From Chloroflexota bacterium (lineage in GTDB: Bacteria > Chloroflexota > Dehalococcoidia > JACPEP01), in assembly GCA_016183425.1 (NCBI GenBank), contig JACPEP010000008.1, positions 21,048 through 85,047 on the forward strand: 64,000 nucleotides of DNA. Reading direction: 5' to 3'. The position numbers and the translations under genes are program-made. This document shows positions 1-64,000 of this stretch, piece by piece. The notes below the pieces were generated by a model. The model worked only from the letters and a program-made list of their open reading frames with translations. It did not search any database and had not been told where the DNA came from. Numbering within the stretch: position 1 is the first letter of the stretch; each line of letters begins with the position of its first letter.

Positions 1-133
1 GCTTAGGAGCCTCCCGGAACATGATGTCGCAGATAGCGCCCATTTCCAGATTCCAGTGGGCCCCCTGTATGCGCTTAAGCTCCCCCAGTTCCTCCACCTG
101 CGTCAGCCAGTCTCGTAAATCTCGATAGGCCAT
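1..133 (-). CDS. UbiD-family decarboxylase, N-terminal start only; gene continues off the window
   Basis: Reverse translation from 133 gives MAYRDLRDWLTQVEELGELKRIQGAHWNLEMGAICD, which matches the conserved UbiD N-terminus (LRDFL..LE..GELKRI). AGGAGG sits 7 nt upstream of the ATG. Confidence 0.55.
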   Translation of the reverse strand, partial: MAYRDLRDWLTQVEELGELKRIQGAHWNLEMGAICDIMFREAPK

Positions 134-145
134 TTTGTTCCTCCT

Positions 146-754
146 TCAACGCGCCTGCCATGTTTCTGCCACCCGCCGCCGCTCCTCCTCCGTGAGGCCG
201 TAGAGGTCGTAGACCAGGACGTCTATCTCCCTATCGGTGCGGGCGATCTCCCGCTCCAAGTCTTCTCTCTCACTCTGGGGCAGTGACTTATCCGCCTTCC
301 GGCGATGCAGTTCCAGCATCCCCTCCACCAGGGCCACCAGCCGGCCATGCATCGCCTTCTCTTCCGGGTTATCAAAGTCGATGCGGGGAAGTGGGAGTTT
401 ACCAACATAATAGTCGTCAAAATCCATCGTTCTGATAGCATTGGAGAAGACGAATTTGTAGGCATACCAGGACGCAAATCGGGAATTTAACAAGGCTACA
501 ATAAATTGGTAGGCAAATCTTTGGTCGGTTAAGACAGTGTTCTCCACCGTATCTAAAGTAAGGACGCCGTCTTTGTCTAAGGCAGACATCAGGATTATAT
601 GGTCCGATGGTTGTAGCACATGAGCTACTATGCGTTGGGTCAAAACTTTGGGCTGGCTCAACAAAGAGACCTTTTCGTTCGCTGTTCTCAGGACTTTTTC
701 GGGTAGCCTTTCAGATGATTTATACAGCGCATACCTCTGATTTATACAGCGCAT
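146..754 (-). pseudogene. Orphan 3' fragment of a type IIG RM gene: diverged TRD half plus a conserved C-terminus. It is an alternative or remnant allele of the 3680..6601 gene.
   Basis: The 202-aa ORF ends ...DFDNPEEKAMHGRLVALVEGMLELHRRKADKSLPQSEREDLEREIARTDREIDVLVYDLYGLTEEERRRV. This is near-identical to the last ~60 aa of the 973-aa RM enzyme, while the upstream ~130 aa are a diverged homolog of its TRD. Nuclease and methylase domains are absent. The start lies inside a 22-bp tandem duplication. Confidence 0.75.
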
Positions 755-759
755 ACCTC
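716..759. repeat. Perfect 22-bp tandem duplication (tgatttatacagcgcatacctc x2) at the 5' boundary of the orphan RM fragment
   Basis: Read directly from the sequence at 716-737 and 738-759. 22 is not a multiple of 3. Confidence 0.8.
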
Positions 760-1000
760 GTAATGTGATCTCCTCGATAGACTGGCGGGCCTAGCAGGGT
801 GTTGAAAAAGCCTGTCGGCGGCGCTACTTGAGACGGCAATCGTGGCTAACTGGACTCAACTTTGGCCCAAGAGGCCGAATTTCAACAGCCTGTTAGGCAC
901 TGACGACCGACCAGACCCCGAAAGCCCAACGAGGCTCGAAACCAAGACTGCCACCTGAAGACGGGGACGAAGACTCTGCCCAAATAAAGAGTCAGGTCTA

Positions 1001-1300
1001 TTAGACATGATAGGTAATGCCGGCACTTGCTTCAAAATTCGCAGAACGTCCACAACGTGCGACAAATGTGCCTGCTGGTAGGTCAACCTCACAACTTGTC
1101 TTACCTTGCGCAAAGATTGGCGGTGACTGGTGGGGTGGATAGTGAAAAAGAAGTCCACGAATTTCGAAGCTAGAAGCCCACTGTCCTAGAGTTATCTTTA
1201 CTGTTTGGAAGGTGGGTATACTGAATATTGCTTCATGGTCAACAATCTCAAGATGGTTTGATTCTCTCCACCACCCAAAACGAACTGTCTTTTCTGTCAT
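1001..1300 (-). CDS. Hypothetical protein (99 aa)
   Basis: ORF with AGGGAG about 8 nt upstream of the ATG (rc of 1301-1322) in a locally lower-GC stretch. No recognisable motif. Confidence 0.3.
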   Translation of the reverse strand: MTEKTVRFGWWRESNHLEIVDHEAIFSIPTFQTVKITLGQWASSFEIRGLLFHYPPHQSPPIFAQGKTSCEVDLPAGTFVARCGRSANFEASAGITYHV

Positions 1301-1623
1301 ATTTCATCATCTCCCTTTAATGTTTTTCGGTAATTCCAAAGCCCATTTACCCGCAATTCCCAATGCCTGACGTTCGGCTTCAGCCGCTGCGGCCCAGGGC
1401 GCGGACGATCTCGAGCATATGTCCTCCAAACGCAACGAGGGTCTAACTATTGATTAGGCAGCACCTTTGAAGTACAATGCTCCCCAAGGAGTATTATACC
1501 GCAACCGCCTCGATATCGCCCCCCCCTAGCCTTCTGGCACGCACACCATACGGTGACAATTCGGAGATGGGGCACTTCCGCTACTAATTATATGACTTTT
1601 GTCAATACATTTGTGACGAGGCC

Positions 1624-1691
1624 GTTTAATAATGGGGGTTACAAGGGGGCGAAGCCCCTTTGACGGGGGTCTGGGGGTACCCCCCAGATAC
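1624..1691. repeat. Left copy of a ~68-bp GC-rich double-hairpin element. It is an inverted repeat of 6655..6723.
   Basis: The reverse complement matches 6655-6723 at ~93%. It contains the palindromes ctggggg-tac-ccccag and caagggggcgaagcccccttg. Confidence 0.8.
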
Positions 1692-1772
1692 ATCATCGCC
1701 CCTTTCGCTGCCTCTATTCTATCCCTTCGCCATTCCATCCACCCGCCGCCGCTCTTCCTCGGTGGGGCGGCA
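1692..1772 (-). repeat. Copy D, the shortest copy of the RM-gene 3' terminus plus stop-linker-RBS
   Basis: The minus strand encodes ...EEERRRVDGMAKG* followed by agaatagaggcagcgaaagg. This is the same motif found at the real RM stop (3680). Confidence 0.7.
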
Positions 1773-1808
1773 AGGTTGCCGGTGGGCTAGAAAAGGCGAG
1801 GCCTTCTT

Positions 1809-2164
1809 TTATGGTAAAGGTCGAGATCGCACCCGACCTGGCGTCACCACGGTTATATGGCTGATCAACTCTTGCAAATCTCTGCCCTCCATGAAATGAG
1901 ATAGAAGATGGGTCAAATCAATGGCGGTGTAGGTGTCTGGCGCCCTAATAAGAACTAGACCTGGGGGCGGGGACGTGGTTCTCGGAAGGGGAAAATCGAG
2001 GTCTCTGTAATAAGTATCCGTCCTTCCTGGGCGGCCTTTTGCCATATGAGGACGTCTTCGCTGCCCCTAAGGGGAGGATCGGCCACTTCTATGAGGTCAT
2101 GTCCCTGGTCGCGGAGTACCTCGGCCATCTGGCGGGGGAGGTTCTCATCGAGGAGGAAGCGCAT
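1809..2164 (-). pseudogene. DUF5615 (PIN-like/Mut7-C RNase) toxin, frameshifted
   Basis: N-part MRFLLDENLPRQMAEVLRDQGHDLIEVADPPLRGSEDVLIWQKAAQEGRILIT (2164..~2020). The C-part is in another frame: ...YYRDLDFPLPRTTSPPPGLVLIRAPDTYTAIDLTHLLSHFMEG...ITVVTPGRVR (to 1809). Together they cover a complete DUF5615 domain. Confidence 0.6.
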
Positions 2165-2375
2165 ACAGCCGTTCTTCTGCTAGTGCCTCGGCGGCGTAGG
2201 CTAGGGCGGCCAGCACGTCTTCTTGGGCGAGCCGATATTCCCGGCAGACTTCTTCTACCGTCATTCCTCCCGCTAGAGAGCCGATGACGACCTGGACGGG
2301 CACTCGGGTTCCTTTGATGACCGGCTTGCCCCCCATTATCTCGGGGTTGATGGTGATTCGCTCTTGCCAATTCAT
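2145..2375 (-). CDS. DUF433-family protein, the antitoxin-like partner of DUF5615
   Basis: MNWQERITINPEIMGGKPVIKGTRVPVQVVIGSLAGGMTVEEVCREYRLAQEDVLAALAYAAEA is the DUF433 signature. AGGAGG lies upstream and the gene overlaps the DUF5615 start. Confidence 0.7.
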   Translation of the reverse strand: MNWQERITINPEIMGGKPVIKGTRVPVQVVIGSLAGGMTVEEVCREYRLAQEDVLAALAYAAEALAEERLYALPPR

Positions 2376-2387
2376 AGACAGCGCCTC

Positions 2388-2577
2388 CTTTGCTGCCTCT
2401 ATTCTACCCCTTTGCCATTCCCTCCACCAGCCGCCGCTCCTCATCGGTGAGGCCGTAGAGGTCATAGACCAGGGCGTCTATCTCCCTATCGGTGCGGGCG
2501 ACCTTCCGCTCCCGGTCTTCTTTCTCACTCTGGGGGAGGGACTTATCCGCCTTCCGCCGATGCAACTCCAGCATGGG
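2388..2577 (-). repeat. Copy C of the RM-gene 3' terminus (~190 bp) plus stop-linker-RBS, immediately upstream of the DUF433 cassette
   Basis: Encodes ...MLELHRRKADKSLPQSEKEDRERKVARTDREIDALVYDLYGLTDEERRLVEGMAKG*, then aatagaggcagcaaaggagg followed by the DUF433 ATG. Confidence 0.8.
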
Positions 2578-2601
2578 ACTACCAAAGCTACTGCGACAGC
2601 A

Positions 2602-2823
2602 TTACATTAGTTTGATAAACTCGTCCACCCCAAGACCAGCTTGTCTGATGATGGCGCGCAACGTCCCTCCGTCCAATTCTCTATGGTCAGGAACGACCAC
2701 CTGGGCAAAGGGGTCATCTCGCCGCAAGATCATGTGGCTACCCTCTTGCCGCTTCAGGTAGAATCTAGCCTTACCAAGGGCCTTGACGCACTGGCGTCCG
2801 GAAACCCTCGGCAACTTGCTCAT
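2602..2823 (-). CDS. hicA: HicA-family mRNA-interferase toxin
   Basis: MSKLPRVSGRQCVKALGKARFYLKRQEGSHMILRRDD...GTLRAIIRQAGLGVDEFIKL is a typical HicA (GSH motif). It overlaps hicB by 4 nt. Confidence 0.8.
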   Translation of the reverse strand: MSKLPRVSGRQCVKALGKARFYLKRQEGSHMILRRDDPFAQVVVPDHRELDGGTLRAIIRQAGLGVDEFIKLM

Positions 2824-3026
2824 ACTGCCACTACCAACGTTTCAAAGCGCTCCTCAGGAACAGGCAGGCCATCTTCCTCTAATGCGGCAACGTAGCCCCG
2901 AATCGCCTCTTTGATGTTGGCAATGGCTTCTTCTTTCGTTTTCCCCTGACTTATGCACCCCGGCAAGCTGGGGCATTCAGCCACCCAGTACCCATCTTCG
3001 CCAGGATAAATTATCACTTGTCGCAT
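2820..3026 (-). CDS. hicB: HicB-family antitoxin
   Basis: MRQVIIYPGEDGYWVAECPSLPGCISQGKTKEEAIANIKEAIRGYVAAL matches the HicB/UPF0150 fold signature. Confidence 0.8.
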   Translation of the reverse strand: MRQVIIYPGEDGYWVAECPSLPGCISQGKTKEEAIANIKEAIRGYVAALEEDGLPVPEERFETLVVAV

Positions 3027-3057
3027 CTTTCACCTCCATGTGGTTCCAGGGCGAACA

Positions 3058-3222
3058 ATAAGCCACTCATATTCTACCCCTTCGCCGCTCCCACCACCAC
3101 CCGCCGCTCCTCCTCCGTGAGGCCGTAGAGGTCGTAGACCAGGGCGTCTATCTCCCTATCGGTGCGGGCGATCTCCCGCTCCATGTCTTCCTTCTCGCTT
3201 TGGGGGAGGGAGTTATCTGCCC
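3058..3222 (-). repeat. Copy B of the RM-gene 3' terminus (variant C-terminus ...EEERRVVVGAAKG*)
   Basis: ~90% nucleotide identity to 3698-3860. It is followed by the HicB cassette. Confidence 0.8.
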
Positions 3223-3380
3223 CGTAGCAGGGCGATGAGTTCTTGACGAGACATCTCTATGTCTCGTCCAATCTTGAGCAAGATACCTGGCCCCAGGACC
3301 TCCCCGAGGTGCACTGGCACTACCGTGGCTCTGCCATCGGGGTGTTTCAGGAAAACATGGCTTCCTCGTTGGCGCATCAC
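3213..3380 (-). pseudogene. hicA: hicA remnant in frame with the upstream hicB, separated by an in-frame TAG
   Basis: Hand translation of the minus strand after the TAG at 3381-3383 gives VMRQRGSHVFLKHPDGRATVVPVHLGEVLGPGILLKIGRDIEMSRQELIALLRGR*. The HicA N-terminal helix (LPALTGAEVVRALEQAGF) is encoded at the end of the hicB ORF. Confidence 0.65.
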
Positions 3381-3653
3381 CTAGAAGCCGGCCTGCTCCA
3401 ATGCTCGGACGACCTCGGCTCCAGTAAGGGCAGGGAGTCGGCTCACACAGCCACCCGCTGTACACCCACCAGTTCCAGGGGCTCCCTCCTCTTCGCCCTG
3501 CACCTCCAGGCACAGCCGGATAGCTTCCTTGATGCGCTCAAGGAGCTCGTCCAGGGAGCGGGCCTGGGTATGGCAGCCGGGCAAAGAAGGGACACTGGCT
3601 ACCAGGTAGCCCTCCTCGTCCCGCTCGATAACCACCGTGAACTCTTGTGCCAT
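3381..3653 (-). CDS. hicB: HicB-like antitoxin whose reading frame runs into the HicA N-terminus
   Basis: MAQEFTVVIERDEEGYLVASVPSLPGCHTQARSLDELLERIKEAIRLCLEVQGEE, then a G/A-rich linker, then LPALTGAEVVRALEQAGF, then TAG. Confidence 0.65.
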   Translation of the reverse strand: MAQEFTVVIERDEEGYLVASVPSLPGCHTQARSLDELLERIKEAIRLCLEVQGEEEGAPGTGGCTAGGCVSRLPALTGAEVVRALEQAGF

Positions 3654-3679
3654 GGCTCGCCTCCTTCGCTGCCTCTATT

Positions 3680-6601
3680 CTACCCTTTTGCCATTCCCTC
3701 CACCAGCCGCCGCTCCTCTTCCGTGAGGCCGTAGAGGTCGTAGACCAGGGCGTCCATCTCCCTATCGGTGCGGGCGATCTCCCGCTGGATGTCTTCTTTC
3801 TCGCTCTGGGGCAGTGACTTGTCCCCCTTCCGCTTGTGCAGCTCCAGCATCCCCTCCACCAGGGCCACTAGGCGATCATGCATGGCCTTCTCTTCCGGGT
3901 TATCGAAGTCGATGCACCGGATGGGGAGCTGGCGGAGGAACATGGTCTTATATATGAAAAAGCCGCCCATCTTGGGAACTGCTATTCGCTTGTAATAGTA
4001 TTCAAGCAATTTGGAATTCAGCAATGCCAGCAGATAGAGCCGGTTGGCTCGTGTATCATTCTTCAAAACGATGCCACAAACTGTGTCAAGATAGAATTGC
4101 TCGCTTGTGGCTAAGGCAAACTTGGACTCCGACGCGATCTCTTGACAGACGATTTTGCTGACGGCCTGCTTATCATAACTGCGCTCGTTCCACAGCTCAA
4201 ACCAGGCTTTGCCTGAACTCTCAAAATAGTGCCGTCCCGCAAGCTTATCTCGCTTGGACTGCAAGTAGCCATAAACCTTCGGATACAGCGCACTGAGATC
4301 TGTTTCCTCTAACGCAACGCTCTTGCCATTAAGCAAGGAATAGGGGTAAATCATGAGATGGGTCAGTTCTTCAAGATACCAACGTTCAACGTGTCTGCCT
4401 TGAATAGCAGGGCGAAGCAATGCTTCCTCTAGCCCAAGTTGCGCGGCAACTTGACTCGGTACTACGAACACTGAGTTCGCCCCAGTTACAACCCCCTCAT
4501 TGATGCCCTCAACTAACTCTCCCAGGCGGTCAACGCGTCCCGCTTTCACTGCCTCAATAACTGACCGAGCGCTAGGTGATACAAAAGTCCATCCCCCGGC
4601 GGAAAGCGCCGACTGTTTAATTGAATAAGATTCCGCTTCAAGTCCCCCGGCAAAGTAAACGAAGAAATGGTTTTCCGGCCTCCGTTTCTGCACAATGAGT
4701 AAACACGTATAATTTATTGCACCTTCAAACACCTGGCTGTGCTGGAAGTCAACAATGGCTGTGATTGCTGTACGGTCTTTAAGTAACTCCCTAAGACGTG
4801 CACCATGTTGTCGCTTCATGAAATTGGTCGGGCAAATAAAGCCCAAATAGCCTTCTTCTTTAAGTAATTGAAGGCCACGCTCAATAAAAGGTAAATACAG
4901 GTCGAAACGACCAATTGCGCTGTAGTAATTATTGCGCAAATAAGGCTTGTCCTCTTCAAACCCTTGAAATCCCAGATACGGTGGGTTTCCCAACACCACG
5001 TCGAAGCCGCCCCCCTTCGACAGGCTCAGGGCAGAGCGGGCCATGATGTCGGGGAACCCCTCCTCCCAGGTGAAGGGGTGCTTATCACGCCAGGCGTCGC
5101 CAAAGTAGGGCTTTAGCTCCGCCTCGCCGCCGGAGATGAGGGAGTTGCCGCGGCGGATTGTATCGGCCAGGCTGGGCAAAAGCTCCTGCTTGGCCAGGGC
5201 GCGCAGGAGCAGGTTCAGCCGGGCGATCTGCACTGCCTGGTCGTCCAGGTCTACGCCAAAGATATTGCGGGTGAGGATGCTTATACGCTCGGCCCAGCCT
5301 AGCTCTGAGGGGGTCCTACCCTGCACCCGGGCATGATAGGCCAGAAGTTCGTCGTAGGCGCGGATGAGAAAGGAGCCGGAGCCGCAGGCCGGGTCGAGGA
5401 TCTTCATATTGAAGACTTCATCATAGGTGCGCTCCGCCAGGAAGCGCCCCACTGTCTGGCGGACGATATAGTCCACCACCCACCTGGGGGTGTAGTAGAT
5501 GCCCTGGGCCTTACGCTTTTGCTTCTTGGCGGCTAGCTCATAGCTCAGGTCTTCACCCTTGCCCAAAAGCCTTAACTGCCTTTCCTCTTGCCGAGCGCGC
5601 TCCTTCATCACTTCGGCTACATGGCCCAGGTATTGCTCATAGACGGCCCCCAGAACATCGGCGTCGATGGCGGCGAAGTCGTAACCGGCCAGGCTCCGCG
5701 GCCGTTCGTAGAGCCCCTTAAGGATGTCTCCCAGGATATCGCTTGTGACAAAGACGGAGTCCCAGGGATTGAGGACAGGGAAAAGGTCGCTGTCGTAGCG
5801 TTGGGCGAATTCGTGGAATATGCGTCGAACATCGTCGAGAAGTTCGCCCGTATAGCCGCCGTGGCTCCCTCGCTGGTGAAGGGCCGCCAGGAGAAGGTGC
5901 TCCTCGATGCCCCTGTCCTCGGCGGTGCGGATGAAGATGAGGCGATTCAACAACTGCTGGATGAGCTCGTCGATTTGAGGGAGGCTCAGCCCAGGGTGAT
6001 ACTTGGCAATTTCGTTAAACAGCGTCTCCCGCCACTGGCGCAACTGGTCAAAGAGGCTCTTTTCCACCGGAACCCTGGGGCGCAGCGCCCCATACTGCCT
6101 TGCCTCCCTTTCGAAATGGCCGCTCTGCCAAGAAGATTTGGAGAGAAGCCAGAGCTTCTCGAAGTTCTCCAGGTAGTCCTGGGAGTCCAGACTGATGAAC
6201 AGTCGTTCCTCCTCAGCGCTAAAGACGCGCAACGCCCTGAAGTTGGTTAGTACCGCCCAGTTGACTCCTTTATTGTAGGCGTAAGTGATGGCCTGTCTTT
6301 TGAATTCAAGGTCATCCAAGTTCCGATAGGGACGTTTGACCTCGACAATGAACTGGGTTACCCCGCCAATACGGAAAATATAATCGGCCCTTTCGCGGGC
6401 CACGTTGTCCTCTACTGAGACTTCGTCGGGGTTCCGCACATCCCAGCCCAGGGCCTCGAAGAGGGGATTGATGAAGGACTGACGCGTTTGCGCCTCGTTC
6501 ATGCGGCGCAGTTGGGCATCCGTCCGCCGGTGGAAGTCTGCCACCATTGTGTCGATCTGGCGCTGGGCCTCTTCCTTAGTCATGGAGAGAGCGTTTAGCA
6601 A
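3680..6601 (-). CDS. Type IIG (type IIL/MmeI- or Eco57I-like) restriction-modification enzyme. It fuses an N-terminal PD-ExK nuclease, an N6-adenine methyltransferase and a C-terminal TRD.
   Basis: 973 aa. The N-terminus has D...EVK (RADYIFRIGG..FIVEVKRP). MTase motif I is ILDPACGSGSFL and motif IV is LGNPPYLG. The C-terminal TRD has the LLALLNS motif. Confidence 0.85.
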   Translation of the reverse strand: MLNALSMTKEEAQRQIDTMVADFHRRTDAQLRRMNEAQTRQSFINPLFEALGWDVRNPDEVSVEDNVARERADYIFRIGGVTQFIVEVKRPYRNLDDLEFKRQAITYAYNKGVNWAVLTNFRALRVFSAEEERLFISLDSQDYLENFEKLWLLSKSSWQSGHFEREARQYGALRPRVPVEKSLFDQLRQWRETLFNEIAKYHPGLSLPQIDELIQQLLNRLIFIRTAEDRGIEEHLLLAALHQRGSHGGYTGELLDDVRRIFHEFAQRYDSDLFPVLNPWDSVFVTSDILGDILKGLYERPRSLAGYDFAAIDADVLGAVYEQYLGHVAEVMKERARQEERQLRLLGKGEDLSYELAAKKQKRKAQGIYYTPRWVVDYIVRQTVGRFLAERTYDEVFNMKILDPACGSGSFLIRAYDELLAYHARVQGRTPSELGWAERISILTRNIFGVDLDDQAVQIARLNLLLRALAKQELLPSLADTIRRGNSLISGGEAELKPYFGDAWRDKHPFTWEEGFPDIMARSALSLSKGGGFDVVLGNPPYLGFQGFEEDKPYLRNNYYSAIGRFDLYLPFIERGLQLLKEEGYLGFICPTNFMKRQHGARLRELLKDRTAITAIVDFQHSQVFEGAINYTCLLIVQKRRPENHFFVYFAGGLEAESYSIKQSALSAGGWTFVSPSARSVIEAVKAGRVDRLGELVEGINEGVVTGANSVFVVPSQVAAQLGLEEALLRPAIQGRHVERWYLEELTHLMIYPYSLLNGKSVALEETDLSALYPKVYGYLQSKRDKLAGRHYFESSGKAWFELWNERSYDKQAVSKIVCQEIASESKFALATSEQFYLDTVCGIVLKNDTRANRLYLLALLNSKLLEYYYKRIAVPKMGGFFIYKTMFLRQLPIRCIDFDNPEEKAMHDRLVALVEGMLELHKRKGDKSLPQSEKEDIQREIARTDREMDALVYDLYGLTEEERRLVEGMAKG

Positions 6602-6654
6602 CCTTTTTCGACCATCCCCCTGGCCCCCTTCCTGGCCAGGAAGGGGGTGGTAAT

Positions 6655-6723
6655 GTATCTGGGGGACACCCCCAGACCCCCGTCAAAGGGGGCTTCGCCC
6701 CCTTGCAACCCCCGTTATTAAAC
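6655..6723. repeat. Right copy of the ~68-bp double-hairpin element, 54 bp upstream of the RM start codon and 5 bp after the coxL stop
   Basis: gtatctgggggacacccccagacccccgtcaaagggggcttcgcccccttgcaacccccgttattaaac. It is an inverted repeat of 1624-1691. Confidence 0.8.
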
Positions 6724-6727
6724 AGTC

Positions 6728-8983
6728 TCATGGAGGAGCTTGCTGTTTCCCCTTCTCTTTCAGCGCCCTCAACAGTCGCTCCGGGGTGATGGGGAGGTCT
6801 TTTATCCGGATGCCGGTGGCATGGTAGATGGCGTTGGCCAGGGCGGGGGCGGTGGGGAGGCCCGCTGGCTCCCCCACCCCCTTGGCCCCGAAGGGGCCGT
6901 TGGGGTCTACCGATTCCACCAGGATGGGCCGTAAGGGAGGGACGTCCAAGGCCGTGGATAGCTTGTAGTCGGCGAAGTTGGGGTTCAGGGTCTGTCCCTC
7001 CACCCGCACCAGATTTTCCCTCAGGGTGTAGCCCAGGGCCATGGCGATGCCCCCCTCCAATTGTCCTTCGGCGTTCATGGGGTTTATGGCCCGCCCCAGG
7101 TCGTGGGCGGCCGCCACCTGGAGCACTGTCACCTCCCCCGTCTCCGGGTCTACAGCCACCTCTGCCGCCTGAGCACCGAAGGCGTAGGCGTCGATGCCCC
7201 GCTCCGCGGGGTGGTCGAACTGGCCCTTGCCCAGAATGGCCACCCCGCCCTTGCGGTCGGGGGTGCCGGATACCTGAGAGAAGGGTATGGCCTTATCCTG
7301 GCTCCCAGCGACGAATATCTGCCCGTCGCGGATCTCCAGGTCGTCGGGGGAGGCCTCCAGCTTTTGGGCGGCCAGGGCCAGGAGCTCCTTTTTGGCTTCG
7401 GCAGCCGCCGCCCGAACGGCGTTGCCGGCAGTGAAGGTGACCCGGTTGGCCCGGGAGCCCAGGTCCAGGGGGGTGGTGGCGGTGTCCATGGCGATGACGC
7501 GCACCTTATCCACAGGCACGCCCAGCTCCTCGGCGGCGATCTGGGCCAGGATGGTGCTGGAGCCCTGACCGATGTCCGGGTTGCCCGTGAGCACCGTTAC
7601 CGCATCTTCACTGATGTTGACATAAGCGCTGGAGAACTCCCCGGAGGCCACGCCGCTCACGTGGATGAAGCTGGCCAGCCCCACGCCCTGGCCTGGCGAA
7701 GAGCTTTTTCTCCTCTCCGGCCACCCGATGGCCTCTGCCGCCTGTTCCAGGCACTCCCTCTGGCCACAGGAGGTTATCTTGTTCCCCCAAGGGCTTCTGG
7801 TGTTGGGGAGGTTGGCGTTCTTGGCCCGTAGCTCCAGGGGGTCCATGCCCATTCTCTCTGCCAGCATGTCCAGGAGGGACTCCATGGCGAATATAATCTG
7901 AGTGCTGCCAAAGGCTCGGAAGCGTCCCCCCCAGGGGTTATTGGTGTAGACGGCGTATCCTTCGTACTGGATGTTGGGCACTCTATACAGGGAGCACATG
8001 ACCCGGCCCTCCACGTCCGGCAACAGTGGCCCCACGTCGCTGTAGGCGCCGTTATCGATGATGATGCGGGCCTGCCAGGCCAGCAGGGTGCCGTCTCTCC
8101 GGGCGCCCACCTTAACCCAGATAATGTGGGGGTGGCGGGAGCGGGTGGAGATGAACTCCTCCTCCCGGCTGAGGACCACCCGCACCGGGCGGTGGCTTTT
8201 GCGGGACAGAAAGGCGGCGATGGCCTCCTCGGTGATGCGGGACTTGCTGCCGAAGCCGCCACCCACGTGCACGTGGTGGAAGCGAATTTTGTGGAAAGGC
8301 ATCGGGAGCACCCGGGCCAGGTCCTGGCGGGCGTAGTAGGGGGCCTGGGTGGAGCTCCACAGGGTGAGGTCGCCGTTGAGCTCAAAATGGGCAAGGCAGC
8401 TATGGGGTTCCATACATGAGTGGGCCACCGGATGGGTGGTGAAGGTGTCCTCCACGATGTAGTCAGCTTCGGCAAAGGCTCGCTCCACGTCCCCGTAGTG
8501 TCGGCGGGAGTGGCCGATGATATTCCGCCCTCCGCCAGAGGCGGACACCAGGGGGGCGCCGGGCTGGGAGGCGGCTATGGGGTCGAAGATGGCGGGCAGG
8601 ATCTCATAGTCCACCTGGATAAGCTCCAGGGCCTCCCGAGCGGTGTCCTCGTCTACCGCCGCCACCGCCGCCACCTCGTCCCCGATGTAGCACACCTCGT
8701 CCACCGCCAGAGGGTATTTGTCCTCGGTGTAGGCTGGCCCCATGAAGGTGTATTTTATCTTTGGGGTATCCTGGGCGGTGACGATCGCCTTCACCCCCGG
8801 CAGGGCTTCGGCGAGGTGCGTATCAATGCGCAGAATGCGGGCGTGAGGGTGGGGGCTGCGCAGTATCTTGCCGTGGAGCATCCCTCGGAGCTTTACGTCG
8901 CCGGCATAGCGGGCCTCTCCCGTCACCAGCAGGGGCCCATCCAGGCGAGGAATTCTCTTGCCAACCACCGAGAACTGGGTCAT
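6728..8983 (-). CDS. Molybdopterin-binding large subunit of a xanthine dehydrogenase/CO-dehydrogenase (CoxL/aldehyde oxidase) family enzyme
   Basis: MTQFSVVGKRIPRLDGPLLVTGEARYAGDV... matches the Ald_Xan_dh_C/C2 architecture. The start is at 8983, with AGGGGG upstream. The ORF caller extended it to 9211. Confidence 0.75.
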   Translation of the reverse strand: MTQFSVVGKRIPRLDGPLLVTGEARYAGDVKLRGMLHGKILRSPHPHARILRIDTHLAEALPGVKAIVTAQDTPKIKYTFMGPAYTEDKYPLAVDEVCYIGDEVAAVAAVDEDTAREALELIQVDYEILPAIFDPIAASQPGAPLVSASGGGRNIIGHSRRHYGDVERAFAEADYIVEDTFTTHPVAHSCMEPHSCLAHFELNGDLTLWSSTQAPYYARQDLARVLPMPFHKIRFHHVHVGGGFGSKSRITEEAIAAFLSRKSHRPVRVVLSREEEFISTRSRHPHIIWVKVGARRDGTLLAWQARIIIDNGAYSDVGPLLPDVEGRVMCSLYRVPNIQYEGYAVYTNNPWGGRFRAFGSTQIIFAMESLLDMLAERMGMDPLELRAKNANLPNTRSPWGNKITSCGQRECLEQAAEAIGWPERRKSSSPGQGVGLASFIHVSGVASGEFSSAYVNISEDAVTVLTGNPDIGQGSSTILAQIAAEELGVPVDKVRVIAMDTATTPLDLGSRANRVTFTAGNAVRAAAAEAKKELLALAAQKLEASPDDLEIRDGQIFVAGSQDKAIPFSQVSGTPDRKGGVAILGKGQFDHPAERGIDAYAFGAQAAEVAVDPETGEVTVLQVAAAHDLGRAINPMNAEGQLEGGIAMALGYTLRENLVRVEGQTLNPNFADYKLSTALDVPPLRPILVESVDPNGPFGAKGVGEPAGLPTAPALANAIYHATGIRIKDLPITPERLLRALKEKGKQQAPP

Positions 8984-8996
8984 CGTTCCCCCCTTG

Positions 8997-10451
8997 CTAT
9001 ACGATGGTGGGGTGAAGGTTGAGGAATAGTCCAGAAAGCAGGGTTCGGGCCCTCTCCTCGCTGACGAAGTCAGTGAGCTTGATGCGCTCCAGGAGCTCCT
9101 GATCTGGATTGCCCAGCTCTGGGAAGGGACGGTCGGTGGGTTTGGTGCTGTCGATGATAAGCCCCCCCGTTCGCATATAGGAAACGGGGGCCGGATCCTG
9201 GCGGTTGGCATCCAGGTCGCCTATCTTCTGCACCTGATATGTGTTGGCATCCACCCGGGTGCCTAAGGAGAAGAGCACCTCATGGATGTCGAAGGGATTG
9301 ATGTCGGTGTCCACAATGATGACGTTCTTGACGAAATCCCCGGCTGCCAGGAGGGTAAGCAGGCCGACCCGGGTGGACTCGCCGGGGTGGTCGGGCTGGA
9401 ACTGCACTACCGCCACGAAGGGGGCGGGGACGTAGGCGGCTCTGACCCTGGGATAGGCCTGCTTCAGGGTGCGGGTCAGGGCCAGGGCCAGGCTGGTGGC
9501 ATGATACAGGTCGTGGCGGGCGATGTGGGCGTCGAAAACCGGCTCCGCGGCCATGGTGATGGCCGTGGGGCGGAAGATGGGCTCCAGGGTCTGGGGAGAG
9601 TAGTAGCGCATGTAGTCTGTCCAGGGCCCGTTAAGGCCCCGTTCCGTGCAATGAAGGTAGCCCTCTAAAAGTATCTCGGCATCGGCGGGGACGAGGAAGT
9701 CCTCCCCCCAGGTTTCGGAGGGCGTAAGGCGCAGGGGTTCCCCCATGAGGCTGGCGGCGTAGTCATACTCATCCACGTCGTAGCCCACCCGCACCGACGA
9801 GGCCAGCATGAAGGTGGGGTAGTGACCCAGCACCCAGACACAAGGCATCTCCTCGTGGCCGGCGTCCCGGTAGCCCTGGAGGTAGCTCCACAGGTGGCGG
9901 TACTGGAGGCGGGCGGCGGCGCTCTGGGGGCCATGGAGGAGGAGACGGTGCCAGGAGAGGTTGTAGCGGCCGCTCTTGATCTCTCGGCCGATGGCCACGC
10001 CGCAGAACCAACCGGGGCGGGCATCCTTGGCGTCCTTGCGGTAGGCGGGGAGGTCCCTGAAGTCCATGTCGGAGCCGGTGATGACGGTGTGCTTCACCGG
10101 AGCCTCTTCCTTTTTCACCACCACCGTTTTCTGGGGCACGGTGGAGTGCTCGTGAAGGGTATTGATGAGGCCCTCCGCTGTCCACCGCTCTGGTGGCAGG
10201 CCACAAGCCACCGCCAGCTTGGAGAAGGTGCCATCGGCCTGGGTCTGGAGGAGGCCGGGCCACCTTTTGCCGTTGAGGGTGACTACGTTCTCGAAGACAG
10301 CCATGGGCCATTTGGACTGTCTCTCAAGGTGGTAAAGAAGAGCGTGGCACTCGGCCTCATGGGGCTTCAGTGGCCCTTTGGTGACCCGGACAATTTCCTC
10401 GGGGTGATGCTTCTCCAAAGTGGCGATGAAGGACTTGATGTTATGTGCCAT
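8997..10451 (-). CDS. UbiD-family (prFMN-dependent) decarboxylase
   Basis: 484 aa with UbiD-family similarity throughout. Confidence 0.7.
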   Translation of the reverse strand: MAHNIKSFIATLEKHHPEEIVRVTKGPLKPHEAECHALLYHLERQSKWPMAVFENVVTLNGKRWPGLLQTQADGTFSKLAVACGLPPERWTAEGLINTLHEHSTVPQKTVVVKKEEAPVKHTVITGSDMDFRDLPAYRKDAKDARPGWFCGVAIGREIKSGRYNLSWHRLLLHGPQSAAARLQYRHLWSYLQGYRDAGHEEMPCVWVLGHYPTFMLASSVRVGYDVDEYDYAASLMGEPLRLTPSETWGEDFLVPADAEILLEGYLHCTERGLNGPWTDYMRYYSPQTLEPIFRPTAITMAAEPVFDAHIARHDLYHATSLALALTRTLKQAYPRVRAAYVPAPFVAVVQFQPDHPGESTRVGLLTLLAAGDFVKNVIIVDTDINPFDIHEVLFSLGTRVDANTYQVQKIGDLDANRQDPAPVSYMRTGGLIIDSTKPTDRPFPELGNPDQELLERIKLTDFVSEERARTLLSGLFLNLHPTIV

Positions 10452-10463
10452 ATCTCTTCCTTA

Positions 10464-11690
10464 CTAGCTCCGGGTTTTCAGTACCCGTTGCACTATTTCC
10501 CGAAACTCACCTTCGTCCAGGAGTCCTTTCTTGCGATGGGAGGCCTCTTTGACTTGGGCCAGGATGTCCCTGGCCTCCTCTTCCGTGGCGTTGAGGCCCA
10601 TTTTGTCCAGCCACATGGTAATGGAGTCGATGCCACTGCTTTTGCCCAGCACGGTCTCTGCCGCCCGATGGCCCACCAGCTCCCAGCGGAAGGGGAAGAC
10701 CTCCGTGGCGTGGTCATAGCCACAGTTCTTGAACCAGGTGGTGATGATGCCCGATTCTATCTGAAAGAGGCGGTCCCCCACGATGGGTTTGTTGGAGGGA
10801 AGCTGAAGGCCGGAGAGCCGGCGCACTGTCTGGGAGAGGGAGGTGAGCTTCTCGTAGTTGAGGCCCACATCTACCCCGTACATAGTGAGGAGGGCCATGA
10901 CCGTCTCCTCCAGGGGGGCGTTGCCCGCTCGCTCCCCCAAGCCTGATACGGTGACGTGGGCCACCTCCGCCCCCGCCGCCAGCCCGGCCAGGGTATTGGC
11001 CACCCCCAGGCCGAAGTCGCCGTGGAAGTGGGTCTCCAAGGGCACCTTCACCCGTTCCTTAGTCTTGTGCACAAAGTAGGCGGCGGCGTGGGGAGAGAGG
11101 ACGCCGAAGGTGTCCACTAAGGCCAGAGCATCCATGTGTCCCTCTCTGGCTACCCGTTCGATGAGGTTCAGGTACCAGTTCATCTCGGCCCGGGTAGCGT
11201 CGATGGGAAAGAAGACGGTGTAAAGCCCCTGCTCTCTGGCGTAGGCGGTGGCCTGGATGGAGAGGTCCAGGGCCTTTTCCAGGGGCCAGCGGTAGGCGTA
11301 CTCCAGGATATGCTCCGAGCAGGGTATCTCCATGACGATGCCTTTGACGCCACAATCCACGGCTCTCTTTACGTCATCCACCATGCATCGGGAGAAGACG
11401 AAGATCTCCGGCCCCAGGTTGCGCCTTACGATCTCTTTTACCGCCGCCTCGTCTTCCACAGAAACGGCGGGCATCCCGGCCTCGATGCGGTGAACGCCCG
11501 CCTCCGCCAGCATCTCGGCGATGCGGACCTTGTCCTCTTTGGTGAAGGCTATCCCGGCCTGCTGCTCCCCGTCCCTAAGGGTGATGTCGTGGATTTTTAT
11601 TCGAGGCGAGAAGGTGAGGCCAGCCGTCACCTCCGGCTGGTAGTTCCAGGGGCTGACGAACCAGTTCTCGGTCTTCCAGGGTTCAGTCAA
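10464..11690 (-). CDS. DRE-TIM metallolyase family protein (homocitrate/citramalate/isopropylmalate-synthase-like or HMG-CoA-lyase-like)
   Basis: HDITLRDGEQQAGIAFTKEDKVRIAEMLAEAGVHRIEAG is the pyruvate-carboxyltransferase (HMGL-like) signature. Confidence 0.65.
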   Translation of the reverse strand: MTEPWKTENWFVSPWNYQPEVTAGLTFSPRIKIHDITLRDGEQQAGIAFTKEDKVRIAEMLAEAGVHRIEAGMPAVSVEDEAAVKEIVRRNLGPEIFVFSRCMVDDVKRAVDCGVKGIVMEIPCSEHILEYAYRWPLEKALDLSIQATAYAREQGLYTVFFPIDATRAEMNWYLNLIERVAREGHMDALALVDTFGVLSPHAAAYFVHKTKERVKVPLETHFHGDFGLGVANTLAGLAAGAEVAHVTVSGLGERAGNAPLEETVMALLTMYGVDVGLNYEKLTSLSQTVRRLSGLQLPSNKPIVGDRLFQIESGIITTWFKNCGYDHATEVFPFRWELVGHRAAETVLGKSSGIDSITMWLDKMGLNATEEEARDILAQVKEASHRKKGLLDEGEFREIVQRVLKTRS

Positions 11691-11759
11691 CGGGCACCTC
11701 TTTTTCTATTCAAGATTTTCCAAAAGTAATCTGTATATCGAGGGCTTTGGCCCTCCCAT

Positions 11760-11900
11760 GATCTGGCGGGTCTTTGCCCTCACCCCCTCTGTCCCCCTCT
11801 CCCCGCCAAAGGCGGGGAGAGGGGGACGAATTTAAGAATCAGGGGGTGTACCCCCTGAAACCCCTGCCAGAGGGGCTGCGCCCCTCTGGACACCCCGCGT
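11760..11900. repeat. Intergenic cluster of three perfect GC-rich hairpins
   Basis: ccctctccccgcc-aaa-ggcggggagaggg, caggggg-tgta-ccccctg, ccagagggg-ctgcg-cccctctgg. Confidence 0.7.
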
Positions 11901-11905
11901 TTTCA

Positions 11906-12799
11906 TCAATAATTTTCTGTTGCCCTAGCCACCGCCTGGGCTATCTGAAGGGTCTTCTTTGCCCTCTCGGCCACGGCCACATCCACCATCCTCCCCTCCA
12001 CGGACACCGCCGCCGAGCCCTGGGCTACGGCGGCCTGAAAGGCCGCCACTACCTTCTGGGCGTTGGCGATCTCCTCCGGTGAGGGGGAGAACATTCTGTT
12101 CACTATTTCCAACTGGTCGGGATGAATGAGACATTTGCCCACAAAGCCCAGATGTCGTGCCAGATGGGCCTCCTGCTCCAGCCCCTCCCGGTCTCTGAAA
12201 TCGGAGTAGACGGTGTCCACAGCGGCGACGCCCGCCGCTCGGGCGGCGACGACGACTTGAGAGCGGGCGAAGAAGAGCTCCCTGCCTCTTCTGGTGCGGG
12301 TTATCCCCATGTCCAGAGTAAAATCCTCGGCTCCAAAAAGGAGGCCCACCACCCGCGGGCTGGCCGAGGCCACTTCCAGGGCGTTCATCACCCCCTTCGC
12401 CGTCTCAATAATGGGCAGTAGGGTGACGCTGCCCACTTCCAGCCCGTGCTTTCTCTCGGCATCAGCCAGGAAGCCCTCGGCGAGAAGGATGTGACCCGCC
12501 GACTCTACCTTGGGGATACAGATCCCGTCCAAACCTGGTCTTACCACGGCCTCGATGTCCAGGGGAGCCAGCTCTCCCGTCACCACGTTGGTGCGAACGT
12601 AGACGCGGCGCCAGAGCGTCCTCACACGAGGGAGGGCGTCTCGCACCATGGTACGGGCGGTTTCCTTCTCTGCCAGGGGCACCGAGTCCTCCAGGTCCAG
12701 GATGACCCCGTCCACATCCAGGGTGGCCGCCTTGTCTATACGCCGGAGGGAGTTGCCGGGGACAAAGAGCAAGCTTCGGAACAGGGCAACTTCTGTCAT
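11906..12799 (-). CDS. HpcH/HpaI aldolase / CitE-family acyl-CoA lyase (malyl-CoA/citramalyl-CoA/citryl-CoA lyase-like)
   Basis: 297 aa. FVPGNS...DLEDSV, the E/D metal ligands and the overall CitE pattern. Confidence 0.7.
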   Translation of the reverse strand: MTEVALFRSLLFVPGNSLRRIDKAATLDVDGVILDLEDSVPLAEKETARTMVRDALPRVRTLWRRVYVRTNVVTGELAPLDIEAVVRPGLDGICIPKVESAGHILLAEGFLADAERKHGLEVGSVTLLPIIETAKGVMNALEVASASPRVVGLLFGAEDFTLDMGITRTRRGRELFFARSQVVVAARAAGVAAVDTVYSDFRDREGLEQEAHLARHLGFVGKCLIHPDQLEIVNRMFSPSPEEIANAQKVVAAFQAAVAQGSAAVSVEGRMVDVAVAERAKKTLQIAQAVARATENY

Positions 12800-12820
12800 C
12801 TCACCCCTCCCCGCTAAGCG

Positions 12821-14026
12821 TTAAATAACCCCTTCCGCTTTGAGGTTTTCTCTTTCCTGCTCGTTGAGGCCCAGGAGCTTGCCGTAAACATAGTCATTGT
12901 CCTCCCCCAGAAGGGGGGCCGCCTTTTCTACTGCCCCCGGCGTCAGGGACAGCTTGGGGGCCGGCCCCTGGAACTTTAGCTTGCCAGCCGTGGGGTGCTC
13001 CACCTCCACCAGGGCGTTTCGGGCCTGGTACTGGGGGTGGCTCACCAGGTCGGCCACGGTGTTCACCGGCGCCACCTCGATGTCGGCGGCAACCAGAATT
13101 TCCTCGATCTCTTTGGTGGTTCTCTCCTTCACCCACTGGGCCACCGCCCCCTCGTAGTCCTCGATGAACTTGGCATCCAGGGGGTCCCGAGAGTGTTTGG
13201 GGAAGAGGGGGTGGGATAGGATATCCTCCCGACCTATTGCCTTGAGGAGTTGCGCCCGCTGTTGACCGCCGGTGATGAGAACATCGCCATCTTTCGCCTC
13301 GTAGGTACGGACGCCCGGGGTGGCAATGCGGGCACCCTTCCGCCACGCCACCTCTCCGAGGGATGTGAAGTGGAGGATCTTGTGCTCCATACAAAAGGCC
13401 GCCGATTCCAGAAGGGAGTTGTCTATCCACTGCCCCTGCCCCGTCTTCTGCTTGTAGTGGAGGGCGGTGAGGACGGCATAGGTATTGAGGAATCCTGCGA
13501 TGTAGTCCACAATGGCGATGCCATAGAAGGTGGCCGGACCGTCGGGTTCTCCGGTGACGCTCATCAGTCCGCTGGCCGCCTGGGCGATGTAGTCTCGCCC
13601 TGGCCGCTGGGCGTAGGGGCCGGTGGCACCGTACATGGAGACAGAGAGCATGATGATGCCTGGATTGACCTTCCTGATCTCCTCGTAGTCTAAGCCCCAC
13701 TTGGCCAAGGTCCCCGGCCGGAAGTTCTCTGTCACCACATCGCTGATCTTCGCCAGCTCTTTGAACAGCTCCTGGCCCCTCTTTTTTCTCAGGTCCAGGG
13801 TGATGCTCTTCTTATTGCGCGCCGACCATAGGAAATAGGGACCAATGCCTTTCACCAGGGGATGGTAACCATACCGCAAGGGGTCGCCCTGCCCCGGCTC
13901 CTCATAGCGAATGACCTCGGCCCCCATGTCTCCCAGCAGGGTGCCCACCAGAGGAGCGGCGAAGTATCGCCCCGATTCTAGAATCCTGATGCCTTCCAGG
14001 GCCTTGGGCATGGCTACTCCTTTCAC
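12821..14026 (-). CDS. Family III CoA-transferase (CaiB/BaiF)
   Basis: LEGIRILESGRYFAAPLVGTLLGDMGAEVI and the typical family-III length. Confidence 0.75.
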   Translation of the reverse strand: MKGVAMPKALEGIRILESGRYFAAPLVGTLLGDMGAEVIRYEEPGQGDPLRYGYHPLVKGIGPYFLWSARNKKSITLDLRKKRGQELFKELAKISDVVTENFRPGTLAKWGLDYEEIRKVNPGIIMLSVSMYGATGPYAQRPGRDYIAQAASGLMSVTGEPDGPATFYGIAIVDYIAGFLNTYAVLTALHYKQKTGQGQWIDNSLLESAAFCMEHKILHFTSLGEVAWRKGARIATPGVRTYEAKDGDVLITGGQQRAQLLKAIGREDILSHPLFPKHSRDPLDAKFIEDYEGAVAQWVKERTTKEIEEILVAADIEVAPVNTVADLVSHPQYQARNALVEVEHPTAGKLKFQGPAPKLSLTPGAVEKAAPLLGEDNDYVYGKLLGLNEQERENLKAEGVI

Positions 14027-14919
14027 CCTAAAACTTTCTGTAGCAGAGGAATTATCTCATTGAAGGTATCGGCCACATAGGCCCCCGCTTGGCGCAGCCG
14101 AGCGATCTTTGTCGAGGGCTTGCCCCGCTCTCCCTGGATTATGGAGGCGGCGTGGCCGAAAACGGTGCCCTGGGGCATCTCCTCCATGAAGAGGCCAGCC
14201 ACGTAAGCGATGAGGGGTTTGGTAAAGCCCCCCGCCTCTATGAAGTCGGCGGCCTCCTCCTCGTAGGCTGTTCCCGGCTCGCCAAACATTAGCACCCCTT
14301 TGGTCTCATCGTCCTTTTGGAACATCTCCAGAAGGTCTCGGGGGCTGGAGCCGATGAAGGGGTCGCCTCCGATGCTGATGCAGGTGCTGACGCCGTAGCC
14401 GGCCCGCTTGGCCATCCAGGCGCACTCGGCGGTCATGCCGCCGGAGCGGGAGATGACCCCCACTGGGCCCGGGATGAAGCAGCGCTCCACGTTGTCGCCG
14501 CCGATGGCTCCCATCTTCACCCGGTGGCGCGGGCTGATGATGCCCACGGAGTTGGGACCCACCACCACGGTGCCGCGACTCCTGGCCAGATGAAGGACCT
14601 TGACCACGTCCATCTGAGGTATCCGCTCCGTTATGATGAGGACGAGCTTCATGCCGTTGTCCATGGCCTCCAGGGCGGCGTCGGCGGCGAAGGCGGGAGG
14701 GACGTAGACGATGGCCGTGTTCAACTCATGCTCGCGGCAGGCCTGCTTCAAGGAGTCATACACGGGCACGCCGTGGACGTTGTCCCCACCCCGCCCGGGA
14801 GTGACCCCGGCCACGATGGGGGTTCCGTAGTCCAGGGAGTGGCGAGTGACCATGGAGGCCTCTCGCCCCGTGATACCCTGAATGACTATTCGGGAGCGCT
14901 CGTCGGCAAGGATAGCCAA
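14023..14919 (-). CDS. Succinyl-CoA synthetase alpha-like (CoA-binding/ligase alpha) subunit (SucD/MtkB/CcsB family)
   Basis: IVIQGITGREASM..., the CoA-binding domain, and the phosphohistidine-loop region GHAASI. Confidence 0.75.
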   Translation of the reverse strand: MAILADERSRIVIQGITGREASMVTRHSLDYGTPIVAGVTPGRGGDNVHGVPVYDSLKQACREHELNTAIVYVPPAFAADAALEAMDNGMKLVLIITERIPQMDVVKVLHLARSRGTVVVGPNSVGIISPRHRVKMGAIGGDNVERCFIPGPVGVISRSGGMTAECAWMAKRAGYGVSTCISIGGDPFIGSSPRDLLEMFQKDDETKGVLMFGEPGTAYEEEAADFIEAGGFTKPLIAYVAGLFMEEMPQGTVFGHAASIIQGERGKPSTKIARLRQAGAYVADTFNEIIPLLQKVLG

Positions 14920-14930
14920 TTTATACCTCC

Positions 14931-16148
14931 TCAGTAACTGGGGTGGGCCTGTCTCATCCGTTCCACCATCATGCGGGCGGCGTCCTCCATGGTGATATCG
15001 TCGCCGTGGTAAGGAACGCCGGCTCCCTCCAGGAGCTCTTTGGCCCGGGGCTCGTTGACTCCGGCCATGCGGATGACGATGGGGAACTCCTTGACGTCGA
15101 TGTTCATATCCTTGAGGGCCCGCAGCAAGCCCTCCGCCACCAGGTCCACCTGGGTATTGTTGGTAATGTTGATGCTCAGGAAGAACCCTTTCAGCCCCGG
15201 CTTGGAGAGGATACCTTTGGTCAGGCCGTACATCTTACGCTCCGGGGGGTTGCCGCCGAACTCGGTGTAGTTGGCGGGTCGGCCGCCGTACTTGCGAAGG
15301 GTATCGAACATGAGGAGGCTGCCGCCGCCCCCGCCGCAGAGGAAGCCGATGTCGCCTCCCTCTAGCTCCGTGTAGCGGGCGGTGCCCCGATAGGGGTCTT
15401 CGGCATCCACCTGGATGATGTACTTCTCGATGTCGGTGAGGGGGCGCCAGGCGCGGTCGCTTCCCGGCTGGATCACCGAGGCCAGGTCAGGGTGGCGGTA
15501 GAGGGCATCGTCGTCCACGGCCATGAGGACGCCGGCGGCCACCCCCTTCCCATCCCCGGTCACCGCCAGAGGGTTGACCTCCACGATGGTAGCATCGTAC
15601 TTTTCAAAGCACTGATACATTCGCCACAGGATGTCCGTAGCCACCCGCAGCTCGTCACCCTTGAGACCCAGATCGCACCATATCTCCTTGGCCTGGTAGT
15701 TGGCCAGACCAAGGTAGGGGTCGACCTGTTTTGTAACTACTTTCTCCGGATAGGTGGCGGCCACCTCTTCCACGTCCACCCCCCCCTGGGAAGAGGCGAT
15801 GACCACGGGCATCTTCTTAAGCGGGTCGTAGGTGACGCAAGCGTAGATCTCCCGGGCGATGTTTACCCTCTCCTCCACCAGGATCTTTTCCACCGGAAAG
15901 TGGTATACCTTCATTTTGAGGAGCTCTTGGGCGGCGGCGGCCGCCGCCTCGGGGGAGGCGGCGAACCTTACGGCCCCGGCTTTGCCCCGCTTGCCCACCG
16001 GCACCAGGGCCTTGAGGGCCACGGCCCCTCCCAGCTCCTGAGCTGCCTGGCGGGCCTCCTCAGGGGTAGCAACTACCTTCCCCCGGGGCACCGGAATACG
16101 GAACTGGGACAAGAGCTTCTTGCTTGCGTCTTCCAGTAAACGACTCAT
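14931..16148 (-). CDS. Succinyl-CoA synthetase beta-like ATP-grasp subunit (SucC/MtkA/CcsA family)
   Basis: ATP-grasp N-terminus followed by a ligase-CoA domain. It overlaps the alpha-subunit gene by 4 bp. Confidence 0.7.
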   Translation of the reverse strand: MSRLLEDASKKLLSQFRIPVPRGKVVATPEEARQAAQELGGAVALKALVPVGKRGKAGAVRFAASPEAAAAAAQELLKMKVYHFPVEKILVEERVNIAREIYACVTYDPLKKMPVVIASSQGGVDVEEVAATYPEKVVTKQVDPYLGLANYQAKEIWCDLGLKGDELRVATDILWRMYQCFEKYDATIVEVNPLAVTGDGKGVAAGVLMAVDDDALYRHPDLASVIQPGSDRAWRPLTDIEKYIIQVDAEDPYRGTARYTELEGGDIGFLCGGGGGSLLMFDTLRKYGGRPANYTEFGGNPPERKMYGLTKGILSKPGLKGFFLSINITNNTQVDLVAEGLLRALKDMNIDVKEFPIVIRMAGVNEPRAKELLEGAGVPYHGDDITMEDAARMMVERMRQAHPSY

Positions 16149-16160
16149 CCTTCACCCCCC

Positions 16161-16856
16161 TTATTCCAGAGTAGTGGCGTAGTCCACCGCCATCGGCGTC
16201 CCCGCCGGAGCCCGAGGCCACCAGATGTAGTCCGCCTCCGGGTCAAGCCCCAGTTCCTGATAGACCCGCATCAAGTTGTTCTTGATGGTGACCCGGCGCA
16301 GCTCTTGATATGAGGAGCGGCCGCGGCAGTCAATCTCCACGCTCAGGGGCCCGAAATTCTCTACCTCAAACTCCCACACCGAGTCTACCATACCGAATTC
16401 GGGCCAGTAGTTGTTGACCACCTTTGTAATCTGGCTGCCGTAGAGGGCGGCACAGCCCCCCACTGCCTGGAGAAAGGCGGCGCCGTGCTCCACCAGGCCA
16501 TTGATGGCCTCTTGCGTCAGCGTCCCTTTGCCTATGATGAGGCGAGGCCCCATGGCCCGTAGCAAAGGGGCGACAAAGGGGGAAAAACGGGAGCTGGAGG
16601 TAGCTCCCACGGACACCGGTCGCCATTGCCCCGCGCCAATCTCCTCTATCACCGGGCCGCAGTGGAGCACGGCCAGGTCCTTGAGGCTGAAGGGCACCTC
16701 CCCCAGCTTGTCCTCCTCCAGGTAACGGGCGATGCGCTGGTGCGACCAGTCCCGAATGGTGAATATCCTTCCCGATAGGTAGACGATGTCTCCCAGGTGG
16801 AGTCTATCCACCTGGTCTCTGGAAATGGGTGTCCGGAGGCGATATTCCTCAGTCAT
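16161..16856 (-). CDS. Fe-S hydro-lyase beta subunit (class I fumarase/tartrate dehydratase beta; possibly mesaconase)
   Basis: Pattern of the fumarate hydratase C-terminal domain. Confidence 0.7.
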   Translation of the reverse strand: MTEEYRLRTPISRDQVDRLHLGDIVYLSGRIFTIRDWSHQRIARYLEEDKLGEVPFSLKDLAVLHCGPVIEEIGAGQWRPVSVGATSSSRFSPFVAPLLRAMGPRLIIGKGTLTQEAINGLVEHGAAFLQAVGGCAALYGSQITKVVNNYWPEFGMVDSVWEFEVENFGPLSVEIDCRGRSSYQELRRVTIKNNLMRVYQELGLDPEADYIWWPRAPAGTPMAVDYATTLE

Positions 16857-17742
16857 GGGTCATCTCTCCTAATTGGGGATGGGTGATGTACTCCACGCGG
16901 CCGTCGCCGTGGATGCGGGCTTTGGAGTAGCGCGCCGCCCAGCAGTAAAGGGCCACGGCGATGGGGAAGACGGCGGAGTGGGTTCCTGCCACCTCCATAT
17001 GAAGGCCCAGGCAGGTGGTGTCTCCTCCTACTCCCAAAGGCCCGATGCCCAGCTTGTTTACAGCTTGAAAGAGCTTCTTCTCCAGGGCCGCCACCTGGGG
17101 GTCGGGGTGGCGGGAGTTCAGAGGAGAGCGAAAGATGGCCCGTCGCGCCAGCGCCTCGGTATAGTCCACCCCGAATCCCCCCACCGCCACGCCGACGATG
17201 TTGGGGGTGCAGCTCTCGCCCCCCACCATGGCCACGGCGTCGACGACCGTCTTGAGGATGGTTTCCTCTCTGGGGGCACCGGGTATGGGCACCACGCAAG
17301 ACCACTTCAGCTCCGCCCCACCCCCCTTGGGGATGGCGGTAATGTCCAGATGGTCAACCCCGTCTTCATAGTCGAAAAAGATAGCGGGCATCCCCCATCC
17401 CACATTGGTGCCCGGGTTCTCGCCGGTGAGGGGATGGGTCACCTGCTGTCTCAAGGGCGTTTTTTGAGTGGCCCGTACCGTGGCCCGATGGATGGCTTCT
17501 CTGAGATTGCCCTGGATGGGCAACTGGGAGCCTAAAGTTATGTAGTACACCGGCACCCCGGTATCCTGGCAGATGGGCAGGCGGCGCTCTCGGGCGATGC
17601 GCAGGTTCTCCAGGATGGCCTTGAAGTAGGCCCGGGCCTTGGGCTGGGACTCCCGCTCAGAGGCCGCCCCCAGGGCTACCTCTACCTCCGGGGGCAGCTC
17701 AATGGAGGCGTAGCTCAGGAGCCTACAGCAGACCTCTTCCAC
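16849..17742 (-). CDS. Fe-S hydro-lyase alpha subunit (class I fumarase/tartrate dehydratase alpha)
   Basis: ICQDTGVPVYYITLG and the cysteine ligands. It overlaps the beta gene by 8 bp. Confidence 0.7.
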   Translation of the reverse strand: MEEVCCRLLSYASIELPPEVEVALGAASERESQPKARAYFKAILENLRIARERRLPICQDTGVPVYYITLGSQLPIQGNLREAIHRATVRATQKTPLRQQVTHPLTGENPGTNVGWGMPAIFFDYEDGVDHLDITAIPKGGGAELKWSCVVPIPGAPREETILKTVVDAVAMVGGESCTPNIVGVAVGGFGVDYTEALARRAIFRSPLNSRHPDPQVAALEKKLFQAVNKLGIGPLGVGGDTTCLGLHMEVAGTHSAVFPIAVALYCWAARYSKARIHGDGRVEYITHPQLGEMTHD

Positions 17743-17791
17743 CAGGCTGGCCGATATGTGGCTAATGGTATCTCTCCTTTATCTTTGTCTG

Positions 17792-18210
17792 TTAGCTAAA
17801 AGGAAGAGGAAGCTGTGTCCCCTTCATTTCTTGAACAAATTTTTCTGCCGTTAGACATCTTACTCCCAAAGATTCCGCCTCTCTCGTAGCTGCTTTATCA
17901 TCAGTAACCAAGGTGCCTTTTCGGTGGTAGGCCATAGAAATAGCCTGGGCTTCACCGTCATGAACTCTTCCTTTTTGTAGCAGCCTCAAATAAAGCTGGT
18001 CTTCTTCCCCAACAAATTGTGCCTCGCTGCCTTCCCGCAGCCAACTTGCTAAGCGAGTAATCCTAGAATACCCTCTTTTCTTACCCTTAACCTCTCTGGC
18101 TACACGTGATGGGACGACAAAGTGATTTCCCGGCGGCCCAGGATGTCTTTAATATGTCTTTGGTTTTGAAGGTTGATGAGAGAAGAGGTATCGAATACAT
18201 ATGGGCCGTG
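17792..18210 (-). pseudogene. PIN-domain (DUF3368-like) toxin gene, frameshifted
   Basis: The N-part frame reads ...VFDTSSLINLQNQRHIKDILGRRE. The C-part frame reads GNHFVVPSRVAREV...RLLQKGRVHDGEAQAISMAYHRKGTLVTDDKAATREAESLGVRCLTAEKFV. The frames switch near 18120-18135. Confidence 0.5.
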
Positions 18211-18231
18211 GGGATTTGATGCATCCACCAC

Positions 18232-19365
18232 TTAGCCATTGCTCCTCGATCCACCTGGTGCTTTAATCTCTTTGTCTACCTCTTCTAAGGCTTTCCCCAC
18301 ATCCAGTTCCAGGTATTGGGCCAACTTGCCCAGGGAGATATGCCCTTCTCGATGGGCTTCAAAAGCCAGGGAAACGTACCCTTCTCCGAGGCGTCGCCGC
18401 CATCTAGGTGACTTCGACCCTCGATGGGGTCCTTGCTTTCTTTGCTCCCACTCCAATATTAGAGAGTCAATGATTCCCGCTTTAAGCAGCTCTAATTCTT
18501 TCAGTCTTATTCCTACTGCCTCTAGACTAACTCCGTAGCGATTAGCGAGCGTTCTCAATTGGTTCTCCGTAGGCACTGTGCCTGCAAGCCCCACGCGCTC
18601 ATGGAATTCCCTTTCCAGATCGGTGGCTGGCATCAGGAACACGGCGGCGAATTTGTTGGCTAATAATTCCTCCGATACCTCTACCTTCTTCAGATCGCAT
18701 ACGGTGGACGGATCGGAGCGTAAACGGTGGGCGTATTCGTGGGCTAGTGTAAAGCAACGGCGGCCGGGGTTGTCCTTAGCATTGATAAGGATGCAAGGCC
18801 CATACTCTTGATGCCACCAGGATATCCCTGCCACCTCGTTTCCTGGCACATCGAGTTCAAAGATCCTCACGCCCTGGCTAGTTAGAAGGGTACGCAAATT
18901 CTTAATCGGCCGTTCTCCCTGCTTCAAACGTTGCCTTTCGTGACTGGCCATTTCCTCAGGGCTTAAACCATTAGTCAATCTCTGAACGAGTATTTTTCTT
19001 TGCTTCCCTAAAAGGGCTTCTAATTCACTCTGAGCACGACACAATTCTTCGAAGCGAACAAGGACGTTTCGCACCCCCAAAGGTAGGTCGCTTATCCCTT
19101 TTCTCTGAACCAAACGGAAGTTGAGCTGCTCAGGCGGCGGCCTTTGGCGAAGAAAATAGTCAGTGCTACGCTGGTAAAGTTCAGCAAGCTTCCACAAGTC
19201 CTCCACCGAAGGTTGTGAGTAACCTTTCTCCCAGGCGTATAGGTCTTCAGGGTTTATCCCCAGGTCTTTCGCTGCTTCCTCTAGACCCAGCCCCAAGCTT
19301 TCTCTAGCTTGGCGAAGCTGGCTTGAGAGAATCAGTATTTTATCTACGGCGGCCACAACAATCAC
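18232..19365 (-). CDS. XRE-family HTH fused to an ImmA/IrrE-family (DUF955) Zn-metallopeptidase
   Basis: N-terminal HTH (LRQARESLGLGLEEAAKDLGINPEDLYAWEKG) and HEXXH (HEYAHRL) in the middle. Confidence 0.7.
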   Translation of the reverse strand: MIVVAAVDKILILSSQLRQARESLGLGLEEAAKDLGINPEDLYAWEKGYSQPSVEDLWKLAELYQRSTDYFLRQRPPPEQLNFRLVQRKGISDLPLGVRNVLVRFEELCRAQSELEALLGKQRKILVQRLTNGLSPEEMASHERQRLKQGERPIKNLRTLLTSQGVRIFELDVPGNEVAGISWWHQEYGPCILINAKDNPGRRCFTLAHEYAHRLRSDPSTVCDLKKVEVSEELLANKFAAVFLMPATDLEREFHERVGLAGTVPTENQLRTLANRYGVSLEAVGIRLKELELLKAGIIDSLILEWEQRKQGPHRGSKSPRWRRRLGEGYVSLAFEAHREGHISLGKLAQYLELDVGKALEEVDKEIKAPGGSRSNG

Positions 19366-19466
19366 CCACTTCGATTATGTTCCATCCAACAGTTAGATTC
19401 AATCTCTCGGATTTTAAAGCAGATTGACACCCTTTGTCACCAACTTTGGGAAGACCGCTATTTAAT

Positions 19467-20324
19467 TTAGTCTAAATCCAGCAGCCGGGCTGCGTTCCTC
19501 TGGAACATAGTTATCAGGCGCTCTTTGGGCACCCGGAAGGAGAGGAAGGTGCGGATAAAGAGGCGCATTCCCTCCACGGGGTGCGGGTTCTGGAGCTGGC
19601 CCAGGTCGGTGCCCACCACCAGCTTCTGCGGCCCCACCATCTCTATGAGACGCATCACCTCGGAGAAGCGGATGGTGAGGTTCATGATATTGGGCACGCA
19701 CCCCTGGTAGTACAGGCCGATAAGGGCCCCTCTGTCCACCATTTCCTTCTGCTCCTCCACCGTGGCCTTGGTGATGGCCAGTTGAGGATGGTCCACCACT
19801 ATCTTCTCCACCCCCATGGCCCGGGCCTCGTCGATAAGGGCCAGGCGGTCGGGGGTGGAGAGGTGGGCCAGCCCCAACACCTGGCGGTTCTCCGCCACCA
19901 GTTTGAGGACCTCCTTGGCCTCCGGCCTCAAGTGCCCGTCCTCGAAGACGGTGATGCCCGGCCCTGCCTTACCCGTGGCCCGGTGATGATGCTCTGAGTC
20001 CAGGGTGGGCATCCAAACGTACTTGCCACCGAACTTGATAGATGCTTCCACGGCGTAAGGGTTTATCCCTCCCAGGGCGCGGTTGAGAACGACGCCACCG
20101 ATGACTTTTAACGGGGTATAGCGGGCATTGTTTTGAGCCTCTCGCCACTCGTCCACCGCCCGTTGCACCAGGATGCTCCGCGCCGACGATGCTGAGTGGT
20201 GGCACTTGAAGACCAATGCCCTCATCCCTGCCTGAGAAGCCGCCCGGGCTACTTCGATCTCGTCCCATACCCGCTCGATGGTGCAGGGCATGGCGTGAAC
20301 GTGGATGTCCACCGCTCCTCGCAT
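19467..20324 (-). CDS. Amidohydrolase-family metal-dependent TIM-barrel hydrolase
   Basis: MRGAVDIHVHAMP... (HxH metal motif). I place the start at 20324 (GAGGACGA upstream), which avoids overlap with the upstream gene. The longer ORF to 20522 is probably an over-extension. Confidence 0.55.
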   Translation of the reverse strand: MRGAVDIHVHAMPCTIERVWDEIEVARAASQAGMRALVFKCHHSASSARSILVQRAVDEWREAQNNARYTPLKVIGGVVLNRALGGINPYAVEASIKFGGKYVWMPTLDSEHHHRATGKAGPGITVFEDGHLRPEAKEVLKLVAENRQVLGLAHLSTPDRLALIDEARAMGVEKIVVDHPQLAITKATVEEQKEMVDRGALIGLYYQGCVPNIMNLTIRFSEVMRLIEMVGPQKLVVGTDLGQLQNPHPVEGMRLFIRTFLSFRVPKERLITMFQRNAARLLDLD

Positions 20325-20425
20325 TATCTCGTCCTCTATCTCCTTTGAGTAGCCACAGCGGCTCCCCAGGAGTCCGTAGATATAAGCCGATTCTTGGTCT
20401 TGGGTTTCGGTCTCTTGGGCCAGGG

Positions 20426-21277
20426 TCAACTCACACCTCCTATTGGCGATGGCGCGGCAGCGTCGGCGTAGACCAGGGCTTTGGGCTTGCAGCCCCGGAC
20501 GCACAGGGGGTTTCCACCGCACAAGTCACACTTGGCGGCAAAGCCCCGCTCCATGTTGAGGAAGATGGTCTCCACCGGGCACGCTCCCAGGCATAGCCCG
20601 CAACCGATACACAGGTCACGCTGAATGTAGACGATGCCTTTCTCTTTGTATATGGCTCCCGTGGGGCAGGGGGCGATGCAAGGAGCGGGGGCGCACTGGG
20701 GGCAGGCTCCGGCCAGGGAGATTTTGTCTCCTTGAGGCCGGATGCATGCCTGGTGGAGCGGCAAGCTCTTTCCCTGAATTGTCTCCAGGTGGTCGAACTT
20801 GTTCACCGGGCACACCCGAAGACAGATGCCGCAGTTGTTGCACAGCTCTTCTCTGAAGATGAGCCCGCGAGTTTGATTCCGGTCCACCACTGCCTCTCGG
20901 TGAAGAAAAGGAGAAGGCTGAAAAATGGTCCCCCGGCGCAAAATAAAAGAGCCGGCGGTATCCTGGTATCTTTTGAGGCCGAAGTCCACCACCAGGTCCC
21001 GAATGACGGGGTGGTTGGGCAGGGGCTCCAGTACCATGCCGTCCTCCAGCTTGGTGCAGCAGGCGCGACGGACACGACCGTTTATAGCCATGAGGCAGGA
21101 GCAGCACTGGCCTCGGTTGCACTGATAACGGCGGAAGGCGGGCGGGTGCTCCACATCCCGGGCCATATAGAAAAGGGCCTGGAGCACCGTTATCTCGGAG
21201 CCGAAGGGAAGCTCATAGGTAGCGTAAGTGGCTTCCTCCCCGGGGAGGTATCGGAATACCTGAATCCGACTGGTCAT
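20426..21277 (-). CDS. Succinate dehydrogenase/fumarate reductase iron-sulfur subunit-like protein (2Fe-2S + 4Fe-4S dicluster)
   Basis: Cys clusters CxxxxCxxC....CP and CIGCGLCLGACP. Confidence 0.65.
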   Translation of the reverse strand: MTSRIQVFRYLPGEEATYATYELPFGSEITVLQALFYMARDVEHPPAFRRYQCNRGQCCSCLMAINGRVRRACCTKLEDGMVLEPLPNHPVIRDLVVDFGLKRYQDTAGSFILRRGTIFQPSPFLHREAVVDRNQTRGLIFREELCNNCGICLRVCPVNKFDHLETIQGKSLPLHQACIRPQGDKISLAGACPQCAPAPCIAPCPTGAIYKEKGIVYIQRDLCIGCGLCLGACPVETIFLNMERGFAAKCDLCGGNPLCVRGCKPKALVYADAAAPSPIGGVS

Positions 21278-23004
21278 TCCTTTACGGTAACCCTTTCCTC
21301 ATCAGGCCGCGGCGCCCGAAAGGAGACCTGCACCTTTCCTCCCTGGTTGGTAACCACGGAGTTTTGGGTCAGCTCATCCTTCAGATCAAGGAAATCGCGA
21401 CGATAGTGGCCCCCGCGGCTTTCTTCCCGGTTCAGAGCACAGGCGAACATCATCTCCGCCACCAGAAGCATGTTCCGCAGTTCCAGGGCCTCTATCCACT
21501 GATAGTTGTATCTCCGCTCTTTGTCAGTGACGGCAGGATGGCTCTTTCCCAACCCGACCACCGTCTTTTTTCCATCACTCATTCCCGCCCCGTCTCTAAT
21601 GGGGCCCAGACAGCGAAACATGGTTTCCTCCAGTTGTCCTCTGAGCCGAGCCGGAGAGTTACCGTCATTCCTGGCCTGGATAAGGGCCAAGGCGGCCTGG
21701 AAATGGGCGTGGGCGGCCTTTGTCAGCTCGGGGGTTGGAGAGACCCTGGCAGACGTCAGGCTGTGGCGGGCCGCCTCTCTACCGGCGATGTGGCCGAAGA
21801 CGAAGACCTCGGGCATGGAGTTGGCGTCCAGACGGTTGGCACCGTGACACCCCCCGGCCACCTCACCGGCGGCGTAGAGGCCGGGGAGTGTGGTCTGGGC
21901 TCGCTCATTTATGAGCACCCCGCCACAAGGAAAATGGGCGGCGGGAGCGATCTCGAACATGCCCTCATGGATATCGACCCCGAAGAGGGAGAGGTAACGC
22001 CCCACCTGCCCCCCTTGTCGGCGCAGTATCTCGGCGGGAGCCAGGCCATCCAATGGGGACAGACTGGTGCAATCCAGGTATACCCCGCCGTGCTCGCTTC
22101 CTCGTCCGGCCAGGATCTCCAGGTACATGGCCTTTGTCTTTACGTCCCGGGTGGTCATCTCCTGACGCTCCGGGTCGTACTTCTCCAGGAAGGTCTCCCC
22201 TTGGCCGTTGCGATAGCGGGCCCCGATGGCCATAAGAGTAGTATCCGCCGGCACCAAGACACAGCGGGCTGCCTCGGGGTAGAGGATGGTGTAGGGGTTG
22301 AACTGCATGAACTCCATGTCGATGAGTTGGGCTCCCGCCCGAAAGGCCATGGCCTGACCATCCCCGGTCTCCCGGGAGGAGGTGGTGCGGAAGGAGTAGA
22401 GGGCCTCGTTGCCGCCGCTGGCCAGGACCACGCCGCGGCCCAAAAGGAGAAGGGACTCCCCGTCTCGGATGTCTATGGCGCTGGCCCCCACCACCCTTCC
22501 CCCCTCCACTAGCAGATCCAAAACGAAGATGTCTTCTAGGATCCTCACCCCCCGACGGGCCATTTCTGAGGTCAGGGCGTTGAGAAGGATGCGTCCCATA
22601 TTGTCATCCAGCCAGCAGCCGCGGCGATAGGTATGGCCGGGGAGGGGGAGCTGCTCTATCTCGCCTTTCTCCGTCCGATCGAAGCGAACCCCCAGCTCTT
22701 CCAGGAATCTCACCTGTTCTGGCGCTCCATAGGCCAGGGTTCTGGCTACCGAAGCGTGGTTCAAATGGTAGCCGCCTTTCATAGTGTCCTTGAAATGCTG
22801 CTCCGGAGAGTCCTGAGAGTCTCTGGTGCCCAGGGACGCCGCCAGGCCGGGCATAGTCATGGGGGTCAGGCCGCTGCGTCCCACTGGCCCTTTGGCCACC
22901 AGGATTACCTTGGCGCCCTCGGTGGCCGCCGAAATCGCTGCCCGGCAGCCAGCGCCACCAGCCCCAATAACCAGTACATCCCCTGAGATGACCCTGGTGG
23001 TCAT
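21274..23004 (-). CDS. FAD-dependent fumarate reductase/succinate dehydrogenase flavoprotein-like (FAD_binding_2)
   Basis: DVLVIGAGGAGCRAAI dinucleotide fold, the active-site region RDVKTKA..., and a C-terminal SDH-like helical domain. Confidence 0.7.
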   Translation of the reverse strand: MTTRVISGDVLVIGAGGAGCRAAISAATEGAKVILVAKGPVGRSGLTPMTMPGLAASLGTRDSQDSPEQHFKDTMKGGYHLNHASVARTLAYGAPEQVRFLEELGVRFDRTEKGEIEQLPLPGHTYRRGCWLDDNMGRILLNALTSEMARRGVRILEDIFVLDLLVEGGRVVGASAIDIRDGESLLLLGRGVVLASGGNEALYSFRTTSSRETGDGQAMAFRAGAQLIDMEFMQFNPYTILYPEAARCVLVPADTTLMAIGARYRNGQGETFLEKYDPERQEMTTRDVKTKAMYLEILAGRGSEHGGVYLDCTSLSPLDGLAPAEILRRQGGQVGRYLSLFGVDIHEGMFEIAPAAHFPCGGVLINERAQTTLPGLYAAGEVAGGCHGANRLDANSMPEVFVFGHIAGREAARHSLTSARVSPTPELTKAAHAHFQAALALIQARNDGNSPARLRGQLEETMFRCLGPIRDGAGMSDGKKTVVGLGKSHPAVTDKERRYNYQWIEALELRNMLLVAEMMFACALNREESRGGHYRRDFLDLKDELTQNSVVTNQGGKVQVSFRAPRPDEERVTVKE

Positions 23005-23006
23005 GT

Positions 23007-23711
23007 CTACGTCGGCTCTGGACGGCCCCCCTTGAGGCGCCGTACAAAATAGTCCCAGTATTGGTCGATGAGAAACTGGTTGTATTTGGAGGGGAACATC
23101 TTCACCGCTAAGTCGTCGGGAATGGGCTCCGGTCGGCCAAAAAGGGAAGCGATGGCTTGCATCTTTACCGCTCGCTCCAGGGTGATGGCGGTGAGCACTG
23201 CCCAGGGCACGCTCCGCTCCGCCACCACGATGCCGTGATTGCGGAGAAAGATAGCTCTCCTTGTTCCCAGGGCTTGGGCGATGGAGCGTCCCTGCTCCGG
23301 AGTGGTGATGAGCTCCGGGGTATCCTCGAAGAAAGCAGCGTCGTCCACAAAGAGCACGCCGTCATGACTAATAACGTGAAGGACCCGGCTCACCGAGCTG
23401 AAGGCGGTGCAGAAGAGGGGATGAGTATGGATTACGCAGCCCACTTCGGGACGCATTTTGTAGATCTCGGTGTGGATGGGCATCTCGGAGTGGATACCCC
23501 ACTTTCCCTCCACCTGATGACCATCCATATGCATAGTTACTATATCTTCTATCTCTATCTCAGCCAGGGCCAGCCCCCGGGGCTTCGTGTATAGCAACTC
23601 GGTGCCTGGAATACGGGCGCTCATGTGGCCCAGGGTGAGGTCTTCCTGGCCTTCCGCGGCCAGAATGCGACAGCCTAGGGCGAGGGTTTCTTTAAGGTCA
23701 AACTTGGACAT
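23007..23711 (-). CDS. Class II aldolase/adducin-family protein
   Basis: HTHPLF....HGIVV and the other class-II aldolase motifs. Confidence 0.65.
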   Translation of the reverse strand: MSKFDLKETLALGCRILAAEGQEDLTLGHMSARIPGTELLYTKPRGLALAEIEIEDIVTMHMDGHQVEGKWGIHSEMPIHTEIYKMRPEVGCVIHTHPLFCTAFSSVSRVLHVISHDGVLFVDDAAFFEDTPELITTPEQGRSIAQALGTRRAIFLRNHGIVVAERSVPWAVLTAITLERAVKMQAIASLFGRPEPIPDDLAVKMFPSKYNQFLIDQYWDYFVRRLKGGRPEPT

Positions 23712-23770
23712 ACCTTCCGTATTCTAACGCTTTGTCCTTCTCTATGTCAACGGAAATGTACCGAGGATGA

Positions 23771-23860
23771 TTAATAACGGGGGTTTCAAGGGGCCCCTTG
23801 ACGGTCCGCCGTAGGCGGATGGGGACGTCCCCTCACTCGCCTTTGGCGGGGACTAATTTC
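23771..23860. repeat. Third, partial copy of the ttaataayggggg...caagggg...ccccttgacgg element, followed by further GC hairpins
   Basis: ttaataacgggggtttcaaggggccccttgacgg matches the first ~35 bp of 1624-1691 in the same orientation. It is followed by ccgcc-gtag-gcgg and ggggacgtcccc. Confidence 0.55.
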
Positions 23861-23968
23861 TAGACAGGGCGGGTGAAAGACAACACCCTCTGTATGAGAA
23901 ACCACGTTGCCCGAGAAATTATTTCAGGACAAACAGCGCAGCGCCTGGCCTGGGCACCCCAAAGGTGT

Positions 23969-24304
23969 TCAGGAGGTGATCAATTCCTTGAGAAGAGTGC
24001 GGTGGCAGTGAGACTCGTCACGGCAGCCACAGAGGAGGGTTACCGTCTCTCCCTCGGCCCTCCTGGCTACGGCGGCTATTAACTCTGTCTTGCCCTTCAT
24101 CTCCTCCCGGTAGCGGGGAGCATACTGTTCCCAGTTTATGCGTTGCCGCCGCCAATCCTCCAACAGAGCAAGACTGGGGCCCAGTTCTTTTTCCCACTCG
24201 TCCACCGCCGCCCTGGGTATACCTCGGGGCCATCGGCGCATGATCAGCAGCCGAAAGCCGTCCTGGGGCTCCCGAGGCTGATAGATAGACTTGGTCTTCA
24301 CCAT
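23969..24304 (-). CDS. DUF488-family protein
   Basis: YQPREPQDGFRLLIMRRWPRGIPRAAVDEW...TVTLLCGCRDESHCHRTLLKELI is the DUF488 pattern. Confidence 0.6.
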   Translation of the reverse strand: MVKTKSIYQPREPQDGFRLLIMRRWPRGIPRAAVDEWEKELGPSLALLEDWRRQRINWEQYAPRYREEMKGKTELIAAVARRAEGETVTLLCGCRDESHCHRTLLKELITS

Positions 24305-24388
24305 AGTGATATCCCTTTGACGGTCAGTGGTGCTATGGTAGTGAGACAGGCAGGGGAATATTCCCCTTTCCCACCGGCGACGGGTCCT

Positions 24389-24934
24389 TTATAGGGCCTG
24401 CATCTGCTGCCCCATCCGGGCCAAAACGCTGGCGTCCAGAGCTTCCTCAGCGATGGAGAAGAGGATGTAATCCTCCTTGTGGATATGTTCCCGCAACAGG
24501 CCAGTCATGTACGTGGATAGTTTCTGGACCTGGTTCACCGACTCGTTGGTGCCGTCGTCCAAGTCTGCCACCCAGATCTGGAACTCCCAGTTCTTGTTCC
24601 TCAGGTCCTGGTGCTCCTGCCGCATAACTGCGGTGGGCCCCCCCTCGGCCCCGATGACCGCTTCCAGGGATGGGAAGAGGACGTCCTCCTCTTTCCGGAG
24701 ATGAGCCTCCAGCTCGTTGACAAAGAAGGCGGCCGTACCTTTGAGACTTACGATGGCTTCTTCAAAGTGAGAGCCGCCCCCTCTGGCCAATTGCCGACAT
24801 GCCTTCTCCATTCTGTCCAGGTGTTCCAGTACCACAACGTGGTCTTGGCGCAGGGCTACCAATGGGTTGGTGTTAGTTGCTGACACTGTACCTCCTCGTC
24901 TAGAATCTATAATTTCTTGATATAAGCCACCCAC
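24389..24934 (-). CDS. Hemerythrin-like HHE cation-binding domain protein
   Basis: H..E/H...E motifs (EHLDRMEK, HLRKEEDVLFP, HIHKEDYILF). Confidence 0.6.
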   Translation of the reverse strand: MGGLYQEIIDSRRGGTVSATNTNPLVALRQDHVVVLEHLDRMEKACRQLARGGGSHFEEAIVSLKGTAAFFVNELEAHLRKEEDVLFPSLEAVIGAEGGPTAVMRQEHQDLRNKNWEFQIWVADLDDGTNESVNQVQKLSTYMTGLLREHIHKEDYILFSIAEEALDASVLARMGQQMQAL

Positions 24935-25140
24935 TCCTGAGGGCCTTTTTCTTGGGACTCCCAGCTAAACCGACTTGCACGCTCGTGCATAAACTGGTAG
25001 TGCAAGGGCCGCGGGTCATGGTCGTTTACAACGATGAGAGTGTCCCCCGGAATCAGAGCATCAAAGGCATCAAATATTTTAGGATGCCTCTCCCAGGGGG
25101 GCGTCTCACGTACATCCAGAGTAACCGTTTTCTTACTCAT
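24907..25140 (-). CDS. DUF2249-domain protein
   Basis: TLDVRETPPWERHPKIFDAFDALIPGDTLIVVNDHDPRPL is the DUF2249 signature. Confidence 0.6.
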   Translation of the reverse strand: MSKKTVTLDVRETPPWERHPKIFDAFDALIPGDTLIVVNDHDPRPLHYQFMHERASRFSWESQEKGPQEWVAYIKKL

Positions 25141-25209
25141 GGCTTACCTTCCTTTTTGCTCCATCCGGCTAAGAAAAGCACTTCCCACTTTACGGCACCA
25201 TTTTCCCCA

Positions 25210-27063
25210 CTACCTGGGGACTCCGCTGCCGAGACAGGCTAGATTCAGATCAGCCACCAGCTTTTCTCTATCAGCATGGTGGATATTGCAGGCCATGTCA
25301 ATAGTCACCGTGCCAGCCATAGTACGACGGAGGTTATCGTCTTGTAGCATTACAAAGCCGTGCTTGACGAAGACTTCTAAAGCCTGAGGAAAGCGGTCGA
25401 TGAGAGGCCCCACCAGACTGTCCTTGGTGACTTTGAGGGCGACCGGAGGCGATGGCCTAACATCCTTACTGTTCCCATGGGCGACTGGGGTGGGGCGCGC
25501 TTCACCTTCGTACCAGCGTTGGTCTATGGTGCGCCAGATGTTGTAGCCGAAGAATACGGTGGCCAGGAGCTCGATAAAGCCCGAGCTACCCATGATAGGG
25601 AAGAACACGCCGCCAAATATATCGGCCAGGGGCTGGGACACCACCCTGAGTCCATTTCCCAGATTGAGGAGGATAAAGGCAGCCATCATAAAGCCTCGGT
25701 TGTACAGCCGCACTCCTCCGAACACCGGTAAGATACGGTGGGCCATGCCAAAGATCATCATAGTGATGAAGCCTACGGTCAGGGCGTGGCGGTAGGCACC
25801 CACCAGGGAGTGAGTCACTTGGTTGCCAGTGACGCCGCTGTAGATAGTATAGCCAACGGACATCAAGGTGGCCACTACCAGCCAGAGGTAGGCGGCCCGC
25901 ACGAACACCTCGTAGCCCCTCTCCACCCCGGGCTCCGCCCTGTCACTCCTTGAACCCGGGAAGGGATTCAGGAAAGCGACGTAAGAGAGGATAGCAGCCA
26001 TCTCTAAAAGAGCGCCGGCCGCCGCCAGATAGTCGGCAACGCCGCTACTGGTGACAGCCTGCCAGTAGCCACCCCCCACATGGAGGACTATTCCCCCGTT
26101 AAGCATCCAAAAAATGAGGTCAAAGGCCTTTTTGTTGGGCTGCCCCCGCCCCATAAACACCGGGATGGTGCGCAGAGTCATCCCCAGGATTACCATGACC
26201 GCAAAACCCCACAAGCCCAGGTGCAAGTAGGGAGCATTTAGGGTCTCTGGCGTCGACTCTAGGCCCCGCTGTACATTGTACGCTGTGAGCACCAATGTGT
26301 TGGCGGCGAAGGCCCAGAGCCATACGATGCTGGCCACGATGTATTTTTCATAAAAGGTGAAGGGCTGAGGGCTGGCGGCCAGGGTTGCCAAAGCGACGTA
26401 AGCGAAGAGGGACACCGCCGCCAGGACTAGCCCGGTGGAAAGTAGCGTGCTAAATCCTTGCACCTGAGAGGGCAAGACCACTGAGGCTACCCGCAGCACG
26501 AGACCCGCCACCATAAAGAAAAAAGAGCTTCTGGCCAACCCTTGGCTATGGAGGGGTGCTCCTTTCAAACGGGGGATAACGTGATAGACAATTCCCATGA
26601 CGAACAGCCCCACCCAGCCAAAGATCTGGGCAAAACCGTGAGCCTGGGTCAATCCTTTCCATGCCGATGCCGCGGTACCGCTCCAGGCCATTCCCGCTAG
26701 CGTGGCTGCCCCTAGGCTGACCCCGGCAGTGAGGGCGACCACTATGGCTGCTTTGAGGAAGGTAGGGTAAAGGTCCTTTGTCACCCTTTCATCCGAAACC
26801 TCGGGGACAGCGCCATTTCCCCTGGCGACGAACTCGTTAAGCTCTCTGAGGAGGGCTTCCGGTTCTACGTGGTGTACCGTGGCGAAAAAGGCGATGGGTT
26901 CCAGTGGCCCCTTGGGGCCGCCACAACCGGTGAGGCCGTATCTATTGAAAATGGTCACCGTGCCCGGGTAGCGCACCATGACCTCTCGCAGGGTCATGGT
27001 GCGGGTTATCTCTTTATTCATAATGGCCGTTTTATCATGCTGCCCATACATCATGTCAACCAC
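25210..27063 (-). CDS. DUF1858 (redox-disulfide CGGP-type) domain fused to an NnrS-family haem-copper membrane protein
   Basis: N-terminus TMTLREVMVRYPGTVTIFNRYGLTGCGGPKGPLEPIAFFATVHHV (DUF1858), followed by ~12 predicted TM helices with NnrS-like conserved His. The true start may be an internal Met. Confidence 0.6.
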   Translation of the reverse strand: MVDMMYGQHDKTAIMNKEITRTMTLREVMVRYPGTVTIFNRYGLTGCGGPKGPLEPIAFFATVHHVEPEALLRELNEFVARGNGAVPEVSDERVTKDLYPTFLKAAIVVALTAGVSLGAATLAGMAWSGTAASAWKGLTQAHGFAQIFGWVGLFVMGIVYHVIPRLKGAPLHSQGLARSSFFFMVAGLVLRVASVVLPSQVQGFSTLLSTGLVLAAVSLFAYVALATLAASPQPFTFYEKYIVASIVWLWAFAANTLVLTAYNVQRGLESTPETLNAPYLHLGLWGFAVMVILGMTLRTIPVFMGRGQPNKKAFDLIFWMLNGGIVLHVGGGYWQAVTSSGVADYLAAAGALLEMAAILSYVAFLNPFPGSRSDRAEPGVERGYEVFVRAAYLWLVVATLMSVGYTIYSGVTGNQVTHSLVGAYRHALTVGFITMMIFGMAHRILPVFGGVRLYNRGFMMAAFILLNLGNGLRVVSQPLADIFGGVFFPIMGSSGFIELLATVFFGYNIWRTIDQRWYEGEARPTPVAHGNSKDVRPSPPVALKVTKDSLVGPLIDRFPQALEVFVKHGFVMLQDDNLRRTMAGTVTIDMACNIHHADREKLVADLNLACLGSGVPR

Positions 27064-27159
27064 CCTCCTGTACCAGATTGTTGGCGATGGGAAAAGGCTG
27101 TTTATAAACAGTCTATCTCAAAGAGATAGTGAGGGCAGTGACTTTTGTTGCGGAATGGC

Positions 27160-27840
27160 CTATTTGAAGGCGCCGCTAACAACCTCTTGCAGGCGCTCTC
27201 GGTCAACGATGGTGATGATGCCGGCGTCCCGGCGCAAGGCACCACTTTCCTCCAAACGTCGCAGCTCGCGCGCCACCACCTCTCGGGCGGTACCCACCAG
27301 AGCCGCCAGATCTTGTTGTGTGAGACGAAGCCCCACTACACCCCCCTGAGGGGCGACCCCTTCAGCATAGGTCAGGAGGAACTTGGCGATGCGTCCCTCC
27401 ACGCTCAGGAGGGCAAGATCAGAAACCAGGGTGACCAAAGAACGCAGCCGGGCGGCCAGGATGCCGAGCATTCCATTGGCTACCTGGGGATAGCGCATTA
27501 TAAGCTGCCGTAATTCGGCGGTAGACAGGAGGACCACGGTGGTAGGCTCCAGGGCCACTACGTTGGCCGGAGTGGGCCCGCCATCAAATACAGGGACGTC
27601 GTTAAAGGTCTCGCCAGGCCCCATGGTGGCCACTACCTGCTCCCTGCCCTCGGGAGACATCCGGAAGACCTTCACCAACCCGGAGACCACAATATAAAGG
27701 CCGTAGCACGGCTCTCCCTCACCCTGTATGGGCTCCCCCCGCCCCACGGAGATGACCCGAAAGCGCTGCTGAACGTCCCGGAGAGCCGCTTCATCCAGGT
27801 CGCGGAAGTAGGGAACAAGGCGGAAAAATTTCCAATCCAT
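27160..27840 (-). CDS. Crp/Fnr-family transcriptional regulator (cNMP-binding + C-terminal HTH)
   Basis: Domain pattern. HTH: TQQDLAALVGTAREVVARELRRLEESGAL. Confidence 0.75.
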   Translation of the reverse strand: MDWKFFRLVPYFRDLDEAALRDVQQRFRVISVGRGEPIQGEGEPCYGLYIVVSGLVKVFRMSPEGREQVVATMGPGETFNDVPVFDGGPTPANVVALEPTTVVLLSTAELRQLIMRYPQVANGMLGILAARLRSLVTLVSDLALLSVEGRIAKFLLTYAEGVAPQGGVVGLRLTQQDLAALVGTAREVVARELRRLEESGALRRDAGIITIVDRERLQEVVSGAFK

Positions 27841-27979
27841 GGGCCAAATCTCCAGTACATTTTACGGCTTTGAGCCACCTTGTCAACGGCTCTCGGGCCG
27901 AGGTCTATTTATATCACTATTCCTTTCGCCCACCATGGCAATAGAGACCTCATAGGGTCAGGGAGGATTCCGACTGAGA

Positions 27980-28663
27980 TTATGCTTCGTCTCGAGGGCG
28001 TTGGGCGATAAGGCCCTCCCGGAGGGCGAAAGTGGCTGCCTGAACCCGGTTGTTTAGCTGGAGCTTCTCCAGGATGTTGTGGAGATGATTCTTCACGGTG
28101 CGGAGGCTGATGTGCAGTTGGGCGGCGATCTCTTTGTCCGCATTGCCTTCGCTGACCAGGGTCAATACCTCTGTTTCGCGGCGGGTCAACTCGGCGCGAG
28201 TGCCCGGAGGACGGTCCTGGCGGCGGGTGAGCTGGGCGAACTCCCTGAGGAGCTTACGGGCCATGGTGGGGGATATGGGGGCTTCGCCTCTAAAGACACC
28301 CTGAAGATGCTCGAAGAGCTCAGTGGCCTTCAGGGTCTTCAGGAGGTAGCCTTCAGCGCCGTTCTTAACGGCTTCGAAGAGGTCTCGGTCATCCTCAGAT
28401 ACAGTCAGCATGACGATGCGGGTATGCGGTATCTCCTCTTTGATAAGGCGGGTGGCCTCTAGACCGTTGCAACGGGGCATTTTTATGTCCATGAGAATGA
28501 GATCGGGGAGGAGTTCTCGGGCTTTTTCCAGGGCCTCCAAGCCATCGGAAGCCTCCCCCACCACCTGGATGCCCTCCTGGGAGGAGAGGAGACTGGCCAG
28601 ACCGTGTCGAAAGAGGGTATGGTCATCCACCAGCAGGACCGTCGTTTCTTCCCTCTCGCCCAT
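27980..28663 (-). CDS. NarL/FixJ-family response regulator (REC + LuxR HTH)
   Basis: VLLVDDH...D54-like DIKMP, and a C-terminal LuxR box TRRETEVLTLVSEGNADKEIAAQLHISLRTVKNH. Confidence 0.8.
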   Translation of the reverse strand: MGEREETTVLLVDDHTLFRHGLASLLSSQEGIQVVGEASDGLEALEKARELLPDLILMDIKMPRCNGLEATRLIKEEIPHTRIVMLTVSEDDRDLFEAVKNGAEGYLLKTLKATELFEHLQGVFRGEAPISPTMARKLLREFAQLTRRQDRPPGTRAELTRRETEVLTLVSEGNADKEIAAQLHISLRTVKNHLHNILEKLQLNNRVQAATFALREGLIAQRPRDEA

Positions 28664-30272
28664 CGCATTCCCTTTCTAACAGCTCCAGGATTACCCGGGT
28701 GCCTTTGCCGGACGCTGCATCTACTATGAGTGTGGCCCCGATTTCCTGGGCCCGCTCCTTCATGGTGGCGAGGCCAAAGGTGTGTCTTTGTTCCTGCGTC
28801 ACACGCTCTACATCGAAGCCAGCGCCGTTATCTTCAACTGTTATTTTAACCTTTTTGGGGCTAGTTTCAAGCCTCAGCCAGACCTTGGTGGCACGGGCGT
28901 GCTTGCGCACATTGGTGAGAGCCTCCTGCACGATACGTAGGATTTGAACTTCCGCCAGGGGGGAGAGTGAGGGCAAGGTCTGCCGCTCCTTAGGGAGCTC
29001 TACCTTCAACCCGGCCCGATCGCCAAAGTCCATGGCGTATTCCTCCAGGGTGGCCGCGAGCCCTCCCTCCGGGGAGACGCTCTGACGAAGGCTGAGGATA
29101 GACTCCCGAACGTCGAAGGAGGCGTCCTGGATGGCCTCCTCCATTTGATGGAGGCCGTCCACCACCTGGTTCCAGCGCTGACCGGCAATGAGCTGCCTCA
29201 GTTCCACCGTTTTTATGCCCAGGAAGCCCAGGGTCTGGCCCAAGCTGTCGTGCATCTCGCGGGCGATGCGATCACGCTCCCCCAGAATGGTGAGCTCCCG
29301 ATTGCGCTCCTCGATCTCCCTGGTTCTTTCGGCGATCCTTTGCTCCAGGTCCAGAGTCCACTGCTCCAACTGCTGCCGGGCAGCCACCTGCGCCTCCAAG
29401 AGCTGGCGTTGAGCCGTCAGACGCTCATCGTTGGCCCGGTTCAGTTGCCGTTGCCGCTCCATCTCGAAGATTCTCAGGATGCGCAGGATGAAGAAAGCGA
29501 TGCCGAAGGCAGCCAGGGTGCGAAACACCTGGGGCGGCAAGCGGAAGAGGTTGAAGAAGGTGGCGTAGTTGACTACGGAGGCGGGAAAATAAAGCCCGGG
29601 AGCGACCACCAGTCCGGCGATGACGGCGTTGAAGGCGAAGGCGGCCGCCGCCAGGGTACTATCGTGCACCAGGCGGGAAGAGCCAAAGGCACGGAAGAAG
29701 CGCCGCTGACTGAGCATGGCCAGAGCAGCCAGGATGGAACCAGGGAAATAGAGGAGGTAGCGGGCGCCGTTATCAGCGCCGGCGAGCCACTCGCTGCTGA
29801 AGACCAGGTAATTGCCCGCTTGGGCACCGTGACACTGAACGCAGGAACCGGTGCCCATTACCGTCTGTTCCCGAGCAATCCACTCCATGTGGGGAAGGAC
29901 AAAGCTGAGGAGCCAGGTGCCGGGAAGCACTAAAAGAACGGCGTAGAGCCAGCGGTGCTTCTGGGTGGAGTTGACGATGAGGTTGACCCCGAAAAACAAG
30001 AGACACAGGCTGGAGGTAACCAGAAGGGCAGTTTTCGCCTGGCGGAAGGGGAGAAGGGTTTCTTCCGGAGCCTGAACCTGAAGAAGGATGAGCATATCCA
30101 ACCATTCCACAAAGCTATGGCTGAGGCCGAAAGCGGCCAAATACTTGAGACTGGGGTACAGGGGCAGGACACTGGAACGGCGTGCCTCCAGGGCGACAGC
30201 TAGACCCATGGCGAAAAAGGAAAGGCCGTAGAAGAGAAAAATAAAGGGGAGGAAAGGGATGGTGATAGGCAT
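28623..30272 (-). CDS. Membrane sensor histidine kinase (HisKA_3 + HATPase_c), NarX/DesK-like
   Basis: N-terminal TM helices, the H-box EMHDSLGQTL, and a C-terminal ATPase (VEDNGAGF). Confidence 0.75.
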   Translation of the reverse strand: MPITIPFLPFIFLFYGLSFFAMGLAVALEARRSSVLPLYPSLKYLAAFGLSHSFVEWLDMLILLQVQAPEETLLPFRQAKTALLVTSSLCLLFFGVNLIVNSTQKHRWLYAVLLVLPGTWLLSFVLPHMEWIAREQTVMGTGSCVQCHGAQAGNYLVFSSEWLAGADNGARYLLYFPGSILAALAMLSQRRFFRAFGSSRLVHDSTLAAAAFAFNAVIAGLVVAPGLYFPASVVNYATFFNLFRLPPQVFRTLAAFGIAFFILRILRIFEMERQRQLNRANDERLTAQRQLLEAQVAARQQLEQWTLDLEQRIAERTREIEERNRELTILGERDRIAREMHDSLGQTLGFLGIKTVELRQLIAGQRWNQVVDGLHQMEEAIQDASFDVRESILSLRQSVSPEGGLAATLEEYAMDFGDRAGLKVELPKERQTLPSLSPLAEVQILRIVQEALTNVRKHARATKVWLRLETSPKKVKITVEDNGAGFDVERVTQEQRHTFGLATMKERAQEIGATLIVDAASGKGTRVILELLERECDGREGRNDGPAGG

Positions 30273-30299
30273 GATGCTTCTTCCTGGCCTTACGTGAAC

Positions 30300-30989
30300 T
30301 CAGGTGGCCACTCTGTTCTTGCGCTCCGTTCTTGCTTTGGTTCCTTTATAGTCCAGCAAAGTGACCTGGGTCTGGCGGGGCAGGGTGGCGGGAGACAGGG
30401 CGATGTGAACCTCCTGCGGGACGTCACTGAGGCCCATCTCCTTTAGGAATCGCTCCACCGGCGCCAGGCCACCATCGTATTCCTCCGTGCGGTAGTGCAT
30501 AGGGATGACCAGCTTAGGGTCCAAAAGGCTGATGGTCTCCGCCGCAGCCGGAACGTCCAGGGTGCCCATGCCGCCCACAGGGATGAAAAGAACGTCCACG
30601 GGGGTCATCTCCTGAATCTGGGAGGTGGAGGGAAGATGCCCCAGGTCTCCCAAGTGACAGAGGGTCAGTTCCTCCATATGAATGAGGTAAACGGTGTTTT
30701 TGCCCCTACTTTTGCCTCTCTCAGCGTCGTGGTGGGTAGCAATGCCGGTGATAAACACACCGGTGACGCCATACTCATACTCGTACTCTCCGGGGCCATC
30801 CACGATGTGGGGGCGGCCCTCCACGGCGACCAGGTAGCTATGGTTGGGGTGGCCGTGGCTTACAGTAACGATGTCGGCGGAGAGCCGACCCAAAGGATAG
30901 CCCAGATTGGGGGGAAAGGGGTCGCTGACGATGGTCACATCACGACCCCGAATACGAAAACAGGAGTGTCCCAGCCAGGTTATATCCAT
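30300..30989 (-). CDS. MBL-fold metallo-hydrolase
   Basis: HGHPNHS His motif. Similar to the UPF0173 family. Confidence 0.6.
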   Translation of the reverse strand: MDITWLGHSCFRIRGRDVTIVSDPFPPNLGYPLGRLSADIVTVSHGHPNHSYLVAVEGRPHIVDGPGEYEYEYGVTGVFITGIATHHDAERGKSRGKNTVYLIHMEELTLCHLGDLGHLPSTSQIQEMTPVDVLFIPVGGMGTLDVPAAAETISLLDPKLVIPMHYRTEEYDGGLAPVERFLKEMGLSDVPQEVHIALSPATLPRQTQVTLLDYKGTKARTERKNRVAT

Positions 30990-30996
30990 AGACTTC

Positions 30997-31653
30997 CTAG
31001 AGGTTAGGCTTGATTCTTCGGACGAGCATCCAGGCGGAGGGCAGGATGGCGGCGGCGAGGAGTATCTTGGTGAGGTCGCCGGGAATGTAGGGGAGCACGC
31101 CAGCTTTAAACACCAGCCCGCCGGGGAGGTAGTCCAGCCAGGGCCACTGCTTCAGGGCGCTGGCGTAGATACGCTCGATGATGGTAGCAAACTGGGCCAA
31201 TCGAGGGAGGCCAAGAAGGTAGATGGTGTAGTTTCCCAGAAGCATAGCCAGGACAGCCGTCCAATAACGGCGGTCCCAGCCCCGCTCTGCCAGAAAGCCG
31301 ACGACGAAGGCGCCGGGGACGAAGCCGATGATGTAGCCGCCGGTAGGGCCCATGAGGCCGGGAAGTCCAGGAGGGGTGGTAGCGGAGAACCAGAAGGGCA
31401 TGCCGGCCGCCCCAACAACGACGTAGGTGAGCATACTCAGGGCACCAGCTTTGCTTCCCAGCACCGCTCCGGCCAGAAGGACGGCGAAGGTCTGTCCCGT
31501 TATAGGCACCGGCGACCAGGGCACAGGAACGGTGATGCGAGCGAAGAGGGCCGTGATGATGGCAAAACTAACCACCAGCACGGCATCGGATATGACGCCG
31601 GTGCGGGGCCAGATGGCCTGCCTCAGTGTTGCTACACGAGTGGGTACCTGCAT
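30997..31653 (-). CDS. bioY: Biotin transporter BioY
   Basis: BioY family pattern: 6 TM helices and ITGQTFAVLLAGAVLG. Confidence 0.7.
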   Translation of the reverse strand: MQVPTRVATLRQAIWPRTGVISDAVLVVSFAIITALFARITVPVPWSPVPITGQTFAVLLAGAVLGSKAGALSMLTYVVVGAAGMPFWFSATTPPGLPGLMGPTGGYIIGFVPGAFVVGFLAERGWDRRYWTAVLAMLLGNYTIYLLGLPRLAQFATIIERIYASALKQWPWLDYLPGGLVFKAGVLPYIPGDLTKILLAAAILPSAWMLVRRIKPNL

Positions 31654-31684
31654 TTATCCTCCTTTTGAAGCTAAATAATAGTTG

Positions 31685-32674
31685 CTAATTTCGTCCCCCC
31701 GCCCAGTGCAGGGCTACTGCCCCCCAGCTCAGGCCGCCACCGAAGCCCACTAGAACCAAGTGGTCGCCTTTTTTCAGCCGTCCTTGGTCGATGGCCTCGC
31801 AAAGGGCCATGGGGATAGAGGCGGCGGAGGTGTTGCCGTAGCGCTCCAGATTCATGAATACCCGTTCCGAGGGGATCTCCAGAGCCCGGGCGGCGGCGGT
31901 AATGATGCGATAGTTGGCCTGGTGAGGAATGAGAATATCTACCTGGGATATGTCCAGTTGGGCAGCGGCCAGGGCTTGCTGGGTGGCCGCCACAGTAGCG
32001 GCAATGGCGAATTTGAATACCTCGGCGCCGACCATGGTTAGATAGTGGTGGCCATCTTGGTTGAAGGGGCCGGCGGCACCGCAGAGGCCGGGGACATAAA
32101 GTAGGTCCGCCCCAGCGCCGTCGCTACCTAAGACGAAGCTAAGAGCATCAGTGGGAGGAGGGCCAGCTTCCACCACCACGGCCCCCGCCCCATCCCCAAA
32201 AAGCACGCAAGTGCTCCGGTCTTGCCAGTTGAGGATGCGGGAGTAGACCTCGGTGCCCACCACGAGGACCCGCCGACAGGTGCCGCTGAGGACGAACTGG
32301 TAGGCGGTGACCAAAGCGTAGATGAAGCCGCTACAGGCAGCGTTGACATCGAAAGCGGCGGCCCGAGATGCTCCCAAGGCGTGTTGAAGCTGGGAGGCGC
32401 AAGCCGGGAAGATGCGCTCTGAGGTTACGGTGGCGACTATGATGAGGTCCAGGTCCTGGGGGGATAAGGCAGCCACCTCCAAAGCGCGCCGCCCCGCAGC
32501 CACCCCCATAGTGACCGCCGTATCTTGGCTACCGGCGATGCGCCGCTCTCCAATGCCGGTGCGGCGACGGATCCAGGCGTCAGAGGTGTCTACCATGGCC
32601 TCTAACTCCTGGTTGGTCATCACCCGTTCCGGCACCCACATTCCCCACCCAGTGAGGCGGGCGTAAGGCGCCAC
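31685..32674 (-). CDS. fabH: 3-oxoacyl-ACP synthase III (FabH)
   Basis: VPERVMTNQELEAMVDTSDAWIRRRTGIGERRIA and the C/H/N catalytic residues (AACSGF). Confidence 0.8.
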   Translation of the reverse strand: MAPYARLTGWGMWVPERVMTNQELEAMVDTSDAWIRRRTGIGERRIAGSQDTAVTMGVAAGRRALEVAALSPQDLDLIIVATVTSERIFPACASQLQHALGASRAAAFDVNAACSGFIYALVTAYQFVLSGTCRRVLVVGTEVYSRILNWQDRSTCVLFGDGAGAVVVEAGPPPTDALSFVLGSDGAGADLLYVPGLCGAAGPFNQDGHHYLTMVGAEVFKFAIAATVAATQQALAAAQLDISQVDILIPHQANYRIITAAARALEIPSERVFMNLERYGNTSAASIPMALCEAIDQGRLKKGDHLVLVGFGGGLSWGAVALHWAGGRN

Positions 32675-32707
32675 TTGATCTCCTTGATCCTTGTTCCTAG
32701 AGTCACG

Positions 32708-33853
32708 ATGAGTATAACATCCGGCTATTGCCTATGCAAGGGTACACTGTTAGCGAGCTACACCTTCCGCCGGCTCCGGAGAAGGGACACGCCCAGAGGA
32801 ACCCCTAGGATCCTGGTCGTACGGCTGGATACCCTGGGAGATGTCCTTCTCAGCGAGCCGGCCATCGCCGCCCTGAGACACTGCTTTCCTCAGGCAACCC
32901 TAGATATGGTGGTGAGCTCCGGCGGCCGCTCTCTCCTAGCCGGCAATCCCAACGTGGACTCCTTTATCGTCTATGATGCTCCCTGGCACTCCGCCTGGCG
33001 CGGGAAAAGGGTAAACTGGCTGGCAGAGATAAAACGAGGCTGGTCGGTGCTGAGAACGCTGCGGCGGGCATCCTACGACGTGGGCCTGGAGCTGCGCGGG
33101 GACTTTCGGGATATTCTCTTCCTGGCAGCGACGGAGGCGAAGATGACGATGGGCAACGGCGGGCGGGGAGGAGGCTCCTTCCTGGATCGGGACGTGGCTG
33201 TGAAAAAAGATGCCCACGCCGTGGAACGGGCCCTGGAAATAGCCGCCCAGGTAGAAGCTCTCCCCGTGCATCTAAGCCCACGCCTCTACCTGACCCCCAG
33301 CCATCGGGGGCTGGCCGCCCAGCACCTGCCACCGGGCGGGGAATACCTGGCATTTCACTTGGGGGCGGGCTTCCCCAGCAAATGCCTACCCGTGCCCTAC
33401 TTTTGCGCCGTGGCCCAAAGGCTGTGTGCCCAAGGAGGCAGGCTTCGAGCGGTGCTGGTGGGAGGAGAGGAGGAAAGACCCCTGGTCAAGAAGTTCCTTG
33501 CCAGCTATGGGATGCCCGCCATAGACCTGGTCGGCCAGTTAGAGCTTCTGGAAACGGCCGCCGTCCTGGAGAGGTGCACCCTCTTCATAGGCAACGACAG
33601 CGCTCCCATGCACATGGCAGCGGCGGTGGGAACGCCGGTGGTCACCTTCTTCGGCCCCTCGGAGCCCACTAAGTACCACCCCTGGGGAGTGGTATACCGA
33701 CTCCTGGAGGTTGACTTGCCTTGCCGTCCCTGCGACCACGTTCATTGCGTCCATCCTGAATACCGCTGCATGACTGGCATCTCGGTAGACGACATCGTGG
33801 CCGCCGCAGAAGAGCTTCTTACCCCTGTTTCGCTAGCAGCCAACAGATTTTGA
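32708..33853 (+). CDS. Glycosyltransferase family 9 (ADP-heptose:LPS heptosyltransferase-like)
   Basis: RILVVRLDTLGDVLLSEPAIAAL. The start is uncertain: the ORF from 32675 abuts fabH, so 32708 or a nearby start is more likely. Confidence 0.65.
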   Translation: MSITSGYCLCKGTLLASYTFRRLRRRDTPRGTPRILVVRLDTLGDVLLSEPAIAALRHCFPQATLDMVVSSGGRSLLAGNPNVDSFIVYDAPWHSAWRGKRVNWLAEIKRGWSVLRTLRRASYDVGLELRGDFRDILFLAATEAKMTMGNGGRGGGSFLDRDVAVKKDAHAVERALEIAAQVEALPVHLSPRLYLTPSHRGLAAQHLPPGGEYLAFHLGAGFPSKCLPVPYFCAVAQRLCAQGGRLRAVLVGGEEERPLVKKFLASYGMPAIDLVGQLELLETAAVLERCTLFIGNDSAPMHMAAAVGTPVVTFFGPSEPTKYHPWGVVYRLLEVDLPCRPCDHVHCVHPEYRCMTGISVDDIVAAAEELLTPVSLAANRF

Positions 33854-33883
33854 GTCCGCTATTCAGAAAGGGGGTGATAGGTC

Positions 33884-34087
33884 ATGTGGCGAAGATGGGG
33901 TCGAAAGCATGGTTTTGGGCCTTTCTCTTTTCACGTGCCGCCCTTTGGCTTCATGTTCTACGGAGGTCGTCCCTTCCCCCGCCGTGAGGCTTATCAGCGC
34001 ATGTTGGAGGAATATCGGGATGAACTCCAAGAGGAGCTTAAGGAGGTAGAAAAGGAGCTTGAGGAACTAAAAGTGGAGAAAGAGTAG
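33884..34087 (+). CDS. Small hypothetical protein (67 aa; aromatic/Gly-rich N-terminus, acidic coiled-coil C-terminus)
   Basis: Strong RBS AAAGGGGGTGA 6 nt upstream. Sits between glycan-cluster genes. Confidence 0.4.
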   Translation: MWRRWGRKHGFGPFSFHVPPFGFMFYGGRPFPRREAYQRMLEEYRDELQEELKEVEKELEELKVEKE

Positions 34088-34091
34088 AGGC

Positions 34092-34661
34092 TTGGATCGC
34101 TCTCGCATCGTAGACGAGCTAAAGGAAAGCGCCCGCCTCCAAGAGTGGCTGGCCGAACACCTGGCCCCAGATATTGCCCGGGCGGCGGAGGCTTTGGTGG
34201 ACGCTTACCGCAGAGGGGGCAAGGTGCTTTTGTGCGGCAACGGCGGTAGCGCCGCTGAGAGCCAGCACCTGGCAGCAGAGCTGATGGGACGCTTCCGCCG
34301 CGAGCGTCGTCCCCTGGCGGCAGTGGCCCTGACCACCGATACCTCCGTTCTCACCGCCCTGGGCAACGACTTCGGCTTCGAAGAGGTCTTCCTTCGCCAG
34401 GTGGAGGCCCTGGTGCAGCCTGGAGACGTCCTGGTGGCCCTCAGCACCAGCGGCCGTAGCCAAAACGTGAACCGAGCCGTTCGTCGCGCCGGGGAGCTAG
34501 GAGCCACCTCCATCGGCCTGCTGGGAGGCAGCGGGGGGGAGCTGGCGGGGTTGGTGGACATCCCTTTGCTTGTCCCATCAGATGTCTCAGCCCGAGTACA
34601 AGAGTGTCACCTGACCATAAGCCACATCCTGTGTGCTCTGGTAGAGGAGCAGGTCACCTAA
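34092..34661 (+). CDS. gmhA: D-sedoheptulose-7-phosphate isomerase (SIS domain)
   Basis: GGKVLLCGNGGSAAESQHLAAELMGRF...ALTTDTS..TALGNDFGFEEVF...GDVLVALSTSGRSQNV aligns along its length with GmhA. Probable TTG start. Confidence 0.75.
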   Translation: MDRSRIVDELKESARLQEWLAEHLAPDIARAAEALVDAYRRGGKVLLCGNGGSAAESQHLAAELMGRFRRERRPLAAVALTTDTSVLTALGNDFGFEEVFLRQVEALVQPGDVLVALSTSGRSQNVNRAVRRAGELGATSIGLLGGSGGELAGLVDIPLLVPSDVSARVQECHLTISHILCALVEEQVT

Positions 34662-34685
34662 GAAACGTAAGGTTAGAGAACGTCA

Positions 34686-35630
34686 TTGGGCTATCAACCT
34701 CTGGATTTCCGCCGGATAAAGACGGTGCCCCTGGCCTCAAGAGAAAGCAAAGTCGACATCGAGCATTTCGCTCAGGTAGGGAGGCCCGGGGAATCCTTCT
34801 CTCGCTTCCTACAGCGCCTTCCCCGCATCCTAGCGGCAGAGGACCTTAACCGGGTGGTGGCGGCGGTGTTGGCGGCCTGCAAAAGGAAAAAACCCGTCAT
34901 CTGGGGCCTGGGGGCCCACGTCATCAAGTGTGGCCTCAGCCCCCTGATAATCCAGCTTATGGAGCAGGGGGCCGTCACCGCCGTGGCCATGAACGGGGCC
35001 GGAGCCATCCACGACGTGGAGATAGCCCTGGCCGGCAAAACCTCGGAGGACGTGGCCGCCGGGCTGGAGGAGGGCCTCTTTGGCACCGCAGAAGAAACGG
35101 GGCGCTTCATCAGCGAGGCCGTGGCCGGAGGCCAAGAAGGTAATGGGATGGGGAAGGCCTTAGGGCAAAGACTGGTTCAAATAGAAGCCCCCTACCGCCA
35201 TCTGAGCATACTGGCCCGGGGAGCCGAGCTGGAGATTCCCATCACCGTTCACGTGGCCATCGGCACCGACATCACCCATATCCACCCCACCGCCCAGGGC
35301 GAGCCACTGGGGGCAGCTTCTTTTTACGACTTTCGCCTTCTGGCAGGAATAGTGGCCCACTTGGGCCAGGGAGGGGTCTATCTTAACGTAGGCTCGGCCG
35401 TTCTCCTGCCCGAGGTCTTTCTCAAGGCACTATCGGCAGCCCGTAACCTGGGCCATCGAGTATCCCACTTCTCCACCGTCAATATGGACATGATTCAACA
35501 CTACCGGCCTCGGGAGAACGTGGTTCGCCGCCCTACCCAGGGCAGCGGCCACGGGTACGCCATCACCGGCCACCACGAAATAATGATCCCCCTCCTGGCC
35601 CAAGCCATTCTGGAGGAGCTGTCATCATGA
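34686..35630 (+). CDS. Deoxyhypusine-synthase-like (DHS-fold) family protein
   Basis: KKPVIWGLGAHVIKCGLSPLIIQLMEQGAVTAVAMNGAGAIHDVEIAL is comparable to DHS [46 protein letters not shown]. Later blocks ITVHVAIGTD and GGVYLNVGSA match too. Call made from memory of DHS sequences. Confidence 0.45.
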   Translation: MGYQPLDFRRIKTVPLASRESKVDIEHFAQVGRPGESFSRFLQRLPRILAAEDLNRVVAAVLAACKRKKPVIWGLGAHVIKCGLSPLIIQLMEQGAVTAVAMNGAGAIHDVEIALAGKTSEDVAAGLEEGLFGTAEETGRFISEAVAGGQEGNGMGKALGQRLVQIEAPYRHLSILARGAELEIPITVHVAIGTDITHIHPTAQGEPLGAASFYDFRLLAGIVAHLGQGGVYLNVGSAVLLPEVFLKALSAARNLGHRVSHFSTVNMDMIQHYRPRENVVRRPTQGSGHGYAITGHHEIMIPLLAQAILEELSS

Positions 35631-36604
35631 CCATTGAGACACATCGCCCCTTAGGGAAGATTATCCATGACTTTCGGGGCAACCGAGTGGTGGTCATTGG
35701 CGACGTTATGCTGGACGAGTACATCGTTGGGACGGTGGCCCGTGTCTCCCCCGAGGCGCCCATTCCGGTGGTAAATGTGGAGAAAGTGACCTACACCCCT
35801 GGCGGCGCCGCCAATGTGGCGGCCAATGTGGCCGCTTTGGGGGGAGAGGTGGTGCTATGCGGGGTGGTGGGTGACGATGACGTCGCCGTCCGGCTGAGGC
35901 AGGAGATGGAGAAACGGGGCGTGGAGACTCGGTTCGCAGTGGACGCCTCCCGCACCACCACCTTGAAGAGCCGGGTGGTGGCCCACAGCCAACAGGTTGT
36001 GCGATTGGATCGAGAAACCCGAAGTGGGATTTCCCAGGAAGTGGCCACCCATCTCTTGGAACTAGTAGAGAAGAGCCTGAACGGAGTAAGGGCAGTGGCC
36101 ATCTCCGACTATGGCAAGGGACTCACCGAACCATGGCTCATGGCTCGGTTGATCCCTTTGGCGGGGAAGGGGAGGCCCCTTTTGGTAGACCCCAAGGGGA
36201 AGGACTACCAAAAGTATCGGGGAAGCACCATCATCACCCCTAATGAGGCCGAGGCCTTTGAGGCGACCGGTGGTCGGCTGGACGCACCTCTGTCTCAAGT
36301 GATGAAGACCATACTACGGCGGGTGAGTTGCCAGGCCGTCCTGGTAACCCAGGGAGCTAAAGGGATGTCCTTGATGGAGGCCGGAGGAAGCACAACCCAT
36401 TTCCCCGCCTTGGCCCGAGAGGTGTACGATGTGACCGGCGCCGGTGACACAGTGGTCGGCACCCTAGCTCTAGCCTTGACTACGGGTGCCAGCCTGGTGG
36501 AGGGAGTGCGCCTTGCCAACCATGCCGCCGGCATCGTTGTCGGTCGGGTGGGAACCGTTGCCGTCACTGTAGGCGAGCTTAGCGAGGCTGTGGGGGATGG
36601 CTAG
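35627..36604 (+). CDS. D-glycero-beta-D-manno-heptose-7-phosphate kinase (PfkB family; HldE/RfaE domain I-like)
   Basis: VVVIGDVMLDEYIVG..RVSPEAPIPVV...GGAANVAANVAALGG, ...GAGDT. ATGA overlap with the upstream gene. Confidence 0.75.
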   Translation: MTIETHRPLGKIIHDFRGNRVVVIGDVMLDEYIVGTVARVSPEAPIPVVNVEKVTYTPGGAANVAANVAALGGEVVLCGVVGDDDVAVRLRQEMEKRGVETRFAVDASRTTTLKSRVVAHSQQVVRLDRETRSGISQEVATHLLELVEKSLNGVRAVAISDYGKGLTEPWLMARLIPLAGKGRPLLVDPKGKDYQKYRGSTIITPNEAEAFEATGGRLDAPLSQVMKTILRRVSCQAVLVTQGAKGMSLMEAGGSTTHFPALAREVYDVTGAGDTVVGTLALALTTGASLVEGVRLANHAAGIVVGRVGTVAVTVGELSEAVGDG

Positions 36605-38027
36605 CAGCACCACCTCCCGTCTGGGAGGAATGATTTCCCTGGCTATGGTGGCCGGAGATCTCATCATGATCAATGCCGCCTTTGTACTTGCCTATTACCT
36701 ACGCTACACCCTGGGGGTGGGTGGAGAGGTAGAGGAGGAATTCTTCGTTACTATCAACGCCTATTTCCCTATTCAGGCGGCGCTGACTGCCATATTAGGG
36801 CTGGTGTACGCCGTGTCTGGCCTCTACCGCCCTCGGCCCCGATTACCTTTGCTGAAGACGATGATGACCGTGCTGGCAGCAACCAGCGTTGGCATGATGC
36901 TGGTACTAGCCATCGTCTTTTTATATCAAGGCTACGCCTACTCTCGATGGCTCTTTTTCTTTACATGGGCTCTCACGGTGCTTCTTTTATGGCTAATCCG
37001 CGGAGGGAGGATAGCCCTGTTGGCAAGTCTGAGACGGCGCGGCTTAGGGGTACGCCGAGCACTGGTGGTGGGCTCCGACAATCTGAGTAAGATGGTAATG
37101 CATGTCTTGGCTACCGAGGCAAACCTGGGTTATCAGTTGATCGGCTTTGTGGGCAACGACGATGATAACGATATGGGACGGTTCAAGTACCTGGGGGGAA
37201 TGGAAGAGCTGGCCACCTTGGTTAGAGAGAAAGATATCCACGAGGTGATTATCGCCCTCCCCGCCTCTTCCCACCACCAGATCCTGGAGGTGACAGAGCA
37301 CTGCCGCCGCGAGAAGGTGCGCTTCAAGATGGTTCCCGACTTGTTCGAAATGAGCCTGGGAAAGACGGACATCGACGATCTGAGAGGCATACCCCTCATC
37401 GGCATCGAGGAAGCCGGCATACAGGGCATGGGCCTTTTTTTCAAACGCACTTTCGATCTCTTTTTCACCATCATCATTCTTGTTATTTTTGCTCCTTTCT
37501 GGGGCATCATTGCCCTGCTCATAAAGCTGGACTCCCCAGGGCCTATCCTTTTTAAGCAGACCCGCGTCGGCAAGGGGGGAAGGCTCTTTGAGGCCTACAA
37601 GTTTCGTTCTATGAAGATAGATGCGGAGAAGCAGATGGAAAGCCTAGCGGGCCAGAACGAGGCGACCTGGCCCCTCTTCAAGATTAAAGATGATCCCCGC
37701 ATTACCCGGGTGGGACGCTTCCTCCGCCGCACCAGCCTGGATGAGATACCTCAGCTCCTAAACGTCCTCCAGGGGGAAATGAGCCTCATCGGCCCGCGGC
37801 CCCCGCTGCCGGCAGAGGTGGAGCAGTACCAGGAGTGGCACAAGAGGCGCTTGGAGATCACCCCGGGCATCACCGGACTATGGCAGGTAAGCGGGCGCAG
37901 CGACCTTCCCTTCGATGAGATGGTGATGCTGGACATATATTACATCAACAACTGGTCCCTGGCCCTGGATTTCCTCACCCTCATCCGCACCATCCCCGCC
38001 GTGATAACGGGCAGGGGCGCCTATTAG
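36597..38027 (+). CDS. Polyprenyl-phosphate sugar phosphotransferase (WbaP/WcaJ-type exopolysaccharide-initiating 'sugar transferase')
   Basis: TM helices and the conserved C-terminal Bac_transf domain (FKFRSM..., PGITGLWQVSGRSDL). Confidence 0.75.
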   Translation: MASSTTSRLGGMISLAMVAGDLIMINAAFVLAYYLRYTLGVGGEVEEEFFVTINAYFPIQAALTAILGLVYAVSGLYRPRPRLPLLKTMMTVLAATSVGMMLVLAIVFLYQGYAYSRWLFFFTWALTVLLLWLIRGGRIALLASLRRRGLGVRRALVVGSDNLSKMVMHVLATEANLGYQLIGFVGNDDDNDMGRFKYLGGMEELATLVREKDIHEVIIALPASSHHQILEVTEHCRREKVRFKMVPDLFEMSLGKTDIDDLRGIPLIGIEEAGIQGMGLFFKRTFDLFFTIIILVIFAPFWGIIALLIKLDSPGPILFKQTRVGKGGRLFEAYKFRSMKIDAEKQMESLAGQNEATWPLFKIKDDPRITRVGRFLRRTSLDEIPQLLNVLQGEMSLIGPRPPLPAEVEQYQEWHKRRLEITPGITGLWQVSGRSDLPFDEMVMLDIYYINNWSLALDFLTLIRTIPAVITGRGAY

Positions 38028-38044
38028 TGAGGGCATTTAGCAAT

Positions 38045-38345
38045 ACCCAGTGCTTAGGGTGTTGAACAATGCTCTCTTCATTTTGGGGTGGTTGGAAACG
38101 TCTTCCTAGCCCTGCCCTGAAGGACAGGGCTATAAGCTCTTCCTTAGGCTCGCCCTTCAGGGCGGCGACATTAATCAACACCCTCAGTGCTGAAGCATGG
38201 GGCATCAAGCCCTCGGCTTATGGTGATTGCTAAATGACGCGACATCTATCCCCACCCCGTAGTCGGGGTCGTCTCGACCCCGACGGAGTCATGTAATCGG
38301 GGTCAGGGACGACCCCGATTACATGGGCTCCACTAGTCGCCCCTG
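38045..38345. repeat. Convergent intergenic region with several long perfect hairpins
   Basis: gtcggggtcg-tctc-cgaccccgac, and a 15-bp stem catgtaatcggggtc-agggac-gaccccgattacatg. Confidence 0.6.
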
Positions 38346-38377
38346 TTCAAAAAGCCCCAGACCTGGAAGGTTAGCCA

Positions 38378-39559
38378 TCACCCGACGATTTTGGCTGCTT
38401 GCAGCTCCCTGATCTGCTCCGGGCGGTAGCCTAGCTCCGCCAGCACCTCCTCCGTATGCTGCCCAGGGTAGGGCGCTAAGCTCCGAATCTGGCCCGGGGT
38501 CTCTGTCAGCTTGATGGGGATGCCCACCTGTTGCACCTTGCCCCACGTGGGGTGATGGATTTCAGCCACCATGCGTCGCTGCTGGATCTGGGGGTCGGCA
38601 AATACCTCGTCCAGGGTATAAACTGGAGTGACACAGGTATCTTTGTCTCCCAGGAGGGAAAACCATTCGTCCCTAGTCTTGGTGCGGAAGACCTGGGTGA
38701 GAAAAGCGAAGATTTCCTTGTATTTATCGGTGTTGTTCTGGTATGGGATGAGGTCTTCCCGCTCCAGGGCGCGGCACAGGTTTTCCCAGAACCAGGGCTC
38801 CAGGGCGCCCAGGGCGATGTACCTGCCATCCCGGGTCTCATAAACATTGTAGTGGGGCAGGCCTCCGGTAAGAGGGCCTTCTCTCGGCTGCGGCAGCTCT
38901 CCATGGGAAAAGTAGCGGGCGACCACGTTGGCCAGAAGGTAAATCACGCCATCGGTCATAGCGATATCCACCATCTGCCCGCGCCCCGTTTTATGGCGCG
39001 CCATCAAAGCTGCCAGAATACCGATGGCGGCCTGCATCCCCCCACCAGCCAGGTCAGCGAGGAGGTTGGCTGGAACAACGGGGCGGCCCTCACCATCGGT
39101 GATGAGGCTCAAAGCGCCGCTCATAGCGACATAGTTGATGTCGTGCCCCGGCGTCTTTCGGTAGGGACCCTTTTGCCCATAGCCGGAGATGGAACAGTAT
39201 ACGATCCTGGGATTCACCCGACTCACCGTATCGTAGTCCACCCCTAGCCGCCTCACCACCCCTGGCCGAAAGCCCTCCACCACTACATCGGCCCTTTTCG
39301 CCAATTGGTAAAAGATGTCCCTCGCTCCGTCCATCTTCAGGTTAAGAATGATGCTGCGCTTGTTGCGACGAGTGGGGCTGAAAGCCAGACTCCGTTTCTC
39401 ATCCGCATTCGTGGCTAAGGGACGACCTCGTCGTTCGCCTTCCGGCTCCTCTATGCGCAAGACGTCCGCTCCTAGGTCCCCCAGAATCATGGTACAAAAG
39501 GAGCCCGGAGCCAGTCGGCACAGATCCAGAACCTTTATATCTTCCAAAGGTAGCGGCAT
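38378..39559 (-). CDS. Family III CoA-transferase (CaiB/BaiF; alpha-methylacyl-CoA racemase-like)
   Basis: LEDIKVLDLCRLAPGSFCTMILGDLGADVLRIE. Confidence 0.75.
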   Translation of the reverse strand: MPLPLEDIKVLDLCRLAPGSFCTMILGDLGADVLRIEEPEGERRGRPLATNADEKRSLAFSPTRRNKRSIILNLKMDGARDIFYQLAKRADVVVEGFRPGVVRRLGVDYDTVSRVNPRIVYCSISGYGQKGPYRKTPGHDINYVAMSGALSLITDGEGRPVVPANLLADLAGGGMQAAIGILAALMARHKTGRGQMVDIAMTDGVIYLLANVVARYFSHGELPQPREGPLTGGLPHYNVYETRDGRYIALGALEPWFWENLCRALEREDLIPYQNNTDKYKEIFAFLTQVFRTKTRDEWFSLLGDKDTCVTPVYTLDEVFADPQIQQRRMVAEIHHPTWGKVQQVGIPIKLTETPGQIRSLAPYPGQHTEEVLAELGYRPEQIRELQAAKIVG

Positions 39560-39687
39560 TCTGTCCCCTTCCTTTTATCCGTCCAGAGTAATGATAACGT
39601 TTGCGACAGAATTTGCAAAGTGGCGGAGGGATGTCTTTTACCTTAACCTTCTCGACGTAGGCAGGGGGCAATAGTACAATTGGCTTT

Positions 39688-41622
39688 GTGTCAGAGGCTA
39701 TGATTTACGATGTCATTGTGGTGGGGGCAGGGCACGCTGGATGTGAGGCGGCGCTGGCGGCGGCCAGAATGGGCTGCCGTACCCTCCTTCTATCCATGAA
39801 CCTGGACAATGTGGCCCTTATGCCCTGCAATCCATCCATCGGCGGACCCGCCAAGGGCCACCTGGTGCGAGAAATCGACGCCCTGGGGGGAGAAATGGGA
39901 CGCAACATCGACCGCACCCTGATTAATATCCGCATGCTCAACACCGGAAAAGGCCCCGCCGTACAGGCGCTGCGGGCACAGGCAGATAAAAAGCTATACA
40001 GCCTGGCCATGAAAAAGACGCTGGAGCGCCAGCCTGGTCTCGACCTGAAGCAGGGAACGGTGGAAGAGCTGACAACAGCCAACGGCTCTCTGGAGGTCAG
40101 GACCCAGTTAGGGTGGGTCTACCGGGGGCTGACGGCGGTATTGACCACGGGCACCTCCCTGGCCGGGCGGGTCATCGTGGGAGAGGTGGCCTACGAGGCG
40201 GGGCGGGCGGGGGAATTCGCCGCCCGGGGCCTATCCCAGAGCTTGCGACGGCTGGGCTTCACCCTGGGCCGCCTTAAAACAGGGACGCCGCCCCGTATCG
40301 ACGCTCGCACCATAGACTTCTCTAAAACCATCCTCCAGCCAGGGAGTCCAGAGCCACTACGCTTTAGCCTCTGGCCGGAGGAAGTGTCCCCCTCCCCTCC
40401 CACCACCAACCCAGTTTATCCCTCCGGTCCAGACACCCCCTGGCGGCGCCAGCTACCGTGCTATCTGGTGCACACAAACCCTCAGACCCACCACGTGATA
40501 CGGGCCAATCTGCATCGGGCACCCCTCTTTACTGGCCTCATTCAAGGAGTGGGGCCCCGCTACTGCCCATCTATCGAGGACAAGGTAGTTCGCTTCCCAG
40601 ACCGGGAAGACCACGGCCTCTTTCTGGAGCCGGAGGGGTGGGAGACCAACGAGGTCTACGTGCAGGGAGCCAACACCAGCCTCCCCGAGGACGTTCAGTT
40701 GGCCATGCTGCGCACCATCCCCGCTCTGGAAAGGGTGGAAATGATGCGCGTTGGCTATGCCATCGAATACGATTACGTGCCACCCCACCAGACCCAGGCG
40801 ACCCTGGAGACCAAGCTGGTGTCGGGGCTATTTCTGGCGGGGCAGATCAACGGCACCTCGGGCTATGAGGAGGCGGCGGGGCAAGGCATCGTGGCCGGCA
40901 TCAATGCCGCCCGCAAAGTCCAGGGCGAGCCTTTGATACCCATTGGCCGCCACCAGGGTTACATCGGCGTCATGATCGACGACCTGGTAACAGGAGAGAT
41001 CCGGGAGCCCTATCGCCTCTTTACCTCTCGAGCGGAGCACCGCCTCCTACTGCGCCAGGACAACGCCGACCTGCGGCTAGCTCCTTTGGGCTACCAGGCA
41101 GGGCTCCTCTCCCGGGAGCAATATGATGTGGTGGAGGCCAGACGGCGGGCCGTAGAGGAAGAAATCTCCCGCCTGTCCCAGCACTACTTCCCATTCACGG
41201 ACAATATGGCCCGCCGTCTGGCCCAATATAGCCTTCCCGATATAAGCCGCAGTCTCAGCGCCCTGGAGTTCCTGCGGCGACCTCAGGTAAGCTACGCCGA
41301 CCTGATTTCCCTAGAGATGGGCAATCCCCTTCTGGATGAGCGGGTGGTAGAGCAGGTGACCCTGGAGACCAAGTACCAGGGGTACATTGAGAAACAGGAG
41401 CAGGAAATAGAGCGGGTGAGACGCTTGGAGGAGCGTCCCATCCCCACCTCCCTGGACTATGATGGTCTTTGGGGACTTAAAACCGAGGCCCGGGAGAAGC
41501 TGAAGCGGTTCCGCCCCCTCACCCTGGGTCAAGCATCCCGTATCAGCGGCGTCACCGCCGCCGACATAGCCGTTCTCATGGTGCACCTGATGCGAAAGAG
41601 GACACCTCACCAAGATCCTTGA
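39688..41622 (+). CDS. mnmG: tRNA uridine-5-carboxymethylaminomethyl synthesis enzyme MnmG (GidA)
   Basis: [23 protein letters not shown]...[21 protein letters not shown] and further similarity over the rest. The start may be the ATG at 39700 rather than the GTG at 39688. Confidence 0.85.
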
Positions 41623-42184
41623 GCAGATAGTTTCTGGCCTCCACCAGAGCCGGGTGGAGAAAGGCATTTCTTTCCAAAAAACGCGAGACCTGCCACCGAT
41701 AGAACTCCAGTATGGCCCTATCCAGGTCTTCTTGGGCCAACCTTTCCACCTCTTTCAACGGCGGATGAGAGGCCAGCTTGTGGGGCTCGATCTTATCCGC
41801 CAGGAAAAGCACCTTTCCCAGGAGGTCCATCCCTCCTCTCCCCGTAGTGTGCCAGGCAACCGCTTCCAAAAGGGGGGCATCGGTGACCGAAAAGTCCCTC
41901 TTCAGTATCTCGGCCCCCACACGGCCGTGGAGAAGGAGCGGCATCTCCTGTTCCACAGGGTCCAAGGGTAAGGAATAGACTCCTGCCAGCGTCCGGAGCT
42001 CCTCTGGAGGCATAGGCCGCGCCAGATCATGAATCAGGGCAGCCCAGGCGACACGCTCTCTATCGGCACCGTGTCTTCGGGCCAGATCCACCGCCACCTG
42101 GCTCACCCGCTGGCAATGGGCAGCTATCTCAGGAGATAAGTCTACCAGCCGCTGTCGGGCCAGCTTCAGTTCTGCTATCTTCAC
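41576..42184 (-). CDS. HD-domain hydrolase, YqeK-like
   Basis: [19 protein letters not shown]...AALIHDLAR (HD motif). Its 3' end overlaps mnmG by 47 bp in a convergent arrangement. Confidence 0.55.
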
Positions 42185-42397
42185 CCCGACCCATGTTACC
42201 CACCCAAGGCCACCCCGTCAATGTGTGCAGATTAGAGTGTCACCACAGTAGATTGACATCCCACAATCTTGGTGTACCCCTAGGACAGCAATCGACGTCT
42301 TCCCGACCCTGGCTACGCAGTCGGCGCTAGTCTTCGGAAAAGACACGCCGCGGAAAGATGCCCGCCCCAAACCAATAGCGACTCTTCCGAGAGACCC

Positions 42398-43324
42398 CTA
42401 AAAAGGAGTAAAGTCATCCTTAAGCTGGGGAATGTTCTCCTCAGGAAACTCGGGACGCCTCTGATGTACAAAAATACCCAAATGCTGGGGCAAAGGAGTG
42501 TTGGTGTGCCTTAAGTATAAGGATGGCTCATCACCCAGGGTATTATGCCGATGCCAAAAGAGGAGAGGAACACAAACCATATCTCCCGCCTCCCAGTAAA
42601 CACGCTCCTCGTTGACGGTGGTGTAGCCCCTCCCCTCAAAGATGTAGATGATGGCTTCGTTCCAGTGGCGATGCAGGGCGCTGAAACGCCCCGGAAGCAA
42701 CTTGGTCACCCCGTAGCCCCCACCAAAGTGATGGGGGATGCCTGCGTCTGGAGCATACGTTGCGTGATGACCCTCTGTGTACACCTTTTCTCCTCCAGAG
42801 GGCTCCCAGTGGCTGCGGGGCACTAGGCGCACCTCGCCCAGGGGTTGTTCGTGCCGCCTGTCGTCGTGCCTACCTTCTGGGGGAGGCTCCAGCCTTTCCT
42901 CGCGATAGATTCCCATATACTTAAAGAAGGGAACGGTGCCATGGCGAATGTAGCGCACCGGGACGTTGCCGGGGTTGACATGCTGGTGCCACATAAAGAT
43001 GGGTATCTGCAGGACATCTCCAGGCCCCCAGACATATTTTTGCCCGTTGGCAATGGTGTAGCCTGAGCCACTAAGGATGAGCATAGAGGACTCGTTGAGC
43101 TGGCGATGCCAGGTGCTCTTGCCTCCAGGCTTGAGTTCGGCGATGGCCATAGATAACACCCGTTGGCCGAAGGGATCCCAATAAACGCTCACATCGGGGT
43201 TCCATGGCTCAGGCTGGAGGCGCATTTCTCTCCCCTTGGCCAGACGTACCTTTGGGTTGGTCTGCTGGACCCAGTAGGACAGCGGCCGGTCATCTTCGCG
43301 AGGTTCCAGGTGTAGGGCTCCCAT
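42398..43324 (-). CDS. Bicupin-domain protein
   Basis: Two cupin motifs (HRQLNESSMLILSGSG..., HRHWNEAIIYIFEGRG). Start at 43324 with AGGAGG upstream. The ORF caller extended it to 43441. Confidence 0.6.
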   Translation of the reverse strand: MGALHLEPREDDRPLSYWVQQTNPKVRLAKGREMRLQPEPWNPDVSVYWDPFGQRVLSMAIAELKPGGKSTWHRQLNESSMLILSGSGYTIANGQKYVWGPGDVLQIPIFMWHQHVNPGNVPVRYIRHGTVPFFKYMGIYREERLEPPPEGRHDDRRHEQPLGEVRLVPRSHWEPSGGEKVYTEGHHATYAPDAGIPHHFGGGYGVTKLLPGRFSALHRHWNEAIIYIFEGRGYTTVNEERVYWEAGDMVCVPLLFWHRHNTLGDEPSLYLRHTNTPLPQHLGIFVHQRRPEFPEENIPQLKDDFTPF

Positions 43325-43373
43325 TTTTCCTCCTTCTGATTTGATATCTTTTCTCTTGAGAAAATCTGATGGC

Positions 43374-45008
43374 CTAGGCCTTGGCCAACCACGCTTTGCG
43401 CAGCCTGATATCGGTATAGTTTCCCGCCAACTCGGTGCCATGTACCTCCTTGCGGTGGGCGTAGATGTTCACCGGATAGGCTACGGTATACATGCCCAAG
43501 ACATCTTCGGTGATGAGCTTAGCCATGTCCCAAACGAGAGGCCGCTGCGCCTCTGGCTCATAGATGACCTTGGCCTTTTCCAGAAGAGAATCCAGTTGAG
43601 GGTTCTTGGCCTTGACCATGGCAACCTTCGCCCTGGGGGAGTAGTACTCCTCTATGAGATACGAAGGAATACTGGCCTCTCCTGAGCTGGCGGCAAAGAG
43701 GTCGTAAGTCTTGTCATCGGTGTTCCGGATGCTGGTCCACTTGGCCTTCTCGACAACATCAACATCGAGGCGGATGCCGATCTTGGCCAGTTGCTGCTGA
43801 GCCACCTCGGCCAACTGGGTCTCGTCAGGTGCGCCACCACTCAATATCTTGCCTTGGAAACCGTTGGGGTAGCCCCCTTCAACCAATTTTTCTTTGGCCT
43901 TGGCCAGATCGAAGGGGTAGCCCTTCAAGTTAGGATCGTAGGCCCAGGTACTGGGAGGAAAGGGCCCGGCCCCTACCTGGTACAGATCACCCCAGATGGC
44001 CTTGGTCACCGTCTCCCGATCGATGGCATATGCCAGAGCCTGGCGAACGGCCTTGTTCTTGAAGGGCGAGTTTAGCATATTCATGACCAGGTTCTTTCGC
44101 TTTGTACCAGGAACTATCCTTACCACGATGTTGGGGTCATTCTTAAGGAGCGGCAAATCTTTGGTCTGTACCTCCAGGTTTAGGTGGGCTTCTCCTGCTC
44201 TGAGCATGGTTAGCTGGACATCGAAAGAGGGGATCATTCTCCATACGACGGCGTCCAGATAGGGGATTCCCTTCTCCCAGTAGCCGGAAAACTTCTTCAC
44301 CGAGGCCCGCTCGTCCATTAGCCACTCGTTGGCCATGAAGGGGCCGGTGCCGATGCCGCCGGTCTTCAGCACATCGTTTCTCTTCTTGGCATCCGCCGGG
44401 TTGGAAATCATACCCGATCCCCCGGTGGTCGTGCACTGCGGCAGGAAGCTGGCAGCGGGCTCTTTAATGGTCATCTTGTAGGTATACTCGTCGACGGCCT
44501 GGGCGGACTTAAAGCTCTTCTTCAACTCGACAGCCTGAGGCCCTGCGTACTCTTTGTCCGCCAGGCGCTCGTAGTGGGCCTTCACCACCTGAGCATTGAA
44601 GTCGGTGCCATCGTGGAACTTCACCCCCCGCCTGAGTTTGAAGACAAAAGTGGTAGGGTCAGGTATCTCCCAGGACTCGGCCAGCTCCGGCGCCAGAGTG
44701 CCATCGACCTTGTCCAACAAGAGGCTGTTGTAGACCATGTCATAGAGGGCCTCGTCAAAGGAGCCGGAGAGGTGAAAGCCCGGGTCGAAGGCAGGCATGA
44801 AGCCCATGATGCCGATAAGGGTGCCGCCGTAGGTGGGACCAGGAGTGGCAGTGGGGGCGGGACTAGAGACGGGAGTCGCAGCAGGAGCGGCGGCGCAGCC
44901 CAAAATGGATAGACCAGCCATGCCGACCCCCGCCCTGGCGGCGCCCCCGATGATCTGCCTGCGGGTCAGGCGCCGCTGCCAAAAGTGGGGCCCAATAGAA
45001 CTCCGCAT
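43374..45008 (-). CDS. ABC transporter substrate-binding protein, family 5 (peptide/nickel/opine type), Tat-signal lipoprotein
   Basis: RRQIIGGAARAGVGMAGLSILGC (twin-arginine motif + lipobox) and SBP_bac_5 similarity. Confidence 0.75.
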   Translation of the reverse strand: MRSSIGPHFWQRRLTRRQIIGGAARAGVGMAGLSILGCAAAPAATPVSSPAPTATPGPTYGGTLIGIMGFMPAFDPGFHLSGSFDEALYDMVYNSLLLDKVDGTLAPELAESWEIPDPTTFVFKLRRGVKFHDGTDFNAQVVKAHYERLADKEYAGPQAVELKKSFKSAQAVDEYTYKMTIKEPAASFLPQCTTTGGSGMISNPADAKKRNDVLKTGGIGTGPFMANEWLMDERASVKKFSGYWEKGIPYLDAVVWRMIPSFDVQLTMLRAGEAHLNLEVQTKDLPLLKNDPNIVVRIVPGTKRKNLVMNMLNSPFKNKAVRQALAYAIDRETVTKAIWGDLYQVGAGPFPPSTWAYDPNLKGYPFDLAKAKEKLVEGGYPNGFQGKILSGGAPDETQLAEVAQQQLAKIGIRLDVDVVEKAKWTSIRNTDDKTYDLFAASSGEASIPSYLIEEYYSPRAKVAMVKAKNPQLDSLLEKAKVIYEPEAQRPLVWDMAKLITEDVLGMYTVAYPVNIYAHRKEVHGTELAGNYTDIRLRKAWLAKA

Positions 45009-45062
45009 GATCTTCCCTCCTTGGATTTCAACTACGTTCCTCCCGTGCCGTACCCGGAGGAC

Positions 45063-45620
45063 TCAGGGTGTGGCCTTGCCTGGTACGAATCCTTTGGCCT
45101 CCTCTGTGGGACCGGGAGGCATTTCCACTAGGGTGCCAACGCCACCAATCTTCATATGGGCGTAGGTGGGTTTAGGGTTGATGACCAACACCTTGCAAAT
45201 CGTGTCTTTATGTGCGTTGAAATGCTGGTGAACGCAGCCAGTGTGGACTAAGGCCACGCACCCTGGCTTCCAGTCATAGAGTTTCCCATCATGAATTTCC
45301 TGCCCCTCGCCCTCGATGATATAAAAGATCGCCTCATTCATATGGCCATGTTTCTTGCCGTAGCCGCCTGGAGCGAAGACACCGAACCAAGAGGCAAGGC
45401 TGGTCACGGGCAGGTCCGACGTGTTGGGCCCACCCAATATCCATTTTCGAAAATACATCCCGCCGCCGGTATCTTCCCAGGGCTGGCTTTCTATTTGCTC
45501 CGCTGTCAACACCCGGGGCAGTTTGCGTAGCCGCTCAAACTTGGCCTTCTGGGTATCTTCAGTCTTTTCCTGCCACTTGACTATTTCCTGCTCAGACAAT
45601 TCCTTTTTCTCCTTTCCCAT
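45063..45620 (-). CDS. Cupin-domain protein
   Basis: Cupin motifs G(X)5HXH...: GHMNEAIFYIIEGEG, HTGCVHQHFN. Confidence 0.55.
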   Translation of the reverse strand: MGKEKKELSEQEIVKWQEKTEDTQKAKFERLRKLPRVLTAEQIESQPWEDTGGGMYFRKWILGGPNTSDLPVTSLASWFGVFAPGGYGKKHGHMNEAIFYIIEGEGQEIHDGKLYDWKPGCVALVHTGCVHQHFNAHKDTICKVLVINPKPTYAHMKIGGVGTLVEMPPGPTEEAKGFVPGKATP

Positions 45621-45651
45621 TTTTTATCGCGAGCTTTCCGAACAATGTCAG

Positions 45652-46206
45652 TTATCGCTCGTGGTATTCAGGGGCATCCTCCAGTTGCTCCAGATCATTT
45701 CCCCACATCACCTCATATAGGCGACTGACGGCAGAGATGAACCGGGCAGGCTTATCCGGGTCAGCATTGAAGTGCTGGTGCACCGTGTTCACGGGGATAA
45801 GAATGGCATCCCCCTTTTTCCACTCCCAGCGGGATGGCTCTTCCTGTAGTTTCCACCCGAAGTGGTCAGTTACCTCCATGTCCACGTCCCAGTGGAGGTC
45901 GTATCCCTTGCCTTCAAGAACGTAAACATATTCCTCGCCCATATGGCGATGCTTCCCAGAGCGGCTACTGGGGGGGATCTCCTGCATGTAGACGTCCACC
46001 GTCTTAATACGAGTGTCCATCTTCGAGTTCACTATGTGTTTGATCTTGCCCTGGGGAGACATCTCCCAGGGCATATCCTCGGGAAACAGTATCTTCTTCA
46101 GCCCCTCCTCCCGTTCTTTTTGCTCCTGGGCCTCCTCCAGATGTTCGCGATAGTAGCGGGCCGTCCGCTCGCCTTTGTTCCAGTGCTCAGATTCGTGGAG
46201 CCCCAT
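45652..46206 (-). CDS. Cupin-domain protein
   Basis: KHRHMGEEYVYVLEGKG..., VHQHFN. Confidence 0.55.
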   Translation of the reverse strand: MGLHESEHWNKGERTARYYREHLEEAQEQKEREEGLKKILFPEDMPWEMSPQGKIKHIVNSKMDTRIKTVDVYMQEIPPSSRSGKHRHMGEEYVYVLEGKGYDLHWDVDMEVTDHFGWKLQEEPSRWEWKKGDAILIPVNTVHQHFNADPDKPARFISAVSRLYEVMWGNDLEQLEDAPEYHER

Positions 46207-46503
46207 TTTTTCATCCTTTCTCGTTCAAGCATCCTGCTTATACATAATTGACCAGTGGACTCTACACAGCCATCCCGGGGTCCAAAATTCTAAACTGAGG
46301 CGACCTCCGCGCAGGGACGTACCATCTCGTTTTTATAAGCATTACCTGGAAATGTCAAGGCCTGAAGTGGTACGATTATGCGAGAAACCTAGCGCTTCGC
46401 TGAGCAATTGAGAGGATTGTGCCTTTTATCTCGTATCGTTGCCTTTCGTTAGCCTTATGTTTCTTACTACCTAGAATTACACCCTATCAAGTCAACCAGC
46501 TCA

Positions 46504-48681
46504 GTGCAAAATGCTGAAGGGCTATGCTATAATGTGGCCGTTGCAACCTGCGCAGAGGTCGCTTCTATTGTGAGCCATAGCAGACACAGCCAGATGACCG
46601 GAAGCCCCAAGGAATTAGCGGCCGTACTCTTCCTCTTCTTTATCTTGGCAACCACCTACGTCTGGACCATGCCTCCCTTCGAGTCATCGGACGAGCTCAG
46701 CCACTTAGAGTTCGTCAAGCGATTGCTCCTGGAGGGACGACTGCCCATAGTCACCAAGATGGAGTACTTTGCCGCCGAGGAGCATCAGCCACCCACCTAC
46801 TACGTACTAGCTGCCTTGGTGGGGCGAGCCCTCATATCCACTCCTCTCAGGGATGACTTTGGCCAAATGACCCTCATTTTTTATGGGGCTCGGGGTCTCT
46901 CGGTACTTTTTGGCCTGGCGGCGGTGGCAGGAACCTATCTATTGGCAAGCCATGTCTTCGGGCCCCGCCCGCTGTTGCGCCTCGCCACCACCGCCCTGGT
47001 GGCCTTCAATCCCAGCTTCATTTCTATCATGGCCGCCGTCACCAATGACAGCCTGGCGGCGGCGGTGGGAGCCTTTATCCTGCTGGCCACCGTTAAGATA
47101 GCCGCGGCTCGCCCTATTTCCCTGAAATGGCTAATAGCTACTGGGCTTTTAGTGGGGATAGGGGCGATAAGCAAAGAGAACCTGCTTTATTTGTTCCTTC
47201 CCCTAGCGGTCGCCCTGACGGTGATGGCCCGGCGAACTGCCCAATACCCTTTGCGGGTACTCGTGGCGGTAGGGCTGCCCGCCGTAGCCGTGGGAGCCTG
47301 GTGGTATGTACGCAACTGGGCCCTGTATGGGGACCCCCTGGCTTGGAACATCAACGCCTTGCTGAGCCCAGGCAACATACACAGGGAAACGCCCGATGTA
47401 CACAGCTACCTCTCGATGATAAATGACTCCGCTCAAACCTTCTGGGTCGGCTTAGGACAGTCCCATGGGATACGGGCTGCAATGCCAATATACGCCGTCT
47501 TATGGATGGGGGGGGCTATCGCCCTTCTCGGCCTGTACCAGCTCTTTCGTGTCAAGAAACGGCTAGTTCCATGGTCTTCCGGCCTTAGCCTGGGTCTTGG
47601 CCTCCTCGCCATAGATGTGGCCCTGACATTTCTGGCTGTCCTTCGTTATCACTGGTCTTTCATCGGGGCGGGTTCGGGCCGCTTCTTCTTCCCCGTGGCC
47701 GGAGCCATCGCCGTCCTGCTGATACTGGGGCTTGCCCACGCCCTCCCAACTCGAATCCCTTGGCTCCCTATAGGCTTCTCATCCCTACTCCTCACCCTGA
47801 GCGTCGTCTCCCCTTTCGTCTATCTGCTGCCCCTTCGCGTCAGTCCCCTTGTAGTCACCACCGCCGAGCTGGCATCCCAGGCCCAGCCCGTAGACGCCAC
47901 CTTCGATGGCAGTCTCCAACTGGTGGGCTACCGGATCCCCAATCCCCGGGTGAGGCCCGGGGAAAGTCTCCCGGTGTCCTTGTACTGGAAGGCCATGTCC
48001 GACACCACCGTTAATTGGACGAACTACATTCACATCGTGGATGGCCAGAATGGAAACACTATGGTGGGCCAGTACGATTCCATCCCTCTTAGGGGAAGCT
48101 ATCCCACCTACTTCTGGCGCAAGGGTCAGATATGGCGCGAGGACTACCAGGTTCCCCTTCGCCCCGATGCCCTTGACGGCTATTACCAACTGGAGGTAGG
48201 CTTCTACGATTTGCGAACCGGCCGGGGAGCACCGGTCAGCGCCCAAGGCAAGGAATGGATGGGAGGACTTCGCTTGGGCCAGTTAAGGGTATTAGCACCT
48301 CAGGTATCAGCAAAGCCAAAGAATCCCCTGGAGGCTGACTTTCAGGAATCCATCCGGCTGGTGGGTTGGGACTGGGAAAGGAACACGGTGACCCTTTATT
48401 GGCAGCCCACGAACACCATTACCAGATCGCTCACCGTTTTCGCCCATTTTTTGGACTCTGAATCCCGAATGATAGCTCAGCATGATGGCTGGCCCGCCCG
48501 GGGCAGGTTGCCCACCTTTGTCTGGGAGCCCGGGGAAATAATCAGGGACGAACACCCCGTGGCAGCCCCGCCCGGCACCTATTCTCTGGAGGTGGGGCTC
48601 TACGATTCCCTTACTCAGCAGCGAGTGCCTTTGACGACGGGCAGTAGCAGCCTTTTCCTGGGGACAGTAGATGTTCCATAA
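46504..48681 (+). CDS. GT-C-type (ArnT/PMT/GT39-GT83-like) membrane glycosyltransferase with a C-terminal extracytoplasmic domain
   Basis: Multi-TM N-terminal half with an early DE motif (FESSDELSHLEF) and a soluble C-terminal half. The start is probably internal (e.g. MTGSPKEL...). Confidence 0.5.
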   Translation: MQNAEGLCYNVAVATCAEVASIVSHSRHSQMTGSPKELAAVLFLFFILATTYVWTMPPFESSDELSHLEFVKRLLLEGRLPIVTKMEYFAAEEHQPPTYYVLAALVGRALISTPLRDDFGQMTLIFYGARGLSVLFGLAAVAGTYLLASHVFGPRPLLRLATTALVAFNPSFISIMAAVTNDSLAAAVGAFILLATVKIAAARPISLKWLIATGLLVGIGAISKENLLYLFLPLAVALTVMARRTAQYPLRVLVAVGLPAVAVGAWWYVRNWALYGDPLAWNINALLSPGNIHRETPDVHSYLSMINDSAQTFWVGLGQSHGIRAAMPIYAVLWMGGAIALLGLYQLFRVKKRLVPWSSGLSLGLGLLAIDVALTFLAVLRYHWSFIGAGSGRFFFPVAGAIAVLLILGLAHALPTRIPWLPIGFSSLLLTLSVVSPFVYLLPLRVSPLVVTTAELASQAQPVDATFDGSLQLVGYRIPNPRVRPGESLPVSLYWKAMSDTTVNWTNYIHIVDGQNGNTMVGQYDSIPLRGSYPTYFWRKGQIWREDYQVPLRPDALDGYYQLEVGFYDLRTGRGAPVSAQGKEWMGGLRLGQLRVLAPQVSAKPKNPLEADFQESIRLVGWDWERNTVTLYWQPTNTITRSLTVFAHFLDSESRMIAQHDGWPARGRLPTFVWEPGEIIRDEHPVAAPPGTYSLEVGLYDSLTQQRVPLTTGSSSLFLGTVDVP

Positions 48682-48722
48682 TGTAGTAGAATATAGAGAA
48701 GGACTAGATTTGGTGGCAGAAA

Positions 48723-50084
48723 TTGATACGTGAAGAAATAGAGCAAGCCCTCAAGGGTCACGACGCCGACTATGTGGAACTGCGCCTGGAAGAGGGAGAG
48801 ACAACCCGCCTCTCCTATCGGGGCCGCGAGCTGGAGGACATCGGCCGAAATGCCAGCCGGGGCGGCAACGCCCGAGCTCTGATGAAGGGGGGGTGGGGGT
48901 TCGTCTCCTTCAACGACCTCTCCAACCTTAGAGACAAGGTGGCCCTGGCGGTGAGCCACGCCCGCCGGGTAGGGAAGGAGGAAAGTCGCCTCGCTCAGAT
49001 CGCACCGACGGTAGAAACAGTGCCCGCAGAAGTGAAGAAGGACCCCCTGCTCATCCCTCTCGCAGAAAAGAAGCGCCTCCTGGATGAGTACAACGAAATT
49101 CTATGGTCTAGCCCCCGGCTCCAAACCTCGTCCATTAGCTACTCCGATGGCCGCCGTCGAACTGTCTTCGCCAACTCCGAGGGAGCCTACATAGAGCAGA
49201 GCCGGGTGGATGTAGTGGCCCGCCTAGCGGCAGTGGCCCGAGACGGCGACGTTGTGGAACAGGCCGGGCTAAGCCTGGGCAGCCAGGGGGATTACGCCGT
49301 CATCGAGGGCCTTCATCAGCAGGTTAAGGAGTTGGGCCAACAGGCGGTAACCCTCCTCTCCGCGCCCCAGGTAAAGAGAGGCGAGTACACCGTCATTCTG
49401 GACCCCGTGCTGGCGGGGGTTTTCATCCACGAGGCCTTCGGTCACCTATCAGAGGCCGATTTCCTTTACGAGAATCCCAAGCTGCAGGAGGTACTGGTTC
49501 TTGGTCGCACCTTTGGCCAGCCCCACCTGAACGTTGTGGATGGCGCCGCCGTGCCCGGTCTGCGGGGCAGCTACCATTACGACGACGAGGGGGTGCCTGC
49601 CACCAGAACCTATCTCATCCGAGAAGGCGTCCTGGTGGGACGGCTGCATTCCCGGGAGACAGCCGCCAAAATGGAAGAACCCCCCACCGGCAACGCCCGG
49701 GCCGTGGACTATCGCTTCCCTCCCATTGTCCGCATGACCAACACCTTCATCGAGACGGGAACGGCGACGCTACAGGACATGATGGCCGAGATACCAGAAG
49801 GACTTTATGTCAAGAACTGGTTCGGCGGCACCACCAGCATCGAAATGTTCACCTTTTCCGCCGGGGAGGCCTACATGATTCGCAACGGGAAAATAGCCGA
49901 ACCCCTACGCGGGGTGGTTCTTACCGGCAATGTTTTCACCACCCTGGCCAACATCGACGCCATCGGCAATGACCTGGACATGAACCAAGGGGGTGGCTGC
50001 GGGAAGGGGGGGCAGGCGCCCCTTCCCGTCTCCAACGGAAGTCCCCACATCCGAATTCGAAACTGCCTGGTGGGAGGACGGTAG
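48723..50084 (+). CDS. tldD: TldD/PmbA-family metalloprotease (TldD-like)
   Basis: TldD/PmbA family signature over its length (HEAFGH). Confidence 0.75.
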   Translation: MIREEIEQALKGHDADYVELRLEEGETTRLSYRGRELEDIGRNASRGGNARALMKGGWGFVSFNDLSNLRDKVALAVSHARRVGKEESRLAQIAPTVETVPAEVKKDPLLIPLAEKKRLLDEYNEILWSSPRLQTSSISYSDGRRRTVFANSEGAYIEQSRVDVVARLAAVARDGDVVEQAGLSLGSQGDYAVIEGLHQQVKELGQQAVTLLSAPQVKRGEYTVILDPVLAGVFIHEAFGHLSEADFLYENPKLQEVLVLGRTFGQPHLNVVDGAAVPGLRGSYHYDDEGVPATRTYLIREGVLVGRLHSRETAAKMEEPPTGNARAVDYRFPPIVRMTNTFIETGTATLQDMMAEIPEGLYVKNWFGGTTSIEMFTFSAGEAYMIRNGKIAEPLRGVVLTGNVFTTLANIDAIGNDLDMNQGGGCGKGGQAPLPVSNGSPHIRIRNCLVGGR

Positions 50085-51391
50085 TGGAAGAAGAGATACT
50101 TAGGCAGGCGATGCAGGTGGCCGAAGCAGCCGAGGTCTACTGGGTATCTTTCCAGGAGACGCCGGTCTCTTTTGAAGCCAACCGTTTGAAATATCTCACC
50201 ACCCGACAGAGCAGCGGCGTGGCTTTACGAGTCATCGTCAACGGCCGTATCGGCCACTCGGCCACCAACCACCGGGAAGACATGGCGGCACTGGTATCCC
50301 GGGCGGTGGAGGTAGCCCAGTTCGGCCCGGAGGCCCACTTTGAGCTGCCTGGCCCTCAGACCTACCCCTCAGTAGAGGCCTACGACCCCCAGACAGAGGC
50401 CTTTCCCGTAGACGCCATGGTGGAGTTGGGCCAGGGTCTCATTGACGGTGTACGGGCTCACGCTCCGGATTTGCAGTGCGAGGCTGGGGTAGCCAAGGAG
50501 ACGCTGACTCTGCACATCATCAACTCCCGAGGCAGCCAGGCGGAGTATCACAAAAGCGTCTTCAGTGCCAGCTTGTGGGGCACTCTGGTTCAGGATACGG
50601 ATATGCTCTTCGTGGGCGACGGCGAGACCCTATGCCAGCCGATGACCGACGGCCTGGTGATCATCGAAAGAGTGCTGCGTCAACTGGAGCTGGCACAAAG
50701 AACGGCCACCGTATCCTCAGGCGCGCTGCCCGTCATTTTCACCCCTCGGGGGGTTCGCAGCGCCTTGGTAGCGCCCCTTTACGCCGCCTTCAGCGGGCGA
50801 GTGGTCTTGCAAGGTGCCTCCCCCTTAGGGGGACGCCTGGGCGAGACGGTGTTCAGCCCCCACTTGACCCTGTGGGACGACCCCACCCTTCCCCTCTCCC
50901 CCGGTGGCCGCCCTTTTGATGACGAGGGTATTCCCACCCAACGAACCCCCTTAGTGGCAGCGGGGGCAGTAGCCAACTTTCTCTACGACCTACAAACAGC
51001 CGGTCTGGCGGGAACCCGAAGCACCGGCAGCGCCCGTCGCTCTTTGGGAGGGCTGCCCTCCCCCTCTGTAAGCACCCTCATCGTGGATGAGGGAGAGGCC
51101 ACCTTCCCGGACATGGTGGCTGATATGAAGGAAGGGCTGGTCATAGAGGATCTCATGGGCGCCAGCCAGGGAAACGTCCTGGGGGGCGACTTCGGCGGCA
51201 ACGTTCTCCTGGGCTACAAAGTGGAGGCAGGAACTATAGTGGGACGAGTTAAGGATACTATGGTCGCCGGCAACGTGTACAAAGTCCTCAGCTCCCTCCG
51301 GGGAATTGGACAAGAAGCCCGATGGGTGGGGGGCCATCTGAGAACACCGGCACTTTATGGCGACAGTATTAGCGTATCCACCAAAAGCTGA
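50084..51391 (+). CDS. TldD/PmbA-family protein (PmbA/TldE-like partner)
   Basis: Family similarity. Adjacent to and overlapping tldD by 1 nt. Confidence 0.7.
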   Translation: MEEEILRQAMQVAEAAEVYWVSFQETPVSFEANRLKYLTTRQSSGVALRVIVNGRIGHSATNHREDMAALVSRAVEVAQFGPEAHFELPGPQTYPSVEAYDPQTEAFPVDAMVELGQGLIDGVRAHAPDLQCEAGVAKETLTLHIINSRGSQAEYHKSVFSASLWGTLVQDTDMLFVGDGETLCQPMTDGLVIIERVLRQLELAQRTATVSSGALPVIFTPRGVRSALVAPLYAAFSGRVVLQGASPLGGRLGETVFSPHLTLWDDPTLPLSPGGRPFDDEGIPTQRTPLVAAGAVANFLYDLQTAGLAGTRSTGSARRSLGGLPSPSVSTLIVDEGEATFPDMVADMKEGLVIEDLMGASQGNVLGGDFGGNVLLGYKVEAGTIVGRVKDTMVAGNVYKVLSSLRGIGQEARWVGGHLRTPALYGDSISVSTKS

Positions 51392-51406
51392 TGGGGACAC
51401 CACAGC

Positions 51407-52315
51407 ATGGAAGAGCTTCTGGCGAAGTTGAGAGATGGCGACCCGGTAGCGCCTTCTCAGCTCATGCTCCTCTCTGAGCTATCGGAAGAGGGATGCCGTC
51501 TCTGGCAGCAAGAGTGGCCCTACCTGCCCCAAGAGCGCCGGCAACAGCTGGTCAGAACCCTCGCCCAATTGGGCGAGGACTGTATCGAATCGGATTTTGG
51601 CCGCGCCTTTCACATCATCCTGGAAGACGAGGACGAAACAGTGGTCTTATGGGCTATCAAGGGCCTTTCCTATTGCGAAGACCGGTGGCTCATTGGAGCC
51701 CTGGTGAAGCTGCTCCACAATGACGCTCGCCCGTCGGTGCGTGCGGCAGCGACCGCCGCCATGGAGCGCTTCGCCCTTCTGGCGGCGCTGGGCAAGCTCT
51801 CTCCGGAAGATGAGACAAGCGTGGCAGTAGCACTGATTTCCACCACCCAGAATCAGAAAGAGACCGAAGAGGTCAGGTGCCAGGCCCTTCGAGGAGCCGG
51901 AGCCTTGGAATTGTCCCGAGTTAAAGAGATTATCCACCAAGCATATCAAAGCTCGTCCCTGCTCCTTCGGCTGAGCGCAGTGTACGCCATGGGCATGAAC
52001 TGCAACCCCTATTGGCTGCCTACCCTCATCGCAGAGCTGGATAGCCCCCACCAGGAGATGCGCCAAGAGGCCGCCCGAGCCCTGGGGGAATTGGAGGATG
52101 AACGGGCCGTACCCCACCTGGCCCTCCTTCTCCAGGATCCCTACTCCCAGGCCAGGGAAGCGGCCTTTCAAGCCTTGAGCAACATCGGCGGCGAAGAGGC
52201 CAAACAGCTCCTGCTTCTCTGCCTCAAGGACCCATCCCCTCAAATTCGTGCCGCCGCACGCCGAGCCCTTCGGCAGCTCAACACCAGGGACAACCTTTCA
52301 TCACTCTTTAGCTGA
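51407..52315 (+). CDS. HEAT-repeat (PBS-lyase-type) protein
   Basis: Repeated ...VRAAAARALG...D...VR helical repeats. Confidence 0.55.
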   Translation: MEELLAKLRDGDPVAPSQLMLLSELSEEGCRLWQQEWPYLPQERRQQLVRTLAQLGEDCIESDFGRAFHIILEDEDETVVLWAIKGLSYCEDRWLIGALVKLLHNDARPSVRAAATAAMERFALLAALGKLSPEDETSVAVALISTTQNQKETEEVRCQALRGAGALELSRVKEIIHQAYQSSSLLLRLSAVYAMGMNCNPYWLPTLIAELDSPHQEMRQEAARALGELEDERAVPHLALLLQDPYSQAREAAFQALSNIGGEEAKQLLLLCLKDPSPQIRAAARRALRQLNTRDNLSSLFS

Positions 52316-52369
52316 TCACTTCCGGAGAGGCCGGGCACGCTTTATCTTTGACCATGCAGGTGGAAAGCA

Positions 52370-52654
52370 TCAAGCCGTTTTCCCCTCCTGTCTGAGGTGC
52401 TCCAGAATCCACATTCTAACCAGAGTGGTAGGGCCGATGCCTTGCTCGTGGGCCTTTGCCCGTAACATCGCTAACGTCTCTTTGTCCAGTCTAATATTGA
52501 GTCCCTCCGACAGATTCTTGGCAAAGCGGGCTCGCACCGTTTTGAACTCATCCTGATAATCGGCCATATCGTGGGTATCAAACCACTCGGCTTCTTCTTC
52601 CCGGCTTTTAAACTCCGGGATTCTGCTTTTTGTTTCCTGTTCTTTCTTGCTCAT
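52370..52654 (-). CDS. brnA: BrnA-family antitoxin (CopG/RHH-like)
   Basis: IPEFKSREEEAEWFDTHDMADY...LRAKAHEQGIGPTTLVRMWILEHL is the BrnA pattern. 4-nt overlap with brnT. Confidence 0.7.
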   Translation of the reverse strand: MSKKEQETKSRIPEFKSREEEAEWFDTHDMADYQDEFKTVRARFAKNLSEGLNIRLDKETLAMLRAKAHEQGIGPTTLVRMWILEHLRQEGKTA

Positions 52655-52941
52655 TCGGTTTCACCCCCCCGTTCATTGGCATAGATCGCTCGCTCACGTC
52701 GGCTGCTCGGTCTGGCAGTCACCGGATAATACACTCCTCCCGGTGAAGATTCGGCGTCCAAGACAACAGTGAGTATCCTTCCGGATAGGGTTGGCCCGAA
52801 AACGAGCGAGCGTCCCTTTTTGCCGACTTGAACCACCGGCTCCCCGTGGCAGACCTCCTCCACCTCTTCTGGGGTCACTCCATGTCGAGCAATATGGGCC
52901 ACATTGCAAGGATCCCAGATGAGACGGTGAATCACCAGCAT
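52651..52941 (-). CDS. brnT: BrnT-family (DUF497) ribonuclease toxin
   Basis: FIWDPxKAxxNxxKHGV-type N-terminus (LIWDPCNVAHIARHGVTPEEVEEV). Confidence 0.7.
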   Translation of the reverse strand: MLVIHRLIWDPCNVAHIARHGVTPEEVEEVCHGEPVVQVGKKGRSLVFGPTLSGRILTVVLDAESSPGGVYYPVTARPSSRRERAIYANERGGETE

Positions 52942-53201
52942 GGCTTAATTGTATCACAATGCGACACAATATCAATCCCTAAAACAGAGACCTAGAAAAA
53001 GAACAGGGCCTACGGGCAACTGAGGTTCAACATCTAGCTCAGACGCACTTAGAATCCCCCCGACGTACTATCTTGATTACTGCCTCACGCGGCCTCCTTT
53101 TGCCTGTCGACATGGCGCATGTCCGATTTGACAACGGCGTAACGCTGTGCTAACATATGCTTACCATGAATGTTGGTACAACTTGTATTAGGAGTATTAC
53201 C

Positions 53202-53459
53202 ATGAAAGAACTTGAAACAACCCTGACGCGAAAAGGACAGGTTACCATCCCCCAGGAAGTGCGCCGAGCTTTGGGCCTGAAGCCCCGCGACAAAGTGCTC
53301 TTCGAGATTGAAGGAGAGGCCGCCAAGATAAGGCCGGCCGTGTCTAAGCTCCTTGCTGGCTACGGGGCTGTAGTACCCAGGAAGAGACCTGAGGACTTCC
53401 GCAAGCTACGTGAGGAGTTTGAGGAGGGAGTTGCAGAAGAGGTAGTCTCGGAGACTTAA
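53202..53459 (+). CDS. AbrB/MazE-type (SpoVT/AbrB fold) antitoxin, VapB-like
   Basis: MKELETTLTRKGQVTIPQEVRRALGLKPRDKV. AGGAG upstream. Located upstream of the PIN gene. Confidence 0.65.
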   Translation: MKELETTLTRKGQVTIPQEVRRALGLKPRDKVLFEIEGEAAKIRPAVSKLLAGYGAVVPRKRPEDFRKLREEFEEGVAEEVVSET

Positions 53460-53465
53460 GGTACC

Positions 53466-53903
53466 ATGCCGCTACGGTTTCTTGATACCAATGTCCTGAT
53501 ACGCTACTTCACTCGGGACGATGAAGAAAAGGCCCGGCAAGCCCTGGCCTTGTTGGCCCGGGTTGAGCGCGGCGATGAGAAGGTCATCACGTCACCCATG
53601 GTCATCTTTGAGACCGTTTTCACTTTGCAGAAGGGCTATCAAGTTCCCCGGAGCGATATTCGGCGCCTCGTCTCGGCCATAATCGCCCTCAGGGGCCTGC
53701 AACTGCAGCGCAAAAATCTCTACTATCGAGCTTTCGACCTCTACGTAGACCACAACATTTCTTTTGCCGATGCCTACAACGCTGCCTATATGGAAGAGCG
53801 TGGAGCCACTGACATCTACACCTGGGACACCGACTTTGACAAGCTCGAAGGCGTCGCCCACCTTGAGCCCCAGGAGGAGAGGCTTTCATCTGCAGGCAAT
53901 TGA
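53466..53903 (+). CDS. vapC: PIN-domain toxin VapC
   Basis: FLDTNVLIRY...(D)...E...D..D acidic residues: DTN, FETVF, FADAYNAA, TWDTDF. Confidence 0.75.
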   Translation: MPLRFLDTNVLIRYFTRDDEEKARQALALLARVERGDEKVITSPMVIFETVFTLQKGYQVPRSDIRRLVSAIIALRGLQLQRKNLYYRAFDLYVDHNISFADAYNAAYMEERGATDIYTWDTDFDKLEGVAHLEPQEERLSSAGN

Positions 53904-54005
53904 GGCTGCCTATGTGAACCTTTTCTGTCCTCCCTAATGTCTACAAAATGCCTAATTCGATATGATGTGCATTTAACAGTATAATGCGCTTATAAGGGAG
54001 GTACT

Positions 54006-54314
54006 ATGTCAGCACGAAGAATGTCCGCGCGGGAAGCCAGAGCCAACTTTGGCGACCTGTTGGGTCTAGTTTACTACACTAAGGAGGCTGTGATCATCGA
54101 GAAAAAGGGGCGACCCTTTGCCGTCGTTGTCAGCCCACAGGACTACGAAGCTCTCCAAAAGGAGCAAGAACGCGCCTGGTCGGTTGTCGATCAAGTTCGA
54201 GAGCGCAATGCTGATAAAGACCCCGACGAGGTGCTCACCGACGTGACAACGGAGGTCGAAACCGTCCGTCAAAAGCTGTATGAAGAAAAGCAGGCTCCTA
54301 AGCGCCGTCGTTGA
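54006..54314 (+). CDS. Phd/YefM-family antitoxin
   Basis: MSAREARANFGDLLGLVYYTKEAVIIEKKGRPFAVVVSPQDYEAL is the Phd/YefM N-terminal pattern. Confidence 0.65.
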   Translation: MSARRMSAREARANFGDLLGLVYYTKEAVIIEKKGRPFAVVVSPQDYEALQKEQERAWSVVDQVRERNADKDPDEVLTDVTTEVETVRQKLYEEKQAPKRRR

Positions 54315-54738
54315 CACCAATCTGTTTGTCAGTGGCTTAATCCTGAAGCGCGGCTCTCCATACGAAATCGTCGAGGCATTACGCCGCGGCGATTTTACGT
54401 TGGTTATCTCAGAACCGATCTACACGGAATACACCCAAGTCCTGTCCCGCCCAAGGTTCGCTGAGCAATACGCCCTGACCCAAGAAGAAGTTGCTGACTT
54501 CTAATTCCTAATAGATACCATTGCTCTTAAGGTGACCCCCAGACGCCGACTCCCGGTCAGGGTGAGACACCAGAAAGATGAAGTGATTCTGGCGACTGCT
54601 CTGGGTAGGGCAAACTATCTCGTGACTGGGGATGACGACTTACTCTCCGTACGCGATCATGCAAAGCTAGGGCAACTGAAGATCGTCACGGCAAGGGAAT
54701 TCCTGGACCTCCTGAGAGAGGAACACACCGGAAACTGA
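54280..54738 (+). pseudogene. PIN-family toxin (TIGR00305-like) interrupted by a single in-frame TAA at 54502-54504
   Basis: The two ORFs 54280..54504 and 54532..54738 are in the same frame. Concatenated they read ...VVDTNLFVSGLI...EEVADF*FLIDTIALKV...DEVILATALGRANYLVTGDDDLLSVRD..IVTAREFLDLL, which is a full PIN domain. Confidence 0.65.
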
Positions 54739-54957
54739 TCCTCAAGTGGTACGAGTTTCAGATAGTGACTGCTTTCCTACTGGTCGCGGCAACAATATGC
54801 ACCTGGACGGCTACCAACCACACGCCCAAATGGTGGGTGGAGGAGGCCTGTTGACACGGTATTATGCTGGCAGTAGGATTTGGTCACCAACTAGCATCGG
54901 TCTCCGGACGAACAATGAATGGTCACCAGAGTCGGGAAAAACTGGAGCAGGGGTTAC

Positions 54958-57348
54958 ATGGCCAATCATATAAATGTCTTCTACGCCTACCCTTCTAAGC
55001 CAGAATCGTTGGATGAAACCATCACCAAAGCCCTTGATGAACTCAAAAAAGAGGTTCAAATTCGAGAAGCTGGCATTCGCTTCAAGCAGTGGAATAATTT
55101 GTCCATTACGGGCAAGAAAATAGTCGGGGAGATAGTTCAAGCAATTGACCGTTCTGACATCTTCGCGTGCGATCTGACACATCGGAATTTGAACGTGGCC
55201 TTCGAACTTGGCTATGCTGTCGGTAAATTCAGGCGAGTATTCCTCTCCTTGGACACAACAATTCAAGACGCCTCTAAGGAGTACAAGCGGCTCTACACAG
55301 TAATCGTGGGCGTTGGCTATGCTGAATACCAAAATCATCGTGATCTTGCGTACGCTTTCCTGAACGATCATCCATGGACAACCCTCGATGAGCACTTACT
55401 TGGCGACATCTTTAGACGGCCGGTTCCGCGCCCTGAGCTACCAACCCTGCTATACGTGAAGCCCCCGCTGGAAACCGATGCAGTTATCGCAACGGCAGAA
55501 GGCCTACAGGGATCAATGTTCTCTGACTCCCTATTCATCGATGACCCAAGGGAGAACCCATCCCCGACGCTAGACTGGCACGCTAAAAAAATCCGTTTGG
55601 CCGACGCAGTTCTTGTTCATCTCCTGGCCGATAACCAGGAGCACGCACCCAGTCACAACGTCAAATCATCCTTTGTTGCAGGATTGGCTCACGGCCTTGG
55701 GAAGCCCGTTCTGATGTTGGCTCACACGCCATTTGATTGCCCGATTGACTACCAAGACCTCCTGAAGTCTCACCAAACAGCACAAAATTGCTGGAATCAT
55801 GTCGATAAGTGGCTCAGTCAGTTGAACCTACCCCGACGAAGATCGAGGCGAACGGCTCCAGAGGAGGCACGCACAAAACCGGGAGATCTTGAACTTCGAA
55901 ACCTGTCAATTGGTGAGCCGGTAGCAGAACATGAGCACCTGCGCCTCGATGAGTACTTCGTAGAAACAAGCGCCTATTATGAAGCTCTACAGGCCCAGAC
56001 GACGATCTTCGTAGGACGGCGGGGCACTGGCAAAACGGCAAACCTCATTGCTTTGCAGACGTCACTAGGAGAAGATAAGCGGAACCATGTTTGTACTGTC
56101 AAACCCGTTGGATATGAGGTTGATGGCTTCATCCGTGTGTTGCAGCAGAATTTGCACCGGGCCGAACGAGGGTACTTGGTAGAAAGCCTATGGAAGTTTC
56201 TCATTTACAGCGAACTGGCCTCCAGCGTGTTTAATGAGACTTCGGCTCGCCCTGCTTATCAAACCCGAACCCCCGACGAGACGAAGCTTGTTGAATATGT
56301 GGAAACCCACAGTGAGACACTTCGCCCTCCTTTTTCTCAGAGACTAGACCGGGCTGTTCGATCACTTATCGGCGTAGGGAGTTTAGCAGACGCAGAACAG
56401 CAGCGGGCGCGAATCAGTGAATTGTTGCACTCGTCAGAACTGCGCGATCTTCGCGACTTACTTGGGCGAGTTCTTGCCAGTCGCTCTAAGGTGGCAATCC
56501 TAATTGACAATCTGGATGAGCCGTGGCGACCTGGACATGAAATTGAATACCTTTCTGACTTGTTACTTGGACTACTGAAAGTAGGCCAGGACATAACTGA
56601 CGATTTTGAACGCCAGGATTATTGGCGCAAACGCGTTAATGTGTCGGTCACCATGTTCATACGGAGCGACATATTTGTCTACGTTAAGATGCTAGCGCCT
56701 GAGCAAGACAAACTGCCAATTCAGCGTATCGTATGGCATGACGAGTATCTCCTTTTGAAAGTCTTAGACGAGCGCCTGAAACACGCAGTGCCAAAGAGGT
56801 TTGATGCGCGCGATATTTGGCAACAGTTGTTTCCAGAAGAGGTGGTAGGTCTACCAACACGAGAGTTCATCGTGCGCAACACTTTGCACCGCCCGAGAGA
56901 CGTAATTTACCTGGTTAGAGAGGCTATGGCAAGAGCGGTCAACCAAGGGCGTCAGGTGGTCACTCCTGAGGATTTCCTCAACGCCCGACAAAAATACTCG
57001 CAGTACGTGTTTAACTCGATTCTGGCAGAGGATGACCCACGTAGAGGCAAACTTGAGGCGGTTCTATACGAATTTGCCGGTGCCCCTAGAGAAATGTCTC
57101 GAAGCCAGGTTGCATCCCGCATTAAAAGATCAGGAGTCGACGAATCGGATGTCGATTTCTATTTGAACCTTTTGTGTGATGTGAACTTCCTCGGTATTCA
57201 GACAACTAGTGGGTTCAGCTTTGCATCGGACGAGGATGATCGTCGCACGTTGCGGTCAGTGGCCGGAACGCTTGCGGTCGAAAAAGGCTGGGGGGAGGAG
57301 TCATACAGCGTCAATGCCGCGTTCCACCAGGTGCTTCAAATCGACTAG
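54958..57348 (+). CDS. ~797-aa protein with two tandem N-terminal nucleoside-2-deoxyribosyltransferase/TIR-like (flavodoxin-fold) domains fused to a P-loop NTPase (Walker A GRRGTGKT, Walker B VAILIDNLDE) and a C-terminal helical region. Candidate defence NTPase.
   Basis: Domain 1 has ...DRSDIFACDLTHRNLNVAFELGYAVGKFRRVFL. Domain 2 has ...ADAVLVHLLADNQEHAPSHNVKSSFVAGLAHGLGKPVLML. Both echo the NDT motif D..TxFExGyA.alGKPV. Walker A and B lie at residues ~400 and ~540. The gene is ~47% GC in a ~63% GC genome. Confidence 0.6.
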   Translation: MANHINVFYAYPSKPESLDETITKALDELKKEVQIREAGIRFKQWNNLSITGKKIVGEIVQAIDRSDIFACDLTHRNLNVAFELGYAVGKFRRVFLSLDTTIQDASKEYKRLYTVIVGVGYAEYQNHRDLAYAFLNDHPWTTLDEHLLGDIFRRPVPRPELPTLLYVKPPLETDAVIATAEGLQGSMFSDSLFIDDPRENPSPTLDWHAKKIRLADAVLVHLLADNQEHAPSHNVKSSFVAGLAHGLGKPVLMLAHTPFDCPIDYQDLLKSHQTAQNCWNHVDKWLSQLNLPRRRSRRTAPEEARTKPGDLELRNLSIGEPVAEHEHLRLDEYFVETSAYYEALQAQTTIFVGRRGTGKTANLIALQTSLGEDKRNHVCTVKPVGYEVDGFIRVLQQNLHRAERGYLVESLWKFLIYSELASSVFNETSARPAYQTRTPDETKLVEYVETHSETLRPPFSQRLDRAVRSLIGVGSLADAEQQRARISELLHSSELRDLRDLLGRVLASRSKVAILIDNLDEPWRPGHEIEYLSDLLLGLLKVGQDITDDFERQDYWRKRVNVSVTMFIRSDIFVYVKMLAPEQDKLPIQRIVWHDEYLLLKVLDERLKHAVPKRFDARDIWQQLFPEEVVGLPTREFIVRNTLHRPRDVIYLVREAMARAVNQGRQVVTPEDFLNARQKYSQYVFNSILAEDDPRRGKLEAVLYEFAGAPREMSRSQVASRIKRSGVDESDVDFYLNLLCDVNFLGIQTTSGFSFASDEDDRRTLRSVAGTLAVEKGWGEESYSVNAAFHQVLQID

Positions 57349-57485
57349 CCATGCAAAGTCGTCATTGTTGTATGCAGCCTGGGAATGGATCGGGGGCCTA
57401 GAATCATCAGATGCCTTATGAATCATTTCACGGCTTGACCTAACTGGCGCCTGTGATATAATAAGAACGGGCCAAGCCCAAGCCT

Positions 57486-57815
57486 ATGGCTTGCACAAAG
57501 CAACAAGACATTAACAGCCCTTCGCTAGACTTACTCCCGTGGTTCCAACTCCTGCCTCTGGATTACCTCATTCGACTTGCCTTCACGTCTTTCCAAGCCC
57601 TTTCGGTAACCTTGTCCCACCTGTGGCAATCTACTGGCTTGTACGAGGTTATGGACTACGATGTCACGTTGGACCTCCGCGACAAGGATGGGACACGGGC
57701 CTATTACATCAAAAGGAAAAAGGTGCGGCTTCTCCAAGACCACGTCAGAGCCATCGACGACCACGCTTGGGGCGACGGCAATCCTGTGGCCCGCTATCGC
57801 GAGACACTACCTTAA
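57486..57815 (+). CDS. Hypothetical protein (109 aa), 5' of the integrase homology and in another frame
   Basis: ORF only; no motif recognised. Confidence 0.25.
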   Translation: MACTKQQDINSPSLDLLPWFQLLPLDYLIRLAFTSFQALSVTLSHLWQSTGLYEVMDYDVTLDLRDKDGTRAYYIKRKKVRLLQDHVRAIDDHAWGDGNPVARYRETLP

Positions 57816-58672
57816 CCTTCAAAGAGGCCCTAGAGAGCTTTTTGCGAGCTCTAGAGGGCAAGAAGAGGAGTCCGTTAACCCGACGGACCTACGAGACCGA
57901 CGCCGGCCAGTTAATCGAGTGGCTGGAGCAGAACACCTACGCCACCACTCCCGCCAGCGTGGAGAGGGCTGACATCACCGAATACCTGGCCTATCTAGGG
58001 CAACAGGGTATCACAGGAGTCTCCCGGGCCCGCAAGCTTGCGGCCATCCGGGAGTTGTTCCGCTTCCTTGAGGTCCACGACTACATCGCCAAGAGTCCAG
58101 CCGAGGGGGTGGAAACCCCCAAAAAAGAGAGGGATGGCAGGGCCTACCTTCGGCCCGAGGAGTATTGGGCGATGCTGGCCCAGGCCAGCGCCCACCCCAG
58201 GGACTACGCTATCCTCCAGGTCTTTTTGCAGACAGGGGTAAGGGTCTCGGAGCTTTGCGATCTCAGGCTTTCCGATATTGACGCTGAGGGCCGCAGCCTA
58301 AAGGTGCGGGGCAAGGGCCAGGTTCAGCGGGAGATCGAGATGGAGAAAAAGGGCCTGGAGGCCCTCAAGAACTACCTGAACGCCCGACCCCAGACGCCGG
58401 ACGAACATCTCTTCCTGAACAAAGACTGCGAGCCCATCTCAGAGAGGATGGTTCGCAAGATCGTAGCCAAATACAAGACCAGGGCTGGAATTACCTAGAA
58501 GGTCAGCTGTCATTCCCTAAGACATACCTTCGGCACTTATAAAGCGGAGAAAGGCGTCTCACCCTTCCAACTCCAACAGTGACTTGGCCATGCAAATCTG
58601 AACACCACCCAGATCTACGTCCACCTGGGGAGGCAGAACGCTCAAAAGGTCATGGAGGCTACCAGCCTGTGA
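57810..58672 (+). pseudogene. Tyrosine recombinase/integrase (XerC/D-like) with two in-frame stop codons (TAG 58496-58498, TGA 58580-58582) and no recognisable own start
   Basis: One continuous frame reads ...KEALESFLRALEGKKRSPLTRRTYETDAGQLIEW... (core-binding domain) ...ISERMVRKIVAKYKTRAGIT*KVSCHSLRHTFGTYKAEKGVSPFQLQQ*LGHANLNTTQIYVHL (catalytic R, HxxR and Y present). Confidence 0.7.
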
Positions 58673-58882
58673 GGAGAGAGAGGGTTTTTCAAAAGTCACG
58701 GAGAGGGCGGCCCCGCCAGGCAAGTCCGGCTGAGTTCGATGCTGGCGTGCTACGCTTGCTGGCATGGGTTCAGGACCATGCGAAGAGCAACCCCGTCGCC
58801 TAGCCTAATGGTTTGTATCCGCGTGGTATAATACTGAGCGGGCACCAAGACTGCCTATAATCACTATTGAGAGGAGGTGGGG

Positions 58883-59191
58883 ATGATGCCAAGAGAGCAA
58901 CATATGAAAACTATCGATATCAGTAACGTCCCTGAACTGTTGCGCCTTGTCGAAGAGGTGCGCTCTACCAACGAGCCTCGCATTCTGCGTCAGGAGAACC
59001 AGGACGTAGCGATTGTGCGACCGCTGAAACGGCCAAGCCGCCCACGGATTCTACGGGGCAAGCCATTTACCAAGGACGACCCGATCTGGAACTTACAGAG
59101 AATTGGAAGCTCGGGACTGACCGACGTTTCCGAGAACACCGACAAGTACCTCGCCGAGGCGTATCTTGACACACACGACCAGAAACGATGA
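58883..59191 (+). CDS. Putative antitoxin (Phd/YefM-like N-terminus) of the downstream PIN toxin
   Basis: GGAGGTG RBS. ...MKTIDISNVPELLRLVEEVRSTNEPRILRQENQDVAIVRPL..., ...DKYLAEAY tail. ATGA overlap with the PIN gene. Confidence 0.5.
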   Translation: MMPREQHMKTIDISNVPELLRLVEEVRSTNEPRILRQENQDVAIVRPLKRPSRPRILRGKPFTKDDPIWNLQRIGSSGLTDVSENTDKYLAEAYLDTHDQKR

Positions 59192-59628
59192 AATCTCGCG
59201 CCCCAACTCGTCAAAAGAGAAGGGTTCTGATTGACACCGGCGCGTTTTATGCCTTTGCGGATGCAATCGATGCGCACCACCGGGAATCGGTCGCCATCTT
59301 CACTGACCTTCGGGACAAAGGGGATTACCTGCTCACCACCAGCTTCATCGTTGCCGAAACCCATGCCCTTCTTCTGAATCGCCTCCATCGTCAGGCGGCA
59401 ATCCAGTTCTTAAAAGACATGAAGGAAGGAAGCTATATCGCAGTAATCTGGGCCACACCCAACGATGTCAAGCAAGCGGGACAGACCATCTACCGCTACG
59501 AGGATAAAAAGTTTACTCTGACCGATGCTACCAGCTTCGCAGTTATGGAGCGGCTGGGAATCCAATACGCATTCACTTTTGACCGAAACTTCGCGCAGCA
59601 CGGCTTAAACGTCCTTGCTGCCACCTAG
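59188..59628 (+). CDS. PIN-domain toxin (VapC-like)
   Basis: VLIDTGAFYAFAD...E (AETHALL)...D (TLTDATSF)...FD PIN acidic residues. Confidence 0.7.
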   Translation: MKSRAPTRQKRRVLIDTGAFYAFADAIDAHHRESVAIFTDLRDKGDYLLTTSFIVAETHALLLNRLHRQAAIQFLKDMKEGSYIAVIWATPNDVKQAGQTIYRYEDKKFTLTDATSFAVMERLGIQYAFTFDRNFAQHGLNVLAAT

Positions 59629-59828
59629 CACGAGCATCCTCTCAAGCCTTTCCAGTTCTGGGATTACTATGTCACCGAAAAGATGAGGAGAAAGGCCCCA
59701 GGAGACAATGGCCACTCTTATATAAGCCGTTGGTCAAGGTAACCACCGTCGCAGCCTAGCGGTTTGCTTCACCTGCAGAAAGATTCCCCAGGCGAGTACC
59801 ACAATAACGGACCTTGATTGAAATCACA

Positions 59829-60527
59829 TTAGAGGCCAGACGAATCTTTCACTGCATGCGGCCATTGTCTCTCAGGCGTTTTGTCACCCTGCCACATCCA
59901 CTTCCCCTGGACACGCTTGTAGCTACTCTCAAATGGGCGCTTGAAAAGGTCATCGTACGCTATAATCAGGATATCGTTTTCTTGAAGGTCTATATCACGC
60001 GCCACCATCGACTGGCCTACATCTGCACCCCATTGGACAGCGTACTCTTCATCACCAGCGGCAAGATGTCGGACGCTGCTACGAGATGGATCGACGAGTA
60101 GCTCGGGCTTGTTTTCCCCTTGGTCTGGTCTTGACCTGTTCAGCCGCAGGTAGATGTTAAGGGCTGGCCCGACTCCAACGTTTCGAACCTTTAAGTAAGG
60201 GTAATCTTCTTGCCTCTCATCAAGGACAGATTTGCGGACAGTGTATTTGTTCTGGATGCATTTTCCCCAATTCGCTGGAATAACAATAGGGCGATGACCA
60301 TCCATGCGGGTCTGTTCAGTCACATTGGCCAGATCGTACGCATACTTGGCGTACAGTATAGCTGCCACTGCGGCTGCCAACAGCGCTGACACCTGAACGG
60401 CCGCCCAGTCGATTCGGTTCCCCCCGTCGCGAGTGATGACCCATTCTGTCACCAGTCCCAACACAAAAACGACGGAGGGATAGACCAGGACAGCCCATGA
60501 CCCTAATCGTGCGTGTAACGCTCTCAT
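59829..60527 (-). CDS. Hypothetical membrane-anchored protein (2 N-terminal TM helices + soluble domain), ~50% GC
   Basis: ORF with hydrophobic N-terminal segments. No motif recognised. Confidence 0.35.
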   Translation of the reverse strand: MRALHARLGSWAVLVYPSVVFVLGLVTEWVITRDGGNRIDWAAVQVSALLAAAVAAILYAKYAYDLANVTEQTRMDGHRPIVIPANWGKCIQNKYTVRKSVLDERQEDYPYLKVRNVGVGPALNIYLRLNRSRPDQGENKPELLVDPSRSSVRHLAAGDEEYAVQWGADVGQSMVARDIDLQENDILIIAYDDLFKRPFESSYKRVQGKWMWQGDKTPERQWPHAVKDSSGL

Positions 60528-60602
60528 TTAAGTGGATATTCCTCTTTTTTATCGCTCGTCTGATATAATAACCGTGGGACGGCACCTTAGCAAATGCCAA
60601 CT

Positions 60603-61093
60603 TTATGTCCGAGAAAGAACTACCTGAACATCACGAACAACCACCAGACCGCGAAGAAGAAACCCCCGGTTACTGGCAGGCCGCTCAAGCAACTTGGCAC
60701 TCATAGCCTGAATGTGCTGGGGGCCAAGTTTTCTCAGGCGTGTTGATCCTAAAGACGGAATCAAGTACAAGCGTACATACCCCTCGTAGCCTAGAAAAGT
60801 GCGGCGTTTAACACGGGGCTTGACCACATTATTTAGCCAGTGCCTGAGGTATTGCTCAGTAGTCCAGCTAGAGATGCCCAAGGTAATCCCAACCTGTAAC
60901 TCATGCTGGGCCTGCACCAACTGCTCCTGAACTTCCCGGCGAGTTTTAGCGTAAAAATAGCGGAACTTCTTCTTGCGTCCTCATATCCCAAAAACAGCCG
61001 AGCCTCCCACCGCCCGTCAGGTTCCCTCTTACGAATGGTGCCGTCGCCATTGCCTCTTCTGCCCACAGACTCCCGCCCCCTAAACGTTTGCAC
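60603..61093 (-). pseudogene. Decayed tyrosine-integrase N-terminal remnants (AP2-like arm-binding domain + core-binding SAM-like fragment), immediately 3' of tRNA-Arg
   Basis: GNGDGTIRKREPDGRWEARLFLGYEDARR (integrase arm-type N-domain) and ...TTEQYLRHWLNNVVKPRVKRRTFLGYEGYVRLYLIPSLGSTRLRKLGPQHIQ (core-binding) lie in different frames. The catalytic domain is absent. Confidence 0.65.
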
Positions 61094-61198
61094 CTATTGT
61101 ACACTGAAGCCCGATTGTGGTCACAAAAGTGGTCACCGGTGAGATTCAACCCCATAAAGAGCCTGTTGCAGCCGAAATTAGGTTTGAAATTTGAAAAC

Positions 61199-61274
61199 TG
61201 GTACCCCTGGGGTGACTCGAACACCCGACACGCGGTTTAGGAAACCGCTGCTCTATCCACTGAGCTACAGGGGC
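61199..61274 (-). tRNA. tRNA-Arg (anticodon CCT) with encoded CCA
   Basis: Hand-folded cloverleaf. Acceptor GCCCCTG/CAGGGGT, D-stem GCTC/GAGC, anticodon stem GCGGT/ACCGC with loop TTCCTAA (anticodon CCT), T-arm GGGTG-TTCGAGT-CACCC, 3' ACCA. Confidence 0.85.
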
Positions 61275-61453
61275 ATAAAAGAATCTCGTTACCCGTAGTA
61301 TAGCCCCCGGCTGCCTCAGCCGCAACCTTTGGCCCCATTGACATCAGGAGGCCCTTCCGATAGTCTTCTACGAAGATAGGGATTGCCTGGATAATACCTT
61401 TGTCGAGGAAAAGATCGTGGTCTGCCCCCATGAGATCTAGAAAGGAGTGACCC

Positions 61454-63238
61454 GTGAGAGCTACGCCCCCTAAAGACGCTGCCACCGTCCGCCAGGCGGA
61501 GTACGGCTCCGATATTATCGTTGACCTAATTCGGGCCCTGGACATACCATACGTGGCCTTCAACCCCGGTTCCACCTTCCGCTGGATCCACGACTCCCTG
61601 GTCAACTATGGGAACAACCATAAACCAGAGATCATCCAATGCTGCCACGAGGAGACATCGGTAGCCATCGCCCACGGCTACGCCAAGGCCACGGGCCATC
61701 CTATAGTAGCCATGGTTCATAACGTTGTGGGTCTCCAGCACGCCGCCATGGCTATCTACAATGCCTGGTGTGATCGGGCACCAGTAATAGTCATGGGGGG
61801 CACCGGACCCCTGGACGTCACCAAGCGTCGCCCTGGAATCGATTGGGTCCACACCGCCTCAGACCAGGGTCATCTGGTCCGCGACTTTGTAAAATGGGAC
61901 GACCAACCCCACAGCCTGACCAGCGTCCCTGAATCCTTCCTTCGCGCTTACCAGGCAGCCGTTACCCCACCCCAAGGACCCGTCTATCTTTGCTACGACG
62001 CCGAACTTCAGGCCTCCCCTATCCCTCCGGAATTCTCCTTCCCCGACGTCGCTAACTACTCCCTTCCGGCATCCATCGCCCCCCACGGCCCCCTCCTCTC
62101 CCAGGCCGCCAAACTCCTGATTGAGGCGCAAAACCCCGTCATCGTCGCCGATGGTGTGGGAAGAAATCCGTCAGCAGTGGCGGATTTGGTGAGCCTGGCC
62201 GATCTCCTGGCCATCCCCGTTATCGACGGCGGCAGCCGCTTCAACTTCCCCTCCTCCCACCCCTTAGACATGACGGGAGCCAGCGGCGATATCCTGCCCC
62301 AAGCCGACGTCATCCTCGCCTTGGAGGTGGAAAACCTCTTCGGGGCCCTGAGCGGCCCCACCGCTTCGGGCGAGCACCAAAATATCATCGCACCCCAAAC
62401 CAAGGTAATCCACATCTGCTTGGGACATCTCCTCAGCCGCGGTTGGGCTGCCGATTGCCAGCGCCTCCAGCCGACTCATCTCACCATCACCGCCGATACC
62501 GCCCTTGCCCTCCCTCAACTGATAGACATATGCCGGGAAATGCTGAAATACGACGATAAAATCCGCCAGGGCTACACCCTCAGACGCTCTCGTCTCAGCC
62601 AGCAACACCAGGAACTAAGGAGCCGGTGGGAGCGGGAGGCCGAAGGAAGGGGGGAGGAAATGCCCATTTCGCCACCCCGCCTCGCCAGCGAGGTCTATAA
62701 AATCATTAAAGACAGAGACTGGGTACTGGTCAACGGTGGACTGACCGGCTGGGCCAGGAGACTATGGGACTTCTCCCAGCCCAACCAGTTCCTTGGTGGC
62801 AGCGGAGGGCAGGGGCTAGGCGATGGCATCGGCGCCGCCATAGGAGCCGCCTTGGCTTTAGCCCATGACGGCAAGCTTTGCATAAACCTGCAAGCCGACG
62901 GGGATCTCCTCTACTGTGCCACCGGCCTGTGGACAGCGGCCCACCACAGCATTCCCCTCCTAAATATAATGTTCAACAACCGTAGCTACTACAACTCCGA
63001 AAACCATGCCCTGGTTACCGCCCGCAGTCGGAATCGTCCCGAGGCTAACCGGGGTGTGGGCACCCGCCTTGAGGAACCCTTCGTGGACTTCGCCCAGCTG
63101 GCCCGCTCCTTGGGAGTGTACAGCGAAGGCCCCATAGAGGAGCCCGAGGCTATTGCCCCAGCCCTGAAAAGAGCCCTGCGTGTATTAGAGGTAGACAAGA
63201 AGCCAGCCCTGGTGGACGTGGTGACCCAGTCTCGATAA
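61454..63238 (+). CDS. Thiamine-pyrophosphate-dependent enzyme (acetolactate synthase / benzoylformate decarboxylase / sulfoacetaldehyde acetyltransferase-like family)
   Basis: N-terminal TPP_enzyme_N (...FNPGSTF...HEETSVAIAHGYAKATG) and a C-terminal TPP-binding GDG...N motif (GDGIGAAIG..., LQADGDLLY...NN). Confidence 0.7.
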   Translation: MRATPPKDAATVRQAEYGSDIIVDLIRALDIPYVAFNPGSTFRWIHDSLVNYGNNHKPEIIQCCHEETSVAIAHGYAKATGHPIVAMVHNVVGLQHAAMAIYNAWCDRAPVIVMGGTGPLDVTKRRPGIDWVHTASDQGHLVRDFVKWDDQPHSLTSVPESFLRAYQAAVTPPQGPVYLCYDAELQASPIPPEFSFPDVANYSLPASIAPHGPLLSQAAKLLIEAQNPVIVADGVGRNPSAVADLVSLADLLAIPVIDGGSRFNFPSSHPLDMTGASGDILPQADVILALEVENLFGALSGPTASGEHQNIIAPQTKVIHICLGHLLSRGWAADCQRLQPTHLTITADTALALPQLIDICREMLKYDDKIRQGYTLRRSRLSQQHQELRSRWEREAEGRGEEMPISPPRLASEVYKIIKDRDWVLVNGGLTGWARRLWDFSQPNQFLGGSGGQGLGDGIGAAIGAALALAHDGKLCINLQADGDLLYCATGLWTAAHHSIPLLNIMFNNRSYYNSENHALVTARSRNRPEANRGVGTRLEEPFVDFAQLARSLGVYSEGPIEEPEAIAPALKRALRVLEVDKKPALVDVVTQSR

Positions 63239-63334
63239 AATGTAAAGGGCCGTGGGCGTTCCCCCCCTCGCCCACGGCCCAGTCTAGTCCCGGGTTCCCC
63301 CGGGATCCGTCAACACATGGTAAAGCAGAGCGTC

Positions 63335-64000
63335 CTAGTGGTGAGCCGCCGGAACCCCCCGTCTCAAGAAGGGCGGGATGTCCAGGTCATCGTCGCTGTC
63401 CAGGGCGGGCATCTTGAACTGCCGCCCCTTGCCATCCCCCACCAGGGAGTCGCGCTTGCCAAATCCGGTGGCGATGACTGTTATCTTTACCTCATCCTCC
63501 ATCTTAGAGTCGATGACCACCCCAAAGATGATGTTGGCATCCGGAGCCGCTGCTTTGGCTATAATCTCCGCCGCCTCGTTGACCTCCAGCAGGGAAAGGT
63601 CGTTGCCGCCGGTGACGTTGAACAAGACCCCCTTGGCCCCCTCTATGGACACGTCCAAAAGAGGGCTGGCGATGGCAGCCCGGGCGGCGTCGGCCGCCCT
63701 AGCCTCCCCATTTCCCCGCCCAATGGCCATAAGGGCCGGTCCCGCCTCACTCATGATAGACTTCACATCGTTGAAGTCCAGGTTGATCTCCCCAGGAACA
63801 GTGATGAGCTCTGAAATACCTTGAATCCCCTGGCGTAGCACATCGTCGGCCATGCGAAAAGCGGCTGCCACCGAGACCTGCTTGTCACAAAGGGCCAAGA
63901 GGCGGTCATTGGGAATGACGATGAGGGTATCCACCTTTTCCTTGAGGCGAGCCACCCCCTCTTCCGCCACCATGCGCCTCTTGGTGCCTTCGAAGGAGAA
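63335..64000 (-). CDS. ftsZ: Cell-division GTPase FtsZ, C-terminal two-thirds; the N-terminus lies beyond the window end
   Basis: ...[10 protein letters not shown]... , ...[31 protein letters not shown]... , ...ATGFG... and a C-terminal DIPPFLRR peptide are FtsZ hallmarks. Confidence 0.85.

Follow-up and report, generated by a model that had tools for sequence, protein, structure and literature searches.

Known arrays of displaced or inserted modules

Rhs, CdiA and T6SS loci form arrays in which a conserved part of a gene acts as the homology anchor, horizontally acquired modules displace older ones downstream, and the displaced modules persist as co-directional strings of orphans that keep the conserved piece, without an integrase; at a later stage, recombination swaps entire arrays (Jackson et al. 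2009; Kirchberger et al. 2017, PMC5361080). A displacement model was proposed for T6SS and Rhs arrays, with homology-facilitated illegitimate and ordinary homologous recombination as its mechanism, and a parallel with chromosomal integron arrays was also drawn (PMC5361080). The arrays described here, which follow Type IIG restriction-modification (RM) genes, appear to resemble these loci in each of these respects but differ in their variable unit. In Rhs, CdiA and T6SS loci this unit is the gene's own 3′ end (the toxin tip) with its immunity gene, whereas the RM gene stays complete, the repeat is the very end of its open reading frame, and what varies is a set of separate genes past the stop codon. 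Moreover, the anchor is a restriction-modification enzyme, and the arrays are not confined to bacteria but are present in archaea too. No description of such a tail-separated cassette layout for RM genes was found in the literature.

[quoted passage not shown] Like the arrays, these insertions are RM-linked, have long direct target repeats (tens to hundreds of bp) of variable length, and involve no transposase or integrase. In those cases, however, it is the RM unit that is inserted, whereas in the arrays the RM tail serves as the target for serial insertion of other cassettes.

Tandem islands at tRNA and tmRNA 3′ ends, and tycheposons with cargo-only units flanked by partial tRNAs, have a similar topology: an intact gene precedes islands parted by direct copies of its 3′ end, the site is reused, and the cargo is adaptive or defensive (bioRxiv 10.1101/2020.12.28.424599). 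These islands use tyrosine recombinases and a fixed crossover core, whereas the RM arrays have no recurring recombinase, variable boundaries, a protein-coding repeat and tiny cassettes (0.5–2 kb). The preliminary description of the present locus drew an analogy with tRNA 3′ ends for one of its two readings; the topology agrees, but arrays of displaced Rhs and T6SS effector modules are the closer analogue.

In chromosomal integrons, co-directional, promoter-less cassettes follow one expressed gene, toxin–antitoxin (TA) cassettes are abundant, and repeats are more alike within an array than across species. The RM arrays share this co-directional, promoter-less arrangement, the TA abundance and the within-array repeat similarity, but have no intI and no attC hairpin, their repeats lie inside coding sequence, and their boundaries are unfixed. 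In specificity shuffling of Type I hsdS and Type IIG genes (such as pneumococcal tvr/ivr), conserved segments flanking TRDs serve as recombination arms; tvr/ivr-type loci switch specificity by means of inverted partial genes, in most cases with a dedicated recombinase. The RM arrays likewise hold partial gene copies near an expressed gene, and comparable replacement of a TRD with a conserved tail is seen between loci L049 and L052 and between tails A and E below, but the partial copies are direct, mostly lack a TRD, and bound unrelated cargo.

A Type IIG gene followed by copies of its own end

The RM gene in the window (the whole 64-kb stretch of DNA analysed) has the Pfam domains HSDR_N, Eco57I/N6_Mtase and TaqI_C. 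Its product comprises an HSDR_N-type nuclease N-terminus, an Eco57I/N6 adenine methyltransferase domain with NPPY, a TaqI_C TRD and a conserved C-terminal tail of ~80 aa; the nearest solved structures are CamA, M.BseCI and PglX. Downstream lie four co-directional copies of the gene's own 3′ coding tail (B, C, D and E; Table 1), with no additional copies elsewhere in the 64-kb window. Blastn and repeat mapping placed the repeats on the minus strand at nearly the coordinates given by the preliminary description, and all five copies keep an open frame to the stop. Tails A, B, C and E share 88.8–90.6% identity over 128–216 nt (blastn, E-values 1e-45 to 7e-80) and are about equally distant from each other (89–91%); tail D matches A and C at 85% over 73–75 nt. 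Post-stop sequence travels with the cargo: the linker agaatagaggcagcgaaggagg, at first attributed to every copy, is present after A (where it holds GGAGG ahead of the hicB ATG), C and D, but B has only TAGAATA of it, followed by sequence of its own, and E departs ~20 nt before its own, different stop.

Table 1. Features of the RM island and its flanks in the window.
Feature	Coordinates	Strand	Basis
Type IIG RM gene, 973 aa	3680–6601	-	Pfam; P0001 100% identical, from Chloroflexota MAG
Tail A, true gene end (stop 3680–3682), with 25-nt post-stop linker	3655–3928	-	
Tail B, orphan (stop 3074–3076), 89% identity to A	3070–3221	-	
Tail C, orphan, 56-codon open frame (2404–2574), with linker as in A	2379–2574	-	
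Tail D, shortest orphan, ~16 codons (stop 1719–1721), with linker common to A/C	1694–1768	-	
Tail E repeat, 3′ end of 202-aa orphan ORF	145–397	-	
Orphan E ORF, 5′-truncated remnant of a different RM allele	146–754	-	Pfam, blastn
Cassette 1, decayed hicB-hicA, between A and B	3213–3653	-	Pfam: HicB_lk 6e-8, HicA 3e-10
Cassette 2, intact hicB (2820–3026) and hicA (2602–2823), after B	2602–3026	-	Pfam
Cassette 3, DUF433 antitoxin-like gene (2145–2375) and truncated DUF5615/PIN toxin (1955–2164), after C	1955–2375	-	
Fourth spacer, between D and E, ~860 nt	760–1617	-	
Upstream flank, molybdopterin oxidoreductase (4-hydroxybenzoyl-CoA reductase alpha / coxL-like)	6728–8983	-	
Downstream flank, start of putative ubiD-like gene (ATG 131–133)	1–133	-	Sequence only
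Inverted repeat, left arm, hairpin-rich, REP-like, between coxL-like stop and RM start	6640–6729		
Inverted repeat, right arm, overlapping end of D's linker	1618–1706		
Perfect 22-nt tandem duplication, 5′ edge of orphan E	716–759		

The cassette genes named by the preliminary description were recovered by Pfam and sequence inspection. In cassette 1 the 3′ end of hicB (3381–3653) is fused to the 5′ end (N-terminus) of hicA, the rest of hicA (3213–3380) comes after an in-frame TAG, and the HicA match is limited to profile positions 17–57. In cassette 2 hicB and hicA overlap by 4 nt and match HicB_lk (2e-9) and the full HicA profile (6e-18). Cassette 3 matches DUF433 (3e-24) and DUF5615 (1e-14, profile positions 1–54 only), the latter in a decayed protein of 69 aa against a 110-position profile. 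A next gene thus follows A, B and C, as originally described, but none is recognisable after D. The spacer that D and E enclose, missed in the first reading, has lower GC and a DUF3800-IX RNA motif at 1514–1573 (Rfam, 48.8 bits against a gathering score of 36.8); its 99-aa ORF (1001–1300) matches no Pfam family.

Orphan E combines tail homology at 169–397 (89.8% to A) with a diverged TaqI_C TRD remnant (Pfam, 4e-8, profile positions 33–118). A different TRD on the same tail agrees with the suggestion that alternative specificity domains share this 3′ arm, and E is likely the original resident gene end.

Recurrence in other species

RM 3′-end fragments ahead of TA cassettes also occur elsewhere. 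The loci analysed were the 80 best tail matches of at least 553 confirmed matches, not a random sample; among these best 80, orphan tails were found in 23 of the 68 loci, about a third, that belong to other species and have at least 1.5 kb of downstream sequence. The array-bearing loci belong to Chloroflexota, Acidobacteriota, Verrucomicrobiota and Methanothrix/ANME archaea, and ~5 of 341 control genes showed anything similar. All 48 orphan tails in the 23 loci are co-directional, reach the stop and are 5′-truncated inside the conserved tail; none lies on the opposite strand or upstream of the gene. They are 25–109 aa long (median 50), with 5′ boundaries scattered over the whole tail; homology usually stops 0–35 nt ahead of the stop codon, and the next gene usually starts 0–40 nt past it. 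Frameshifted orphans (L057, 13218–13431; L073, 13809–13902 and 14582–14862) are few despite 10–25% divergence of the tails. No orphan outside the window retains an RM-body or TRD remnant, E being the sole TRD-bearing one of ~52, and repetition is therefore confined to the part of the gene in which alleles are homologous.

The cargo includes TA genes, as the preliminary description proposed (PemK/Phd, PIN, MazE, HicAB, ParE, MNT-HepT, MqsA and TumE), but in other loci it extends to defence genes (Mrr, OLD+UvrD (Gabija-like), TIR, SIR2 (PDC-S65, 1.9e-69) and Schlafen-like AlbA_2); DUF4258 and YhcG are also among the cargo. Cassettes may be co-transcribed from the RM promoter, but not universally, since L020 and cassette 0 of L073 carry opposite-strand cargo.

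No close relative of this MAG was found in the collections searched; variable cassette content between conserved flanks is seen in other lineages. In the orthologous loci L049 and L052 the RM body is 89.5% identical, the TRDs are unrelated, the tails are 89.8% identical and the cassettes differ, while the terminal orphan tail and downstream flank are 86.7% identical. One site is empty in L019 and holds different cargo in L004 and L008, homology breaking 52 nt short of the stop codon. The Methanothrix loci L040, L065 and L073 contain the same cassettes in other positions and order: a unit of tail 3′ part, PIN and 70-aa gene is the one behind the intact gene in L065, whereas L040 has it in second and L073 in third place. 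Furthermore, L073 tail 13758–13929 is a chimera of L040 tail2 (5′ part) and L040 tail1 (3′ part), and crossovers therefore occur inside tails.

Probable displacement through the conserved tail

We consider it probable that these loci are displacement-type cassette arrays in which the conserved 3′ coding tail of a family of Type IIG RM genes serves as the anchor. Beyond the hypervariable TRD, alleles share a conserved stretch of ~80 final codons, which would therefore act as a portable homology block. Donor DNA from a related allele would bring its own tail and cargo (a TA pair or small defence gene) and recombine via tail homology, so that the resident gene stays complete with a partly donor-derived tail. 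Fresh cargo would land directly past the stop codon, usually co-directional and tightly packed, and the old tail with its trailing sequence would be displaced downstream as a 5′-truncated orphan; repetition would yield an array. Once cargo lies between two tails, RecA-type recombination could move, delete, reorder or exchange it among alleles and genomes, and the conserved methyltransferase region may provide a second arm for swapping the recognition domain by the same recombination. The TA cargo may be selected for stabilising the island.

Tail evolution is consistent with such donors. Tails are 75–95% identical in nucleotides within a locus, compared with 50–60% in amino acids between loci, and dN/dS is 0.28 between genes and orphans and 0.29 among orphans, values partly biased because orphans outside the window were located by protein similarity. 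The tails thus appear, from these substitution patterns, to have diverged under purifying selection, and a dN/dS of ~0.29 is what tails that once ended functional alleles should show. The preliminary description offered docking of cassettes through the RM 3′ end and succession of RM alleles that left their 3′ ends behind; the evidence supports a combination of both, because of the flank comparisons, the shuffled and chimeric Methanothrix tails, dN/dS of ~0.29 and the lack of attC-like folding and of a recombinase gene that recurs near the arrays. Counting against displacement, the first junction of cargo to a truncated tail cannot arise by pure homologous recombination. Brand-new cargo might acquire its downstream tail junction by random illegitimate joining, but TRD-bearing remnants would then be expected to be common, and only E has one. 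The layout suggests that defence islands can arise by ordinary recombination without an integrase.

Alternative explanations

A less likely explanation, though one to be taken seriously, is in situ insertion with long target duplication, in which cargo enters the resident tail, 50–250 nt are duplicated and the copies diverge in place. Such insertion is documented for RM-linked insertions, with similarly variable duplicated length (PMC2853133), and L010 shows exactly that pattern: its RM gene lies between 154-nt direct copies (92% identical) of the 3′ end of the upstream mtnA-like gene. Target duplication could also supply the first-capture step that displacement lacks, and is therefore not exclusive of it. 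Copies diverging in place should, however, approach a dN/dS of 1 between orphans, with gene–orphan pairs intermediate, rather than the observed 0.29 and an equal gene–orphan value; the L010 pair likewise has mainly synonymous codon changes. Near-equal, star-like divergence of A, B, C and E without an age gradient, the scarcity of frameshifts at 10–25% divergence, and chimeric tails and tail-plus-cargo units common to several genomes also argue against it. Unlike the repeats of PMC2853133, the tails thus seem, from their purifying-selection signature, donor-derived rather than duplicated.

It is improbable that the orphan tails are themselves functional and selected, either as peptides binding the enzyme's C-terminal helix or as upstream frames coupling the next gene. 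Low orphan dN/dS, open frames to the stop with a nearby next start, and the in-frame ATG at the start of tail C would fit such roles. However, a start codon and ribosome-binding site are missing from most orphans, their 5′ ends vary, some are frameshifted (L057, L073), and divergence before orphaning explains the low dN/dS equally well.

Similarly improbable, and already weakened, is a trans-acting site-specific recombinase, integron-like or resembling a tRNA-targeting integrase, that inserts circular cassettes at a tail site. Integron arrays share this topology, as do tandem islands at the 3′ ends of tRNA genes, the cargo is TA-rich as in chromosomal integrons, and tails are similar within an array like the attC sites of sedentary integrons. 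Yet the 146 ORFs examined around 22 arrays show no recurring integrase, resolvase or recombinase family, and none is present in the 14 kb upstream of the array in the window. The tails have no attC-like hairpins, folding no better than shuffled sequence (z = +0.2 to -1.0); their 5′ boundaries are scattered, and no common core occurs where homology ends. Arrays are also spread over many phyla and archaea with tails of low between-locus protein identity. Mis-joined or collapsed repeats can be virtually dismissed: the window comes from a MAG contig, but an assembler would not be misled by copies that differ by ~10% and are each flanked by unique sequence, and the same architecture occurs in 23 assemblies that are independent of one another and represent different studies and phyla, including contigs of 0.6–0.7 Mb.

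Flanks and other elements of the window

The stop codon of the coxL-like gene (P0121, 100% identical; PF02738/PF20256/PF01315) adjoins the island. At the other end, GGAGG lies 7 nt ahead of the putative ubiD-like ATG and overlaps the stop region of E; the Pfam UbiD match belongs to another gene, at 9000–10451. The tandem duplication at the edge of E is possibly a junction scar. The 90-nt inverted repeat, also missed in the first reading, has arms that are 88% complementary and bracket the RM gene through D; its left arm folds with z = -2.8, and a third partial copy lies at 23771–23793.

The RM gene and its repeated 3′ end

The restriction–modification (RM) gene of the window carries Pfam matches to HSDR_N (8e-10), Eco57I (2e-40), N6_Mtase (2e-22), MmeI_Mtase (7e-14) and TaqI_C (3e-14), and the motif GNPPY is present in its translation. 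It is classed from its sequence as a single-chain Type IIG RM enzyme (Eco57I/MmeI-like, R-M-S), for which both cleavage and methylation are predicted. The protein is 100% identical to a protein of a Chloroflexota MAG; an exact-protein look-up returned no identical RM or coxL-like protein elsewhere. The closest RM homologues share 68% and 63% identity, and the closest homologue of the coxL-like protein, encoded upstream of the island, shares 53–54% and lies in another gene neighbourhood. L001, the closest RM relative with genomic context, has one gene and no repeats (L numbers denote related loci of other species, fetched with flanking DNA). A 25-nt tail DNA pattern gave no match in metagenome contigs.

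Four further copies (B to E) of the last 75–270 nt of the gene, whose true 3′ end or tail is termed A, lie downstream in the same orientation, as the preliminary description had reported. Copies A, B, C and E are 88.8–90.6% identical in pairwise alignment (E-values 1e-45 to 7e-80). Over 73–75 nt, D matches A and C at 85% identity, and the 64-kb window has no tail copies beyond A–E. Each cassette, comprising the genes between two tails, is bordered by direct repeats of 75–250 nt. The linker following the stop codon, previously attributed to all five copies, accompanies A, C and D; B has 7 nt in common with it and E has none of it. Downstream of E, GGAGG is followed by the ATG of a putative ubiD-like gene.

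Features of the RM gene, its tail copies and the intervening cassettes in the window
Feature	Position	Strand	Remarks
RM gene, 973 aa	3680–6601	minus	Pfam: Eco57I/N6_Mtase, MmeI_Mtase, TaqI_C, HSDR_N
Tail copy B	3070–3221	minus
Tail copy C	2379–2574	minus
Tail copy D	1694–1768	minus
Tail copy E	145–397	minus	Terminates a 202-aa orphan ORF with part of a different TaqI_C domain
Cassette 1, decayed hicB-hicA	3213–3653		hicB fused to hicA 5′ end; in-frame TAG in hicA
Cassette 2, intact hicB-hicA	2602–3026		Full-length HicA profile match
DUF3800-IX RNA motif	1514–1573	minus	Rfam 48.8 bits against a gathering score of 36.8
Inverted repeat, 90 nt, hairpin-rich	1618–1706 / 6640–6729		88% complementary; brackets RM gene, three cassettes and D

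The GC content is 42–50% in the recognition-domain regions of gene A (3900–4950) and orphan E (300–750), and 58–68% in the tails and flanks; the low values of both regions are consistent with horizontal exchange of recognition domains. A perfect 22-nt tandem duplication (TGATTTATACAGCGCATACCTC x2) at 716–759 lies exactly at the 5′ edge of orphan RM fragment E and may be a junction scar.

Cassettes and surroundings in the window

The cassette content given in the preliminary description (a decayed hicB-hicA, an intact hicB-hicA, and DUF433 with a defective DUF5615) agrees with Pfam and with the sequence. Cassette 2, in which the two genes are adjacent and intact, is a predicted HicAB type II toxin–antitoxin module; cassette 1 falls short of this on integrity. 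In cassette 3, DUF433 is intact (3e-24) and the DUF5615/PIN toxin is truncated to profile positions 1–54 of 110, so that a complete DUF433/PIN-like (DUF5615) toxin–antitoxin pair is not predicted. The DUF433–PIN pair of L041 is a different unit from this cassette. The earlier layout needs amending after D, which nothing recognisable follows: D and E enclose a fourth spacer, some 860 nt long, with the DUF3800-IX RNA motif and one ORF without a family match. No DUF3800 gene was detected adjoining this motif.

The arms of the 90-nt inverted repeat are not supported as transposon ends: no duplication of a target site was seen, and the window has a third, partial copy elsewhere, at 23771–23793. Because of these two observations, the repeat suggests a dispersed REP-like hairpin element. 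A promoter and terminator scan gave counts no different from those of shuffled sequence.

The island breaks up a co-directional metabolic cluster (6728–20522, minus strand) that encodes UbiD-family (9000–10451), 4-hydroxybenzoyl-CoA-reductase-like, HMGL-like, HpcH aldolase, CoA-transferase, succinyl-CoA-ligase-like and fumarase proteins. The putative ubiD-like gene directly after orphan E is the second of its kind.

Recurrence across bacteria and archaea

The tail-bounded layout is recurrent and no curiosity of a single contig. Throughout the RM family the C-terminal 76–80 aa are conserved and the recognition domain just before them is not. A scan with the tail alignment as query, covering one genome per species, gave at least 553 confirmed matches, and the best 80 of these loci were analysed. 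Within these best 80 of at least 553, 68 loci extend 1.5 kb or more downstream of the gene, and 23 of them have 1–5 extra tails (48 in total); all 48 lie downstream of the RM gene on its strand, and none was found on the opposite strand in the 68 loci. Among the same best 80 of at least 553 loci, the array hosts are bacteria (Chloroflexota, Acidobacteriota, Verrucomicrobiota, Ignavibacteria, Armatimonadota, Coatesbacteria and Bacteriovorax) and archaea (Methanothrix, ANME-1 and Methanophagaceae). As a control, the tails of 341 other ORFs (at least 300 aa) from the same loci yielded about five comparable cases, the remaining matches being tandem paralogues or marginal.

The orphan tails, which are 5′-truncated extra copies of the 3′ coding end, always reach the stop codon and measure 25–109 aa (median 50) with scattered 5′ ends in the best 80 of at least 553 loci. 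Displacement arrays are marked by an intact gene with co-directional orphans behind it, each keeping a conserved fragment, and this trait is found in copies B to E and in the 48 orphans of 23 loci (best 80 of at least 553).

Cargo between the tails

Array cargo was identified by Pfam and PADLOC scans. Its toxin–antitoxin genes comprise PemK/Phd, several PIN families with MazE/AbrB-type partners, HicAB, ParE/YafQ, MNT-HepT, MqsA with DUF4258, DUF433-DUF5615 and TumE. Defence cargo comprises Mrr, TIR, SIR2 (PDC-S65, 1.9e-69), Schlafen-like AlbA_2, YhcG nuclease, HEPN and an OLD-family ATPase with a UvrD helicase (Gabija-like); there are also one TnpB and a number of ORFs without a match. Cargo is mostly co-directional with the RM gene and starts 0–40 nt past the tail stop, with some on the other strand. 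In five loci, between-tail ORFs for which neither Pfam nor PADLOC gave a convincing match are candidates for new defence or toxin functions (L022 10350–11099 and 11359–12690; L057 10222–11799, 12119–13165 and 15561–16640; L061 1582–2520; L049 10318–10986; L052 10236–10769).

Traces of recombination in related genomes

The variation of content between fixed flanks that the preliminary description had envisaged is found in other lineages. L049 and L052, an orthologous locus in two Acidobacteriota, are 89.5% identical in the RM body, 89.8% in the tail and 86.7% in the terminal orphan tail with its downstream flank; the cassettes differ, and the recognition domains are unrelated. The pair (8868–9968 in L049, 8906–9968 in L052) is a clean natural recognition-domain swap. 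Three Chloroflexia genomes differ at the site downstream of the RM gene: L019 has nothing there, L004 has DUF3800 and a membrane protein, and L008 has a putative NYN/LabA-like gene, assigned by eye on the basis of its N-terminus. Homology breaks 52 nt short of the stop, and no duplication is detectable at the occupied sites of L004 and L008 relative to the empty site of L019. The DUF3800 gene of L004 (10227–10595) overlaps the stop of the RM gene.

In Methanothrix, a unit of the 3′ part of the tail, PIN and a 70-aa gene stands directly after the intact RM gene in L065, second in the array of L040 and third in that of L073 (about 91–92% identity). L040 and L073 also have in common a unit of Mrr, a 50-aa gene and a truncated tail, with an identical cargo-to-tail junction. 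The L073 tail at 13758–13929 is chimeric, its 5′ part corresponding to the second tail of L040 and its 3′ part to the first, which indicates a crossover within the tail.

Origin of the arrays

Sequence comparison suggests that displacement at the conserved tail, together with recombination, most likely explains the arrays. The tail is the only stretch past the hypervariable domain that different alleles have in common, and can therefore offer a homology anchor. A tail plus cargo, arriving on DNA of a related allele, would recombine through the resident tail; the gene would retain a complete tail, and the earlier tail and its cargo would be pushed downstream. Once cargo lies between two tails, ordinary recombination could insert, delete or reorder it, for which a double crossover with the 5′ and 3′ parts of one resident tail would suffice. 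In the window, E is most plausibly the end of the gene that first resided there, with A to D arriving later; E adjoins the putative ubiD-like gene, and the recognition domain that it keeps is a different one. Tail similarity usually stops 0–35 nt short of the stop codon, so the last codons and the ribosome-binding site would travel with the downstream cargo.

The first junction of new cargo to a truncated tail is left unexplained by tail recombination. A candidate source is insertion with long target duplication, which is known for RM units (PMC2853133). In L010, an RM gene lies between 154-nt direct repeats (1532–1685 and 4429–4582; 92% identical) that correspond to the 3′ end of the upstream IF-2B/mtnA-like gene, with 6 synonymous and 3 non-synonymous codon differences between them. 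There the RM gene itself fits such an insertion and behaves as a cassette behind the tail of a housekeeping gene.

Alternatively, the orphans could be in-place copies left to decay, for which orphan-versus-orphan dN/dS should approach 1. Tails are 75–95% identical in DNA within a locus, as against only 50–60% in protein between loci. Pooled Nei–Gojobori dN/dS is 0.28 for gene versus orphan and 0.29 for orphan versus orphan, both biased downward because orphans outside the window were detected by protein similarity; the latter value is not near 1. The six pairs of the window, whose copies were detected by DNA similarity, behave in the same way (pN/pS 0.28–0.39). By these data, most tail divergence would have built up while each tail ended a working gene. 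A horizontal origin of the orphans from different alleles would be favoured by this dN/dS of 0.29, with its protein-similarity bias, by shared tail-plus-cargo units at differing array positions and by the one chimeric tail; no allele was recognised as a donor.

Random truncation of old RM genes is rejected as a general rule, since neither RM-body homology nor a recognition-domain remnant adjoins any of the 48 orphans in the best 80 of at least 553 loci. Random illegitimate joins predict many recognition-domain remnants; a recognition-domain profile run against all six-frame array fragments of these best 80 of at least 553 loci matched E of the window alone.

Integrase-based routes fare worse. 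Among the top families of the 146 ORFs flanking 22 arrays (best 80 of at least 553 loci), no integrase, resolvase or other recombinase family recurs, and the genes found there are unrelated housekeeping ones. In the window, the 14 kb upstream contains UbiD, aldolases, CoA-transferase, succinyl-CoA-ligase-like protein and fumarase, and no recombinase. A tRNA-type integrase island is unlikely, given the lack of a recurring integrase and orphan 5′ boundaries 25–109 aa before the stop. Neither strand of the tails gives a better fold than shuffled sequence (z = +0.22 to -0.98), which rejects an attC-like or hairpin structure; an integron is unlikely on the same ground and because no intI-type Phage_integrase is among the top families of the ORFs flanking the arrays or in the 14 kb upstream. 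A DGR-like template/variable repeat pair may be a weaker candidate; no gene for a reverse transcriptase was noticed. An assembly artefact, raised as a possibility in the preliminary description, is excluded by the ~10% divergence between copies and by recurrence in independent assemblies.

Relation to known arrays and defence islands

For Rhs and T6SS effector–immunity arrays, displacement through homology-facilitated illegitimate and homologous recombination has been proposed (PMC5361080). There, what is displaced is the anchor gene's own 3′ part (the toxin tip) with an immunity gene, whereas in the RM arrays separate genes past the stop are displaced and only E retains part of the variable domain. 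Displacement arrays themselves are a known class; new are the Type IIG tail as anchor, the separate toxin–antitoxin and defence cargo past the stop, and the spread over both prokaryotic domains, which extends the displacement model past polymorphic toxins and to archaea. A literature search of incomplete coverage, including a 2025 RM review, brought up analogues but no account of cassette arrays bounded by tails at RM genes, and an earlier description may exist.

The field has yet to settle how defence islands are built and renewed. To our knowledge, the known routes need integrases, transposases or phage satellites. The window locus and its 23 counterparts (best 80 of at least 553) point to a simple, testable, integrase-free alternative, in which a restriction gene of high polymorphism would offer its conserved tail as a landing site for any DNA bearing that tail, and cassettes held between two tails would become freely exchangeable. 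This would join three observations that are usually kept separate, namely specificity-domain swaps, the co-location of toxin–antitoxin and RM genes, and orphan gene fragments. As a search handle, between-tail ORFs are enriched for defence functions, and many lack a Pfam or PADLOC match.

A broader reading, offered tentatively and with some doubt, is that gene tails act as integrase-free 'portable attachment sites', and that a general bacterial and archaeal mechanism builds defence islands purely by homologous recombination, using the 3′ ends of defence genes that are polymorphic and, in occasional cases, of housekeeping genes (mtnA in L010). Were it true, the tail-bounded arrays would form a ready catalogue of mobile defence cassettes, unmatched cargo ORFs included. 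In a stronger version, selection would keep orphan tails for cassette mobility or translational coupling. The generality of the pattern would surprise specialists in defence islands or mobile elements.

There are hints that orphan tails extend beyond the Type IIG family. A 350-aa protein of L032 (15900–16955, minus strand) is followed downstream, on the same strand, by three orphan copies of its own C-terminal end. Downstream orphans of this kind, again on the same strand, accompany an Mrr nuclease of L047 (8703–9725) and a spore-photoproduct-lyase-like protein of L002 (11129–12088).

Follow-up and report, generated by a model that had tools for sequence, protein, structure and literature searches.

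The window, a 64-kb stretch of Chloroflexota DNA, holds a type IIG restriction-modification (RM) gene which, together with TA cassettes, is bracketed by two inverted copies of a short G+C-rich repeat. The right copy lies between a coxL-like gene and the RM gene, and two further copies bring the density of the repeat family to four in 64 kb. Coordinates and the evidence for each feature are collected in Table 1.

Table 1. Repeat copies and associated features in the window
Feature	Coordinates	Strand	Evidence
Left copy, truncated family member	1618..1693	+	alignment, nhmmer, covariance model
Short copy of the RM 3'-end repeat ('repeat copy D'), adjoining the left copy	1694..1776	-	
Type IIG restriction-modification gene	3680..6583	-	Pfam scan (Eco57I, N6_Mtase, TaqI_C, HSDR_N); ORF list
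Downstream direct repeat TCCAT flanking the right copy	6582..6586	-	read from sequence
Right copy, full-length family member (143 nt)	6587..6729	-	covariance model, alignment, folding
Upstream direct repeat TCCAT flanking the right copy	6730..6734	-	read from sequence
Fourth family member	11766..11905	-	nhmmer E 5.6e-9; covariance model 64.1 bits, E 3.9e-15, over 11766-11898
Degenerate family member	23763..23890	+	23-nt motif and matching ends

Repeat copies in the window

An earlier note on this DNA had described a 68-bp inverted pair with 5 mismatches or indels, and alignment of 1624-1691 with the reverse complement of 6655-6723 gave the same picture, with 64 of 69 columns identical, 4 mismatches and 1 indel. 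The repeat extends further, by GAG.C. on the outside and CAT on the inside, to 1618-1693 and 6652-6729, and a weaker alignment reaches 1710/6637 (82 of 94 columns). The copies are 4.9 kb apart and share a longest exact run of 24 nt, and their outer 5' termini (GAGGCCGTTTAATAA on the left, GAGACTGTTTAATAA on the right), which face outward, agree at 13 of 15 positions. The inverted pair is confirmed as real and stands far above chance, with 3 matches of the 23-nt motif TTAATAAYGGGGGTTNCAAGGGG in the window versus 0 in 100 shuffles, and 2 matches of the 30-nt second half of the repeat versus 0 expected. Each copy had been said to contain two perfect hairpins, which holds for hairpin 2 (CTGGGGG-NNN-CCCCCAG) in both copies but not for hairpin 1, which has one bulged base or G.T wobble per copy.

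The left copy consists of the 5' terminus (1618-1632), hairpin 1 (1642-1662), hairpin 2 (1671-1687) and ATACAT, and so represents the 5' half of the element only, the 3' half being absent. It was found with an E-value of 1.5e-17 by nhmmer and with 52.9 bits (E 4e-12) by the covariance model, where the match is convincing only at model positions 16 to ~72. As the earlier note had it, the left copy abuts repeat copy D, a partial copy of the RM 3'-end repeat, and the assignment of 1694-1710 is ambiguous, this stretch being shared between the extension of the left copy and the RM 3'-end repeat. The inner half of the left copy would have been lost in rearrangements of the array of RM 3' ends and TA cassettes.

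The right copy begins with its 5' terminus at 6729-6715, followed by a G-run, hairpin 1 (6705-6684), a second G-run, hairpin 2 (6675-6659) and hairpin 3 (6647-6624), the three being G5/C5 hairpins, and ends with CCAGGGGGATGGTCGAAAAAG and the 3' terminus GTTGCTAAACGCTCTC (6602-6587). The boundary formerly placed at 6655 therefore falls inside the element, which continues to 6587, 3 nt from the likely RM start ATG at 6583; the distance of 54 bp given to an ATG measures instead to a TTG at 6601. A covariance model (R1) matched the right copy over positions 1-141 of 141 (132.5 bits, E 1e-33), the copy was alignable end to end with 48 elements of other genomes, and both of its strands fold into a closing stem with three hairpins, although its own termini agree at only ~11 of 15 positions.

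The direct repeats flanking the right copy can be read in extended form as CCTCCATGA upstream (6736-6728), which overlaps the first two bases of the element and includes the coxL-like stop TGA, and as TCTCCATGA downstream (6588-6580), which includes the RM start ATG at 6583-6581. By a rough estimate, 8 of 9 positions would agree by chance, as they do for C(C/T)TCCATGA, with a probability of 1e-4 per register, or ~3e-3 over 25 registers. Removal of the element and one repeat copy would leave ...GCTCCTCCATGACTAAGG..., where ATGA combines the RM start with the overlapping coxL-like stop. The right copy is a complete element that would have inserted at the junction of these two signals, both of which the target duplication would have kept. 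Within a coxL-RM message it would form a long terminal stem with three hairpins, and it may be speculated that this structure could influence processing or coupling of the two genes.

The fourth copy, overlooked in the earlier note, belongs by type to the main subfamily; its hairpin 3 is longer (CCCCCTCTCCCC...GGGGAGAGGGGG) and its 3' terminus degenerate. It begins immediately after a CTAG containing the TAG stop of the ORF at 11906-12799, and the stretch 11899-11905 is probably part of it, judging from this CTAG and the position of the terminus. What had been noted as a third, partial copy at 23771-23804 does carry an exact match of the 23-nt motif and a hairpin, and it belongs to a longer degenerate member that has GAGGATGATTAATAA as its terminus and ...CAACACCCTC as its 3' end, along with a G-run, a short hairpin 1 (CAAGGGGCCCCTTG) and diverged hairpins. 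This copy is antisense, between the minus-strand genes 23007-23711 and 23969-24304; since neither nhmmer (E 1.6) nor the covariance model (E 1.1) scored it well, its membership was assigned from the motif and the matching ends.

Family size and insertion sites

The complete element is ~141-155 nt long and has no coding capacity; its terminal inverted repeats, of 15-19 nt, enclose three short G5/C5 hairpins with G-runs between them. Across the family alignment, pairing is seen in 78-80% of cells for the terminal inverted repeats, which also covary, and in 96-99% for the three hairpins. The internal motif, which is independent of the termini, was found in at least 118 stretches, with ~30 Chloroflexota MAG assemblies among the matches listed; apart from one chance hit, all assemblies among these matches are from Chloroflexota. 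A core profile identified 209 copies in 840 kb of motif-bearing Chloroflexota DNA, 98 of them within the 318 kb sampled from a single MAG. The terminus type of the window has four further copies on metagenome contigs, and the 3' half of the family is mosaic. Copies at gene ends by the dozen, named in the earlier note as the mark of a generic element, thus occur in related genomes, while the source genome is known from the 4 copies in the 64-kb window, its copy number being judged from these and from analogy with related MAGs.

The copies are mostly intergenic: at most 62 of 185 lie inside called ORFs, mostly short ORFs or near ORF ends, as judged with a crude ORF caller that called ~87% of the DNA coding. 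In the main subfamily the target duplication is 4 bp with the consensus YTAR, and the flanking tetranucleotides match as direct duplications, not as inverted repeats, at 43 of 69 copies (29.7 expected, p ~4e-4). In 31 of the 69, an ORF of 80 codons or more uses the TAR of the duplication as its stop codon. In a G+C-rich genome YTAR falls mainly at TAG/TAA stop codons and intragenic insertions are selected against, which would account for the pile-up of copies at gene ends. For the terminus type of the window (GAGACYGTTTAATAA) the length of the duplication is less certain, at 5 or 8-9 bp for the right copy and 9 bp in L001, with no clear length in L023 and L083. Mobility is documented by a nested insertion (L063:1386-1526), which has an exact CTAG duplication and whose target stands empty and uninterrupted at nine paralogous sites.

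A transposase gene with matching termini was not found in the family-bearing DNA examined. Elements of this kind are non-autonomous, and we infer that the transposase acts in trans: encoded elsewhere, it would bind both termini, excise or copy the element and insert it with a short target duplication.

Interpretation of the inverted pair

The right copy is very probably a complete member, and the left copy a fragment, of a dispersed family of ~140-155-bp non-coding MITEs, their facing each other across the RM/TA block being incidental. Three other readings were weighed against this one.

The element or its hairpin core might be kept as a functional structured nucleic acid, which could hold alongside a transposon origin and which we regard as unlikely. 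It could serve as an RNA structure in a 3'-UTR or between cistrons, with a part in transcript stability, processing or insulation, or as a protein-binding DNA structure, and the copy between the coxL-like and RM genes would then regulate RM expression. Support for the structure comes from the pairing of 91% of alignment cells, versus 67% at most once the partners are slid out of register, and from 15 pairs that have changed on both sides. Conservation of the hairpins (0.93 and 0.84) exceeds that of the termini (0.71-0.79), although the conservation of the core is in part an ascertainment effect of the search pattern, and copies from different genomes are nearly as similar as copies within a genome. 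Between tandem genes the sense orientation is favoured by 44 to 19 (p = 0.002), a statistic that depends on crude ORF calls, and of the four copies in the window, two run antisense to the genes next to them. Taken together, hairpin conservation, between-genome likeness and sense bias hint at some constraint beyond transposition. Of 50 copies, 42 keep the G.T wobble of hairpin 1. With this one inherited wobble set aside, however, G.U does not clearly outnumber A.C (62 versus 54 overall), and folding is about as good on one strand as on the other (z -2.35 and -3.69). A search of Rfam gave no matching family, and the elements contain no promoter or intrinsic-terminator consensus, which also counts against the terminator or promoter-region role that had been proposed. 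There is precedent in the Correia and ERIC elements, which affect the processing of host transcripts by RNase III or RNase E (PMC10969869).

It is very improbable that a transposase recognising the two outward 5' termini moved, or could move, the RM/TA block (1618-6729) as cargo. The earlier note had proposed MITE-like terminal inverted repeats mobilising this block; the MITE-like character stands, but each copy is itself a MITE or a fragment of one. The matching, outward-facing termini favour mobilisation, as do a cargo of RM gene and TA pairs, which is typical of mobile units, and a GC content of the block lower than that of the neighbouring metabolic genes. However, the low-GC region does not stop at the left copy but extends beyond it to the window edge, and no target duplication flanks the 5.1-kb block (TGAC versus ATGG, the 9-mers differing too). 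Moreover, the right copy is complete and has both an inner terminus and a flanking repeat of its own; the flanking repeat allows the pre-insertion coxL-RM junction to be reconstructed. The left copy has no inner half. In relatives, inverted pairs of similar spacing bracket housekeeping genes: among 90 pairs of neighbouring copies the median spacing is 1.65 kb and 31 are inverted, and pairs of copies enclose dapF, ftsZ, sodN and a histidine kinase. The inverted pair therefore looks incidental and does not appear to mark the ends of a mobile RM/TA block; the copies face each other across it because the family is dense, and this arrangement is not evidence of a device moving or inverting the block.

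A recombination or inversion site, at which homologous or site-specific recombination would flip the RM/TA segment as a phase-variation switch, is likewise hardly credible. In its favour, the copies are inverted, 4.9 kb apart and 93% identical over 69 columns, with a 24-nt exact run, and in Neisseria inversion is reported for segments enclosed by Correia elements (review, PMC10969869). Against it, runs of identity are short, none of ten scanned ORFs of the block and left flank has a recombinase or invertase domain, the copies are each subfamily-consistent and not chimeric, and one assembled orientation only is seen. Inversion would also cut the RM gene off from what lies upstream of it, and no other promoter is obvious.

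Comparison with known systems

The MITE family is apparently undescribed, and of an ordinary kind. Among the readings of the earlier note, a REP-type element came closest, in that the family is a dispersed gene-end repeat; because terminal inverted repeats and target duplications are present, it is MITE-type rather than REP-type. Like the RAYT-mobilised REP/BIME elements, it is scattered outside genes, at their ends, as G+C-rich stem-loops whose modules occur in mosaic combinations. REPs, however, are single palindromes of 20-40 bp that carry a GTAG or CGTC tag and lack both terminal inverted repeats and target duplications (PMC3733652), whereas the Chloroflexota element has both features, is 140-155 nt long and carries no GTAG/CGTC tag.

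With the IS5 family and its derived MITEs the main subfamily shares the 4-bp YTAR duplication, which is the IS5 motif (PMC10359306), and terminal inverted repeats of 15-19 nt. It differs in that no transposase gene or full-length IS with the termini of the family was found in the DNA examined, and the subfamily of the window has other termini and possibly a longer duplication.

ERIC elements are highly conserved across species, and cross-species conservation is likewise high in the Chloroflexota family, in both cases without clear reason. ERIC/IRU elements of enterobacteria are similarly imperfect palindromes of ~127-150 bp in transcribed intergenic regions, often at the 3' ends of genes (PMC10969869). 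The Chloroflexota family has far more copies per genome, as illustrated by the MAG with 98 core copies, shows clear YTAR duplications and a nested insertion demonstrating mobility, and has a mosaic 3' half.

The Correia/NEMIS elements, MITEs of Neisseria, resemble the family in being ~100-200-bp non-coding sequences with terminal inverted repeats and short target duplications, present in at least a hundred copies that are mostly intergenic beside genes, with termini that form a long stem when transcribed and with pairs that may enclose genes (PMC10969869). There is no sequence similarity between the two, and the Chloroflexota family is G+C-rich, with its three G5/C5 hairpins, and has no sigma-70-type promoter match. 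The host phylum differs as well, and whereas the target duplication of Correia elements is TA, that of the family in Chloroflexota is the 4-bp YTAR.

The inverted repeat and its copies in the window

The inverted-repeat pair reported in the earlier note was confirmed, with 64 of 69 columns identical between 1624-1691 and the reverse complement of 6655-6723 and a longest exact run of 24 nt between the left and right copies. The repeat is longer than the 68 bp originally described, extending outward to GAG.C. and inward to CAT, and so occupies 1618-1693 and 6652-6729. A repeat search of the window returned the same pair as inverted arms together with an additional link of 6699-6729 to 23763-23793, and the 23-nt 5' motif was found three times and the 30-nt 3' part twice in the window, each with zero occurrences in shuffled sequence. 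The description of the internal hairpins as perfect holds for hairpin 2 but not for hairpin 1, which contains a bulge or wobble in both copies. The partial third copy noted at 23771 was recovered as part of a degenerate copy that lies beyond the reach of the profiles (E about 1) but in which the 23-nt motif is still exact and the 3' end still resembles the family. The genes around the repeat pair are all encoded on the minus strand, where the order is coxL-like gene, right copy, restriction-modification (RM) gene, toxin-antitoxin (TA) cassettes, left copy, DUF3800-IX RNA and TaqI_C fragment, the left copy being in the orientation opposite to that of the right copy. The TA cassettes are two HicAB pairs and one pair of DUF433 and truncated DUF5615, with an RM 3'-end copy after each.

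Positions of the element copies, genes and associated features in the window
Feature	Position	Strand	Basis or remark
Left copy	1618-1693	+	
Right copy	6587-6729	-	143 nt
Fourth copy	11766-11898	-	R1 64.1 bits; core HMM nhmmer E 5.6e-9
Degenerate copy	23763-23890	+	
coxL-like molybdopterin oxidoreductase	6728-8983	-	ORF list and domain scan
Type IIG RM gene	3680-6583	-	Eco57I, N6_Mtase, TaqI_C domains
Mechanical extension of the RM ORF	6584-6601	-	starts at TTG (6601) within the element
RM 3'-end repeat	124-397		direct orientation
RM 3'-end repeat	1694-1776		direct orientation
RM 3'-end repeat	2379-2652		direct orientation
RM 3'-end repeat	3049-3221		direct orientation
RM 3'-end repeat	3655-3928		direct orientation
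TaqI_C fragment ORF	146-754	-	202 aa
DUF5615/PIN_10 toxin ORF	1955-2164	-	truncated, 54 of 110 profile positions
DUF433 partner	2145-2465		looks complete
DUF3800-IX RNA	1514-1573	-	Rfam, 48.8 bits (gathering score 36.8); directly outside the left copy
ORF ending at the fourth copy	11906-12799		

Anatomy of the element

The 5' motif had no match in 185,579 reference genomes or in viral contigs and matched four metagenome contigs, whose sequences follow the right copy in register over about 150 nt; the right copy is therefore a complete element, and the left copy is no more than the 5' half of one. On the metagenome contigs the order is 5' terminus GAGACYGTTTAATAA, G-run, hairpin 1 (with a variable loop), G-run, hairpin 2 and hairpin 3, the stem of the last showing a compensatory change (CCCCCTTCC/GGAAGGGGG versus CCCCCTCTCC/GGAGAGGGGG). 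Hairpin 3 is followed by CCAGGGGGATGG... and then by a 3' end that is an inverted copy of the 5' end and that reads ATATTAAACAGTCTC in L001, a locus from another genome. The family consensus of about 141 nt begins, after a flanking cTAG, with CAGGCTGCTGAAAAA-GGGGAGTSC-hairpin 1-CGGGGGT-hairpin 2 and continues as linker-hairpin 3-CCAGGGGGATGGTCGAAAGGG-TTTTTCAGCACCCTG, after which CTAg follows.

Full-length copies mostly measure 132-148 nt, and the right copy could be aligned to the family consensus from end to end (132.5 bits, E 1e-33, model positions 1-141 of 141). The covariance model of the family (R1) was built from 50 copies. Its alignment of the 3' part of the left copy required a 61-nt insertion in hairpin 3 and was put down to overfitting, since the bases concerned are part of the RM 3'-end repeat. 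The fourth copy begins directly after a CTAG that holds the stop codon of the neighbouring ORF. Two terminus types, that of the main subfamily and that of the right copy, are present in one organism, both in this window and in L001. A small ORF within the element was considered and rejected, since the ATG of the left copy and of L001 is AAC in other copies; with the start codon of some copies missing from others, the element contains no conserved ORF.

Evidence for transposition

The main subfamily is bounded by the terminal inverted repeats CAGGCTGCTGAAAAA...TTTTTCAGCACCCTG, and in the 69 copies in which both termini are present 78-80% of the terminal cells pair, with changes on both sides (covariation) in 10 of the 15 pairs. 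The termini of the right copy, GAGACTGTTTAATAA and GTTGCTAAACGCTCTC, match at about 11 of 15 positions and those of L001 at 14 of 15. Target-site duplication was borne out for the main subfamily: the flanking tetranucleotides match directly in 43 of the 69 copies as against 29.7 expected by shuffling (p about 4e-4), and inverted matches show no excess in the same copies. The consensus of the tetranucleotides outside these termini is YTAR, the duplication motif of IS5 (PMC10359306).

Insertion is also documented by an empty-site comparison. At L063:1386-1526 (-), in another locus of the family, a type-A (main-subfamily) element splits a copy of another repeat, namely the long 3' module belonging to a different variant of the family, and is flanked by an exact CTAG duplication. 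When the flanks were joined with one CTAG, the sequence became colinear with nine uninterrupted paralogues that represent empty sites (e.g. L106:5728-5820), the junction reading GGCAAGC-CTAG-CTCATGG and the paralogue GGCAAGC-CGAA-CTCAGGG.

The right copy is flanked on each side by TCCAT or, with the register shifted by two bases, by C(C/T)TCCATGA with 8 of 9 positions matching; the chance probability of roughly 3e-3 is suggestive of a target duplication. Removal of the right copy and one repeat leaves ...GCTCCTCCATGACTAAGG..., in which the stop of the coxL-like gene overlaps the RM start in the sequence ATGA, and this suggests, without proving, that the coxL-like and RM genes were already neighbours at the time of the insertion. 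After a 100%-identical protein of an NCBI 'Chloroflexi bacterium' MAG, the best remaining homologue of the coxL-like protein is 54% identical. The mechanical coxL-like ORF includes 76 codons upstream of the start that is supported by the identical NCBI protein. The RM gene more plausibly starts at the ATG of position 6583, immediately beyond the element, than at the TTG used by the mechanical ORF.

No autonomous insertion sequence or transposase with the same termini was found when 5' and 3' termini were paired at 0.6-4 kb in 904 kb of DNA. The ORFs between the paired termini encode DapF, FtsZ, Ni-SOD, a histidine kinase and a hydrolase, and the unpaired termini belong to degenerate MITEs.

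Abundance and genomic position of the family

A scan with an internal motif, which covers the hairpin 2 region only, found at least 118 stretches; among the matches listed, all except a single chance match in an actinomycete come from about 30 Chloroflexota/Dehalococcoidia MAG assemblies, and 41 are supplied by MAG B4_bin.23 (JACVQK01). The core HMM identified 209 copies in 840 kb of loci, of which 98 lie within 318 kb sampled from MAG B4_bin.23, and the window itself has 4 copies in 64 kb. Judged by crude ORF calls, the copies avoid coding sequence, the few cases inside an ORF being short ORFs or ORF ends, and between tandem genes they stand in sense orientation 44 times and in antisense orientation 19 times. 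In 31 of 69 copies the TAR of the duplication doubles as the stop codon of an ORF that has 80 codons or more, which would explain the association of the copies with gene ends.

The 3' half of the element is a mosaic. A G4-like variant, found in L010, L015, L019, L026, L056, L058, L060, L072, L074, L078, L089, L098 and L122, keeps the conserved 5' core and has hairpin 3 replaced by the G-quadruplex-like tract GGGYGGGYGGGTGGG; it still carries the main-type 3' terminus in L089 and L053. In L071 (5470-5983, with the element at 6078-6148) a family member with GAGATTGTTTA termini adjoins a cluster of six tRNA genes and has GTTTTT on both sides. Copies were also observed at contig ends or no more than a few tens of bases away from them (e.g. 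L022, L025, L089, L102 and L116), which suggests that the repeat breaks MAG assemblies.

Structure and conservation

The right copy folds on both strands into a terminal stem around three hairpins, with -68.6 kcal/mol (z -2.35) for one strand and -65.6 kcal/mol (z -3.69) for the other. Across 50 copies, with a hand-mapped structure based on a single reference copy, 91% of cells pair as against at most 67% when the partners are slid, and both sides have changed in 15 pairs. An RNAalifold structure calculated on the MAFFT core alignment was discarded as misaligned, the C-run of hairpin 1 having been paired with the next G-run. Conservation is 0.93 in hairpin 3, 0.84 in the first G-run and the arm of hairpin 1, and 0.71-0.79 at the termini, the conservation of the core being in part an ascertainment effect. 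Internal identity is 0.825 between genomes and 0.877 within a genome. Counts of G.U versus A.C gave no clear strand-specific (RNA-level) signal beyond one inherited wobble.

That the hairpins are conserved above the termini poses a small question about what constrains such elements. One answer would be that the hairpin core (G-run, hairpin 1, G-run, hairpin 2 and usually hairpin 3) is a selected structured module, either a 3'-UTR or intercistronic RNA or a hairpin/G-quadruplex switch, spread by IS5-type MITEs; selection would keep it across Chloroflexota, and the miniature transposons spreading it would have interchangeable termini and 3' modules. Selection of the core is allowed by the higher conservation of the hairpins than of the termini, by a between-species identity close to that within a genome, by the sense bias and by the G4-like GGGYGGGYGGGTGGG module of some variants, and we consider it improbable. 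Were it true, the copy between the coxL-like and RM genes would modulate RM expression. By analogy with Correia and ERIC elements (PMC10969869), it is also a matter of speculation that a transcribed copy might be a substrate of RNase III or RNase E and alter the coupling of the coxL-like and RM genes.

Relation of the element to the RM/TA block

The earlier note had considered that the repeats might be MITE-like ends mobilising the RM/TA block or a site of recombination or inversion. Neither proposal was upheld. Mobilisation is disfavoured by the lack of a flanking duplication of 1618-6729 and by the low G+C beyond the left copy; a composite transposon bounded by both copies was likewise rejected, as the outer flanks (...TTTGTGAC and ATGGAGGAG...) contain no 4-9-bp direct repeat. 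The G+C content is 0.48-0.59 from 1 to about 6500 and 0.61-0.66 beyond (6700-14000), shifting at about 6600, and therefore the compositional break coincides with the right copy while the low-G+C stretch runs past the left copy; as low G+C persists to the window's left edge, the foreign-looking island is bigger than the segment enclosed by the repeats. Recombination or inversion finds no counterpart in the ORFs of the block that were scanned, which contain no recombinase-type domain. Relatives yielded 90 pairs of adjacent copies, spaced at a median of 1.65 kb, some of which enclose ftsZ, dapF, sodN and a histidine kinase gene; 31 of the 90 are inverted, 13 of these with the same outward-facing arrangement as in the window. 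At a density of four copies in 64 kb, two inverted copies 5 kb from each other call for no special explanation, and the pair around the RM/TA block consists of two copies of a generic mobile repeat that happen to lie on either side of it. The block is neither a transposon with 68-bp ends nor an invertible segment, so that an account of its origin should turn instead to the repeated RM 3' ends.

The RM 3'-end repeat, present in five copies, comprises the last 17-80 codons, the stop codon and about 25 nt with an AAGGAGG box, and its copies separate the two HicAB pairs and the DUF433/DUF5615 pair. It looks as though the TA cassettes were inserted serially at the 3' end of the RM gene, with every cassette either carrying this end along or restoring it; the block is structured by this repeat and not by the 68-bp repeat. 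The TaqI_C fragment ORF holds only a TaqI_C-type specificity domain and the conserved RM C-terminus and differs from the intact RM in the sequence upstream of the repeat that both share; it could be left over from the RM target-recognition domain or be a silent alternative to it. On the minus strand, a TATAAT-like box precedes the DUF3800-IX RNA by about 15 nt. The RNA's usual DUF3800 gene seems absent or decayed because the ORFs downstream (856-1300) have no Pfam match, and inspection by eye of the three-frame translation of 755-1515 revealed nothing recognisable as a decayed DUF3800 gene.

Significance

The analysis documents a very abundant MITE family of Chloroflexota (Dehalococcoidia-type MAGs). 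Chloroflexi go unmentioned in a 2024 review on the MITEs of prokaryotes (PMC10969869) and no description of the family was found in the literature searched, so that it is apparently an undescribed member of a well-known kind, absent from Rfam. As its copies sit on stop codons and between genes, the family can confuse annotation, an example being the RM ORF artificially extended into the element; it also fragments MAGs, several copies lying at contig ends, and its copies are possible markers for strain typing.

Comparison with known element classes

REP sequences and BIMEs are built from a palindromic unit of 20-40 bp with a GTAG or CGTC tag at one end (PMC3733652). The present element, at 140-155 nt, is too long, has three hairpins with the heads CAGAGGGG, CTGGGGG and CCCCCTTCC, and lacks the GTAG/CGTC tag. 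The suggestion that it is a generic REP element was correct as to a generic repeat dispersed near gene ends in relatives and incorrect as to the class, which is MITE. An integron attC site, considered on account of the adjacent cassette-like TA array, follows the consensus 5'-RYYYAAC...GTTRRRY-3', varies in sequence, comes once behind every cassette and occurs in clustered arrays. This reading was dismissed: the element reads 5'-GTTTAAT...GCTAAAC-3', with the order reversed and both cores off consensus, its sequence is highly conserved and dispersed beside ftsZ, dapF and sodN, and it is RM 3'-end repeats, and not the element, that stand between the TA cassettes.

Rfam 15 gave no match to the element at the gathering score in the window and six element-carrying loci and, at a permissive threshold, only chance-level hits in 6500-6800 (no more than 15 bits, where the gathering scores are 35-88). 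Intrinsic terminators (a G+C-rich hairpin followed by a T-run) and sigma-70 promoters (-35/-10 hexamers at 16-18-nt spacing) had no predicted site inside the three copies within 1-12500, where the counts of predicted sites equal those of shuffled sequence.

MITEs are defined as elements of 70-300 bp with terminal repeats of 15-30 bp and no coding capacity (PMC3733652), and in size, terminal repeats and absence of coding capacity the element is a MITE, which works in the same way as the Correia, ERIC and IS5-derived MITEs.

Follow-up and report, generated by a model that had tools for sequence, protein, structure and literature searches.

A probable decayed remnant of integrated mobile DNA beside a tRNA-Arg(CCT) gene in an uncultured Chloroflexi genome

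An 8.9-kb stretch of lower GC content directly behind a tRNA-Arg gene in the genome of an uncultured Chloroflexi is a decayed, tRNA-linked and immobile remnant of integrated mobile DNA, and it is probably a mosaic. It contains two dead integrase genes, four toxin-antitoxin (TA) pairs and one uncharacterised ATPase. We hold it likely (with a probability of roughly 0.7) that the block at 52316-61198 was acquired horizontally, when a tyrosine integrase recombined it into the 3' part of tRNA-Arg(CCT), and has since decayed into an island that no longer moves. As a tRNA-linked, immobilised island it belongs to an already-known kind and is ordinary, the ATPase being the one exception to its low interest. 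All positions refer to the window, the 64,000-nucleotide stretch of DNA that was analysed.

Results

The anchor of the island and its attL side is presumably the complete tRNA-Arg(CCT) gene at 61199-61274 on the minus strand, which had been named in the initial annotation and was recovered with its encoded CCA by ARAGORN and by Rfam (65 bits). The first island base, 61198, adjoins the 3' CCA of the tRNA (61199), and the distal border is the 54-nt spacer at 52316-52369, which separates the stop of a core HEAT-repeat gene from the stop of brnA. A two-changepoint maximum-likelihood fit placed the borders of the low-GC block at 52290 and 61450, in agreement with the HEAT-gene stop and the tRNA, and the shift in composition is sharp at both proposed borders. 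GC content is 0.525 in the island and 0.590-0.599 in the rest of the window, where all windows of equal size have at least 0.570, and the median GC3 of island genes is 0.59 compared to 0.72 in core genes (Mann-Whitney, p = 9e-6). Plots of GC and codon usage had been proposed as a check; the GC fit reveals a compositional boundary. The low-GC island described earlier is real, but the minimum of about 45% is not, as the lowest 500-nt windows have 0.48-0.49; similarly, the flanks are richer in GC than the island but the flanking genes have 0.60-0.61 and not about 63%. GC is uneven within the island. Because the drop is moderate (6-7 points) and low-GC patches are present also elsewhere in the window, composition alone is not decisive.

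The integrase pseudogene closest to the tRNA (integrase-1, 60603-61093, minus strand) starts about 105 nt from it, directly 3' and on the same strand, and retains only the arm-binding and SAM_3 core-binding region, about 125 of about 380 amino acids. In three-frame translation, frame A (61051-60974) reads GNGDGTIRKREPDGRWEARLFLGYED, a single frameshift follows near 60975, and frame B, which carries a Phage_int_SAM_3 domain (Pfam, E = 5e-11), then runs to a stop at 60603. The remnant aligns with residues ~8-126 of a mycobacteriophage tyrosine integrase (378 aa), and phage integrases are 39% identical to it (tblastn). The sole match of an intact 378-aa integrase was that of its residues 32-126 at 60974-60693, and the comparison with phage integrases found no remnant of the catalytic domain downstream. 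These results agree with the earlier description of an N-terminal, frameshifted integrase that has lost its catalytic domain. Its lineage had no match in the viral scan, and a search for homologues yielded no more than four matches, all short. The second integrase pseudogene (integrase-2, 57767-58672, plus strand) lies 2.5 kb further in and is a XerC/D-like tyrosine recombinase with the Pfam domains SAM_1 and Phage_integrase. The in-frame stops attributed to it were located as a TAG at 58496-58498 and a TGA at 58580-58582, and it has no clean start codon. It scores 141 bits against the NCBIfam XerC model, below the 335-bit cut-off, and its GC content of 0.58 is near the host value. The two integrases are of different types and unrelated.

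A direct repeat of the tRNA 3' end had been sought by eye without success, and the computed search bore this out: repeat search, blastn-short (word size 7) and Smith-Waterman alignment with shuffles found nothing above chance in the window, the best local alignment scoring 20 against a shuffle mean of 20.8. There is no attR in the window, the 54-nt distal spacer (52316-52369) is likewise free of an att-like repeat, and no internal att copies that would divide the island into sub-elements were found. The exact 73-nt tRNA had no match in the JGI metagenomes. The 31-nt 3' end of tRNA-Arg(CCT) recurs in 27 metagenome contigs, six of which have it as a 45-nt orphan copy extending from the anticodon loop to CCA. 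Two of the orphans are near related integrases, and in one contig (L108) the integrase beside the orphan is 30% identical to the integrase-1 remnant. The 45-nt core has no second copy in the window; the orphan copies elsewhere show what the missing attR would look like.

Four small operons are classed here as putative type II TA modules, from the adjacency or overlap of their small genes and from their family domains; three pairs are apparently intact and one is broken. Pfam recognised both partners in three pairs and only the toxin in the fourth, which agrees with the pairs listed in the initial annotation. The most distal module (52370-52941, minus strand) consists of a BrnA/CopG-type antitoxin (52370-52654; CopG_antitoxin, E = 1.5e-13) and a BrnT toxin (52651-52941) with a 4-nt overlap; BrnT_toxin was matched over the full profile with E = 2e-6, although its 28 bits are below the 34.5-bit cut-off. 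An AbrB/MazE-fold antitoxin and a PIN/VapC toxin (53466-53903) form an apparently intact pair at 53157-53903 on the plus strand (MazE_antitoxin, E = 3e-10; PIN, E = 1e-16), in which the antitoxin ORF opens at 53157 and its called start is at 53202 (gene calls, contig L001). The third pair (54006-54738, plus strand; Pfam) comprises a Phd/YefM antitoxin (54006-54314) and a PIN_3 toxin pseudogene (54280-54738), broken by one in-frame TAA at 54502-54504; when rejoined, the toxin covers profile positions 2-113 of 115 (E = 5e-17). In the fourth (58877-59628, plus strand), a candidate antitoxin of 104 aa (58877-59191), which had no family match in Pfam and remains unclassified, overlaps by 4 nt a PIN/VapC toxin (59188-59628; PIN, E = 1e-11) with the acidic PIN residues present in its sequence. 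Recoding of the in-frame stops was considered and rejected, since TAA, TAG and TGA are all involved and the lineage uses the standard code. Promoter-like sites precede brnTA, abrB-PIN and phd-PIN_3, and the best such site in the island (57435-57462; 11/12 matches, extended -10) lies ahead of a 109-aa ORF (57486-57815, plus strand) that has no family match and is called as a gene also in independent contigs.

The unassigned membrane protein of the initial annotation is a 232-aa, predicted membrane-anchored protein (59829-60527, minus strand), located where the lost C-terminus of integrase-1 was. It belongs to a rare, unnamed family: no match was found in Pfam, NCBIfam, PHROG or PADLOC, and homologues at E <= 1e-3 amounted to only 15 representatives among 1.84 billion. 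Hydrophobic helices at the N-terminus and a conserved domain at the C-terminus are common to the homologues, and the N-terminus of the island copy is also hydrophobic.

The largest cargo gene described here (54958-57348, plus strand) encodes a 796-aa protein of the NCBIfam Sll1717 family, whose model NF047389 (454 positions, cut-off 75 bits) it matches over positions 1-436 with 278 bits. Residues 1-290 form a tandem NDT/DNPH1-like (TIR-related) flavodoxin-fold domain, and residues 330-796 an ORC/Cdc6-like AAA+ ATPase that ends in a helical/winged-helix region. AF2 models of the protein (pLDDT 87 and 94) matched in Foldseek Orc1/Cdc6 for the ATPase and DNPH1, NDT and TIR-STING (PDB 9lmq, 7un8) for the N-terminal domain, the NDT/DNPH1 fold with a probability of 1.0 and TMt up to 0.71. 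The previous label, NDT/TIR-NTPase, was hence right in substance, and Foldseek and NCBIfam make it more exact. The N-terminal domain reached 22.5 bits against Pfam PF05014 (NDT), below the 28.8-bit cut-off. More than 650 homologues were found. D72/T74/N77/N79/E83 are invariant, with an invariant Glu in a FELGYA motif. Homologues of 48-74% identity are scattered through unrelated contexts, the closest (74%) in another Chloroflexi MAG in a different genomic context. The gene stands alone in the island, and each homologue examined has a different context, only sometimes defence-like. We found no paper on Sll1717 in the literature. In PADLOC-DB v2 there was no match for six island proteins (the ATPase, the 232-aa, 104-aa and 109-aa ORFs and two PIN toxins), and the assignment of island genes to a defence system was rejected on this basis; the only defence-related signal was a P-loop-only match of 46 bits to NCBIfam DS41_1, which has a cut-off of 370 bits.

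Synteny of the left flank (TldD-PmbA-HEAT) extends to distant relatives, and the genes past HEAT differ in each of them. The best orthologue of the core HEAT protein next to the island is 45% identical. A GTDB scan with the TPP enzyme gave matches of at most 57% identity in unrelated phyla and without synteny, and no protein on record is identical to the TPP enzyme. Since searches with HEAT, the TPP enzyme and the tRNA turned up no near relative in which the site could be seen empty or otherwise occupied, we infer the acquisition from the island itself and its surroundings. The whole island is reproduced at 100% identity in independent samples, and four independent contigs span the HEAT-brnA junction at 99.98-100% identity. 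An independent island contig (k=31 Logan assemblies) stops 30 nt inside the tRNA, so the adjacency of the island and the tRNA 3' end is real whatever the 5' continuation; the junction of the tRNA 5' part with the TPP gene is supported only by the window itself. Contig ends were rejected as evidence of strain heterogeneity, as one of them is Nextera adapter sequence.

Discussion

Every component named in the initial annotation was found in its place, and our results support its reading of an island at the tRNA. The remnant of integrase-1, immediately past the tRNA 3' end, has the placement and orientation that are canonical for an integrase. The cargo ATPase has a homologue of 74% identity elsewhere, while no homologue of the core HEAT protein next to it exceeds 45%. 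We infer the route of integration and the order of events as follows. An element with a phage-type integrase would have recombined at a core of about 45 bp, from the anticodon loop to CCA, rebuilding the tRNA at attL and leaving int beside it, and later deletions would have taken the catalytic domain of the integrase and the distal attR. The second, unrelated XerC/D-like pseudogene together with the uneven GC suggests at least two acquisition events, which would make the island a mosaic. The survivors would be self-stabilising or possibly selectable genes: the TA pairs, the rare membrane protein and the stand-alone NDT-like/AAA+ ATPase.

It is unlikely, in our estimate, that tRNA-targeted integration accounts for only about 0.6-1.6 kb at the tRNA, with TA modules, ATPase and XerC/D-like gene having come separately. 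ATPase homologues elsewhere are lone genes flanked by housekeeping genes and have neither an integrase nor a tRNA close by, and the heterogeneous GC, the two unrelated integrases and the lack of internal att copies between sub-elements fit such an accretion as well. But the low-GC block runs unbroken up to the tRNA and stops precisely there, and for the DNA abutting the integrase remnant a tandem integration anchored at the tRNA is the simpler route. Separate pieces could arrive, for example, if a gap between core operons were permissive to illegitimate or homologous recombination. It is considerably less probable that the block is ancestral and owes its lower GC to the type of its genes (short TA genes, pseudogenes, intergenic DNA, weak selection). 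TA genes and pseudogenes are often lower in GC, the drop is modest and the window has no att repeat; however, no island gene has a lower GC3 than the intact, 2.4-kb ATPase gene (0.53; core median 0.72), whose homologues in other lineages are closer than those of the neighbouring core gene, relatives lack these genes after HEAT, and the presence of two integrase pseudogenes would be difficult to account for had no mobile DNA been involved. An assembly or binning artefact, in which an island belonging elsewhere was joined to the tRNA/TPP side through a conserved tRNA k-mer, can be nearly dismissed: the k=31 assemblies do give the island as its own contig and the tRNA 31-mer is common to other organisms, but the spanned HEAT-brnA junction and the contig end within the tRNA 3' 30 nt speak against it.

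Integration into the 3' halves of tRNA genes is known from phage-type tyrosine integrases, for example of the mycobacteriophage L5 and P4 types. The decayed island described here resembles tRNA-linked islands and cryptic prophage remnants in having, directly 3' of a tRNA, a same-strand integrase, atypical GC and accessory cargo; prophage record MW584211 also has its integrase at the edge, with a start 180 nt from the prophage end, as integrase-1 has its start near the tRNA. What sets the island apart from such elements is that neither integrase is still functional, that it lacks attR and that genes for phage structure or replication are gone. Type II TA modules stabilise mobile DNA such as superintegron cassettes and ICEs that carry them, and with four TA operons in 8.9 kb the island is similar to TA-rich accessory regions, so that the modules may help to retain the block. 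In contrast to superintegrons, it has no integron structure or attC sites, and one toxin is already inactivated. The island adds one more case of a tRNA as a landing pad, from a poorly sampled Chloroflexi lineage, in which the DNA that landed has been worn down to TA modules and a handful of genes that were kept.

Some defence effectors that target nucleotides carry an NDT/DNPH1-like or TIR domain, fused to an NTPase sensor or paired with one; the retron-associated NDT effectors (PMC7736814) and TIR-STING are examples. As in NDT/TIR-NTPase effectors, the modelled 796-aa protein has an NDT/DNPH1 fold fused to an AAA+ module that could serve as a sensor or oligomeriser. In contrast to them, its ATPase is ORC/Cdc6-like and not STAND, it has no retron or cyclase partner, and it differs from known defence effectors in having no PADLOC match and a Pfam NDT match below cut-off. 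Tentatively, the Sll1717-family protein might by itself make up an immune or abortive-infection system that has gone unrecognised, a possibility we regard as rather doubtful. The AAA+/winged-helix module would then sense foreign nucleic acid or protein and oligomerise, the N-terminal N-glycosidase-like pseudo-dimer would be activated to destroy nucleotides or NAD-type cofactors, and the island would have been retained because this gene was on board. The island in any case flags a widespread, unannotated family, in which an NDT/DNPH1-like tandem domain is joined to an ORC/Cdc6-like ATPase, with the architecture of a nucleotide-targeting defence protein.

For tRNA-linked islands of this type, the orphan copies found elsewhere lead us to expect an att core from the anticodon loop to CCA, and these 45 nt offer a means of locating island borders in related genomes. 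In one metagenome contig (L112), the tRNA is followed after 1.4 kb by a direct copy of its 3' part.

Results

The block between the stop of the core HEAT-repeat gene (52315) and tRNA-Arg(CCT), at 52316-61198, is a decayed genomic island rich in toxin-antitoxin (TA) modules at a tRNA gene, of an ordinary and well-known kind. The tRNA (61199-61274, minus strand, CCA encoded), located there in the initial annotation, is the sole tRNA detected in the window by ARAGORN and scores 65 bits with Rfam. Reading the minus strand from its 3' end, a first frame yields ...GNGDGTIRKREPDGRWEARLFLGYED, a frameshift follows near 60975, and the other frame continues as GRKKKFRYFYAKTRREVQEQL...SAKLLERPASNRG... 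to a stop at 60603. When rejoined, this integrase 1 contains a Phage_int_SAM_3 domain (E = 5e-11), and 183 phage tyrosine integrases align at their N-termini with 91% of its length (best match 39.7% identity, E = 2e-15). Only residues 32-126 of an intact 378-aa phage integrase match the window beside the tRNA and its catalytic domain finds no match there, so about one third of integrase 1 is left. The reading of a frameshifted N-terminal remnant directly 3' of the tRNA, with the catalytic domain lost, is thus borne out, and it lies in the canonical place for a tRNA-integrated element.

Further in, at roughly 57.77-58.67 kb (plus strand), is integrase 2, which is XerC/D-like with SAM_1 and catalytic domains (E = 3e-21), yet far under the NCBIfam cut-offs. 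The in-frame stops noticed earlier in this gene are a TAG at 58496-58498 and a TGA at 58580-58582, in the otherwise conserved motifs GIT*KVSCHSLRHTF and QLQQ*LGHANLNTTQIYVH, and the PIN_3 gene of the island is split by a TAA at 54502-54504. Recoding was rejected, since three different stop codons indicate ordinary nonsense lesions. Immediately upstream of integrase 2 is a 109-aa ORF (57435-57815, plus strand, with promoter) with no detectable family; it is preceded by the strongest promoter-like site of the island (TTGACC, 16-nt spacer, TGnTATAAT).

GC is 0.525 in the island and 0.590 in the remaining window (0.58 overall), and no stretch of equal length in the 52 kb outside the island goes below 0.570. 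When two changepoints were fitted by likelihood, without constraint, over 46.5-64 kb, the low-GC segment came out at 52290-61450, bounded by the HEAT gene stop and a point just past the tRNA. Median GC3 was 0.59 in island ORFs versus 0.72 in 35 core ORFs (Mann-Whitney p = 9e-6); integrase 2, with a host-like GC of 0.58, is the exception among the island genes. The drop in GC suggested initially (45-52% against 63%) is real, but the figures were slightly too strong, as GC falls no lower than 0.48-0.49 and is 0.60-0.61 in the flanking genes (long core genes 0.60-0.65). Pfam identifies the TA pairs BrnA/BrnT, MazE/AbrB-PIN and Phd-PIN_3, and a fourth consisting of a PIN protein with an unclassified partner upstream, in agreement with the four pairs proposed from the sequence. 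The overall picture of a TA-packed island with integrase remnants at tRNA-Arg(CCT) holds. A 232-aa island ORF, the predicted membrane protein, had no family in four libraries and only 15 relatives, all distant representatives, among 1.84 billion clusters; N-terminal hydrophobic helices are common to them. A purely native origin of the island is unlikely: two of its genes are integrase pseudogenes, and its ATPase gene, 2.4 kb long and intact, has low GC3.

Logan assemblies of four sequencing runs contain the HEAT-brnA junction and the whole island at 99.98-100% identity, showing that the island is real and joined to the core on its left. In k=31 Logan assemblies (L002, L003, L123) the island stands alone in its own contig, 52526-61228. 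The break on the tRNA side (61199-61228) is explained by a 31-mer common to other organisms; two flank contigs from different runs both end at 52553 within brnA, where a paralogue, a strain variant or chance could be the reason, and the contig end of L124 is a Nextera adapter. No assembly artefact could undo the adjacency of the island and the tRNA 3' end, as the last 30 nt of the tRNA form the end of the island contig, which was assembled independently. The nearest non-self HEAT homologue has 45% identity. TldD-PmbA-HEAT is kept in three distant relatives and is followed by different genes in each (acetyltransferase and MaoC genes, or others), with no tRNA-Arg near HEAT in these three. The core thus ends with HEAT and synteny breaks at the island, which is how this comparison is to be read rather than as an empty-site test.

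An att repeat of the tRNA 3' end had escaped inspection by eye, and computation over the window likewise finds none: the repeat search gave no direct or inverted copy, blastn-short nothing beyond 9-13-nt chance matches, located outside the island, and Smith-Waterman alignment of the 3' 50 nt to 50000-61150 a best score of 20 (shuffle mean 20.8). The exact 73-nt tRNA is absent from JGI metagenomes; its 3' 31 nt are present in 27 JGI metagenome contigs. Twenty-one of these matches lie inside a complete tRNA-Arg gene (20 CCT, 1 CCG), and the six others are orphans of about 45 nt (L098, L106, L108, L116, L118 and a second copy in L112, which is counted in both groups) that start in the anticodon loop (TTCCTAAACCGCGT...) and end at CCA. 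In L112 the orphan (6268-6312) repeats the tRNA 3' part in direct orientation at a distance of 1.4 kb. Downstream of the orphan in L098 and L106 comes sequence of the kind that other contigs have after intact tRNAs, as would be expected for attR. In L108 a 399-aa integrase is on one side of the orphan and a large unannotated 817-aa ORF, which opens the remaining genes of the contig, on the other, an arrangement as expected for attP. The integrases of L108 and of L100, the latter beside a full tRNA, have 30% and 29% identity to integrase 1. By sequence, the orphans look like attR/attP of elements targeting tRNA-Arg(CCT), and together with these integrases they indicate that its 3' part is a genuine integration target in nature; in our island the distal att copy is lost. 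One tRNA cluster (Arg, then Trp-Leu-Gly-Cys) is common to L112 and L107, where the insert after tRNA-Arg measures 1.4 kb and about 8 kb, respectively.

The largest cargo gene (54958-57348, plus strand) most likely starts at 54958, giving 796 aa. The protein scores 278 bits against the NCBIfam 'P-loop ATPase, Sll1717 family' (cut-off 75 bits) and has no PADLOC match. In an AlphaFold model based on an alignment of 50 homologues (pLDDT 87, pTM 0.83), residues ~330-796 are predicted to form an ORC/Cdc6-like AAA+ module, with matches including Orc1, Cdc6 and SSO1545 (E ~1e-6). Its Walker A motif reads GTGKT, with K359 as the lysine. Residues 1-300, modelled separately (pLDDT 94), form two flavodoxin-like subdomains; the top overall structural match is TIR-STING, and among compact matches DNPH1/Rcl and nucleoside 2'-deoxyribosyltransferases (NDTs) rank best (probability 1.0, TMt up to 0.71). 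The motif D72-x-T74-x2-N77-x-N79-V-x-F-E83-L-G-Y-A, invariant or nearly so in 51 sequences, presumably sits where NDTs have their Glu motif. NDT/DNPH1 enzymes are active as dimers, and the tandem arrangement may thus be an intramolecular pseudo-dimer.

Among the candidates scored, 653 homologues were found at E <= 1e-10 (48-74% identity, nearly all ~795 aa), as stand-alone genes in the contexts seen: after nuoA-dnaN (L122, 74% identity), between amidase and ProRS (L090), beside HerA-like and OLD-family genes (L089), near IS66 and an AAA_15 gene (L091) and among metabolic genes (L120, L121). PHROG 13260 matches the protein at 1e-31. A full-length relative (36% identity) at 6001-8337 of L125, a 50.7-kb IMG/VR viral contig (IMGVR_UViG_3300048598_000585), indicates that the family is occasionally virus- or provirus-borne.

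Discussion

In the simplest account, one or more integrative elements would have entered tRNA-Arg(CCT), after which deletions and point mutations would have abolished mobility (both integrases and attR), leaving loss-resistant TA modules and a few intact genes. That the integrases are unrelated and that integrase 2 has host-like GC suggest a mosaic of at least two events, which may represent tandem tRNA-targeted integrations or piecemeal accretion, as either reading fits the island.

Within the island, some potential lies only in the NDT-like/AAA+ protein family, which is uncharacterised. Its distribution is the pattern of a mobile single-gene accessory function, and a role in defence is plausible.

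Beside the tRNA, the TPP-dependent enzyme (61454-63238, plus strand) has native GC. It has no homologues above 57% identity among GTDB species genomes, and its best matches are scattered (Tectomicrobia/Entotheonella, Binatia, Thermodesulfobacteriota and others), a pattern suggestive of older horizontal spread. Amid core genes, an HTH and Peptidase_M78 (ImmA/IrrE-like) gene at 18232-19365 (minus strand) has the lowest GC3 (0.52) of the 35 non-island ORFs tested and is perhaps a further small insertion. At 1-6601 there is a second stretch of lower GC with a defence flavour; on the minus strand it carries an Eco57I/MmeI-like type IIG restriction-modification enzyme (3680-6601), a TaqI_C specificity-domain fragment (146-754) and a DUF3800-IX RNA (1514-1573, Rfam RF02968).
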